This document shows positions 1-39,927 of a stretch of 39,927 nt of DNA, in pieces. The stretch covers positions 1 through 39,927 of the forward strand of contig PHCA01000006.1 in assembly GCA_002842085.1 (NCBI GenBank), given 5' to 3'. The translations under genes were made by a program, and so were the position numbers. The stretch comes from Chloroflexi bacterium HGW-Chloroflexi-1 (GTDB taxonomy: Bacteria > Chloroflexota > Anaerolineae > CG2-30-64-16). The notes beneath the pieces are model-generated. The model had not been told where the DNA came from. It saw only the letters and a list, made by a program, of their open reading frames with translations, and searched no databases. Within the stretch, counting starts at the first letter, position 1; the number at the start of each line of letters is the position of its first letter.

Positions 1-944
1 TCAATCGGCAGCCGGCCGAGGAACGGCACGCCCAGCCGCGCGGCCATCCTGTCGGCCCGGCTGTGACCGAAGATCTCGTGCTGCTTGCCCGTGTCGGGGC
101 AGACGAAGTAGCTCATGTTTTCCACCAGGCCCAAGATAGGCACACCCATTTGCTGCACCATCTGGGCGGCTTTGCGCACCACCATGCCGGCCAGGTCTTG
201 CGGCGACGTGACCAGCAGCACGCCGCTCATCGGCAGCGACTGGAGCACCGTCAGGGAGGCATCGGAGGTGCCGGGCGGCAGATCCACCACCAGGTAATCC
301 AGCTCACCCCACAGCACATCAGTCCAGAACTGGCGGATGGCGCCGCTGATCAGCGGGCCGCGCCAGATCACGGCCTGGTCTTCGGCCTCCAGCAGCAGGT
401 TGATGGACATCACCCGGATGCCGCTGCGCGTCTCGGCTGGCAGGATGGCGAGCGGGCTTGATCCGGGTCGCGCGCCGTTAGGGAAGAACATCTTGGGGAT
501 GCTGGGGCCGGTGATGTCGGCGTCCAGCACGCCCACCTGATACCCGCTACGGCGCAGACTCGTCGCCAGCAGCCCGGCAACCAACGACTTGCCCACCCCA
601 CCCTTGCCGCTCATCACCGCGATGACGTGCTTGACGTGGTTGAGCTTCTCTGCAAGGCCCTCACGCGCCTCACCGCCGTGCAGCCTGGCCTTCTCCTGCG
701 CGGTCATCTCGCCCAGTTGGATGCCCACGGACTGGACACCCGGCAGGGCGAGCACGGCCAGCCTGGCGTTCCTTTCGATCTGCTCCTTCAACGGGCAGGC
801 CAGGGTGGTAAGGGCCAGGGTAAAGGCGACCTTGCCATCGGTTACCCGCAGGTCCCGCACCATGCCGAGATCAACGATGCTGCGGCCCAGCTCCGGATCC
901 ATGACCTTCGCCAGGGCACGGCGCACTTCCGTTTCTGTGATCAT
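1..944 (-). CDS. mrp: Mrp/ApbC/NBP35-family Fe-S cluster carrier ATPase with N-terminal DUF59-like domain; 3' end runs off the window
   Basis: Own minus-strand translation from ATG at 944: MITETEVRRALAKVMDPELG..., deviant Walker A VIAVMSGKGGVGKS (rev-comp of ~590-630), and ENMSYFVCPDTGKQHEIFG (~60-120). There is no in-frame stop before position 1, which explains its absence from the ORF track. Confidence 0.85.
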   Translation of the reverse strand, partial: MITETEVRRALAKVMDPELGRSIVDLGMVRDLRVTDGKVAFTLALTTLACPLKEQIERNARLAVLALPGVQSVGIQLGEMTAQEKARLHGGEAREGLAEKLNHVKHVIAVMSGKGGVGKSLVAGLLATSLRRSGYQVGVLDADITGPSIPKMFFPNGARPGSSPLAILPAETRSGIRVMSINLLLEAEDQAVIWRGPLISGAIRQFWTDVLWGELDYLVVDLPPGTSDASLTVLQSLPMSGVLLVTSPQDLAGMVVRKAAQMVQQMGVPILGLVENMSYFVCPDTGKQHEIFGHSRADRMAARLGVPFLGRLPI

Positions 945-960
945 GTTCCACCACCGTCCG

Positions 961-1359
961 CTATCGGCCTTCGTGATGTTCGTGGTCGTGGCCGTGGCCG
1001 TGCGCCACACTCTCGCTGCACGGCGCATAGCCGCCCAACTCACCGCGCTGGAAGCATTCCAGCGCCTGGCGCACCGTGCCCGACGCGCCGGTGACGGGCC
1101 GAATACCGTACTGCTCGAAGAACGCAACAGCTCGACCTCCCATGCCGCCCGTCAACATCACGTGCGCGCTCTGGGCATGGATGAACCCCGGCACCTGCCC
1201 CGGTTCGTGGTTCGGGAAGAACGGGTTAGCGACCACCTGAACGGCCTGGATCTGCTCCGTCTCCAGGTCAATCAGGGTGAAGAACGGGCAACGCCCGAAA
1301 TGGCCTGCGACCGGCGCGTCCAGGCCGGCATTGGTCTCTGTGGAAACTGCGATACGCAT
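961..1359 (-). CDS. NifX/NifB-like (dinitrogenase FeMo-cofactor biosynthesis domain family) small protein with His-rich C-terminus
   Basis: Internal Met of ORF 961..1566: MRIAVSTETNAGLDAPVAGHFGRCPFFTLIDLE...VMLTGGMGGRAVAFFEQYGI. A GGAGG sits 5-10 nt upstream of ATG 1359. The part upstream of this Met translates repeat DNA. Confidence 0.8.
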   Translation of the reverse strand: MRIAVSTETNAGLDAPVAGHFGRCPFFTLIDLETEQIQAVQVVANPFFPNHEPGQVPGFIHAQSAHVMLTGGMGGRAVAFFEQYGIRPVTGASGTVRQALECFQRGELGGYAPCSESVAHGHGHDHEHHEGR

Positions 1360-1374
1360 GAAAACCTCCGTGTG

Positions 1375-1410
1375 TTGGTAGATTGGTATATCGGTGACTG
1401 GTAGATTGGT
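1375..1410. repeat. Short array of GGTAnATT octamer repeats (single arm)
   Basis: ttggtagattggtatatcggtgactggtagattggt lies between the NifX-like start and the ferredoxin stop. It belongs to the same family as 5435-5540, 15311-15338, 17035-17250 and 20126-20206. Confidence 0.8.
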
Positions 1411-1907
1411 CAGGCGCGGCCCCACCGATATCGGTGGCCATTGCGCCGGGCCGTTGACGTGCGCCGAACGGATGCGTCCGGCTTGAAGCTTATCGGTCGC
1501 GAGACGGCAGCGCGGGATGCTCGCCAGGCTGCGATGACTTCGGGCAGCAGCTCGCGCGCCGCCCATACCAGCGCGCTCCCGACCATCGGCCAGAGCCGGC
1601 TGCGCCGAGGCTCGGCCGGCAGAAGCTCAATCTCTGGCCGGTGTGCGAGGCTTGCGGCTTCCACGGAAGTCGCTGCAGGGACGACCGCCGGCATGTTTGC
1701 CCCAGGTCTGATGGCCACGTAGGCAGAGTCGGCCGCATCGGCCATCACGATCGCGCCTTGCGGGCACGCATCCGCGCAGCTCCCCCAGCCGGCACAGCAC
1801 GCCTCGTCGATATGCGCCCACCCGTCCACCAGTGAGATCGCTCCGGCCGGGCACGCCTTCACGCAATCGCCGCAACCGATACAGGTTGCTTCATCAACTC
1901 GATACAT
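1410..1907 (-). CDS. 4Fe-4S dicluster ferredoxin-domain protein with ~100 aa non-ferredoxin C-terminal extension
   Basis: CIGCGDCVKACP plus a second, atypical cluster motif CCAGWGSCADACP. GGAGGGAGG lies upstream of ATG 1907. Confidence 0.75.
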   Translation of the reverse strand: MYRVDEATCIGCGDCVKACPAGAISLVDGWAHIDEACCAGWGSCADACPQGAIVMADAADSAYVAIRPGANMPAVVPAATSVEAASLAHRPEIELLPAEPRRSRLWPMVGSALVWAARELLPEVIAAWRASRAAVSRPISFKPDASVRRTSTARRNGHRYRWGRA

Positions 1908-1940
1908 AGCCTCCCTCCGCGCGCATCAGCTTATCCGTTT

Positions 1941-2339
1941 TCATCCGCTGCCCCGCCCTGCCTCGTGCCGCGTGTAGGTCTCGATGAACTGATCAATCTC
2001 GTCGCGCGTGCAGCGCAGGTCGTTGATCCATGCGGCCAGGTACTCTTCACCATCGGGCGTCACGGTGTACACCCGTCGCGGCGGCCCGGAGCCGGCCGTG
2101 TCCCACTGCGAGCTGACCCAACCGGCGTTCTCCATCTCGCGCAGGATGCGGTAGACTACGCTGGCGTCCACCGTGCCCGGCGTGAAGCCGAACTGGCGCA
2201 ACGCCTCCAGCAGGTTGTAGCCGTGGGTCGCATCCCCGCGCAACAGCAGCAGCAGGCACGGCTCCAGGAAGCGCGCGATGCGTCGCGGGCATGCGCCGCC
2301 GCCTAAGCCGCCCCCTCGCCCCCATCGTCCTCTTGGCAT
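1941..2339 (-). CDS. PadR-family transcriptional regulator
   Basis: LEPCLLLLLRGDATHGYNLLEALRQFGF...VYRILREMENAGWVSS...RRVYTVTPDGEEYL. Start chosen at the third Met (2339) because GGAGG lies 8 nt upstream; ORF-track start is 2357. Confidence 0.8.
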   Translation of the reverse strand: MPRGRWGRGGGLGGGACPRRIARFLEPCLLLLLRGDATHGYNLLEALRQFGFTPGTVDASVVYRILREMENAGWVSSQWDTAGSGPPRRVYTVTPDGEEYLAAWINDLRCTRDEIDQFIETYTRHEAGRGSG

Positions 2340-2390
2340 AGTGTTTGCCTCCATCATCTATCAGCTTGTCAGAATCGAGTATAGCACCAT

Positions 2391-2738
2391 ATGTGCAAGA
2401 TGTCAATAAGGACGTATGCGCTCGCGCAGTTCGGGAATATCTACCCGTTCAGTCAGATCGCCCGCTCGGAGCAGCAGCACGTGAACGCGCTGGCCCGGCT
2501 CTTCGCCAAATACGGGCTGGCGGTGCCGGCGAATCCCGGCCTGGCGAGCACACCGACCTGGAGCACCGTGGCTGACGCCTGCCAGACCGGCGTGGCTGCT
2601 GAGATCGCGGACGCGGCGCTGTACGATGAGCTCAAGCCGTCGGTGGACAACGCGGATACGCAAAGCGTGCGAGTGTTCGCCAACCTGCAGGCGGCCTCGC
2701 TGAACAGCCACCTGCCGGCGTTCGAGGCCTGCAACTGA
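2391..2738 (+). CDS. DUF2202 ferritin-like domain protein, apparently lacking the N-terminal helix of the family
   Basis: FSQIARSEQQHVNALARLFAKYGLAVP ... VRVFANLQAASLNSHLPAF matches my memory of the DUF2202 pattern (F.NIa.SEQ.H.dAv..L...YG ... NL...S.NHL.aF). An in-frame TAG at 2382-2384 prevents any N-terminal extension. Confidence 0.6.
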   Translation: MCKMSIRTYALAQFGNIYPFSQIARSEQQHVNALARLFAKYGLAVPANPGLASTPTWSTVADACQTGVAAEIADAALYDELKPSVDNADTQSVRVFANLQAASLNSHLPAFEACN

Positions 2739-2774
2739 GCGAGATAAACAGCCGATTCACCGCTGATGGATGAT

Positions 2775-2812
2775 GAAACAGCCTGGCCTTCGTCGAGGGA
2801 CCAGGCAGTTTC
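2775..2812 (+). terminator. Stem-loop downstream of the DUF2202 ORF (possible terminator, no T-tract)
   Basis: gaaacagcctgg (2775-2786) pairs with ccaggcagtttc (2801-2812) with one mismatch and a 14-nt loop. Confidence 0.3.
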
Positions 2813-2887
2813 ATTGCGCCGAGAAGCAAAAGGGTAAAAATGATCAGTCGGTAAATATAAAAAGTTATAAAATCATATAAAAAACTA

Positions 2888-2916
2888 TTGACAAAACACG
2901 CCAATGGGTGTATACT
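2888..2916 (+). promoter_or_regulatory. Near-consensus sigma70 promoter for the regulator/sulfur-relay/hydrogenase cluster
   Basis: TTGACA (2888-2893), 17-nt spacer, TATACT (2911-2916). It is preceded by a markedly A/T-rich (UP-element-like) stretch at ~2815-2887 in an otherwise GC-rich window. Confidence 0.7.
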
Positions 2917-2957
2917 GAACCTCGTAACAGCCAGCCGTTCCCCTATGCGAGGTTCCC

Positions 2958-3749
2958 GTGTCCGACAAACTCCTCACCACCCGCGAGCTGGAAGAATTGC
3001 TCCAGCTTGACCGTGTCACCATCTACAAGATGGTCAAGGACGGCGAGCTGCCGGCGCTGCGCGTGGGCGGGCAGTGGCGCTTTTCGGCCGAGGCCATTGA
3101 CGCCTGGCTCAAGGCTCAGCGTGGCGAGACGCCGCCCGAGCCGGTCCGCCAGGCGGCGCCGACCGATCTCACGAGTCTGCGCCTCACCGACCTGATCCCC
3201 ATCGCCACCCTGCAGAGCATCCAGGATCAATTCGCCCAGTTGTTGGGCGTGGCATCCTTCATCACCGACCTTGACGGGCAGCCGCTGGCGCCGTGCAGCC
3301 GGTGCAGCCGCTTCTGTCGGATCATCCACACCCGGCCCGAGGGGATGGCCGCGTGCCAGGCGTCGTGGCGGTCTATCGCCCGGCTGGACGAGGCCGGCGG
3401 CGCCGCCATTCACGTCTGTCACGCGGGCATCCAGTACGCCAGCGCGCCGGTGACGATCAACGGCCAGCGCGTGGGCATGGTGACGGCCGGCCAGTTCCTC
3501 ACCGAGGCGGCCGCCCTCGAGACCTTCAGGGAGCAGGCGTTGGCGACCGGCGCTCGTCTCGGCGTGGACGGCGAAGGGTTGGCCCAGGCCCAGGACGCCA
3601 TCGAAATCGTCACTGCGGAGCGGGCGGTGCAGATCACTGACCTGCTGGCGACCATCGCCAATGCCATCTCCGGCATCGGTTATCAAAGCTACCTGGCGCG
3701 CCAGACCTTAGCGCAGATCGCGCAGATCACGGCGGCGGCGCAGGTATAG
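2958..3749 (+). CDS. Transcriptional regulator: excisionase/MerR-type HTH fused to a PocR sensory domain
   Basis: N-terminus LLTTRELEELLQLDRVTIYKMVKDGELPALRVGGQWRF (excisionase-family HTH). The remainder is Cys-rich and PocR-like (FITDLDGQPLAPCSRCSRFCRIIH...ACQASW...HVCHAGIQYASAPV). GTG start. Confidence 0.75.
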   Translation: MSDKLLTTRELEELLQLDRVTIYKMVKDGELPALRVGGQWRFSAEAIDAWLKAQRGETPPEPVRQAAPTDLTSLRLTDLIPIATLQSIQDQFAQLLGVASFITDLDGQPLAPCSRCSRFCRIIHTRPEGMAACQASWRSIARLDEAGGAAIHVCHAGIQYASAPVTINGQRVGMVTAGQFLTEAAALETFREQALATGARLGVDGEGLAQAQDAIEIVTAERAVQITDLLATIANAISGIGYQSYLARQTLAQIAQITAAAQV

Positions 3750-3780
3750 TCCATCCACACCCACAGAGGAGGTTTTATTC

Positions 3781-4017
3781 ATGGCAATCCAACCCGATCA
3801 AGTCCTCGATTGCAGCGGCATGGCGTGCCCGATGCCCATCCTCAAGACTAAGAAGGCCGTGGATGGGCTGCAAGTCGGGCAGGTGTTGAAAATGATCGCC
3901 ACTGACCCCGGCTCGACCAGCGACATGGCGGCGTGGACCAAGAAGACCGGCCATGCGCTGGTCGGCTCCGAGCAGGACGGCGGCAAGCTCGTCTTCTACA
4001 TCAAGAAGACCAAGTAG
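3781..4017 (+). CDS. tusA: TusA-like sulfur carrier protein (SirA/YedF/YeeD family)
   Basis: 78 aa. LDCSGMACPMPILKTKKAV contains the CPxP active-site motif. GGAGG upstream. Confidence 0.9.
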   Translation: MAIQPDQVLDCSGMACPMPILKTKKAVDGLQVGQVLKMIATDPGSTSDMAAWTKKTGHALVGSEQDGGKLVFYIKKTK

Positions 4018-4065
4018 GGGCAAGGCCTTGCGCCTGCCCATGCAGGCCGGCCAAAGGAGCATCTC

Positions 4066-4428
4066 ATGTCTGAACAGACCAAACGCCTGGCGATCATCGC
4101 TGACAAGCTGCAAGTGTCCCCGATTGCCAACCCGGCCATGCCCCAGCCCATCCCCGGCATCTCCGTGCCCAACATCATCGGTATGCTGCCCGGCATGACT
4201 GCGGTGGCAACCGGCATGATGAATGGTTGGATGAAGAAGGCCAATGTCGCCAGGCTCAGCGAGTTGCTGGCGATGGCCGTCGAGTACGACGTCAAGCTCA
4301 TCGCGTGCCAGATGAGCATGGACGTGATGGGCATCAAGAAGGAAGACCTGATTGACGGCGTGGAGGTCGGCGGCGCGGCGACCTTCCTGGAGTTTGCGAG
4401 CGAGAACGCGATTGCGTTGTCGTTTTAG
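4066..4428 (+). CDS. DsrE/DsrF/DrsH-like (DrsE_2-type) protein, short form
   Basis: The C-terminal two thirds (MLPGMTAVATGMMNGWMKKANVARLSELLAMAVEYDVKLIACQMSMDVMGIKKEDLIDGVEVGGAATFL) match my recollection of the family. The N-terminal beta-alpha-beta region seems largely absent. Confidence 0.65.
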   Translation: MSEQTKRLAIIADKLQVSPIANPAMPQPIPGISVPNIIGMLPGMTAVATGMMNGWMKKANVARLSELLAMAVEYDVKLIACQMSMDVMGIKKEDLIDGVEVGGAATFLEFASENAIALSF

Positions 4429-4489
4429 TGCAACCAGACCTTCGAGGTCTACGAGACCTCGGAGGTCTTCGGGATCAAGGAGACAATCT

Positions 4490-4858
4490 ATGGCCGACGA
4501 TACCGTCCTCATCATCATGACCAGCGGCCCGGACACCCCCCGGCGCTGCGCGACCCCGTTCTTCTTCGCGTCCCTGGCCGCGGCCATGGAGTACGAAGTC
4601 AACATGTTCTTCACCATCGACGGCACGCTGCTCCTCAAGAAGGGGCTGGCCGAGACCGTCTACCCCAAGGCCGGCGGCAAGCCGGTGAGCGCCTTTATCC
4701 AGGACGCGCTGGATGCCGGCGTCAACTTCATGGCCTGCACCGCGTCCACCGAGCTGCACGACCTGGCACCCGAGGATCTGATCGAGGGCGTGAAGATGGT
4801 CGGCGGCGCGACGATGTGGCTGTTGGCGGAGGATAGCAAGACAGTGTTGACGTTTTGA
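4490..4858 (+). CDS. DsrE-family sulfur-relay protein
   Basis: MADDTVLIIMTSGPDTPRRCATPFFFASLAAAMEYEVNMFF...VNFMACTASTELHDL...GGATMW. AAGGAG upstream of the internal ATG at 4490 (ORF-track start 4352 is spurious). Confidence 0.75.
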   Translation: MADDTVLIIMTSGPDTPRRCATPFFFASLAAAMEYEVNMFFTIDGTLLLKKGLAETVYPKAGGKPVSAFIQDALDAGVNFMACTASTELHDLAPEDLIEGVKMVGGATMWLLAEDSKTVLTF

Positions 4859-4866
4859 GAACCATT

Positions 4867-4950
4867 GTCATTGCGAGGAGCCGCAGCCCCGAAGCAATCC
4901 CCCACATGGGAGCAGATTGCTTCGTCGCACACGTCGCTCCTCGCAATGAC
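4867..4950. repeat. Palindromic MITE-like element (short relative of the GTAACTACTCAGC family) inside the operon
   Basis: gtcattgcgaggagc (4867-4881) / gctcctcgcaatgac (4936-4950), plus inner gaagcaatc / gattgcttc. The same core occurs at 20213-, 25953-, 28117- and 30323-. Confidence 0.8.
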
Positions 4951-4985
4951 GAGGCTTGCAAGTTAATAAAAAAGGAGCCTGACTT

Positions 4986-5432
4986 ATGACCATCGTTCGC
5001 GGTTGCAACCTTCCCGAAGACCTCTACTACCTGCTCGAAAAGCACGTGTGGGCTAAACCCATCGAGGGCGGCCTGATCCGCGTGGGCATGACCAGCGTGG
5101 CGGGCAAGCTGGCCGGCGGCAAGCTGGCGGCGATCACCGTCAAGGCGAAGAGCATCGGTAAGGAAGTGGCGCAGGGCAAGAGCCTGGCCACCGTCGAAAG
5201 CAGCAAGTTCGTCGGCCCGGTGCCGGCGCCCGCCACCGGCGTGCTGGTGCGCGCCAACGACAAGCTGGCCGCCAACCCCAACCTGGCGATCAGCGACCCC
5301 TACGGCGAAGGCTGGATCGCCGAGGTCAAACCGAGCGCCTGGGACGCCGAAAAAGCCAGCCTCATCACCGGCGCGGCCGGCGTCGCCGCCTACCAGGCCA
5401 GGCTGGAGGCGGATGGTGTGGCGTGTGGGTGA
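4986..5432 (+). CDS. GcvH-family lipoyl-carrier protein (LbpA-like by context)
   Basis: HVWAKPIEGGLIRVGMTSVA...GKSLATVESSKFVGPVPAPATGVL...NPNLAISDPYGEGW. The lipoyl-lysine context VESsK is present. No other glycine-cleavage genes are nearby. Confidence 0.8.
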   Translation: MTIVRGCNLPEDLYYLLEKHVWAKPIEGGLIRVGMTSVAGKLAGGKLAAITVKAKSIGKEVAQGKSLATVESSKFVGPVPAPATGVLVRANDKLAANPNLAISDPYGEGWIAEVKPSAWDAEKASLITGAAGVAAYQARLEADGVACG

Positions 5433-5434
5433 GT

Positions 5435-5540
5435 GGGTAGATTGGTAGGTTGGTAAATTGGTAGATTGGGAGACCGGTCTCCCAATCTACCAATCTACCA
5501 AATACCAATGTACCAATCTACCAATCTACCAATCTGCCAA
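5435..5540. repeat. Inverted pair of GGTAGATT-type octamer arrays forming a long hairpin between the GcvH-like gene and hynS
   Basis: Left arm gggtagattggtaggttggtaaattggtagattgggagacc, right arm ggtctcccaatctaccaatctaccaaataccaatgtaccaatctacc.... Perfect palindrome centre at 5475/5476. Confidence 0.85.
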
Positions 5541-5553
5541 CCAGGAGGTTTCC

Positions 5554-6657
5554 ATGGCGGAAGAGACCATATACCAACGTCTACAGGCGGCGGGCATCTC
5601 GCGGCGCGACTTCCTGAAGGGGTGCGGGGGGCTGGCGGCGCTGATGGGGCTGCAACAGGCCCCGCCGGTGGCGGCCAGCGGGCTGCCCGCACATCTGGCG
5701 CGCGGGGGCGACCCGGCCCCGCTGATCGCGCGGGCCCTGGCCACGAAAGCGCGCGTGCCGGTCATCTGGCTGGAGCTCCAGGACTGCGCCGGCTGCAGCG
5801 AGGCGCTCACCCGCTCGCACAGCCCCACCCTCGTTGACCTGGTGCTCCGTGAGATCACCGTCGAGTACCATGAAACGCTGTCCGCCGCGGCCGGCTTCCA
5901 GGTCGAGGCGGCCAAGCAGGCGGCGATGAAGCAGTACGCCGGCAAGTACCTGCTGGTCGTGGAAGGCTCGATCCCGACCGACGGGATCTACTGCACGATC
6001 GGCGGCCACTCCGCGCTGGAGATCCTGCAGGAGGCCGCGGCGGGCGCGGCCGCGATCGTCGCCACGGGCAACTGCTCCGCGTTCGGCGGCCTGCCCAAGG
6101 CCCGGCCCAACCCGACCGGCGCCAAGGGCGTTTTGGACTTCATCGAAGACAAACCGGTCATCAACATCCCCGGCTGCCCGGCGATCCCCGAAGCGTTTAC
6201 CGGCACGTTGGCGCACTTCCTGATCTTCGGCGGCCTGCCGGAGTTGGACGAGCTGCACCGGCCCAAGACCTTCTACGGCCACACCGTGCATGACCGCTGC
6301 CTGCGCCGGCCGTTCTACGAGGCGGGCAAGTTCGCCAACACTTTTGACGACGAGGGCGCGCGCCAGGGCTGGTGTCTCTACAAGCTGGGCTGCAAGGGAC
6401 CGACCACCTACAACGCCTGCGCCGGCATCAAGTGGGACGCCGGCCTGTCGTTCCCGATCCAGTCGGGCCACCCCTGCCTGGGCTGCTCGCAGCCGAACTT
6501 CTGGGACGGCGGCGGGTTCTACCAGGGGCAGTCGGCGCCGCTCGATCGGCCCGGCATCGGCGTGGCTGCGGCCGCCGCAGGCATCGGCCTGGTGGCCGGC
6601 GCGGGGATTGCGATGGCGAATCGGGCGCAGAAGCGAGCGAGCGACGATGGCAAATAG
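5554..6657 (+). CDS. hynS: [NiFe]-hydrogenase small subunit, Tat-exported, with C-terminal membrane anchor
   Basis: Twin-arginine signal GISRRDFLKGCGGLAALMG. Cluster ligand motifs LQDCAGCSEAL, GNCSAFGG, PGCPAIPE, CLYKLGCKGPTTYNAC and HPCLGCSQPNFWD. Hydrophobic C-terminus GIGVAAAAAGIGLVAGAGIAMA. AGGAGG before ATG 5554. Confidence 0.95.
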   Translation: MAEETIYQRLQAAGISRRDFLKGCGGLAALMGLQQAPPVAASGLPAHLARGGDPAPLIARALATKARVPVIWLELQDCAGCSEALTRSHSPTLVDLVLREITVEYHETLSAAAGFQVEAAKQAAMKQYAGKYLLVVEGSIPTDGIYCTIGGHSALEILQEAAAGAAAIVATGNCSAFGGLPKARPNPTGAKGVLDFIEDKPVINIPGCPAIPEAFTGTLAHFLIFGGLPELDELHRPKTFYGHTVHDRCLRRPFYEAGKFANTFDDEGARQGWCLYKLGCKGPTTYNACAGIKWDAGLSFPIQSGHPCLGCSQPNFWDGGGFYQGQSAPLDRPGIGVAAAAAGIGLVAGAGIAMANRAQKRASDDGK

Positions 6658-6737
6658 CAAATGGCAAATAGCAAATAGCAAATAGCAAATGGCAGTTTGC
6701 AGTTTGCAGTTTGCAATTTGCAGTTTGCAGTTTGCAG
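6649..6737. repeat. Heptamer tandem arrays (GCAAATA/G)x6 followed by (GCAGTTT)x6, partially self-complementary
   Basis: ggcaaatagcaaatggcaaatagcaaatagcaaatagcaaatggcagtttgcagtttgcagtttgcaatttgcagtttgcagtttgcag. It starts inside the last codons of hynS. Confidence 0.85.
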
Positions 6738-6753
6738 CCAAGGGAGGCAAAGC

Positions 6754-7431
6754 ATGAACTGGACTTCTTTCCTCGAATTCACCCGCGGCCCGCTGTTTTA
6801 CGCGGCGCTGCTGATCTTCATCGCGGGCATGGTCTATCGCCTGGTGCGCGTGATCGCGCTGGGCTGGGCGCGTGACCGCGTCAAGTCGCGGGGCAGCAAG
6901 CTGGGGGGCGCGGTGCGGTCGCTCCTCAAAGGATTCCTGATCTGGCCCTTCATCCCGTGGGTCAAGAACACTTTCAGCCGCAGCCCGCTCATCTACGTCG
7001 CGGGCGGGCTGTTCCACCTGGGCCTCTTCGTGGTGATCTTCCTGGGCGCGGCGCACATGCTGGTCTGGAAGAGCCTGCTCGGGTTCGGCTGGCCCACCCT
7101 GCCGCTGCCCATCGTTGACTGGCTGGCGGTGGTGGCCATCGCGGCGATGATCGTGCTCTTCATCAACCGGCTGGTCCATCCCGTGCTCAAGCTGATCAGC
7201 GGCCCGGCCGAGTGGTTGAACCTGGTCTTCGTCTTCCTGCCTATGATCAGCGGCTACATCCTGACGCACCATCTCTTCTTCCGCTACGAGACGGCCTACA
7301 GCCTGCACATGCTGGCGGTGGACTGGCTGCTGATCTGGATCCCGCTGAGCCGCATTTCGCACTTCATGTTCTACTTCTTCGCGAAGGCCATCCACGGCGC
7401 GCAGTTCGGCAAGCGCGCGGTGGCGCCGTAA
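6754..7431 (+). CDS. isp1: Isp1: NarI/DsrM-like integral-membrane b-type cytochrome
   Basis: 225 aa with about five hydrophobic helices and conserved His (FHLGLFVV, ILTHHLF, SLHMLAV, RISHFMFYF). AGGGAGG upstream of ATG 6754. Position between hynS and an HdrD-like gene. Confidence 0.8.
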   Translation: MNWTSFLEFTRGPLFYAALLIFIAGMVYRLVRVIALGWARDRVKSRGSKLGGAVRSLLKGFLIWPFIPWVKNTFSRSPLIYVAGGLFHLGLFVVIFLGAAHMLVWKSLLGFGWPTLPLPIVDWLAVVAIAAMIVLFINRLVHPVLKLISGPAEWLNLVFVFLPMISGYILTHHLFFRYETAYSLHMLAVDWLLIWIPLSRISHFMFYFFAKAIHGAQFGKRAVAP

Positions 7432-7441
7432 GGAGGCCGCC

Positions 7442-8737
7442 ATGACGACACAAGCACCCACAAATGGCTCGGGCCGGTCTCCGACCGTGCCCGCCCTGCA
7501 AACCTTCGTCAAAGAGACCGGCGGCTGGGTCGCCAGCCAACTGGAAGCCTGCACCCGCTGCGGCATCTGCGCGGAGGCGTGTCACTTCTACCAGGCCACC
7601 GGCAACCCTGAATACGCGCCCGTGTGGAAGATCGAGCTGCTGCGCCGCGCCTACGAGCAGCGTTTCACCATCGGCGGCAGGCTGCGGCTGGCCGCGGGGC
7701 TGGCCAAGCCGATCAGCGACGCCGACCTGGCGCATTGGAGCACGCTCGTCTACGAAGCCTGCACCATGTGCAACAAGTGCGCCATCGCCTGCCCCATGGG
7801 CATCCAGATCGGCCCGCTGATCCACGAGGTGCGCTCGGCCATGTCGGAAGCGGGCGTGGTGCCGCCGGAACTGATGGCTGCGGTCAACAAGCAGATGGCC
7901 GAGGGCAGCCCGCTGGGCATGACCGACAGCGTCTGGGACTCGCGGCTGGAATGGGTGGCCGACGAGTGGGAGGAGGAGATCCCGCGCGACGTGCAGGGCG
8001 CCGACACGCTGGTGGTCTTCTCATCCATCGAGGTGATGAAGTTCCCCGGAAACGTCGCGGCCATCGCCAAGATCATGAACGCGGCGGGCGAGAAGTGGAC
8101 GGTCAGCTCGGAGGCGCGCGAGATCGTGAACTTCGGCTTCTACGAGGGCAACGAGCACCGCACCGTGGAAATCCTTAAGCGCGTCTTCGACGGCGCGGTG
8201 GCGCTGGGCGTCAAGCGCATCGTCGTGACCGAGTGCGGCCACGCCTACGACGCGCTGCGCTGGACCGCCGCGAACCTGATGGACGTGCCGGTCGGCATCG
8301 AGGTGACGCACATCGCCGGCGTGCTGGGCGATTTTGTCCGCCAGGGCCGCATCAAGCTCAAAGCGGGTGCGTTCGACAACGACGGCGTGATCACCTTCCA
8401 CGACGCGTGCAAGATTCAGCGCCGCGGCGGGCACATCAACGAGCCGCGCGAGATCCTGAAGATCCTGGCGCCCAACGCGTTCAAGGAAATGTCGCCCAAC
8501 CGCGAGCAGGCCATCTGCTGCTGCGGCGGCGGCGTGATCGCCATCAAAGAGGCCGACCCGCAGCGCTACGCCGTGTTCCAGATGAAGGTGGATCAGGCCC
8601 GCAAGGTGGGCGCGCAGACCGTGACGATGACCTGCTCCAACTGCCGCCTGCAATTCACCGATGGCGTCGCGCACTTCGGGTTGGATCTCAAGGTAACCGG
8701 TTTGGCGCAGATGGTGGCGGATGCGCTGGTGGAGTGA
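7442..8737 (+). CDS. isp2: Isp2: HdrD/DsrK-like cytoplasmic Fe-S protein with CCG domains
   Basis: Two 4Fe-4S motifs, CTRCGICAEAC and CTMCNKCAIACP. CCG-type motifs ...VTECGHAY... and QAICCCGGGV...TMTCSNCRLQF. No signal peptide. Confidence 0.85.
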   Translation: MTTQAPTNGSGRSPTVPALQTFVKETGGWVASQLEACTRCGICAEACHFYQATGNPEYAPVWKIELLRRAYEQRFTIGGRLRLAAGLAKPISDADLAHWSTLVYEACTMCNKCAIACPMGIQIGPLIHEVRSAMSEAGVVPPELMAAVNKQMAEGSPLGMTDSVWDSRLEWVADEWEEEIPRDVQGADTLVVFSSIEVMKFPGNVAAIAKIMNAAGEKWTVSSEAREIVNFGFYEGNEHRTVEILKRVFDGAVALGVKRIVVTECGHAYDALRWTAANLMDVPVGIEVTHIAGVLGDFVRQGRIKLKAGAFDNDGVITFHDACKIQRRGGHINEPREILKILAPNAFKEMSPNREQAICCCGGGVIAIKEADPQRYAVFQMKVDQARKVGAQTVTMTCSNCRLQFTDGVAHFGLDLKVTGLAQMVADALVE

Positions 8738-8805
8738 CGAGTAATGAGTAACGAGTAACGAGTGACCCGCAGGGGACACTTACTCGTTACTCGTTACTCA
8801 TTGTC
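8732..8805. repeat. Hairpin built from GAGTAAC heptamer repeats
   Basis: gagtgacgagtaatgagtaacgagtaacgagtgac ... cacttactcgttactcgttactcattgtc, overlapping the isp2 stop codon. Confidence 0.85.
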
Positions 8806-8842
8806 CACCACGTTCACAAGTCCGATGAAAAGGAGTGATCCT

Positions 8843-9163
8843 ATGGCATCGTTCATGCTTACACCTGTCGAGAAGGGCATCATGCGTTGTCAGCACACCG
8901 GCGCGTTCACGCATGAGGAGATTCGGGCGCTGGCCAGCTTCCTCGACGACTATCGCGGGAAGCTGCTGATTGACCTGTCGGGCACGACCGGCGAAGAATG
9001 CGCCCGGCACATCCACAACTTTCGCCCGATGATGCCCACCGCGGCCATCTTCGGCGCGGCAATTGACCCCGCCATCCTGGCGGTCCCGGAGAGTTACTAC
9101 CTCCACGAGGTGCGTTGCTTCGAGACCGAGGGTGAGGCGCTGGCCTGGCTTCGGAACCAGTAG
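8843..9163 (+). CDS. Small STAS/SpoIIAA-like domain protein (function unknown)
   Basis: 106 aa from the internal ATG with AAAGGAG upstream. GKLLIDLSGTTGEE ... AAIFGAAIDPAIL ... VRCFETEGEALAWL resembles the SpoIIAA-like/DUF3478 pattern (from memory only). Confidence 0.5.
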   Translation: MASFMLTPVEKGIMRCQHTGAFTHEEIRALASFLDDYRGKLLIDLSGTTGEECARHIHNFRPMMPTAAIFGAAIDPAILAVPESYYLHEVRCFETEGEALAWLRNQ

Positions 9164-9172
9164 GAGGGCATC

Positions 9173-10912
9173 GTGGCAAAACGACTCGTCATTGACCCCA
9201 TCACGCGCATCGAGGGCCACCTGCGCATCGAGGCCGAGGTGGGCGCGGACAACAAGATCGCTGCGGCGTACTCGTCGGGCACCATGGTGCGCGGCATCGA
9301 GATCATCCTGAAGGGCCGCGACCCGCGGGAGGCGTGGGCCTTCACCCAGCGCGCCTGCGGCGTCTGCACCACCGTCCACGCCTTCGCCTCGATCCGCTCG
9401 GTGGAGGACGCGCTGAAGATCAAGATCCCGCAGGCGGCCAACCTGATCCGCAACCTGATGATCGCGCAGCAGTACGTCCACGACCACGTGATGCACTTCT
9501 ACCACCTGCACGCGCTGGACTGGGTGGATGTGGTGGCCGCGCTCAAGGCCGATCCGCAGAAGACCTCGGAGATCCAGCAGTCCATCTCGCCCTGGCTCAA
9601 CTCGTCGCCGGCCTACTTCGCCGACGTGTGGAACAAGGTGCAGGCGATCGTGGACAGCGGGCAGCTTTCGATCTTCGCCAACGCCTACTGGGGCCATCCG
9701 GCCTACAAGCTGCCGCCCGAGGTCAACCTGCTGGCGGTGGCGCACTACCTGGAGGCGCTGGACTGGCAAAAGGACGTCGTCAAGATCCACACGATCTTCG
9801 GCGGCAAGAACCCGCACCCGAACTTCGTCGTCGGCGGCGTGCCGATGCCGATTGACCTGAACAGCGACACCGCGCTCAACGCCAGCCACCTGGCGATCAT
9901 CGGCGCCAGCATCGAAAAGATCATCGCGTTCGTGGACCAGGTCTATCTGCCCGATCTGCTGGCGATCGCGCCCTACTACCTGGAATACGCGGGGCTGGGC
10001 GAGGGGCTGGGCAACTTCCTGACCTGGGGCGAGCTCCCCGCGGACGGCGCCAACGATCCGGCCAAATTCCTGGTACCGCGCGCGCTGATCCTGGGCCGCG
10101 ACCTCAAGAATGTCACCGTGCCCGACCCCAACGACTTCGACAAGATGCGGGAGTACGTCGCGCACTCCTGGTACAAGTACGGCGCCGGTGACAACGCGGG
10201 GCTGCACCCCTGGCAGGGCGAGACGACCTTCAACTACACCGGCCCCAGGCCGCCCTACGAGCAGTTGGCGGTGGAGCAGAAGTACTCGTGGCTGAAGGCC
10301 CCGCGCTGGAACGACGTGGCGGTGGAGGTGGGCCCGCTGGCGCGCGTCCTGGCAATGTACGCCACCGGCCACCAGCAGACCCAGGAGTTGACGAACGCCA
10401 TTCTGCAGAAGCTGGGCGCGCCGATCACCGCGGTCTTCTCGACCCTGGGCCGCACGGCCGCCCGCGCCATCGAGACCAAAGTCTTCGCCGACAGCCTGCG
10501 GACGTTCTATAATGGGCTGATCGCGGAGATCAAGGCGGGCAACACGCGCACCTTCGACGACAACAAGTGGGAGCCGAGCACGTGGCCCGCCAGGGCGCAA
10601 GGCTTCGGCTTCATGGAGGCCCCGCGCGGCGCGCTGGGGCACTGGATCGTCATCGAGAATGGCAAAATCGCTAACTACCAGATGGTGGTGCCGACGACCT
10701 GGAACGGCTCTCCGCGCGACCACAAGGGCCAGCCGAGCGCGTATGAGGCTGCGCTGGTGGGTACGCCGCTCGCCAAGCCCGAATGGCCGCTGGAGATCCT
10801 GCGCACCATCCACTCCTTCGACCCGTGCATGGCGTGCGCGATCCACATGGTGGATGCGATCGGCGCCGATCTGGGCGAGGTGGGGGTTGGGTTGAACGTG
10901 TGCGTGAGTTGA
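9173..10912 (+). CDS. hynL: [NiFe]-hydrogenase large subunit
   Basis: N-terminal DPITRIEGHLRIE and QRACGVCTTVH. C-terminal DPCMACAIH followed by a 21-aa tail (the protease-cleaved extension). GTG start with AGGAGGG upstream. Confidence 0.95.
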   Translation: MAKRLVIDPITRIEGHLRIEAEVGADNKIAAAYSSGTMVRGIEIILKGRDPREAWAFTQRACGVCTTVHAFASIRSVEDALKIKIPQAANLIRNLMIAQQYVHDHVMHFYHLHALDWVDVVAALKADPQKTSEIQQSISPWLNSSPAYFADVWNKVQAIVDSGQLSIFANAYWGHPAYKLPPEVNLLAVAHYLEALDWQKDVVKIHTIFGGKNPHPNFVVGGVPMPIDLNSDTALNASHLAIIGASIEKIIAFVDQVYLPDLLAIAPYYLEYAGLGEGLGNFLTWGELPADGANDPAKFLVPRALILGRDLKNVTVPDPNDFDKMREYVAHSWYKYGAGDNAGLHPWQGETTFNYTGPRPPYEQLAVEQKYSWLKAPRWNDVAVEVGPLARVLAMYATGHQQTQELTNAILQKLGAPITAVFSTLGRTAARAIETKVFADSLRTFYNGLIAEIKAGNTRTFDDNKWEPSTWPARAQGFGFMEAPRGALGHWIVIENGKIANYQMVVPTTWNGSPRDHKGQPSAYEAALVGTPLAKPEWPLEILRTIHSFDPCMACAIHMVDAIGADLGEVGVGLNVCVS

Positions 10913-11011
10913 TGGGTATTGGGTAGTGGGTAGTGTGTGGAGCGCCAACGCAACACGCAACATTGCGCAGCATCCCTGTGGGACGCAATACATGAGCGCA
11001 AGTGAACGAGC

Positions 11012-11644
11012 ATGACCACCATGAATCGTATCGTCGTCCTCGGCATCGGCAACACCCTGAATCACGATGAGGGGGTTGGCGTCCACGCGGTGCAGGCGCT
11101 ACAGGCGCACCTGACCCCCCGCCCCCCTTCTCTGCGAGGGAAGGGGGAGACAAGCTCCCCTCCCCTCGCAGGGGAGGGGTTGGGGGAGGGGTCGGCCCTC
11201 GCAGGGGAGGGGTTGGGGGAGGGGTCGGCCCTCGCAGGGGAGGGGTTGGGGGAGGGGTCGGTGCTCGCAGGGCCGTGGAGTGAGGTCGCCTTCCTCGACG
11301 GCGGCACGTTGGGCCTGAATCTGCTGCCCATCGTCGAAGAAGCCAGCCATTTGCTGATCCTCGACGCGGTGGATGCGCGGCAGCCGCCCGGCACGGTGAT
11401 CGAGCTGGCGGGTGAGGCCATCCCGCTCTTCAGCGGCATCAAGCTGTCGCAGCATCAAGTCACCTTCCAGGAGGTGCTGGGGCTGGCGGCCGTGCGCGGC
11501 AAGCTGCCGCCCCACCTGCACCTGATCGGCGTCCAGCCGGCCGACCTGGAGATCGGCCTGGAGCTCAGCCCCGTCGTCGCCGCCGCACTGCCGGAGGTAG
11601 TCCGTCGCGCTCGCGCCGTGCTCCAGGCGTGGAGGGTGGCCTGA
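11012..11644 (+). CDS. hynD: Hydrogenase maturation endopeptidase (HybD/HupD family) carrying a ~50-aa repeat insertion
   Basis: IVVLGIGNTLNHDEGVGVHAV ... FLDGGTLGLNLLP ... LLILDAVD ... SQHQV match the family. An insertion lies between the first helix and the DGGT motif. Confidence 0.85.
   Translation: MTTMNRIVVLGIGNTLNHDEGVGVHAVQALQAHLTPRPPSLRGKGETSSPPLAGEGLGEGSALAGEGLGEGSALAGEGLGEGSVLAGPWSEVAFLDGGTLGLNLLPIVEEASHLLILDAVDARQPPGTVIELAGEAIPLFSGIKLSQHQVTFQEVLGLAAVRGKLPPHLHLIGVQPADLEIGLELSPVVAAALPEVVRRARAVLQAWRVA
11165..11272 (+). repeat. 33-bp tandem repeat, about 3.3 copies, in-frame inside hynD
   Basis: ctcgcaggggaggggttgggggaggggtcggcc x3 plus a partial copy. It translates to LAGEGLGEGSA x3. 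Confidence 0.95.
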
Positions 11645-11649
11645 CAAAA

Positions 11650-11678
11650 GTGCCAGGCGCCTGCGAGGCGCCTGGCAC
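11650..11678 (+). terminator. Perfect 12-bp GC-rich stem-loop after hynD (weak or partial terminator, or a processing site)
   Basis: gtgccaggcgcc-tgcga-ggcgcctggcac. Only TT follows, so this is not a canonical intrinsic terminator. Confidence 0.35.
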
Positions 11679-11705
11679 TTGAATGAAGGAATCTATCATC
11701 TTGCC

Positions 11706-12800
11706 ATGATCCAGAACCCCATCCGTCTCCTCGACCTGGGCCTCGTGCCCCCCATTCGTTCGCAAACCATCTACCACGCGGTCGGCCACGCCATGACAAC
11801 CGATTCCCCCGACACCATCATCCTGGTGGCGCCGGAACGCCCCTACGTCTGCATCGGCTACCATCAGGACCTGGAGCGCGAGGTGGACCTGGGCTACTGC
11901 CGCGAGCACGGCCTGCCGGTCACGCGTCGCGAGGTGGGCGGCGGCGCGGTCTACCTGGACGCAGGGCAACTCTTCGTGCAGTGGGTCTTCCACTGCGACG
12001 CGCTGCCCCACAGCCTGGAGGCCAGGTTCGAGCTTTACATCCGGCCGCTGGTGGAGACGTACCAGGCGCTGGGCATCGCGGCCTACCACCGGCCGGTGAA
12101 CGACGTCCACGTGGCCGGCAAGAAGATCGGCGGCACGGGCGCGGCGCAGACGGGCGAGGCCGAGGTGCTGGTGGGCAGCCTGATGTTTACCTTCGACAAG
12201 GCCACCATGGCCCGCGTGCTCAAGGTTTCGTCCGAGAAGATGCGCGACAAGATCTTCGAGAGCCTGGCGCAGTACATGACTACCATGGCCGAGCAAGTGG
12301 ACCCGCTGCCTGACCGCGCCGCGGTGCGCGACCTCTACCTGGCGCGGGCTGCGGTCGCGTTGGGGCGCGAGATCGCGCCCGGCGCGGCGACCGCGGCCGA
12401 GCTGGCCCTGGCCGCCGAGCTGGACGCGCGCTTCGTCAGCGAGGACTGGCTCTACCAGAAGGGCGGTCTGCGCCGGGCGGGGGTGAAGATCCATGAGGAC
12501 GTGCAGGTGGCCGAGGGCGCGTTCAAGGCGCCGGGCGGGCTGATCCGGGTCACGGTGCGGCTGGCCGCGGGGCGGGTGGATGACCTCGAGTTGGCCGGCG
12601 ATTTCACGATCTGCCCCGCCGCGGCGGTGGGCGCCCTGCAAGCCGCGGCCGGCGGCGCCGAGCTGACCCGCGACGCGCTGACCGCACGTTTCGCAGCCGC
12701 GTATCGCGATCACGCCATCCAGGCGCCGGGCGTCACGCCCGCACATCTGGCCGACGCGGTGTTGGCCGCAGTCGCGGCGCGCCAGGTGGGCGGCCGATGA
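11706..12800 (+). CDS. lplA: Lipoate-protein ligase (LplA family, catalytic plus C-terminal accessory domain)
   Basis: VTRREVGGGAVYLDAGQLF and VAGKKIGGTGAAQ (BPL/LPL catalytic motifs). C-terminal GGLIRVTVRLAAGRVDDLELAGDFT. ATG 11706 is preferred over the TTG at 11679 used by the ORF track. Confidence 0.8.
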   Translation: MIQNPIRLLDLGLVPPIRSQTIYHAVGHAMTTDSPDTIILVAPERPYVCIGYHQDLEREVDLGYCREHGLPVTRREVGGGAVYLDAGQLFVQWVFHCDALPHSLEARFELYIRPLVETYQALGIAAYHRPVNDVHVAGKKIGGTGAAQTGEAEVLVGSLMFTFDKATMARVLKVSSEKMRDKIFESLAQYMTTMAEQVDPLPDRAAVRDLYLARAAVALGREIAPGAATAAELALAAELDARFVSEDWLYQKGGLRRAGVKIHEDVQVAEGAFKAPGGLIRVTVRLAAGRVDDLELAGDFTICPAAAVGALQAAAGGAELTRDALTARFAAAYRDHAIQAPGVTPAHLADAVLAAVAARQVGGR

Positions 12801-12871
12801 ATCCCGAAGACGCCAAGATCCTCATCGTTATGACCAGCGGCCCCCAGACGCCGGAGCGCTGCGCGGCGCCC
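12797..12871 (+). pseudogene. Remnant (first ~25 codons) of a third DsrE-family gene
   Basis: MNPEDAKILIVMTSGPQTPERCAAP parallels MADDTVLIIMTSGPDTPRRCATP of the 4490 gene. There is an ATGA overlap with the lplA stop. Similarity ends abruptly in G/C-run REP-like sequence. Confidence 0.65.
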
Positions 12872-12953
12872 TGCCCTGAAATTCGCCCCCCAGCCCCTCG
12901 ATTTCGGGGGGAGCCAGGTTCCACCCCAGGATTGGGGGGTCAGGGGGGCGTTT

Positions 12954-13847
12954 TCATGAACCGCTCCAGGTCATGTGCGTTGTACGCGTCGAGTTGTTCT
13001 TGAACGACATCACCCGCCCTTTTCGCGCATCTTCCTCGGAGTACCAGTGAGTGGTCACGCTTTTCAGCTCGGTGAAGAAGCGCACGCCGTCGGCGCCCAT
13101 GGCGTGCGGATCGCCGAAGAACAAGTTCTTGTGTCCCGTGAAGCCGAAGATGCCCGGCGGCACCGGGATGCCGACGTTGACGCCCACCATGCCGCCGTGC
13201 GTCCGCCTGGCGAACTCGCGAGCGTAGAAGCCGCTCTGCGTGTAGATCACCAAGCCGTTGGCAAACTCGCTGGCGTTCATCAGCGCCAGCCCTTCCTCGA
13301 AATCCCGCACCCGCTTGATGCACAACACCGGCCCGAAGATCTCCCGGTCGCCGATGGTCATGCCGGGTTGCACGTGGTCGAACAGCGTCGGCCCAAGGTA
13401 GAAGCCATTCTCGTAGCCTGGGACCGTCGTCACCTGGCGGCCATCCAGCGCCAACGTGGCGCCCTCTTCGACCCCCTTCTCGATCCACTTGATCACGGAC
13501 TGGCGGTGCTCGTCGTTGACCAGCGGCCCCGGTTGGCTGCTCTTGTCGTATGCCGGGCCGATCTTCAGCGCTTGCATCAGCTTCACGAGGGTGGCCACCA
13601 GCTCATCGGCAATGGCTTCCTCGGCGACCACCACGGGCAGCGCCATGCACCGCTCGCCTGCGCACCTGCACGCCGAGTTGATGATGCCGCGCGCCGAGCG
13701 CTCCAGCGCGGCGTCCTGCAGCACCAGCGCATGGTTCCTGGCTTCGGTCAGTGCCTGCACCCGCTTGCCGCCTGGGTGGTGACGCTCAGCGATCTCCGCG
13801 GCCTCGCTGACGTTCTGGCCTGGCTCACGCCGCGTACCCGTTGAGGG
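12954..13847 (-). pseudogene. mmsA: 5'-truncated methylmalonate-semialdehyde dehydrogenase (aldehyde dehydrogenase family) fragment
   Basis: Only the C-terminal ~half is present: GKRVQAL..KNHALVL...AGERCMALPVVV (catalytic Cys)...EIFGPVL...GVNVGIPVPP. A TAG at 13848-13850 closes the frame upstream and no N-terminal half is found. Confidence 0.7.
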
Positions 13848-13870
13848 CTACCCGCCCTCAGCAGCCAATA

Positions 13871-13898
13871 GCCCGACTCTATCCGGTCGGGCTTTTTT
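13871..13898 (+). terminator. Canonical rho-independent terminator with no plus-strand gene upstream (orphan)
   Basis: gcccgac (13871-13877), 8-nt loop, gtcgggc (13886-13892), then TTTTTT (13893-13898). Confidence 0.55.
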
Positions 13899-14047
13899 GT
13901 TGGGTGCGGTCTTGGCGGGCGGAGCGGCTGTCTGGGCTGGCGCTGCTGGCGCAGAGTGTGACGACGAAGGTGCTGCAGGCGGCCAAGCGGCAGTCGGATG
14001 CCCAAGCCGATAACGCTGATGCGGAGTTTGTCCATGGATTCGGTCCT

Positions 14048-15295
14048 TTACAGCACCACGCATCCCGCGCCCAACACCTGTCGCGGGGCCGAGGCGCATT
14101 CCAGCTTGATGACGGCCACGCCCGCGATCTGGTCCGGGTTGGTCTCGGGCAGGCCCTTGAGCACCAGGCGGTTCTCCGTCTGCTCGAACGCGAGCGGCGC
14201 GCCGGTCGCCAGCAACGACGCCTTGAGCACATTCGTTTGCAAGCCGCCGATGGCCAACTCGCCGCCGGGCCAGCGGTCGCACCAGTAGTAGGCCGTGTTG
14301 CCCTTGATCGTCCACTGGCCGGTGAGCATCCACTCCATCCGACCATCGGCGCGCTCGACCTGGCCGTAGAGCGCCTCGCCGTTCTGCTCGATCCACTGGC
14401 CGACGGGGTTCAGCCGCGCGTAGGCTTCCTCCGGTACCGATCCGTCGGGCTGGGGGCCGATGTTGAGCAGCAGGTTGCCCTGTCCGGCCGCGGCCACGCG
14501 CAGCATCGAGATCACCTCGCGCACGGGACGCCAGTCAATGGCCGACGGCATGTAGCCCCAGGAACCGTTGAAGGTCATGCAGGCTTCCCAGTCGCGGCCG
14601 GCCTTCTCGGCGGTGACACGCTCTTCCGGCGTGCCGAAGTCTTCGTCGAGCTGCGAGCGGTTGTTGATCAGGATGTCCGGCTGAAGCTCGCGGACCATGG
14701 CGTTCATCACCGCGCTTTCCCACAGCTCGGGCGACTTGAGCGGCCAGGAGACGTCGTACCAGAGGATGTCGAGCTTGCCGTAGTTAGTGCACAGCTCGCG
14801 CACGCAGCCCTGGGTGAAGTCGAGAAAGCGCCGCCGCGCCGCTTCGTCTTGGGCGCAATTCGCGCCGTCCGGGTGATGCCAGTCCATCAGCGAGTAGTAG
14901 AAGCCGACTTTGAGGCCGAACTCGTGGCAGGCCTCCACGTATTCCCGCACCAGGTCGCGCCCCGGCCCGTGTTTGACTGCATTGTAGTCGGTCTGCGCCG
15001 TGTCCCACAGACAGAAGCCCTCGTGGTGTTTGGTCGTCATCACCATGTACTTCATGCCCGACTCGGCAGCCAGCCTGGCCCATGCGCGGGCCGGTCGCTC
15101 TTTGGGATGCCACGTGGCGGCCAGCTTCTCGTACTCCGCCACGGGAATCCGCTCTCGATTCATCACCCACTCGTGGCGGCCGAGCTGCGCATAGAGACCC
15201 CAGTGGATGAACATGCCGAACCGCGCCTCCTGCCACCAGCGGATGCGCTGGGGCCGGGTGGCTTCGACGTGCTGGAAGTATTCTGCTTCGTTCAT
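14048..15295 (-). CDS. Alpha-L-fucosidase (GH29)
   Basis: ARFGMFIHWGLYAQ, YMVMTTKHHEGFCLWDT, DILWYD, and a C-terminal beta-sandwich. Confidence 0.85.
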   Translation of the reverse strand: MNEAEYFQHVEATRPQRIRWWQEARFGMFIHWGLYAQLGRHEWVMNRERIPVAEYEKLAATWHPKERPARAWARLAAESGMKYMVMTTKHHEGFCLWDTAQTDYNAVKHGPGRDLVREYVEACHEFGLKVGFYYSLMDWHHPDGANCAQDEAARRRFLDFTQGCVRELCTNYGKLDILWYDVSWPLKSPELWESAVMNAMVRELQPDILINNRSQLDEDFGTPEERVTAEKAGRDWEACMTFNGSWGYMPSAIDWRPVREVISMLRVAAAGQGNLLLNIGPQPDGSVPEEAYARLNPVGQWIEQNGEALYGQVERADGRMEWMLTGQWTIKGNTAYYWCDRWPGGELAIGGLQTNVLKASLLATGAPLAFEQTENRLVLKGLPETNPDQIAGVAVIKLECASAPRQVLGAGCVVL

Positions 15296-15310
15296 GATGG
15301 TTTTCCTTTC

Positions 15311-15338
15311 TTACCAATTTACCAATTTACCAATTTAC
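15311..15338. repeat. CCAATTTA octamer repeats (complement orientation of the GGTAnATT family)
   Basis: ttaccaatttaccaatttaccaatttac lies between the fucosidase start and the ABC ATPase stop. The last codons of the ATPase ORF (..KLVNW) read into it. Confidence 0.8.
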
Positions 15339-16002
15339 GATCGGCGTATTCGTCCGCCGTTGGATCATGGGTGGTGACCAGCACCGTCACCCGCTCCTGA
15401 TCCACTACCCGGCGGAACAGGGCCAGGATCTGCCGCCCGGTGGCGCTGTCCAGTTCCCCCGTCGGCTCGTCGGCCAGGATCAGATCCGGATGGTTGGCCA
15501 GTGCCCGGGCGATCCCCACCCGCTGCTGCTGTCCGCCAGAAAGCTCGTAGGGCCGATGGTTAGCCCAAGGGGTGAGCCCCACCAGCTCCAGGCACTCCCG
15601 TGCCCGCTTCTGCCGCGGCCAGCGCCCCACGCCTTCCATCCGCAGGGGCAACTCCACGTTTTCGTAGGCGGAAAAGGTGGGGAGCAGGGCGAACGACTGG
15701 AAGACGAAGCCGATCCGCCGGCGGCGCAACCGGGTGCGGGCCCCCTCCGAAAGCGCGGCCAACCGTTGGTCGAAGAGGTACACTTCGCCTGTAGTGGGCT
15801 GATCCAGCCCGCCAATGCAGTTGAGGAGGGTGGTCTTGCCTGACCCGGAGCGGCCGCGCAACGCGACGAACTGGCCGCGCGCTATCTCCAGGTTGACGCT
15901 TTGCAAGGCGCGCACCTCCTGTGCCCCGACGCGGTAGATCCGTGTCAGCCCCTCGGTGCGGACAAGGGGCGCAGTCTCACGCTCAACCCGGCCTGTCGTC
16001 AT
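15319..16002 (-). CDS. ABC transporter ATP-binding protein (MacB/LolD-like)
   Basis: Walker [13 protein letters not shown], signature [15 protein letters not shown], Walker [13 protein letters not shown]. Confidence 0.9.
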
Positions 16003-17020
16003 ACGATCTCCTCCTTCTCACCCGCGGCCACAACCCGCGCAGCCCCCGCCGGCGGGGAGCCGGCGGTTCCTCTTCCAACCCTGGCAACAGGGGCGTAGCC
16101 GCCACCCGGCGGTCGGCCACCGGGCGGAGCAGGATGCCTTCGTCGGTCACTTCCAGGATCGTCCGGTCGCCGATGTTAAACTGCTCCAGGTACTCTCTCG
16201 GCACCTGCAGCCGCCCCGCTGAATCGAGCACCACGTACTCATGGTACGTCACTGCCTCCGCGGCGCCCTCCTCTACCAGGCGCTCGCCCACCATGGCCCG
16301 TTCCAACTGGCTCACCTGCCGGATGGTCTCGGTGCTGATTTTGCCGTCGCGGATGGCCACCACGCGGTCCACCTGCCCGACGATGCGGGGATCGTGGGTG
16401 ACGATGATGATCGTCAGGCCCAAGGTCTCGTTCAGGCGGCGGAATGTCTCCAGAATCGTCTGCGCCGTGGTTGAATCTACCTCGCCGGTCGGCTCGTCGG
16501 CCAGGAGGAGCGCCGGCCGGTTGGCCAGGGCCACGGCGATAGCCGCCCGCTGCTGCTCGCCGCCCGAAAGCTCGGCCAGCCGGTGCTGGCGACGCCCGCT
16601 CAACCCCACCGCCGCCAGCAACTCCTGCGCCCGGCCGCGCTTCTCCCCCCACCGGATGCCCGCCACCGTCATGGGTAACTCCACGTTCTCTTGCACTGAA
16701 AGGTACGGGATCAGGTTACGGGCCACCTGCTGCCAGACGAAGCCAACCTGGTTACAACGGTAACGGTCCAGCGCGGCGGCTGAAAGCTTTATCAGATCCT
16801 GGCCGTTGACCGTCACCCGTCCCGCCGAGGGCCGGTCCAGCCCGCCCAGAATGTTGAGCAGCGTGGTCTTGCCAGAGCCAGATGGCCCCACGATCCCCAG
16901 CAGCGCGCCCCGTTCCACGGTCAGGTCAAGCCCCTGCAAGGCTACGACCTCCAGCCCGGCAATTTTGTAGATCTTGACCAGGTTGTCACATGTAATGAGA
17001 ATGTTGTTTGGCTCTGGCAT
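15983..17020 (-). CDS. ABC transporter ATP-binding protein with C-terminal SpoVT/AbrB-like extension
   Basis: [40 protein letters not shown]-terminal GRLQVPREYLEQFNIGDRTILEVTDEGILLRP. Start at internal ATG 17020 (GGAG upstream); the upstream ORF part translates repeat DNA. Confidence 0.85.
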   Translation of the reverse strand: MPEPNNILITCDNLVKIYKIAGLEVVALQGLDLTVERGALLGIVGPSGSGKTTLLNILGGLDRPSAGRVTVNGQDLIKLSAAALDRYRCNQVGFVWQQVARNLIPYLSVQENVELPMTVAGIRWGEKRGRAQELLAAVGLSGRRQHRLAELSGGEQQRAAIAVALANRPALLLADEPTGEVDSTTAQTILETFRRLNETLGLTIIIVTHDPRIVGQVDRVVAIRDGKISTETIRQVSQLERAMVGERLVEEGAAEAVTYHEYVVLDSAGRLQVPREYLEQFNIGDRTILEVTDEGILLRPVADRRVAATPLLPGLEEEPPAPRRRGLRGLWPRVRRRRSYDDRPG

Positions 17021-17034
17021 CGGACTCTCCAGGG

Positions 17035-17250
17035 GTGGTATACTGGTAAATTGGTACGTTGGTAGATTGGTAGATTGGTAGATTGGTAGATTGGAATGTA
17101 CCAATTTCCCAATGTACCAGTTTCCCAATGTACCAATTTCCCAATGTACCAATTTCCCAATGTACCAATTTCCCAATGTACCAATGTACCAATGTACCAA
17201 TTTCCCAATTTCCCAATGTACCAATTTCCCAATTTACCAATCTACCAATC
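17035..17250. repeat. Largest octamer-repeat block: ~60 bp of GGTAnATT units abutting ~155 bp of complementary CCAATnTn units
   Basis: ggtaaattggtacgttggtagattggtagattggtagattggtagattgg | aatgtaccaatttcccaatgtaccagtttccc... The 16-bp super-unit is aatgtaccaatttccc. Confidence 0.9.
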
Positions 17251-20125
17251 AAGCCACCTCATCCAGCTTAATGGCCTCGAACACCCGCATCCGGATCAGC
17301 AACACCAGCATGACCACTACGGCGACAAGGAACAGCCCGCCAAAGACGGCGTAAATCCGGAGGATGTCCGCCCAGGCCACCTGGACAACGAAGGGCGGGG
17401 TGTGGGGATGCGGGCCGCCGCGCACCTGCAGGAACGGGATGAACAGCCGACTGACCCAGACCCCCAGGCCGGCGCCGGCCGCCGCGCCGGTGACGATGAG
17501 CGCCAACTGCTCGCCGGCCAGGAAAGCGGCCATTTGCCCTACCGACAGGCCAATGGCCCGCAACACGCCCAGCTCGATGAACCGCTGGCGGAAGGAAAAG
17601 ACGGCGTAGAGCAGAAAACCCAGCACTGTCAGCCCCGCTGCCGCCAGAAAACCAACCGACAGCATGCCGAACAATCCCTGCCGTGCTGGTCGCGTCTGCT
17701 CCTGCAGGATCAGCGCGCGCGCGTCGTTGTAGTTCATGACGACAAAGCCCATTTTTTGCAAATCGCTCACGATCGCCCTGGCTGGACGTTCACCATCGGT
17801 GGCCAGCCACACGTCGTAGGAATACTCGCCGCCCATCTGCAGGAAGGCATAGTCCAGGTTGCCGACGAAGAACGGGCCGTCCTCCGGGTACTGGGTGGGA
17901 AACAGGTCCAACACGCCGGCGACGACAAAATCCACCGTGCGCCACTCGATACCGCCCAGACTGCCCCCGCTCAGTGTCAGCCGGAGCGGGTCGCCGATGT
18001 TCAGGCTGTGGCGGGCCAGGAAACCCCGTTCCACCAGCAGGCCGCGCGCGTCCAGCGCCAGCCGGTTCAGCAGCTCGCCCAGCGAATCGGGCGCAAAGTC
18101 GCGCCGGAAAAAGGCGATGCGGGGGAAATCCACCCGATCCAGGCCGAGGAAGGTCCCTTTCTCGCCGTTGCCCAGGGACGAGCGGGCTGCGTACTGGCCC
18201 ACGCGGGCCGCAGCCTGCACGCCCTTGACCTGTAGATGGTCGCTCACCGGCAAAAGGGACCATTTGGCGCCGGCCTTCGGCGCCGGCTGGGGCGCCGAGA
18301 GGTCCTGTGGCGCCTCCCTGGCTAACTCGCCAAGCTCCGTCAGGTGCAGGTCGGCGCCGACCTGGTAGTAGGTCTGGTCAACCAGGTAGTCATCGAGGGT
18401 CAGGGCCATGGAGGCGGTGAAGGCGGCCAGCCCCAGGGTGAGGATGAGGAGCAATAGCGGGCCGGTGTAGTGCCGTGACGAGCGGGCCAGGCGCCGCAGG
18501 GCCAGTACCGCCGCGGCGCCGGGTAGCCAGTCGGCCAGCCAGGCCAGCGCCGCCATCAGCAGCGGGAAGAGGCGGATAAACAGCAACCCGAGGGCAAAGA
18601 TCAAGAGCGTTGGCGCCAGAAAGAGCAGGGGGTTCTGGAACGGGTCGGCGGCGCCCCCGCCGCCCAGGTTCACTGAGAGCGTGCCCCGCTGCCGCAGCAG
18701 GTAGTAACCATAGAGGGGCGGGGCCAGCAGAATCAGGTCGAGAAAGTAGCGTTGCCAGAAGGGTCGCCGCAGCGCACGGGCTTGCTCTTGCTTGTGCGTG
18801 ACGATGGTGTGTTCAGCAGCGGACAGCGCCGGCAGCAGCGTGGCCAGCATCGCCAGCGCCACTGCGCCGAGGGCGAAACGCAGGTTACTCATGGATAGCT
18901 GCACCGGCAGCGGCGGGCGGCTCACCAACGTCAGGAAGGAGCGGATCTGGCCCATGGCCAGGGCAATCCCCTGACCCAGCGGGATCCCCAGCCCCAAGGC
19001 GCCTGCGGCCAGCGCCAATCCTTCCAGCCAGTACACCCCCAATATCTGCCAGCGCGAGGCGCCCCGGCTGCGCAGGACGGCGATCTCGGTCTGCTGGCGG
19101 CGCACGGCCATGCCGGCCGTCAGCGCCACAAAGTAGAGAATCAGCCCCAGCACTGGCACAGCAAACACCGCCAGGAGAATGGTGAGCAGGTAGACCTGAA
19201 GACGGAACTGCTGCATCGCCCCGGCCGGCGAGGGGTACAGCTTGATGTTGGATAAGAGCGAGGCCGCGCGGGTCTCGACGAAAGTGATGCGCTCCAGCAG
19301 CCCCGGGACATCTTCAGCGCGGACCGCTGAGCCATCCAGGAGCAGGGACCACAACGCGATGTAGACCTCGCCGCTCAGTAACGGTGCGATGCGCTGTTGG
19401 AACGCGGTCTCGGGCGCCAGCAACACCCGGTCGAAGTCAGTGGGTCGGTAGAACCAGTAGGGCTCCTCTGGATTGGACGCCTGCCAAACACCGGCGATAC
19501 GCACCGGGATCTGCACTGACTTGCTGTCCTGGACGCCTGCTGCCTGGGGCCCAAAGAGGATATATTCCTTGCCTGCTTGCAGTCCCAGTTTATCGGCCAG
19601 ATTGTGGGAAAGCAGCACTTCCAGCGCCTGGTCGGTCGGTGAGGGCGGGGCAGGGAATGCTCCCTCCAACAAGGTGATGTGCTCCGTCAGGTCGCTGAGA
19701 AAGCCGACAGAAACCCACTCCAGCGACTTACGCACGTCGGCGTAGGCTGCCTTGGAGATAGGGAAGAGGCCAAAGACGTCGGTCACGAAATAGCGGACGA
19801 CGCTCTCCAGCGGCAGACCGATGTCGGCGGCGACCGGCCCCCGCAGGTAGGCATCGGCCTGCTGCACGTCCTCCCACTCCAGCGCATCGTGCAGGCCGCT
19901 GATGCGGTGGAAGCGAAAAGCGAAGGGTGGCGATCCTTGGCGGGTCGTCTCCAGTTCTGCGCGCAGCAGGCGGGAGTTCACTGCGTCGGCGTAGAGTGGC
20001 ACGCTGAGACTGAGTCCCACGGCGGCTGTCCACCCCAGCAGCAGGCTGAGGGTCAGCCCCTTATTCGCCCACAGCCGCCTGGCGGCAATGAGGATGATGG
20101 AGAGAAGGTTGGATAGGATAGTCAC
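17249..20125 (-). CDS. ABC transporter permease with two FtsX domains (MacB-type)
   Basis: About 958 aa, with many TM segments flanking two large extracytoplasmic regions. GTG 20125 (VTILSNLLSIILIAARRLW) is proposed because everything upstream translates repeat/MITE DNA. Start is uncertain. Confidence 0.75.
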   Translation of the reverse strand: MTILSNLLSIILIAARRLWANKGLTLSLLLGWTAAVGLSLSVPLYADAVNSRLLRAELETTRQGSPPFAFRFHRISGLHDALEWEDVQQADAYLRGPVAADIGLPLESVVRYFVTDVFGLFPISKAAYADVRKSLEWVSVGFLSDLTEHITLLEGAFPAPPSPTDQALEVLLSHNLADKLGLQAGKEYILFGPQAAGVQDSKSVQIPVRIAGVWQASNPEEPYWFYRPTDFDRVLLAPETAFQQRIAPLLSGEVYIALWSLLLDGSAVRAEDVPGLLERITFVETRAASLLSNIKLYPSPAGAMQQFRLQVYLLTILLAVFAVPVLGLILYFVALTAGMAVRRQQTEIAVLRSRGASRWQILGVYWLEGLALAAGALGLGIPLGQGIALAMGQIRSFLTLVSRPPLPVQLSMSNLRFALGAVALAMLATLLPALSAAEHTIVTHKQEQARALRRPFWQRYFLDLILLAPPLYGYYLLRQRGTLSVNLGGGGAADPFQNPLLFLAPTLLIFALGLLFIRLFPLLMAALAWLADWLPGAAAVLALRRLARSSRHYTGPLLLLILTLGLAAFTASMALTLDDYLVDQTYYQVGADLHLTELGELAREAPQDLSAPQPAPKAGAKWSLLPVSDHLQVKGVQAAARVGQYAARSSLGNGEKGTFLGLDRVDFPRIAFFRRDFAPDSLGELLNRLALDARGLLVERGFLARHSLNIGDPLRLTLSGGSLGGIEWRTVDFVVAGVLDLFPTQYPEDGPFFVGNLDYAFLQMGGEYSYDVWLATDGERPARAIVSDLQKMGFVVMNYNDARALILQEQTRPARQGLFGMLSVGFLAAAGLTVLGFLLYAVFSFRQRFIELGVLRAIGLSVGQMAAFLAGEQLALIVTGAAAGAGLGVWVSRLFIPFLQVRGGPHPHTPPFVVQVAWADILRIYAVFGGLFLVAVVVMLVLLIRMRVFEAIKLDEVA

Positions 20126-20206
20126 GTTGGTAGGTTGGTAGATTGGTAGATTGGTAGGTTGGTAGATTGGTAGACTGGTAGGTTGGTAGATTGGTAGGTT
20201 GGTAGA
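20126..20206. repeat. GGTAGATT/GGTAGGTT octamer array
   Basis: gttggtaggttggtagattggtagattggtaggttggtagattggtagactggtaggttggtagattggtaggttggtaga. Confidence 0.9.
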
Positions 20207-20212
20207 AATCAG

Positions 20213-20325
20213 GTAACTACTCAGCTTGTCATTGCGAGGAGGCGTTTTTTGCCGACGAAGCAATCCCCGCGTTTAGTGCCAGGAGATTGCGGCAATCTCG
20301 ATTGCTTCGCAAAAAACGCTCGCGC
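20213..20325. mobile_element. MITE copy (GTAACTACTCAGC family), right end degenerate, overlapping the 3' end of the adaptor gene
   Basis: Near-identical to the reverse complement of the 28117-28268 copy: gtaactactcagcttgtcattgcgaggaggcgttttttgccgacgaagcaatcc... Confidence 0.8.
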
Positions 20326-21619
20326 CAATAGTCACATCCACACGGCGCGGCTGTCCCGCATCCTGTATGATGACAAATTTGCGGCCCTGGAAAGTGCGCA
20401 GCGCGGCCGGTGGCAGCCACAGCACGTTGTCTTTCTCCTCGACGACGACCACCACGTAGGCCAGCTCACCCAGTTGGAGGTTGCCCAGGTCGCCCTTCAG
20501 ACTGATTCTGGTTGAGTTGTCCTCGCCAGCCAGGCCCTGGGCGCCGCCGGCGCCGTAGGGATAGGGCAGGCGGCGGATGGCGCCGTGCCATGTCTGGCCG
20601 GGGTAAGATCTGAGCGTGACGACCACCTCTTGCCCCTCGCTCAGCTCTTGCAACTGGCTGTCGGCAAGCAGGTCGGCGCTCACTTCGATGGTCGCGGGGT
20701 CGATGATGACGATGACGGGTTTGAACGCCTCGGCGGGGCGATCGGCGGAGACCGAGAGGGAGAGCACCTGGCCAGCCATGGGCGCCACCAGGCGCGCCTC
20801 GGCAACCTGCGCTGCGAGGCGGTCAACTGCCAGTTGCGCGGCGGCCACCGCCTGCTGGAATTGGGAGGCTATCCCACCTGCCTGCAACTGCTTCAGTGCC
20901 AGTTCCGCCAGGGCCACTTGCTGTTTCAGGATCTCCCGCTCGTAGCGTTGGGCCTCGATCTCCTGCATCGTCAGATCGCAGGTCGCCTGCGCCCGCTGGA
21001 AGTTCAGGGTGGCCTGCTGCAAGGCCGCGGCCTCAGGCGTGGCGCCGATGTCGCCGCGCCAGGCGATGGCGTTGTAGGCGGCCTGGGCTTACTGCAGGGC
21101 CAGGCGCGCCTGGGCCAGGTCGGCCTCCGCCTGGGCTTTGCGGGGGGTCAGGTCCGGGGCCTTTTGCAGTTGCAACTGGCGGATGGCCAGGTCAATGCGG
21201 GCCCTGGCGATGGCGTACTGGTGATCTTGCTCCGCCTGTGCCAGTGACAGTTGGGCCGTTTGCAGGTCGAGTTGGGCTTGGGCCAGCGACCGTTCCAGCT
21301 CGGCCATCTCCAGCTCGGCCAGGATATCCCCTTGCTTGACCGGGTCCCCTTTCTTCACCCACACGACGCGCACGTGGCCGTTGGTGCGGAAGGAAAGTTC
21401 CACTTTCTGCACCGGGGCCACGCGGCCGGTGAACTCCAGTTTGCGTATCATCTCGCCCCGTTGCACGACGTAGGTCGGCTTTTCGGGCACGATGGGCGTG
21501 GGGATGGGTGTAGGAGTGGCGGCTTCTTCCTTGCTGGGGCGGCCAACGAGGCCCTGGCAGCCGGCCAGGAGGATGGCCAGTAGCAATAGCGCGACAAGTT
21601 TTTGATTGAGTTTGAGCAT
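20273..21619 (-). pseudogene. HlyD/MacA-type periplasmic adaptor lipoprotein interrupted by an in-frame TAA
   Basis: ORFs 21089..21646 (signal MLKLNQKLVALLLLAILLAGC, coiled coil) and 20273..21022 (beta-barrel part) are in the same frame. A single TAA at 21089-21091 separates them. The C-terminal ..FCEAIEIAAISWH is MITE-encoded. Confidence 0.7.
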
Positions 21620-21693
21620 CTTTGTGACCTCGCAGGTGACGATCACTTGATATTATAACATAGCGCGGCTCCTGCCGCAACCAAACCCCTTTC

Positions 21694-21798
21694 GTAACCG
21701 TTTAGCCCTTGCCGAAACGCAAGCATCCCTTCACTGCGTTCAGGGCAGGCTCTGAACGCAGTGAAGGGATGCTTCCAAGTTTAGACCTGAACGGTTAC
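21694..21798. repeat. Nested palindromic element (9-bp outer IR, 21-bp perfect inner IR)
   Basis: gtaaccgtt (21694-21702) / aacggttac (21790-21798). gcatcccttcactgcgttcag (21723-21743) / ctgaacgcagtgaagggatgc (21752-21772). Confidence 0.85.
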
Positions 21799-22662
21799 TC
21801 ACGATCTTCGCCAGCATCTCGATCTGCTCGCGCGCCGAACACCGGACTCCTGCCTGCTGCGCGTACGCGGCCGCTTCCGGCGTGAAGCCGACCCGAGAGA
21901 TGAACCAGGGCCTGGCGGTCATAGCCTGGGCTGTCTGCACCAGCTTTTGGATCTCCTTGAGCCCAGCCAGCCTGTTCCGCCATTTGATCTCGACCACCCA
22001 GCGATCATCACCTTCCGCCAGGGCGTCAACCTCCACCTGGCCGTCTGCTGAGCGGCAGGGCGCGACACGGTCAAAAGTCGGCAGGCGCACACGGCCGGAG
22101 AGACCCAATAGTGCGCCGTCTACTTCCTGGCCGGCAAATCTTTGCAACAGTTCGCGCACCTGACTTTCCTTGGCCAGTCCCAGTTCGCTCGCAATCCGCG
22201 CTCCATCAGGCCAATCATGGAACCGGCGACGATGTAACAAACGTGCGACTGGGCTTGTAGCACGGCGCGGAAGAGCGCCAGAACGTCCCGGATTTGAGGG
22301 TAGTTATGCAACGCCAGCAGCTCGGGGAACTCGTCGATGAGCAGCATGGCCCGGCGGCCCGTAGCCTGCGCCCAGACTTCGGGCCAGTTGAAGGCCATTG
22401 CCAGGAGCAGATGCTGGTCCGGCCGCTCGCGTTGCAGCGCCTGGTAAAAGAGCATTTGGTAATCCGATAGCAACTTGCTCCCGTAACGTCCGACGGTGGC
22501 CAACTGGAACCCGGGATCAAAATAGGATTCGATGCGCGGCCCTGCGCCAGCGGCAAGTGGGTCGCCTTGCGATCCTCCCAGCCAATACAGAAGGCTGCCG
22601 ACGTACTGCGTCGCAAAGGCCTCGGGCGTCAAAGCCAGGCGGGGCAGATCGAGGTAGGCCAC
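21740..22662 (-). pseudogene. Decayed AAA-type ATPase (archaeal-ATPase/DUF234-like) with nuclease-like C-terminus
   Basis: Walker B LLIDEFPEL but no Walker A (a stop lies just upstream). There is a frame switch near ~22200 between ..VAGSMIGLME and ..ARIASELGLAKESQVRELL. C-terminal WVVEIKWRN (PD-(D/E)xK-like). Confidence 0.6.
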
Positions 22663-22695
22663 TGCGACCGGGCCGCCCGCTTCTTCAGCCAGGTC

Positions 22696-23418
22696 CTATC
22701 TCACGCCCTCAAACTGGATGTCATCCAGATAAAAAACCACGCCCTGCGGGTTGTTTACGTCGGCAATAAATACATCGAACAGGTCAACGGCTTGGGTCAA
22801 GTCCATGCCTTTCAGGTCAATCTCGTACTGTTGCCAGGATGGTTCGAGCTCTACGCGCACCGACCGGCCCAGGGCGGGTGATCCGGCCAGGGCGCCGATC
22901 CTGAATTCAACGCCTGCACCACCCTGCTCGCCTTGCGCCCAGAAGGTAAGGCGGTCCACAGCGCTAAAATTGCCTGCCTCGAGCACGTTGATCCGGCAGG
23001 CGCCCATCTTGACTCTGTCCACGGTCGCGGCCATGTCAGACTCAGCGCAGCCCAGCGGCAACCAGGAGATGCCGCCCGCCTCCCCGCTACATCTGTACGT
23101 AACTCGAAGGCAATCCGACCCTGTGTGGCAACCGGCTGGACTGGCCTCCAGGCTGATAAAAGGCTTAGGGTCACTCAAGTCTGCTATCCAGGCGACAGGC
23201 GTGGCCAGGGTCTCCAGTCGGACAGACGCCATCTCCGGGGTCAACGACGTCGGCGGGATCGCCCTCTCCTTGGTGGCCATCACAGTGGGCGCCGGTGTCA
23301 CGGTTGGCGTCTGTGTCGCAGCCGGTCTGCACCCGGCTAAACTGACTGCCAACACTAAGACACAGACCCGGATGCATAGGCCCCAGCGTTGTGCCGTCCA
23401 TCTCTTCTGCCGGTTCAT
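22696..23418 (-). CDS. Lipoprotein with C-terminal carbohydrate-binding-module-like domain
   Basis: Signal MNRQKRWTAQRWGLCIRVCVLVLAVSLAGC, Thr/Pro linker, and a C-terminus ending VVFYLDDIQFEGV. Internal ATG at 23418. Confidence 0.55.
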   Translation of the reverse strand: MNRQKRWTAQRWGLCIRVCVLVLAVSLAGCRPAATQTPTVTPAPTVMATKERAIPPTSLTPEMASVRLETLATPVAWIADLSDPKPFISLEASPAGCHTGSDCLRVTYRCSGEAGGISWLPLGCAESDMAATVDRVKMGACRINVLEAGNFSAVDRLTFWAQGEQGGAGVEFRIGALAGSPALGRSVRVELEPSWQQYEIDLKGMDLTQAVDLFDVFIADVNNPQGVVFYLDDIQFEGVR

Positions 23419-23596
23419 AGAGTACCTCGTTGTCCGCCACCGGGCCGTAGCTGGTGCGCGCCCGGCGCCGTCTGCGGCAGCGAGCCTGGCGCCAGGGTAT
23501 TCGCCCGGCCGTGCACGCACAGCCGGGCGATGACGGATAAGGAGAGCGGAATCTTTATAAGCGTGAGCCGTGAACTCGGGCGGGATGTCCAGGCTG

Positions 23597-25930
23597 CTAG
23601 CCAGCTTGGACTTGGCGGATGCTCACAGCGCCGGCGCAGGTGCGGCGGTCGGCCGGCGCATCCGCGGGCATACCCCACAGGGTGATAGCCAGGAACAGCT
23701 CAGCGCCAGGTGGCGTGGCCGGAATCCTGATCCGTACCTCTTTCCATCGCTCCCAGATGCTCACACCGTTTATGTCCACCCCAAGCAGATCCGGCGTCCT
23801 GGCGATCACATTGCCACCCTCCTGCCCGGGCGCCCTGGCGAGAACGGCGACGTCTTTGATAGACGTCCCCCAGGCGCTATCAATGAAGTCAAAGCCGATA
23901 TGGAAGCTCCCTCCCGCTGAGGGAACCAGGTCCGCCAGGCCCAGGAGCAAGAACGCCTCCTGCCCATGCTGAAAATCGTCGGCCGACCACCGGCCCACCG
24001 GCCGCAAGCGCCATGCCGGCTGCGGATCGGGTACCCCCCGAGAGACCGCGACCTGGCGCAGGGCGTCACAGGTGCGCAAGAGGACGCCAGCGGTATCCAG
24101 CAAACGGGTTGGCAACTTCTCCCCCGTCTGGCTGCTAATGCGCTCACCCCACTCCGGAAGCCGCGTGCGCAGCGTGCAGGCGCACGCATCCAGTCGGTCA
24201 AGAGCGGCTGACAGGCTCTGTCGGCTCTCGACATCCAGCGCCGGTGTTTTGAGCAGCGCCGTGATCGAGTGCAGTAGCTCCAGAGCCTGCAGCCCGGCCA
24301 GGATGCACTCAGATTCAGCGCGCATGTCCGCGTTACCGGCTTCCTGAGCCAGTTCGAGCGCCTGCTGGGCTGTGGCAAGCGCCTGTTGCAGCTCACCAAC
24401 GTCAGTCAGGTCTGCCGTCTCGAAGCGGTGATCCGCTTTCCTCCCTTTCCCTTTTTGGAAACCAAGAGTCGGGTCATTGATCAGCGCCAGGAAGAGCCGG
24501 CTCTCGGCCAGAGTCCAGCCGGCCTCCCCGACAGCCAGGGCCCAGCGTACCCAGCGCGACAGGTCGGGTTCAGTCATGCCGGTGCTGCTTGCGTAGGCAC
24601 GCGCAAATTCCTCGGGCGAGCGGCCCTGGGCGTTCCAGGTCCACTCGGCTTCGGCCATCACATTGAACTCGTGGAAGCGATTGGAGGGCACGGCGTAGCC
24701 GATCATGCAGCTCAGCCCCTTCTGCACGAACTCCTGCGCCCGATAGTGAATGAATTGCGGCGCCGTCCACGGAAAAACGGTGCGCCAGGCATGGGTGATC
24801 TGAGGATACACGCCCAACCAGCGCCCGGAGCGAGCATACTCCTCTAGCAGGGGGTAGATCATCGGTTGGCGAGAGGAGTCATAGGTGCGCCCGCCATCGT
24901 AATAGGTGACCCCCACGCTCTCTGGCGCTGCGGCTAGAATCTTGTCATTGACGGGATAGCTGCCCTGAGTGGTCAACAGACGCAGACGGACGTGCGGGTG
25001 AGCCTCTTCGATGCTGGCGAAGGCATTGACGATACAGGCCGCCTCCAGGCCGTACGGTTCTTTACCGATGCACTTGGGGCAGAAACAAGGAGCAGCGCTT
25101 TCGGAAAACCAGACCATGATGTCGGTCACACCTGCGGTTTCCGCCATGCGGGCCAACCAGCTCTGCACCAATTTCTGGGTTGCCGGGCTCGACATACACA
25201 GGCCGGGGGTATAGTCGCTGGGCAATGGCCTGGCAGGATCCGGGGTGCTGATTAGCTCTGACCGCTCCATCAGGCCGGCATAGCGCGAGACCGTCTCCAG
25301 GTGCGGGAAATAGGGGACGACTTTCACGCCCAACTCGGCGCCCTGGCTCAGCAACTGCTGGTCTACTACGCCCAACTCGGCGCTGACTTCGACCACATTC
25401 AGTTTCCACTGGGAGGTCCAGGCCAGGTCGCTGGCCACATTGCCACCCCATTGGCCGCGCTCGCTCAGATCGGGCCAATCGAGGATCTTGGGTAGCGGCA
25501 GCTCCAGCTCGGTCTCTGGCGTGAGCGCGGCCGGCGCTTGTACCAGTTGCGCCAGCGTGCGCGCCGCGTACAAAAGCCCCACCGGACTTGCCGCCACCAG
25601 CAGGCGCCCCTCCCTCTCAGCGAGGGGCAGAATGGCGTAAGCTTGTTCTCGGTTGGGCAGCCCCAGGAGGCGGTCCCTGACCTCAGCGGTCTCATCGTCC
25701 AGCAGGGCCAGTCGAATGATGAACGACGCATCTTCCTCCGTCGCTAATGTAAACCCGCTCAGCAGTCCAATGGCCGTCCTGACCGGTGGCACGAGCGCGG
25801 TGCGGATGCTCAGGCCGATCTGATCGGCACGATATCGCTGGCTGCCGCTGATCTCGATCTCTTTCGGCAGCGGGATGACGCGGTTGGCCCACTGTTGGGC
25901 CTGCGGATCGGTTCCTTTGGCGATTGTCAT
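23597..25930 (-). CDS. Large GH20-like/DUF4838-like putative glycoside hydrolase
   Basis: N-terminal GH20b-like segment (VIPLPKEIEI...ILDWPDLSERGQWG) and a CFCPKC motif that I associate with DUF4838. Assignment is from memory only. Confidence 0.45.
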   Translation of the reverse strand: MTIAKGTDPQAQQWANRVIPLPKEIEISGSQRYRADQIGLSIRTALVPPVRTAIGLLSGFTLATEEDASFIIRLALLDDETAEVRDRLLGLPNREQAYAILPLAEREGRLLVAASPVGLLYAARTLAQLVQAPAALTPETELELPLPKILDWPDLSERGQWGGNVASDLAWTSQWKLNVVEVSAELGVVDQQLLSQGAELGVKVVPYFPHLETVSRYAGLMERSELISTPDPARPLPSDYTPGLCMSSPATQKLVQSWLARMAETAGVTDIMVWFSESAAPCFCPKCIGKEPYGLEAACIVNAFASIEEAHPHVRLRLLTTQGSYPVNDKILAAAPESVGVTYYDGGRTYDSSRQPMIYPLLEEYARSGRWLGVYPQITHAWRTVFPWTAPQFIHYRAQEFVQKGLSCMIGYAVPSNRFHEFNVMAEAEWTWNAQGRSPEEFARAYASSTGMTEPDLSRWVRWALAVGEAGWTLAESRLFLALINDPTLGFQKGKGRKADHRFETADLTDVGELQQALATAQQALELAQEAGNADMRAESECILAGLQALELLHSITALLKTPALDVESRQSLSAALDRLDACACTLRTRLPEWGERISSQTGEKLPTRLLDTAGVLLRTCDALRQVAVSRGVPDPQPAWRLRPVGRWSADDFQHGQEAFLLLGLADLVPSAGGSFHIGFDFIDSAWGTSIKDVAVLARAPGQEGGNVIARTPDLLGVDINGVSIWERWKEVRIRIPATPPGAELFLAITLWGMPADAPADRRTCAGAVSIRQVQAG

Positions 25931-25952
25931 GACTGAAATCCTTTCTGAATTG

Positions 25953-26020
25953 GTAACTACTCAGCCCGTCATTGCTTCGTCGCAAACTACGCTCCTCGCA
26001 ATGACAGGCTGAGTAGTTAC
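25953..26020. mobile_element. Short (68 bp) MITE copy with intact GTAACTACTCAGC termini
   Basis: gtaactactcagcccgtcattgcttcgtcgcaaactacgctcctcgcaatgacaggctgagtagttac. Confidence 0.85.
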
Positions 26021-26024
26021 GAGA

Positions 26025-26921
26025 CTAGCCCTTGATCGCCCCGGTGAGCATCCCCTTGGCGAAGTACTTCTGCAGGAAGGGATAAACGAAGAGGATCGGG
26101 ATAGTCGACAGGACCACGGTCGCCATCTTGAGGGACTGGCCGGGAATCTGTTTCAGCAGCTCGGTGTCTTTCAGCATCTGCTGACCCAAGCCGCTCGTCC
26201 CGGTTGCAAAGGTCAGGATGCTTTGGAGCACCATCGCCACGGGATACAGCCCGACATCGCGGATATAAATCACGGATGTCAGATAGTCGTTCCAGTGACC
26301 CACAGCAGCGAACAGCCCGAGGGCCATGTAGACCGGCATGGAGAGGGGCAAGACTACCCGCAGCAGCACCTGCAGTTCGTCCGCGCCGTCCAGGATGGCG
26401 GCTTCTTCGAGCTCCTTGGGCAACTCCATGAAGAACTGACGGAAGATGAAAATTGACCAGGCGCTCACCGCGCCGGGGACCACGTATATCCAAAAAGTGT
26501 TCACCAGGCCCAGGGTCCGGCACAGGACGAAGAACGGGATCAGCCCCGGGCCAAACAGGAAGGAAATGAGCAGGATGATGAGCCACACTTTGCGGCCGAA
26601 CAGGTAACTCTTGGAGAGCGCGTAGCCGGCCATGCTGCACAGCGCCAGGTGCAGGCTGGTGCCCACCAGGACCCGCGCCACACTGATGACGAACGCGTCC
26701 AGGAGCTGGCCTGTCTGGAGCGCCAGTTGGTACGCGTAGAAAGTCACCTTGGGTGGGAACATCACGTAGCCGCCGTACTGCTGCAGCACGGCCTGCGGCG
26801 TCAGCGAGGCGGAAACGACGAACAGAAACGGCGCCACACAGACCAGGGCGACCAGGATCACGCCCGCGTGCGCCAAGACCTGGTAAATTTTCTCGCTCAA
26901 CGTCATGCGGATGCCCGGCAT
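26025..26921 (-). CDS. Carbohydrate ABC transporter permease
   Basis: Six TM helices and an EAA-type loop (ELEEAAILDGADELQVL). AAGGAGG upstream. Confidence 0.9.
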   Translation of the reverse strand: MPGIRMTLSEKIYQVLAHAGVILVALVCVAPFLFVVSASLTPQAVLQQYGGYVMFPPKVTFYAYQLALQTGQLLDAFVISVARVLVGTSLHLALCSMAGYALSKSYLFGRKVWLIILLISFLFGPGLIPFFVLCRTLGLVNTFWIYVVPGAVSAWSIFIFRQFFMELPKELEEAAILDGADELQVLLRVVLPLSMPVYMALGLFAAVGHWNDYLTSVIYIRDVGLYPVAMVLQSILTFATGTSGLGQQMLKDTELLKQIPGQSLKMATVVLSTIPILFVYPFLQKYFAKGMLTGAIKG

Positions 26922-26931
26922 GGCTGCCTCC

Positions 26932-27930
26932 TTACGAGGATCCCCAGAGTCCCTGGCCGGCGAAACGCCGGGCCAGCTTGTTGGCGACCAGGATCAGGAT
27001 CAACCCGATCACCGACTTCCAGAAGCCGACCGCAGTGCCCAGCCCGAACTCGGCGCCCATCAGGCCGCGGCGGAAGACCCAGGTGTCAATGATGTCCCCC
27101 ACGTCGTAGGTCAGCGGGGTGAGGAACAGGTACACCTGCTCGAAGCCCGCGCTCAGGACACCCGCCAGGCTCAGCGTCAGCAGCAGCACGGCCACCGGCT
27201 TGAGGCTCGGGATGTCGAGGTACCGGATGCGGTGGTGCCACTCGGCGCCGTCTACCGTGGCCGCTTCGTACAGCTCCGGCTCGACCCCCGAGAGCACAGC
27301 CAGGTAGATGATCATGCCCCAGCCGATCTCCTTCCAGATGCCGCTGAAGACCACCAGCGGCCGGAAGTAGACGGAGTTCATGAAGAGGTCCGGCAGATGG
27401 AGGCCGATGCTGCGGAGCATCGTAGTCAGCACCCCGCTGCCGGGGCTCAGCAACACCAGCACGATGCCCCAGACGACCGGCCACGACACGAAGTGCGGCA
27501 GGTAGGTGACGGACTGGCAGATCCGCCGCACCCGGTTGAGCCGCAGGTTGTGGGTGAGGATGGCCAGGATGATCGGGGGGAAGAATCCGGCCGCCAGGCG
27601 CATGGCGCTCAGGATCACGGTGTTCGCGAGCACCTGCCAGAAGTCAGGCGCCTCGAAGGCCCTGGTGATGTTGCCGAACCCGATCCAGGGGCTCTTCCAG
27701 ATGCCCAGCATGACCTTGTAGTCCTTGAAGACCATCGGGATAGTCAACAACGTGGGGTAGAAGTTGAAGACCACGATCCAGATGATCGCCGGGGCCAGCA
27801 GGAGCAAGAGCAGCCACTGCTGCCGCAGGATGGTCAGCAGGCTCTTCTTACGCCTTTCGGGCATGGCCAGTACCGCTGCCACCGCGCCGGTCTGTCGAGC
27901 AGCCGCCGGAACCGCATCCGAGATAGCCAT
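26932..27930 (-). CDS. Carbohydrate ABC transporter permease (LplB-like)
   Basis: TM-rich, with ELYEAATVDGAEWHHRIRYLDIP (EAA loop). Confidence 0.9.
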   Translation of the reverse strand: MAISDAVPAAARQTGAVAAVLAMPERRKKSLLTILRQQWLLLLLLAPAIIWIVVFNFYPTLLTIPMVFKDYKVMLGIWKSPWIGFGNITRAFEAPDFWQVLANTVILSAMRLAAGFFPPIILAILTHNLRLNRVRRICQSVTYLPHFVSWPVVWGIVLVLLSPGSGVLTTMLRSIGLHLPDLFMNSVYFRPLVVFSGIWKEIGWGMIIYLAVLSGVEPELYEAATVDGAEWHHRIRYLDIPSLKPVAVLLLTLSLAGVLSAGFEQVYLFLTPLTYDVGDIIDTWVFRRGLMGAEFGLGTAVGFWKSVIGLILILVANKLARRFAGQGLWGSS

Positions 27931-27952
27931 GTTCTATCCTCATGCTGAGGTC

Positions 27953-28032
27953 GCGTTCAAAAATAACCTGGTTGTTTCGCGGTAAAATTGCACGGAAGAG
28001 CGGCCTGAAAGTACGGAGTTATTTTTGAACGC
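27953..28032. other. 15-bp perfect inverted repeat separated by 50 nt in the SBP-permease intergenic region
   Basis: gcgttcaaaaataac (27953-27967) / gttatttttgaacgc (28018-28032). Confidence 0.7.
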
Positions 28033-28116
28033 TTACTGAGTATAGCAGAACCGCTCCCGATCACCAAAACGAGCACGCGGGCCAAACCCCACGTGCTCGT
28101 CTGAGCCTGGATCCGC

Positions 28117-28268
28117 GTAACTACTCAGCCGCCGTGTCATTGCGAGCGTTTTTTGCGAAGCAATCTCGGATTGCCGCAATCGAGATTGTCGCAATCTCCT
28201 GGCACTGAACGCGAGGATTGCTTCGTCGGCAAAAAACGCCTCCTCGCAATGACAAGCTGAGTAGTTAC
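28117..28268. mobile_element. Full-length 152-bp MITE with 13-bp terminal inverted repeats and an 8-bp target-site duplication
   Basis: TIR gtaactactcagc / gctgagtagttac, flanked on both sides by ggatccgc (28109-28116 and 28269-28276). Confidence 0.9.
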
Positions 28269-28289
28269 GGATCCGCAGTCTTCCCAAAC

Positions 28290-30167
28290 TTACAGCGGGA
28301 TGCGCGGGTCAATGCCGGTGACCTTTGCGCCCTGCTCCTGTATGGTCTTCAAGGTCTCCTTGAGCAAATCCGCGGCCTTATACTTGGTGAGCAACTCCTT
28401 CACGTACGCGTCCCACTCACTGAGGGGCCGCTGGCCGAGCACGAACTTCAGCTCGTTGCCGTAGACAAACTTCCGCACGTCGGCCCGGACGTTGGCGTCG
28501 CCCCGCAGCGAGATGGGGATGTAGTACTCCTCGTCCTTGAGCTCGGCCCACCAGGGGTACCAGTACTTGCTCATCCACACGTCCTGGTCGGGAATGCCCG
28601 TGTCCTCGAGCTTGCCCGGCGCGTAGGCGTAGCTGCCCCACTTGGACCACACCGAGATGGCCACCGGCCGCCACTCCGGGAAGCCGGCAGCCAGTTTTTC
28701 GTCCTTCCACCACGGGCACTTCTTCAGGAGATCGGCGCTGGCCTGCTCCATCTGCTCTTTCGTCGGCGCGAGCTGCTTGACGAACGGGCCAGCATCTTCA
28801 TACTTGCTGAAGCACTCTGCGCCATCGAACGGCGGATCCATGTTGTAGAGCCGGTAATAGGTGGCCTTGTACGCGCTGCTATAGGGATTGGCGAACTCGT
28901 CCTGGATGTGCAGGACGCGCTTCAGCCGGCCCTCGTCCTTGAGCAGCGCGGCCGACAACTGCTCCGAAACCCCGGGCAGGGTCTTGATGCCCCAGCGCTT
29001 CTCGCCGGTCGGGCCGGTCACCCACTTCACGAACTTCAACTTGGGCAGGTTACCCTGGGTGCCGACGATGCCGTACACGCCCCAGGCGCCAGCGACCAGG
29101 ATGCCCCAGTCGCCCGGCCCCAGCTTGGCCTGACCGTCGGCGCCTTCCCACAGATACCAGTCCTCGGCCACCAGCTTGGCGTCGATGAACTTCTTGACGT
29201 AGGCCAGGAACTCCTTGCGCGCGGGCAACGCATTCCCCCAGGAGAGGGTGTCCTGCTCCCAGAAGGCTGAGCCCGGGCAGCCGAACGCATAAGCCAGATG
29301 GGCGAAGCCGCCCAACGGGTCGTCGTCCTTGACGATCCATCCCGGCGAGAACGGGGTCTTGCAGCCCACCTTGGCCGCATTGGCCTGGATCGCCTTAGCC
29401 AGCTCGAAGAGGTCGTCGGTGGTCTGCGGCGCCTTGAGGCCCAGCGTCTCCAGCCAGTCCTTGCGCACGTAGATGCCTTGCTGCGGCTCGCCGGTGAACG
29501 TGGGCCGGGCGAAGGCCACCGTTTTGCCCTTGACCGTGGTGGCGTTGAAATAGAAGTCCTTGCCGCCGGAGGCCTCGATCAGGCGCAGGTAGTTCGGGCA
29601 GTATTGCTCGATATACGGCCGCAGGTCCGCGATGGCCACGCCGTCGTCGGCCAGCTTCGTCGCCTGAGACAGGTTGTCAGGCCACCAGACGTCCGGCGCG
29701 CCCTCGCCCGAGGCCACCCGCAGGTTGACGTCCTGGAAGACCCCCGGCTGCGACGCGATGAGCTCGAAGTCCACGTTGAAGAGCTTGTCGATGTATTTCT
29801 TGACGTAGTCTATCTCGGGATTGGGCGAGCCCTGATTGTACCAGCTCCCGCGCATCCACTGGATCTTGTACTTCTTCGCCATGTCGTCGTAAACATACGA
29901 GCCCGCGGGCGCTGGCGTGAACCCGGCCGTGAACTCGTTCACGTCGAAGGGCAGCGTAGGGGGGGCAGTGATGACCTTCTCGACTTCTTTGGTCACGACC
30001 TTCTCGGCAACCACGGTCTCCTTGACGGGCACGGTCTCCTTGACGACGACCGTTTCCTTGACCACCTGCGGGGTGGACGGGACACAGGATGCCAGGGCGG
30101 TGGCGCCGGCGGCCACGCCGACCATCCGCAGGAACTCGCGACGGCTCTTGGACGATTTGCCGCTCAT
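28290..30167 (-). CDS. Large extracellular solute-binding lipoprotein of a carbohydrate ABC transporter
   Basis: MSGKSSKSRREFLRMVGVAAGATALASC (Tat-like lipoprotein signal). About 625 aa, SBP family-1 style. GGAGG upstream of ATG 30167. Confidence 0.85.
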   Translation of the reverse strand: MSGKSSKSRREFLRMVGVAAGATALASCVPSTPQVVKETVVVKETVPVKETVVAEKVVTKEVEKVITAPPTLPFDVNEFTAGFTPAPAGSYVYDDMAKKYKIQWMRGSWYNQGSPNPEIDYVKKYIDKLFNVDFELIASQPGVFQDVNLRVASGEGAPDVWWPDNLSQATKLADDGVAIADLRPYIEQYCPNYLRLIEASGGKDFYFNATTVKGKTVAFARPTFTGEPQQGIYVRKDWLETLGLKAPQTTDDLFELAKAIQANAAKVGCKTPFSPGWIVKDDDPLGGFAHLAYAFGCPGSAFWEQDTLSWGNALPARKEFLAYVKKFIDAKLVAEDWYLWEGADGQAKLGPGDWGILVAGAWGVYGIVGTQGNLPKLKFVKWVTGPTGEKRWGIKTLPGVSEQLSAALLKDEGRLKRVLHIQDEFANPYSSAYKATYYRLYNMDPPFDGAECFSKYEDAGPFVKQLAPTKEQMEQASADLLKKCPWWKDEKLAAGFPEWRPVAISVWSKWGSYAYAPGKLEDTGIPDQDVWMSKYWYPWWAELKDEEYYIPISLRGDANVRADVRKFVYGNELKFVLGQRPLSEWDAYVKELLTKYKAADLLKETLKTIQEQGAKVTGIDPRIPL

Positions 30168-30322
30168 GGGTTTTTCCTCCTTAATGGTTGGTGCTGTCTG
30201 AATCTGGCTGTTCCTGAGCGTAGGCGGCGTTGTCGGCCAGACAACGCGCCGGGCTGGGGGACAAGAAGCGGGGCTGGATGGCCGTTGCACCTCCTTGGGG
30301 GTCTGTGATATACTGATCTCGC

Positions 30323-30545
30323 GTAACTACTCAGCTTGTCATTGCGAGGGCCTCGCTGTGGCGAGGGCCTCGCTGTGGCGAGGGCCTCGCTGTGGCGAGG
30401 GGCGTAGTTTGCGGTTGCGAGGGACGAAGCAAAGCAATCTTCGCTATGGTGGGGATTGCGGCAATCCCGATTGCGGCAATCGAGATTGCGGCAATCGAGA
30501 TTGCTTCGCAAACTGCGCTCGCAATGACAGAGGGCTGATGAGACC
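30323..30545. mobile_element. Expanded MITE copy with internal tandem arrays
   Basis: Starts gtaactactcagcttgtcattgcgag. Internal 17-bp unit gcgagggcctcgctgtg x3 and near-palindromic gattgcggcaatc(ga) x3. The right end is degenerate (gcaatgacagagggctgatgagac). Confidence 0.8.
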
Positions 30546-30629
30546 CTCACAGCTTAAGAGGCAATATAACACAAAGCCAGGCCGCAGTACAGCCCTTTAC
30601 GGTCATCGAGAGGTCGCGGAGAGGACACA

Positions 30630-31883
30630 TTGAACGAAAGGCCCAACAACCAGGTCGGTGCTGCGTTCGTGCGCGACCTGCGGCAGGCGTTGCACAACTC
30701 CTACGATCCCTCTGAGCTGGGTAAAAGCCCCCTGGTCAGGCTCTTCGGCCTGCAGCGGCATCCTGATCCTGCGCTGTCGTTGCGCCGCGTCCTGGTCGAA
30801 GCCATCGAGTCGCTGAAGCCCGGCAGCGACGTCCCTCCCCACGCCAGCGCCTGGCGCTATTACCAGGTGCTGGATCGGCGCTTCGTAGAACAAATCCCCC
30901 AACGGGACATCTCTATCAGCATGGCGCTCAGCGTCCGCCAGTTGCGGCGGCAGGAGGTGGCGGCCCTCCGGGTGCTGGCCGACCAGTTGTGGGGCCGCTA
31001 TGGCCTGCAGCTCCAGGCCGGCCGGGTTCCGGTTGCGGGGGAAGCTCCGCCCGCCGAGGCAGAGGAGGTCGGCGCAGACCGGGAGATCGAATGGCTGAGG
31101 ACGACCCTGCCCCTCGAGCTGACCGACGTCGCCGAATTCGTCCAAAGTGTCATCCAGACGATCGGCCCGCTCTGCCAGGCTGCCCAGGTTCTGGTGGAGC
31201 TGGCCCTGCCCGTCAGGCTGCCGCGCCTGGCCGTGCAGCCGACCACGCTGCGGCAGGCGTTGATCAGCATTCTCACCGTCGCGGCGCGCTGTGTGCGCGG
31301 CGGGCGAGTTTGCCTCGAAGCTCAGGTACACGGCGACCGGGCTTGCCTCGAAGTCCGTGTGGAGGCGTCGCGGAGACACGCGGCGCCGGCCCCGTTGACG
31401 CAGGAGGACCGCGAGGGCCTGGAATTGGCTCGCCAACTGGTGGCGCTCTCCGGCGGCGTCCTGGAGCTCGAGCTGGAACCCCAGCGGGGACGCCTCTTCT
31501 CCGCCCGTCTCGTCCTGCCGGCGGCCCAAGAACTGACCGTGTTGATCATCGACGACAATGCCGACACGCTGCACCTGTTCCAGCGCTACCTGGCCGGCAG
31601 CCGCTACTCCGTGCTGGCCATCCAGCACCCAGGGCGGGCGCTGGAGCTGGCGCAGGAGATGCAGCCCGCGTTCATCGTGCTCGACGTGATGCTGCCGGGC
31701 GTGGACGGCTGGGAGCTCCTGGGCCGACTGCGCGAGCATCCGGCCACGCGGGGCATCCCGATCATCGTCTGCACGATCCTGCCCCAGGAGCGCCTGGCCA
31801 TGACCCTGGGCGCGGCCGCGTTCCTGCGCAAGCCGGTCAGCCGGACGACCCTGCTGGCTGCGCTGGACGCCCAGGCGGGGTAG
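30630..31883 (+). CDS. Multidomain regulator: sigma70-region-4-like HTH N-terminus, degenerate HATPase-like middle domain, C-terminal receiver domain
   Basis: N-terminus LHNSYDPSELGKSPL...AWRYYQVLDRRFVEQ...LSVRQLRRQEVAALRVLA. C-terminal REC domain VLIIDDNADTL...FIVLDVMLPGVDGWELL...PIIVCT...FLRKP. TTG start as in the ORF track. Confidence 0.65.
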   Translation: MNERPNNQVGAAFVRDLRQALHNSYDPSELGKSPLVRLFGLQRHPDPALSLRRVLVEAIESLKPGSDVPPHASAWRYYQVLDRRFVEQIPQRDISISMALSVRQLRRQEVAALRVLADQLWGRYGLQLQAGRVPVAGEAPPAEAEEVGADREIEWLRTTLPLELTDVAEFVQSVIQTIGPLCQAAQVLVELALPVRLPRLAVQPTTLRQALISILTVAARCVRGGRVCLEAQVHGDRACLEVRVEASRRHAAPAPLTQEDREGLELARQLVALSGGVLELELEPQRGRLFSARLVLPAAQELTVLIIDDNADTLHLFQRYLAGSRYSVLAIQHPGRALELAQEMQPAFIVLDVMLPGVDGWELLGRLREHPATRGIPIIVCTILPQERLAMTLGAAAFLRKPVSRTTLLAALDAQAG

Positions 31884-34071
31884 CGCCAACGAGCGGCCCA
31901 CTGACCGCTTCCACGCAGGCCAACAACTGGGCAACCGAAAGCCCGCCCCCGCGCGTGATGCCGACTGCGTTGGTCACGATCGGCTGGCCCGTCGGGTCGC
32001 GCGCCGAGACGACGATCGCCGGAATGTCCGCCAGGGCCGGATCGGCCCCCTTGGCTGCCAGAAGTTGGAACCCGTCCATCCCCGGCATCACCAGGTCTAC
32101 CAGCATGGCATCGGGCCGCTGCTCGGCCAGGATGTTCAGCGCCTGCTGTCCGTCGGTCGCGGTGAGCACGCGATAGGTGTGGCCGCTGGAGGATACGATC
32201 CGCCAGAACAGCCGGATCGCCTCGCTCTCGTCGTCCACGATCAGCAGAGTCCCGCCTCGGAGCTGCAACCGATCCAGGGCCCCCAGCAACGCTTCCCTGG
32301 AGACCGGCTTGACCAGGTACTCGGCTGCGCCCACGGCATGGGCGGCCTCGCGCGCGCCGGGGATGGCACAGATGATCGCCGGCGCGCCGAACGGCAGCCC
32401 CGCCGACTGTAAGATGCGCTCAAGCGCCTGGCTCACCGCTGGCTCGTTCACCAGCAACGCCTGGGCTGGCACGGCCGCCAGCTCCCGGAGGGCCTCGTCG
32501 AGAGTGCGCACGGAGACGATCTCGACCCCTCCCAGGGAGCGACCCAGGAGCCTGTGCAGCGTGCTGCCCGCTTCCAGGACCACCAGCCGCGGGGCCGGAG
32601 CGGAGATCGGCGCCAGCGAGCCCCGGGGGCGCTGCCGGAACTCCCAGTCGGGCGTGAGCCAGCGCGCGGCGCCGCTATCCATCGGCACTGGCGGCGCCAG
32701 CGGCAGACAGAAGTAGATAGTCGTGCCGCGGCCCGGCTCGCTCTCGAGCCACATCCTGCCCCCATGCAGCTCGACAAAGGTCCGGCTGATCGCCAGCCCG
32801 AGGCCGCTGCCGCCGTGACGCCGGCGGAGCGAACCGTCTACCTGATGGAACGGCTGGAAGAGCCTGGCCTGATCCGCGACCGAAATGCCCGGCCCCGTGT
32901 CGGCCACGGCGACTACCACGTCGTTCCCCTCCGTCCATGCCTTCACGGTGGCCCCGCCCTGCTCCGTAAAGCGGCCCGCGTTGCTCAACAAGTTGAGCAG
33001 CACCTCGCGCACGCGCAGGGAATCGCAAAAGGCCCAGAGCTCCGGCGAGACTTCCACGTGCAGATCCAGGCCGCGCGCCGCGAACAGCGGACGGATCGCT
33101 TCGACGGCCGCGTCCACGATCTCGCGGAGCTCGACCCGTTCCCGGGCCAGGGCCATTTGCCCGGCTTCGACCTGGCTGAGGTCGAGCACGTCGTCGATGA
33201 GCGCGGCCAGATGCTGGCTGTTGCGGTGGATGACGGCCAGGTCGGCCAGCAGCGCGGCCGGGAGGCGGCCGTAGGCGGTCTTCGGGGCTTGCATGATCAG
33301 CTCGCTGAAGCCGACGATCATGTTGAGGGGGGTGCGCAGCTCGTGGCTGACGTTGGTCACGAACTGTTCTTTCGCCCGCCGGGCTTCCTCGGCCGCCTGG
33401 CGCAGGCCCTGGGCGAGCTGATTCAGCCGCGTGAGCTGCACGTTGGCGTCGGCCAGGTCGGCCAATGTCTGCTTGAGCTGCCAGCGCGCGTCGCGGCCTT
33501 CCTCGAGCAAGCGCTGGCTTTCCTGATAGCTCGACCACGCCCACTGCAGAGTCGTCCACAACGGTCGCACGGTCAGCCAGATCAACATGACCGTGCTCCA
33601 ACAGCCGATCAGGCTCACCCCGCGCAGGGTGGGATCGGCCGGCAGGAAGGACGGCGGCGCGCACCCGAGCAGGAGTGTGCAGGCCGCGGCCGTCAGCACA
33701 CCGGCCTTGATGCTCACGAACAGGGCCGCCAGCCCGACCGACCACGCCAGCAGGCAGAGCGCGGGGCTGATCCCGCTCCACGCCACGAGAACGACGTTGA
33801 CCGCGACACAGCCGATCACCAGCGCCCAGGCCGACGCCAGGTAGCTGATCCTGCGCAGCGCCCAGACAAGCAACTGAAGCAGGAGCAGCAGCACACCCGG
33901 CAGGAACCCCCGCACCAGCTCCGGCAGCCCCTGACTGATGCCGAAAAGGATCAAGCTGGCCCCGTACAGGACAGGCAACACCAGCAACAGACCTTCGCTT
34001 TGGATCTCCCGCAGGGCCAGCCCGGTTTCCGGCGGTCGCGCAGGATATTCCCCGGTTGCTCCAGTGGCCAT
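31837..34071 (-). CDS. Hybrid sensor histidine kinase (multi-TM sensor, HisKA, HATPase_c, two receiver-like domains)
   Basis: H-box FVTNVSHELRTPLN, N/G boxes LLNLLSNAGRF and DTGPGI...GGSGLGLAIS, then LLIVDDESEA...MLVDLVMPGMDGFQL. ATG 34071 with GGGAGG upstream. Confidence 0.85.
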   Translation of the reverse strand: MATGATGEYPARPPETGLALREIQSEGLLLVLPVLYGASLILFGISQGLPELVRGFLPGVLLLLLQLLVWALRRISYLASAWALVIGCVAVNVVLVAWSGISPALCLLAWSVGLAALFVSIKAGVLTAAACTLLLGCAPPSFLPADPTLRGVSLIGCWSTVMLIWLTVRPLWTTLQWAWSSYQESQRLLEEGRDARWQLKQTLADLADANVQLTRLNQLAQGLRQAAEEARRAKEQFVTNVSHELRTPLNMIVGFSELIMQAPKTAYGRLPAALLADLAVIHRNSQHLAALIDDVLDLSQVEAGQMALARERVELREIVDAAVEAIRPLFAARGLDLHVEVSPELWAFCDSLRVREVLLNLLSNAGRFTEQGGATVKAWTEGNDVVVAVADTGPGISVADQARLFQPFHQVDGSLRRRHGGSGLGLAISRTFVELHGGRMWLESEPGRGTTIYFCLPLAPPVPMDSGAARWLTPDWEFRQRPRGSLAPISAPAPRLVVLEAGSTLHRLLGRSLGGVEIVSVRTLDEALRELAAVPAQALLVNEPAVSQALERILQSAGLPFGAPAIICAIPGAREAAHAVGAAEYLVKPVSREALLGALDRLQLRGGTLLIVDDESEAIRLFWRIVSSSGHTYRVLTATDGQQALNILAEQRPDAMLVDLVMPGMDGFQLLAAKGADPALADIPAIVVSARDPTGQPIVTNAVGITRGGGLSVAQLLACVEAVSGPLVGATPPGRPAQPAGSSG

Positions 34072-34108
34072 GTGCCCCCTCCCGGCTGTAGTTCGTGGCT
34101 CCAGACCA

Positions 34109-34921
34109 TTATCCACCGGTAAGTCCCGCTTGGCGCAACCAACGATTGGTCTCACGAATCACAGCATCCAAATGCGGCAGGTCCGGCATCTGTCCTTGCA
34201 GCCGTGGCTCCCATAGCCTGCGCAAAGTCTCCTGTTTGCGGGTCAACACGCCTTCCAGTTCAGAGCGGTCCACCTTGTTGTGCGCCATCTTCTCATCCAC
34301 GCGATGAGACACGGCGCGTGCGTCCGCCAGGCCATGCTCCAGGATGTAATGCACATCATACAGGTCGCGTGGCTCTGTACGTCCCAGTAGCGCGCACAGC
34401 TTTTCGGCCAGGATCTCTTCGGGCGAGTAGACGCGCAGCGTCTGGTTACGCGACCGGCAATCGCTGTATGGTACATGCAATGGGGCTTCGACGAGTGGGA
34501 ACAGGAGCACCTCGTCACGCGTGAAATCGGTCTTGAAAAAACGACTGCTCACATCGCCGCCCAATGGGCCACCGTAGTTCAGGTAGATCGCCGGATTCCC
34601 CGTCTGATGTATCTCCACGCGGCGAACGGCAAGCGTGATGTTCACCTCGCGGCGCAGCCAGGCAAAGAGGGTTTCCACCGCAGCGGTAAGCTCTGCATTG
34701 GAGATGTTATCGAGCAGCGTGAAGTCCAGGTCTTCTGAGAACCGATAGTCTGGCACATAGACCTTCTTGAGCGCTGTGCCGCCCTTGAAGGCCAGGCGAT
34801 TGCGCAGCGGCGATTCTGCGATCGCCAGCAGTGTCCACGTCAGTACGTAGTCCTTTTCGATGGTCTTGTCGCCGAGACTCAGCCGATGGGCCAGGCGCGC
34901 GATTTCTCCGGGTTGGATCAT
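34109..34921 (-). CDS. abiEii: AbiEii/AbiGii-family nucleotidyltransferase toxin (type IV TA)
   Basis: LAFKGGTALKKVYVPDYRFSEDLDFT and later RDLYDV motifs typical of DUF1814/AbiEii. Confidence 0.85.
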   Translation of the reverse strand: MIQPGEIARLAHRLSLGDKTIEKDYVLTWTLLAIAESPLRNRLAFKGGTALKKVYVPDYRFSEDLDFTLLDNISNAELTAAVETLFAWLRREVNITLAVRRVEIHQTGNPAIYLNYGGPLGGDVSSRFFKTDFTRDEVLLFPLVEAPLHVPYSDCRSRNQTLRVYSPEEILAEKLCALLGRTEPRDLYDVHYILEHGLADARAVSHRVDEKMAHNKVDRSELEGVLTRKQETLRRLWEPRLQGQMPDLPHLDAVIRETNRWLRQAGLTGG

Positions 34922-34924
34922 GGG

Positions 34925-35746
34925 TCACGTCCTGATGACAGACTCCAGGGCTGTCGGCTTGAGATTGACGCGCAGCCGCCAACGCGCCAGGTATGGGCCC
35001 TCGTCGGGCAACAGCGGGTCGAGACGGACGTACCCGGTCGCTGTCAGTGCTTGTAACCGTCCGATCAGCGTCGAGGAGCCCAGTTGGAACAGTTCCAGCA
35101 GGTAACCGAGGCGTTGCGCTACAGCCTGGACTCCCAGCCGCTCGGCGTAGGCCCCTAGTTTATCCCAATCCAGATCAGGATGGCGCATCCACAATGCCGT
35201 GGCCACCTGGCTAATGCCGGCACATAGGTCGGGTCGGGACAGCCCATCGAGCAAGGTTCGCTCCAGGTCGCTGACGACCACCTGTTCGTATGGCGTGACC
35301 CAGACTGGCGTATGGCCCCATAGTGCAGCCGGCGGAGCATAGACGCAGCGATACGGGATGCCCAGGATCTCACGCGTCGCCAGCCGCCGCGATGACGTCA
35401 CGGTGACGATGGTTACGGGCCGGGTCAGCATATTGTGGACGTCCATGGCGCTGTCGTGAGAGACATAGTATGGCGCGGGATCCAGCAACTCACGTGCGAT
35501 GACGTACCGATTCACCTGGGGTGCGGGCGTGCTGCCGGATGAGAGAGGTACAATGGCATAGCGGCCGGCTGTCAGGCGAACGACCCAGCCGGCGCGCGCC
35601 AGCCGGCGCAATATTTGCAGAACCGTGCCGTAGTCACTGCCGATCTCTGCTTGCGCTTCGGCGATCGAGAAGATGGGCCGGTCCCGCTCGGCCAAGGCTG
35701 TGAGCAGGCGGGCACCGGCCGGCCCGATGGTCTTACTGGACATCAT
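34925..35746 (-). CDS. abiEi: AbiEi-family antitoxin / transcriptional regulator
   Basis: N-terminal wHTH (IFSIAEAQAEIGSDYGTVLQILRRLARAGWVVRLTAGRYAIVP). 3-nt gap to abiEii. Confidence 0.8.
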   Translation of the reverse strand: MMSSKTIGPAGARLLTALAERDRPIFSIAEAQAEIGSDYGTVLQILRRLARAGWVVRLTAGRYAIVPLSSGSTPAPQVNRYVIARELLDPAPYYVSHDSAMDVHNMLTRPVTIVTVTSSRRLATREILGIPYRCVYAPPAALWGHTPVWVTPYEQVVVSDLERTLLDGLSRPDLCAGISQVATALWMRHPDLDWDKLGAYAERLGVQAVAQRLGYLLELFQLGSSTLIGRLQALTATGYVRLDPLLPDEGPYLARWRLRVNLKPTALESVIRT

Positions 35747-35783
35747 TATGGTCTCATGTGCGATTAGTGTCTTCTATCGTTAT

Positions 35784-35811
35784 ATTCTATGCATAAGACC
35801 TCATTTGTCAA
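35784..35811 (-). promoter_or_regulatory. Candidate sigma70 promoter of the abiE operon
   Basis: On the minus strand: TTGACA (35811-35806), 16-nt spacer, TAGAAT (35789-35784), in a locally AT-rich patch. Confidence 0.55.
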
Positions 35812-36283
35812 TGTCGCCAGGTTCGTTGAGTGCGCCACCGCCTGCGGCGTGCGCGCCCCCGCAACTCGGCAAATCGCCTGCTCCAAAGGACGGCTCTGCC
35901 GTGCCGGTCTTGCACAGTATCTACTTGCCCTCCGCCCCCGTCCTCTCCCCGCCGGCCGCCAGGCCGAGGGCGAGAGGCGGGTGGCGGCTGCGCCCGCTGC
36001 CGGTGGCGCTATGCGCCTGGCCGCATTCCTTCGACTGCGTCCGGCACACAACGCCGGACTCCGCTCACGCTACGCAGTGCTCCGCTAAGCAAAAAACGCA
36101 GTCTGTGCCCGCGCGCAGTATAGCACAAGCCGGGGTGGGGGCAAGTTGGCCGCCACAGCACCGCCCTGCAACCAGTACATGCGCTGCTCCCGCCGGGTCA
36201 GTGACCCACCGGGAGCGAGGGTGCGCCTGTCACGCTGAGCGGGTCGGCCAGGCAAAGTCCACCGCCCGAACCTGCCGCTGGCA

Positions 36284-38957
36284 TCAGGCGGAGCACAGAT
36301 AGCGCAGCAATCCAGCCAGGTAGCTTGTGGCCAGCGGCTCCGCAGGGAAGCGGCAAAGCGCCTCTACCTGAGTGAAGAGCGCCTTTCCGGGCACGGCCGG
36401 CATCTCGGCCACCACGAGATGTTCGAGCGGGACGTTCTCCAGAGAGCCAGGAGGGGCAGAGGAGGCGGTAAAGACCACGGGCGACAATCCCTCTCCGTCC
36501 AGGACGTGGCGGAAGGTGGGCTCGATGCGCCCCGCCCCTGGATGATACCAGTAGGCCAGGTCAAAGGGCGCAAGGGACGCTACGGCCGGGTGGCCAGTCT
36601 TGCGCGAGGCGAAGTAGCACGGGTCGAAGGCGCGCCACGTCACACGCTGTCCGGCCACGTGCCAGGTTCCTGCGGGGCTTTCCTGTTCCAGGCACAGCAG
36701 CCGGCCGCCGGCCGTCCAAAAACGCGCCAGCAGGTCCCCTACGGCCCCCAGCGCATCGGGGTGATCGGCCAGGGCCAGGCCACAGGCTGTGAGCGGCCCT
36801 TCGACTGCGCTCAGAGCTTGCCCTGAACACAGTGAAGGGACAGGCGCCACGACGAACGGCGCCGGCTGCATCCCCAATGCCTCTGCGAAGCGCCAGGCGC
36901 GGCCGTCTACGGCGCCGAGAATGGCGGCGACCCGGCCGCGAGAGCGCCAGGCCCACGGTGAAGCGGGTTCGCTCCGCCACCTCGGGGGTCTGCCAGGTGA
37001 TGTCCCCCTGGTAGGCGGCCGCGGACGGTCGCACGTCGGCCCTGGCCCGCGACGAGAAGATGACCTGGCCTCCCTGCTCCGCCCACCAGGCGATCTGCAG
37101 GCCGGCCGGCGCCCGAGGGCGGTCGTTCAGCACCCACACCTCGACCTGCAGGCGCTCCCCGCCGTAAACCTGGCCCCGGTCGGTCCGCAGGTTGACGGCC
37201 AGGGGGGTCAGGCTGTCGGCCAGCGCGAAGTAGGCCGGCTTGGGGCGGCGGTCCACGCCCACGATGCTCTTGAGCCAGCCGGCCGGCCAGGCGTCGATGC
37301 CGAGGTGAACGGCGGTGCTCACCAGGATGTCCGCCCGGCGGCGGAACGCGTCGGTCATCAGGCGCAGACCCCCTGCCTGGTGCCGCTGGCTCTCCCGCAC
37401 CCACTCCTCCAGGGTCTCCTGGGGATCGAAGAACTTGCCGTGCATGGCGTAGGTCTGGCTGCCGTAGACGGCGCTTGGGTTCCAGGCCGCGTCGGGCCGC
37501 TCGGGGAGCCACGTCTTCGGGTAGCAGTCCCGCATGGTCTCCCAGGAGTCCAGCCCCTCGATGCCGTATTCACCGCAGCCGCCCCGCCAGCCCGGTTTCA
37601 GCGGCAGCAGCCAGCCTTGGTGCAGCTTGCCGACGGGAATGCCGTGGTTGTTGTACCAAAGGCAGTAGCAGTGCGCGTCGGGCAGGCCGGGCGCCGGGGG
37701 GTCGTAGTCGCCGTCCACCGGCTTGACCACGCGGTCGGGGTTGTGGACGTGGACCACGGCCGTGGCCGCGGCGAAGAACTCCTCCAGGGTCGTCCGGTCG
37801 AGCATCCGGGCGTGGTGCGCCGTGCCGGGCGCGAGGCCAAAGGGTTCGTTGATGAACGAAACCATGATCGCGCTGGGATGGCGGCGGATCAGCCGCTCCA
37901 TCTCCCCGGCCTGGCGCACGGCCTCGCTGAGCTGGTTGAACCGCAGATAGCCGAAGAGCGGCAGGTCGCACTGGTGCATCAGGCCCAGGGCGTCGAAGAC
38001 GTCGTAGACCTCGTCCTGCACCGGCCGCTGGGTGACGCGCAGGAAGTTGAAGTGGGCCGCCTTGTAGATCAGGACGTCTTCGATCAGTTGGTCGAGCCGG
38101 CCCACGGCCACGCAGCGCTGCTCGTGGCCCATGGTGTTGGAGCCGCGCAGGAAAACCGGTTCGTTGTTCAGATAGAGGGTGCCCTGTGGCTCGTTGGCCG
38201 TGTCAATATGGAACTTGCGCATCCCGAACGACACATCGCGGCAGTCGCGCGCGCCGCGCGCCTGGACTTCCACTCGCAGGGTGTAGAGAAACGGGGTTTC
38301 GGGCGACCACCGGCAGTAGCCGGCCATCGCCAGCGGGATGCGGTAGAGGTTCGGCCCTGGGCCGGCCGGCGGCGCCTCGGGTCGGATGCCTTCGACCGCC
38401 TCGCCCGCGAAGTTGCGCGGGTAGATCGAGAGGGCCAGGGAGACCGGCTCCTTGCTGACGACGGCGTTGGTCACTTCGACCCACGCTTCGGCCGTGTCGC
38501 GATCAACGTCGGGCCGCACCCACAAGTCGGAGATGTACACCGCCGGCCGGCCTTCCAGGTAGACGGGCTGGTAGATCCCCGCGCCAGGCGGGCAATGGCA
38601 CCAACCGATCCCCGGCTCGTCCCAGCCCGGCCCGGTCGCCGCATAGAGCTTGTCGCCGTCGAAGTCCGGCTCGCTCCAACTGCCGCTGCCGATGGTGGGG
38701 TAGTCGTTTTCCACCCGCACCAGGAGGAGGTTCTCCCCGCGCTGGATCACGTCGGTGACGTCGAACTCGAACGGCGCGAAAAAGCCCTCGTGCGACCCGA
38801 CGCAGACGCGGTTCAGGAACACCTGGCAGCGGTAATCCACGCCGCGCAAGACAAGGAAGACCCGCCCTGACGCAAACAGGGCCTCGCCCGCGGTAAAGGC
38901 AACGCGATAGTAGGCCGCCCAGCGGCCGACGGGGCCGCGGTAGTGCGGGATGGCCAC
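36284..38957 (-). pseudogene. GH2-family glycosidase (beta-mannosidase/galactosidase-like) with at least one frameshift
   Basis: GH2 sugar-binding, Ig-like and TIM domains (VFLVLRGVDYRCQVFLNRVCVGSHEGFFAPFEFDVT, FNFLRV, SFINEP, GCGEYG). The frame changes near ~36935: ..TVGLALSRPG then Arg-rich nonsense, while the +1 frame continues VAAILGAVDGRAWRFAEALGMQPAPFVV.. to the stop at 36284. Confidence 0.7.
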
Positions 38958-39072
38958 CGTTTGCCATGCCCCGGCATCGCTGTAGGGGCGATCGGCGTCG
39001 CCAGGTGACGGTCGGGCAAACGCAAAGGTGGGATCGGCTGCAGCTCGGGGCGGGATGGCCGGGCGGGTTGCA

Positions 39073-39120
39073 GCGCGATGGCAGCGAAACGATCAGGCGC
39101 GATGGCAGCGAAACGATCAG
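39073..39120. repeat. Perfect 24-bp tandem duplication
   Basis: gcgcgatggcagcgaaacgatcag x2 (39073-39096 and 39097-39120). Confidence 0.95.
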
Positions 39121-39203
39121 AGTCGGGCATTGGCATTCTGACAGCAGCTCCTCGGCCAGGTAGTAATGGGCGCCGTTGTTCGGCTGGATTTCAGCGCGCT
39201 AGA

Positions 39204-39449
39204 TCAGGACGGTTTGCCGGCGCCGCCGCCCAAGATGCGCTCAAGACAGCGCAAACTGGCGCGCTCTTTGCAGGTGTCCAGGATCCGCCGCTTCTCGCGT
39301 GCCGAGTAGCCGGTCGCAGGTTCGGGGACCCGGTGGGCGCCACAGTCCTTGCAGTGATACTGCGCACTGCCGCACTTGTTCGGGCCATTGCGGACGATGT
39401 TTGTGCTGTCGCAAACACGGCAGCGGTCGGTGATGGTGATCTGGATCAT
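39204..39449 (-). mobile_element. IS1-family transposase N-terminal (InsA-like zinc-finger/HTH) fragment
   Basis: MIQITITDRCRVCDSTNIVRNGPNKCGSAQYHCKDCGAHR...YSAREKRRILDTCKERASLRCLERI. It terminates prematurely and no catalytic domain is present. Confidence 0.65.
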
Positions 39450-39474
39450 GGGCCCATTATACACCATCACTTAC

Positions 39475-39753
39475 CTTTCTACCACTACCTTCGTGCGAAC
39501 CGTGACGCGGAAGACGGGCGGCAAGCTGCCGATCGTCGCCAGCGGCGGGATCATGAGCCCGGACGATGCCGCGGAGAAGAGCGACGCCGGCGCAACGCTG
39601 ATTCAGCTCTACACCGGGTTGATCTACCAGGGCCCCGGTTTGGTCCGTGACGTGCTGGAGCATGCCTGCGGGCCGGCGGCCGCTCCCTTCCCGCACGGCG
39701 TCCGGCGCCGGCCGGGCCTCCTGCGCCCCAGCCTCCCGTGCGTGTTGACCTGA
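39475..39753 (+). pseudogene. pyrD: 3' fragment of dihydroorotate dehydrogenase
   Basis: LSTTTFVRTVTRKTGGKLPIVASGGIMSPDDAAEKSDAGATLIQLYTGLIYQGPGLV matches the PyrD C-terminal pattern. Nothing PyrD-like lies upstream. Confidence 0.65.
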
Positions 39754-39773
39754 CTCCATATGGGTGTTACAAT
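39745..39773 (+). promoter_or_regulatory. Strong sigma70 promoter with extended -10 upstream of the response-regulator gene
   Basis: TTGACC (39745-39750), 17-nt spacer ending TGt, TACAAT (39768-39773). Confidence 0.65.
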
Positions 39774-39846
39774 TTGACTCGTCGGCCCACCGGATGTGGC
39801 AACCCAGTGGAGGCCTGAGTAGTTACTGCTATGGAGGTGTAAGCGG

Positions 39847-39927
39847 ATGCAAGCAATTCGAGTCGTATTAGCTGACGACCATCCGGTGGTGCGAACGGGC
39901 ATTCGCACTTTCCTGGAGCAAGCTGCT
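39847..39927 (+). CDS. Response regulator (NarL/LuxR-type receiver N-terminus), partial at window end
   Basis: MQAIRVVLADDHPVVRTGIRTFLEQAA. GGAGG 9 nt upstream. Confidence 0.75.
   Translation, partial: MQAIRVVLADDHPVVRTGIRTFLEQAA

Follow-up and report, generated by a model that had tools for sequence, protein, structure and literature searches.

Which cytoplasmic protein exchanges electrons with Isp2, the iron-sulfur subunit of the Isp-type [NiFe]-hydrogenases? The acceptor has been described as unresolved (PMC11018855), and a locus in Chloroflexi bacterium HGW-Chloroflexi-1 suggested a possible answer. The window analyzed here is a stretch of 39,927 nucleotides (contig PHCA01000006.1), in which the initial annotation, made from the sequence alone, had placed a hydrogenase within a set of genes for sulfur carriers, a lipoate-binding protein and a lipoate ligase, and had proposed an H2-driven reductase of protein-bound sulfur or disulfide. 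We first asked whether this arrangement was real. Searches of the open reading frames against Pfam and NCBIfam profiles confirmed all of the named genes, and positions 2958-12800 of the + strand encode a PocR regulator, TusA, a DsrE2-like protein, a DsrE3-like protein, a GcvH-like protein, HynS, Isp1, Isp2, a predicted STAS-fold protein, HynL, HynD and LplA, followed by a dsrE3 remnant.

The region begins with a sigma-70-type promoter-like site (2888-2916, + strand; TTGACA-17-TATACT, 11 of 12), which is a consensus match only; 6 promoter-like sites were found in the region against 1.2 expected. It is followed by a regulator gene with HTH_17 and PocR domains (2958-3749; PocR E 1.9e-37). The TusA gene (3781-4017; E 5.6e-25) encodes the CPxP cysteine, Cys16, which is conserved in 58 of 58 orthologues. 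The DsrE2-like gene (4066-4428; DrsE_2 E 5.6e-27) matched profile positions 56-155 only, and comparison with relatives of 156-161 aa revealed a 41-residue in-frame internal deletion of the N-terminal core that no other locus shows. Alignments to the best-matching orthologues start at query residue 12, and this sulfurtransferase is probably inactive in this genome. The full-length copy in L001, one of the numbered loci in our comparison, hit PDB entries 3PNX and 2QS7 best, and the single cysteine of this protein is conserved in 60 of 60. The DsrE3-type sulfurtransferase (4490-4858; DsrE E 2.7e-17) showed 3MC3, the S. solfataricus DsrE3A, as its best PDB hit, and both of its cysteines, Cys20 and Cys83, are conserved in 60 of 60.

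The hydrogenase genes lie downstream on the same strand. HynS (5551-6657) possesses Oxidored_q6 and NiFe_hyd_SSU_C domains, a hydrophobic C-terminal tail and a Tat signal (SRRDFLK), with both TIGR00391 (404 bits) and TIGR01409 above their cut-offs. Isp1 (6754-7431) gave no Pfam hit, and its matches to NCBIfam TmcC (E 7e-37) and HmcE (E 6e-29) were both below cut-off; however, this membrane protein of the NarI/HmcE/TmcC type carries six histidines (88, 101, 173, 185, 203 and 214) that are conserved in 74-76 of 76 and would be enough for two bis-His haems b. Isp2 (7442-8737) is a cytoplasmic HdrD/DsrK-like protein with CCG and Fer4_8 matches, two CxxCxxCxxxC motifs, and similarity to DsrK, TmcB and HmcF. 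HynL (9173-10912; NiFeSe_Hases E 2.7e-226) carries the motifs RIEGH, RACGVC and DPCMACAIH, the last followed by a C-terminal extension. Its best solved relative is the Isp-type enzyme 3MYR of Allochromatium vinosum (838 bits against 693 for the next class), and this result, together with the gene order hynS-isp1-isp2-hynL, supported the assignment to the Isp type.

Between isp2 and hynL lies a gene for a 106-aa protein of unknown function (8843-9163) with invariant Cys16, His18 and Cys53. Its Pfam SpoIIAA-like match was below cut-off (E 2e-4), whereas its AF2 model (pLDDT 89) retrieved anti-sigma antagonists and STAS domains as top Foldseek hits (TM 0.5-0.6, best E 3.5e-3). It has 549 cluster representatives at E <= 1e-5. 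The HynD/HycI-type maturation endopeptidase (11012-11644) contains an in-frame 33-nt x 3.3 tandem repeat insert (11163-11272), while its relatives are 164-173 aa. The lipoate-protein ligase (11679-12800; start codon uncertain, TTG 11679 or ATG 11706) is an LplA catalytic domain fused to an LplB-like C-terminal domain. It is 52-66% identical to the ligases at the same position in loci L005, L010, L016, L017, L023 and the Aminicenantes loci, but only 36% to those of L001 and L002. An open reading frame at 12797 overlaps the lplA stop by ATGA; its first 25 codons (12797-12871, + strand) are about 70-80% identical to the DsrE3 N-terminus and are followed by G-rich repeat sequence, and the 68-aa frame gave no Pfam hit.

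To determine whether the GcvH-like protein (4986-5432; GCV_H E 6e-26) is an ordinary H protein, we examined its scores and diagnostic residues. It scored below both NCBIfam GcvH cut-offs, and it possesses the lipoyl lysine (Lys74 in VESSK) and the two cysteines (Cys7 in RGCNLPED and the C-terminal Cys147) by which Cao et al. 2018 (PMC6067878) defined LbpA against GcvH. Cys7 and Lys74 are conserved in 67 of 67 orthologues and Cys147 in 66 of 67. In addition, the nearest 50%-identity cluster representatives share this signature, and the protein is 36% identical over the full length to a two-Cys LbpA-like protein of Acidithiobacillus ferrooxidans. The GcvH-like protein is therefore an LbpA.

The initial annotation had raised the possibility that transcripts end at a hairpin between lbpA and hynS. 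The hairpin (5434-5540) is real (-65 kcal/mol, z = -8) and consists of inverted tandem arrays of the 8-mer GGTAGATT/TCTACCAA, followed by AGGAGG and the hynS ATG. However, it has no U-tract, and no terminator-like site above chance was found between the sulfur-relay genes and hynS. Arrays of this kind are found in many intergenic spacers of this window, the same repeat occurs at four other places in it, and the hairpin is absent from relatives, in which the median lbpA-hynS spacer is 73 nt.

We next asked whether the synteny is restricted to this genome. Among the 80 species loci most similar in Isp2, 64 have LbpA directly upstream of hynS, a recurrence far beyond chance. Where the contig reaches far enough, TusA is present in 53 of 56 linked loci, DsrE2 in 53 of 56, DsrE3 in 54 of 56 and a lipoate ligase in 45 of 49, so that four of 49 have no ligase nearby. 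The median spacers are 22 nt for DsrE3-LbpA and 32 nt for HynD-LplA. The 106-aa protein is present in 34 of 61 linked loci. The PocR regulator is present in 39 of 56 linked loci and also upstream of the hydrogenase-only loci L079-L081, but is absent from the Aminicenantes versions; it therefore goes with the hydrogenase, not with the sulfur set. No flanking gene family recurs in more than 9 of 67 loci, so the unit ends at TusA (or PocR) and LplA. Record titles include Chloroflexota, Aminicenantes/Ca. Saccharicenans (contigs up to 1.17 Mb) and Melioribacteraceae, although several MAG taxon labels ('Bacteroidetes', 'Actinomycetota', 'Eubacteriales') may be binning errors. Interestingly, lipoylation is provided in two alternative ways at the same position, either by a single LplA or by a ligase plus two radical-SAM (LipS1/S2-like) genes in L035, L037, L059 and L065. 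Accessory insertions in relatives are sulfur-related, namely an SQR-like flavoprotein in L083 and a TDT-family anion transporter in L025 and L035.

To reveal which hydrogenase subunit tracks the presence of this set, we compared linked and unlinked loci. Every linked locus has an Isp2 score ratio of at least 0.69 and every unlinked one at most 0.59, whereas HynL, HynS and Isp1 do not separate. The Isp2 of the window is 63-64% identical to linked loci of other phyla but only 49-51% to unlinked Chloroflexota loci, while the corresponding values for HynL are 73-78% and 69-77%. The group-specific residues of Isp2 include two directly after the CCGGGG motif. The set travels with the hydrogenase across phyla, and only the Isp2 sequence changes when the set is absent.

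Taken together, the tests set by the initial annotation that could be run all came out in favor of its interpretation. The region is best read as one self-contained operon in which HynSL is exported by the Tat pathway and sits on Isp1, a cytochrome-b-type membrane protein, and all parts apart from the internally deleted DsrE2 gene are intact. With moderate confidence, and in the absence of expression, biochemical or genetic data, we infer that H2 is oxidised in the periplasm, that electrons cross the membrane through the Isp1 haems, and that the CCG cluster of Isp2 reduces a disulfide or persulfide on LbpA, either the lipoyl dithiolane or sulfur bound to it or to Cys147. TusA and the DsrE proteins would feed sulfane sulfur onto LbpA, so that the net reaction would be H2 + protein-bound S(0) -> H2S. 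Protons would be released outside and consumed inside, giving a quinone-independent redox loop like the H2:heterodisulfide system of Methanosarcina (VhtAGC plus HdrDE) and like DsrMK acting on DsrC; in effect, Isp2 would take the place that sHdrB/C hold in sHdr systems. Published physiology links Isp-type Hyn to H2-dependent sulfur reduction without an identified partner (PMC10892978; PMC11018855), and standard potentials of -414 mV for H+/H2, about -290 mV for lipoamide and about -270 mV for S(0)/HS- would make the H2-uptake direction exergonic. Nevertheless, the free energy of H2 to lipoamide (about -24 kJ/mol under standard conditions) barely pays for moving two charges, and Isp-type enzymes are reversible, so the direction is not fixed by sequence. 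Classical Isp hydrogenases are thought to exchange electrons with quinone through Isp1, and the same may hold here, with Isp2-LbpA as a side branch. The module has no sulfur importer, rhodanese or dihydrolipoamide dehydrogenase, leaving the source of sulfane sulfur unknown, and the relay is variable, since DsrE2 is internally deleted in this window and the Oscillochloris-type loci lack TusA and DsrE2.

Other readings of the operon seem less likely. Sulfane sulfur delivered to LbpA might instead be oxidised at the CCG cluster of Isp2, as at sHdrB in sulfur oxidisers, with the electrons passing through the Isp1 haems to menaquinone or, under some conditions, to the hydrogenase for H2 release, so that H2 and sulfur would be two donors feeding one cytochrome b. 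The accessory set (TusA, DsrE2, DsrE3, LbpA, a dedicated ligase and, in some loci, LipS1/S2-like genes) is exactly that described for sulfur-oxidising sHdr systems, the module occurs in Oscillochloris-type phototrophs (L059, L061), which probably use sulfide and H2 as donors, the SQR-like gene of L083 lies inside the module, and Isp1 belongs to the NarI/HmcE family, which usually reacts with quinones. However, Isp2 lacks the flavoprotein sHdrA and the second CCG protein of sHdr, no sHdr gene is seen in any 20-kb locus, many carriers are labelled as anaerobic fermenter lineages (Anaerolineae, Aminicenantes), and oxidation of sulfane sulfur coupled to H2 formation would be strongly endergonic. 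This scenario is possible but doubtful.

It is also unlikely that lipoyl-LbpA is only a two-electron shuttle, passing H2-derived electrons from Isp2 to NAD+ through the cell's dihydrolipoamide dehydrogenase, or to thiol peroxidases and thioredoxin-type repair systems, with TusA and DsrE merely maintaining or repairing the sulfur atoms of the carrier. L001 is flanked by thioredoxin and AhpC, L083 has AhpC fragments upstream, the Acidithiobacillus LbpA-like gene lies among thioredoxin, hemerythrin and globin genes, and NAD+ or ferredoxin has been guessed as the Isp2 acceptor (PMC11018855). Nevertheless, thioredoxin and peroxiredoxin neighbours are not conserved, no E3 gene is in the module, and the near-universal presence of two or three persulfide carriers with invariant cysteines is unexplained by a pure shuttle. 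Least likely of all is the absence of any direct redox partnership, in which the sulfur-relay, LbpA and LplA genes would supply sulfur for the clusters of this Isp2 variant or merely hitch-hike with the hydrogenase. TusA-type carriers may also serve cofactor biosynthesis, and the hydrogenase-only loci L079-L081 in the same phylum appear complete; but lipoate has no known role in Fe-S assembly, order, orientation and short spacers are kept across phyla while flanks are not, and the Isp2 sequence type switches with the presence of the set.

The individual parts of this operon are known, whereas no paper in the literature we searched describes their combination. Although the direction of electron flow and the substrate remain inferred, the recurrence of this arrangement in several phyla points to the still unknown cytoplasmic partner of this hydrogenase type and names a testable partner for Isp2.

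The ORF listing and the profile searches confirmed the co-directional string of genes on the + strand that the initial annotation had described. In order, the string encodes an HTH_17/PocR regulator (2958-3749), TusA (3781-4017), a DsrE2-like protein (4066-4428), a DsrE3-like protein (4490-4858), a GcvH-like protein (4986-5432), the Tat-signal small subunit HynS (5551-6657), Isp1 (6754-7431), Isp2 (7442-8737), a 106-aa protein (8843-9163), the large subunit HynL (9173-10912), a HycI-type protease (11012-11644) and a lipoate-protein ligase with an LplB-like C-terminal domain (11679-12800). Isp1 is TmcC/HmcE-like and gave no Pfam hit, while Isp2 possesses two ferredoxin-type cluster motifs plus a CCG domain and is DsrK/TmcB/HmcF-like. 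A strong promoter-like site (TTGACA-17-TATACT) was found at 2888-2916. The rest of the window encodes a PadR regulator, ferredoxin-type and NifB/X-like proteins, ABC transporters, glycosidases and a histidine kinase, and no sHdr or other sulfur genes were found there among the ORFs scanned.

The features of the hydrogenase are consistent with the Isp type (group 1e). The gene order is the hallmark of this family, and the same order was found in the related loci in which all four genes are on the contig. In addition, the best solved relative of HynL is the group 1e enzyme of Allochromatium vinosum, 3MYR (838 bits), whereas the next hit, a group 1d enzyme, scores 693, and HynL is 60% identical to the HynL of a proteobacterial Isp locus (L082). 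The Tat signal of HynS passes TIGR01409, and in HynL the motif DPCMACAIH is followed by a 21-residue extension, with a HycI-type protease gene following. Isp1 keeps six histidines in 74-76 of 76 relatives. Searches by sequence revealed no solved structures for Isp1 or Isp2.

We next asked whether the GcvH-like protein is an ordinary H protein, which the initial annotation had named as an outcome that would count against its interpretation. The protein matches GCV_H (E 6e-26) but scores below both NCBIfam GcvH cut-offs (94.8 against 117 and 66 against 115.85), and no gcvT or gcvP gene is nearby. Lys74 in the motif ESSK aligns with the lipoyl lysine of solved GcvH. Across 67 orthologues from related loci, Cys7 (RGCNLPED) and the lipoyl Lys74 are conserved in 67 of 67, and a cysteine at the last or penultimate position (Cys147) is conserved in 66 of 67. 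Cao et al. 2018 (PMC6067878) define LbpA against GcvH by exactly this combination of a strictly conserved lysine and two conserved cysteines, one near each terminus, that GcvH lacks. On the basis of these sequence comparisons, the hypothesis of an ordinary H protein was rejected and the protein was identified as an LbpA. An exhaustive search of 50%-identity cluster representatives also showed that the nearest relatives share the GC-x-[LIV]P N-terminus and the C-terminal cysteine, often next to glycines, while more distant relatives lack both. A plasmid gene of Acidithiobacillus ferrooxidans, 36% identical over the full length, has the same two cysteines. On plasmid p1 of this species (locus L084, NZ_CP040512.1, 6659-12704), this two-cysteine LbpA-like gene, annotated as "glycine cleavage system protein H", sits among globin, FAD oxidoreductase, thioredoxin and two hemerythrin genes, with an HdrB-like "heterodisulfide reductase-related" CCG protein nearby, which represents another sHdr-independent LbpA context, this time with a stress-like flavour.

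The sulfur carriers are also well conserved at their cysteines. TusA keeps its CPxP cysteine in 58 of 58 orthologues, the DsrE3-like protein keeps two cysteines in 60 of 60, and the DsrE2-like protein keeps its single cysteine in 60 of 60. The best solved relative of the DsrE3-like protein is 3MC3, the DsrE3A of S. solfataricus, and the best solved relatives of the DsrE2-like protein are 3PNX and 2QS7 (DsrE2B), although the NCBIfam DsrE2 score is below cut-off.

The arrangement is conserved, bounded and mobile. Two relatives of LbpA on contigs of 5.4 and 1.2 Mb carry the same string with different neighbours. To extend this observation, we scanned one genome per GTDB species with an Isp2 alignment, which found 295 relatives, and the best 80 were kept and annotated with profiles built from the window and the related loci L001 and L002. 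Of these 80 loci, 64 have LbpA directly upstream of hynS (hereafter linked loci), six more have the same Isp2 type but the contig ends at hynS, and ten have a divergent Isp2 and, where upstream sequence exists, no LbpA set. Among linked loci with enough sequence, TusA was present in 53 of 56, DsrE2 in 53 of 56, DsrE3 in 54 of 56, PocR in 39 of 56, a lipoate ligase in 45 of 49 and the STAS-like gene, which is inserted before hynL, in 34 of 61. Median spacers are 22 nt (dsrE3-lbpA), 73 nt (lbpA-hynS), 3, -17 and 10 nt within the hydrogenase block, and 32 nt (hynD-lplA). We also searched the flanks for a conserved neighbour that would reveal the substrate, such as an importer, a rhodanese, an E3 or Psr, and none was found. 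No flanking gene family recurs in more than 9 of 67 loci; the top family is ferritin (9 of 67), and Hyp maturation genes (HypA, HypB, HypF) also recur. Record titles name many Anaerolineae and Anaerolineales, Thermoflexales, Caldilineaceae, Chloroflexales (including Oscillochloris sp. ZM17-4), a coherent group of Aminicenantes/Ca. Saccharicenans and a Melioribacteraceae MAG, although a few odd labels may be binning errors.

The variants of the module point the same way. Eighteen loci carry a third DsrE paralogue, whereas the Oscillochloris-type loci keep only DsrE3 and LbpA. In four loci (L035, 15602-20328, and L037, L059 and L065), the single LplA is replaced by a GcvH-like gene lacking both LbpA cysteines (C-terminus ...RYRxQGWID), a ligase, two radical-SAM (LipS1/S2-like) genes and a second ligase-like gene, which looks like a lipoate assembly set of the kind linked to sHdr clusters. 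Because the ligase of the window is only 36% identical to those of L001 and L002, we considered whether it might be a foreign replacement; this was rejected, as ligases 52-66% identical sit at the same position in other linked loci, so two ligase lineages exist within the module family. A near relative of the window (L083, LbpA 90% identical, same upstream neighbours) has a 478-aa SQR-like flavoprotein (16548-17984; Pyr_redox_2, weak match to type III sulfide:quinone reductase) between hynL and hynD, and also a four-helix-bundle "23S rRNA IVP" ORF (10513-10968) in the lbpA-hynS spacer, where the window has its repeat hairpin. Two linked loci, L035 (13009-14220) and L025 (10095-11261), have a TDT-family (TehA/SLAC1-type) anion transporter gene between hynL and hynD. 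Interestingly, some hydrogenase-only Chloroflexota loci, L071, L073 (8658-11245) and L075, carry two tandem Isp2 genes (hynS-isp1-isp2-isp2-hynL).

To reveal which subunit might interact with the LbpA set, we compared linked and unlinked loci. In a tree of HynL, hydrogenase-only Chloroflexota loci (L076, L079-L081) nest among linked ones. In contrast, profile-score ratios separated the two classes perfectly for Isp2 (linked at least 0.69, unlinked at most 0.59) but not for HynL, HynS or Isp1. The Isp2 of the window is 63-64% identical to the Isp2 of linked loci of other phyla and 49-51% identical to that of unlinked Chloroflexota loci, while the corresponding values for HynL are 73-78% and 69-77%. 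Both Isp2 types keep all cluster-binding cysteines, and fourteen positions are fixed in 62 linked sequences and differ in the unlinked ones, two of them directly after the CCGGGG motif. We take these findings as comparative evidence, not proof, that Isp2 is the interface.

Some genes of this particular copy have been altered. All genes give full-length matches except the DsrE2-like gene (4066-4428), in which a 41-residue in-frame deletion removes the N-terminal beta-alpha-beta core. The orthologues examined are full length (156-161 aa in L001, L002 and L083; none of the closest BLAST matches shows the deletion), including near relatives L004 and L083, and the protein is probably an inactivated carrier in this genome. 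An in-frame 33-nt tandem repeat (11163-11272; 3.3 copies, 97% matches) inside hynD adds about 37 residues (GEGLGEGSALA...) to the maturation protease, and a similar G-rich sequence lies at about 12870-12950. The 3' edge of the module (12797-13760) is scarred. An ORF that overlaps the ligase stop by ATGA starts with 25 codons that match the N-terminus of DsrE3 and then loses all similarity; this remnant is followed by G-rich repeats and a minus-strand aldehyde dehydrogenase fragment (12954-13760) that covers only Pfam profile positions 237-461. The fucosidase gene starts at 14048, so the N-terminal half of the dehydrogenase is gone.

Three spacers inside the module (5434-5540, 6647-6737 and 8732-8799) hold head-to-head inverted arrays of 7-8-mer tandem repeats (for example GGTAGATT x 4.8 facing TCTACCAA x 8), and such arrays also occur at 1375-1410, 15311-15338, 17036-17249 and 20106-20206. 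They fold into very stable hairpins, and the one before hynS folds at -65 kcal/mol (z = -8). The initial annotation had raised the possibility that transcripts terminate at this hairpin (5435-5540), but a role as an operon-splitting terminator was not supported: it has no U-tract, the terminator scan gave 5 sites against 5.8 expected with none there, the element is a repeat found at five places in the window, and relatives lack it. The 16-mer TCTACCAATCTACCAA has 27 matches in the window against 0 expected, and no Rfam family matched. Thus, without transcript data, we regard the element as a genome-specific intergenic repeat rather than an operon boundary.

The 106-aa protein (8843-9163) is unusually conserved for a small accessory protein. 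There are 549 cluster representatives at E <= 1e-5, and the 120 best are at least 73% identical, with Cys16, His18 and Cys53 invariant, which suggests a metal or redox site rather than a phospho-switch. The AF2 model has a pLDDT of 89, and Foldseek ranked anti-sigma-factor antagonists, SLC26 STAS domains and a DUF3478 structure first, although with modest scores (TM 0.5-0.6, best E 3.5e-3). The predicted STAS fold is reasonable, but the function is unknown. In L003, L064 and L066, this gene sits upstream of pocR instead of between isp2 and hynL.

Among known systems, the bacterial Isp-type hydrogenase HynS-Isp1-Isp2-HynL of Thiocapsa roseopersicina and A. vinosum shares the Tat-exported small subunit, the cytochrome-b-type Isp1 and the HdrD-like Isp2, and its physiology is linked to sulfur. 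However, the classical loci, and the hydrogenase-only Chloroflexota and Steroidobacteraceae loci seen here (L071-L076, L079-L082) where upstream sequence exists, have no TusA, DsrE, LbpA or LplA genes, and the Isp2 is a distinct sequence type, 36-51% identical to the linked type. No cytoplasmic partner has been described for them (PMC11018855). The sHdr-LbpA sulfur-oxidation system of Hyphomicrobium denitrificans, Aquifex, Acidithiobacillus and Thioalkalivibrio also shares with the module an LbpA with the lipoyl lysine and the two signature cysteines, a dedicated LplA-type ligase, in some loci with LipS1/S2-like radical-SAM genes, and the TusA, DsrE2 and DsrE3 carriers. Cao et al. describe hdr-like genes as "inevitably associated" with lbpA, but here lbpA occurs without them: no sHdrA, B1, B2, C1 or C2 genes were found among the window ORFs scanned, and none recurs in the flanks of the 67 linked loci. 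In their place stands a periplasmic hydrogenase with a membrane cytochrome b and one HdrD-like protein, and the likely direction is reductive, not oxidative. The module was therefore not assigned to sHdr, with which it only shares the accessory set.

A NarI-type cytochrome b paired with a cytoplasmic CCG protein that reduces a (protein-bound) disulfide or trisulfide is also found in DsrMK(JOP) with DsrC, in HdrDE with CoM-S-S-CoB and in the Tmc/Hmc complexes. Isp2 matches DsrK (E 3e-63), TmcB and HmcF, and Isp1 matches TmcC and HmcE, but all of these matches are below the NCBIfam cut-offs (213.9 bits against 400 for the DsrK model), as is the DsrM score (16.7 against 300), so Isp1 and Isp2 are relatives, not members. 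There is no DsrC, DsrAB or cytochrome c subunit, and none of the module proteins scanned against Pfam matched a DsrC/TusE family. The electron input is a directly attached hydrogenase and the proposed substrate carrier is lipoylated, although the C-terminal cysteine of LbpA may recall the C-terminal arm of DsrC. The archaeal group 1g Isp-type hydrogenase of Acidianus contains Isp1/Isp2 and is used for H2-dependent sulfur reduction (PMC11018855); however, there the sulfur reductase is a separate membrane molybdoenzyme (SreABC) reached through quinone, and no LbpA or sulfur-relay genes are described.

From these findings we infer, as a reading about as likely as not, that H2 is oxidised in the periplasm, that electrons are transferred through the Isp1 haems to Isp2, and that a disulfide or persulfide carried by lipoylated LbpA is reduced at the CCG cluster. 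TusA and the DsrE proteins would supply sulfane sulfur, with net H2S formation and a charge-separating redox loop, for which HdrDE with the Vht hydrogenase and DsrMK with DsrC appear to be the analogies. Published physiology links Isp-type Hyn to H2-dependent sulfur reduction, although in purple sulfur bacteria the link of these enzymes to sulfur metabolism is still called a speculation that needs confirmation (PMC10892978). This mechanism has to be weighed against three alternatives, namely an oxidative sHdr-like role, LbpA as a plain electron shuttle to NAD+ or peroxidases, and an assembly or hitch-hiking role of the set. A more far-reaching and tentative possibility, somewhat less likely than not, is that LbpA, loaded with sulfur by TusA and DsrE, is the direct physiological substrate of Isp2. 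This would be the first identified cytoplasmic acceptor of an Isp-type hydrogenase and the first role for a lipoate-binding protein outside sHdr and carbon metabolism, and it would define a quinone-independent, H2-driven, protein-bound sulfur respiration that is widespread in Anaerolineae, Aminicenantes and relatives.

Both the Isp-type hydrogenase and the LbpA sulfur-relay set normally seen with sHdr are already known; what differs here is that the hydrogenase has recruited, or is built around, this set. Full-text searches, which did not cover most subscription journals, found no paper describing a hydrogenase encoded with LbpA, a lipoate ligase and TusA/DsrE, and the sHdr-LbpA papers checked contain "hydrogenase" only in a cited reference or not at all. 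What Isp2 reduces is still treated as open, and a 2024 paper offers only NAD+ or ferredoxin as guesses (PMC11018855). The module provides a concrete, genetically defined candidate partner, LbpA with TusA and DsrE, plus the ligase needed to make it; the proteins are small and easy to express, and at least one locus comes from a named isolate genome (Oscillochloris sp. ZM17-4), which may be culturable. The LbpA protein alone has about 1,300 cluster representatives (clusters at 90% identity) at E <= 1e-10 in public data, and most record titles name uncultured Anaerolineae and Aminicenantes from sludge, sediment, soil and subsurface samples. The finding also shows that, at the level of the loci examined rather than of whole genomes, LbpA and its relay are not confined to sHdr sulfur oxidisers, which changes how lbpA, tusA and dsrE hits should be read in metagenomes.
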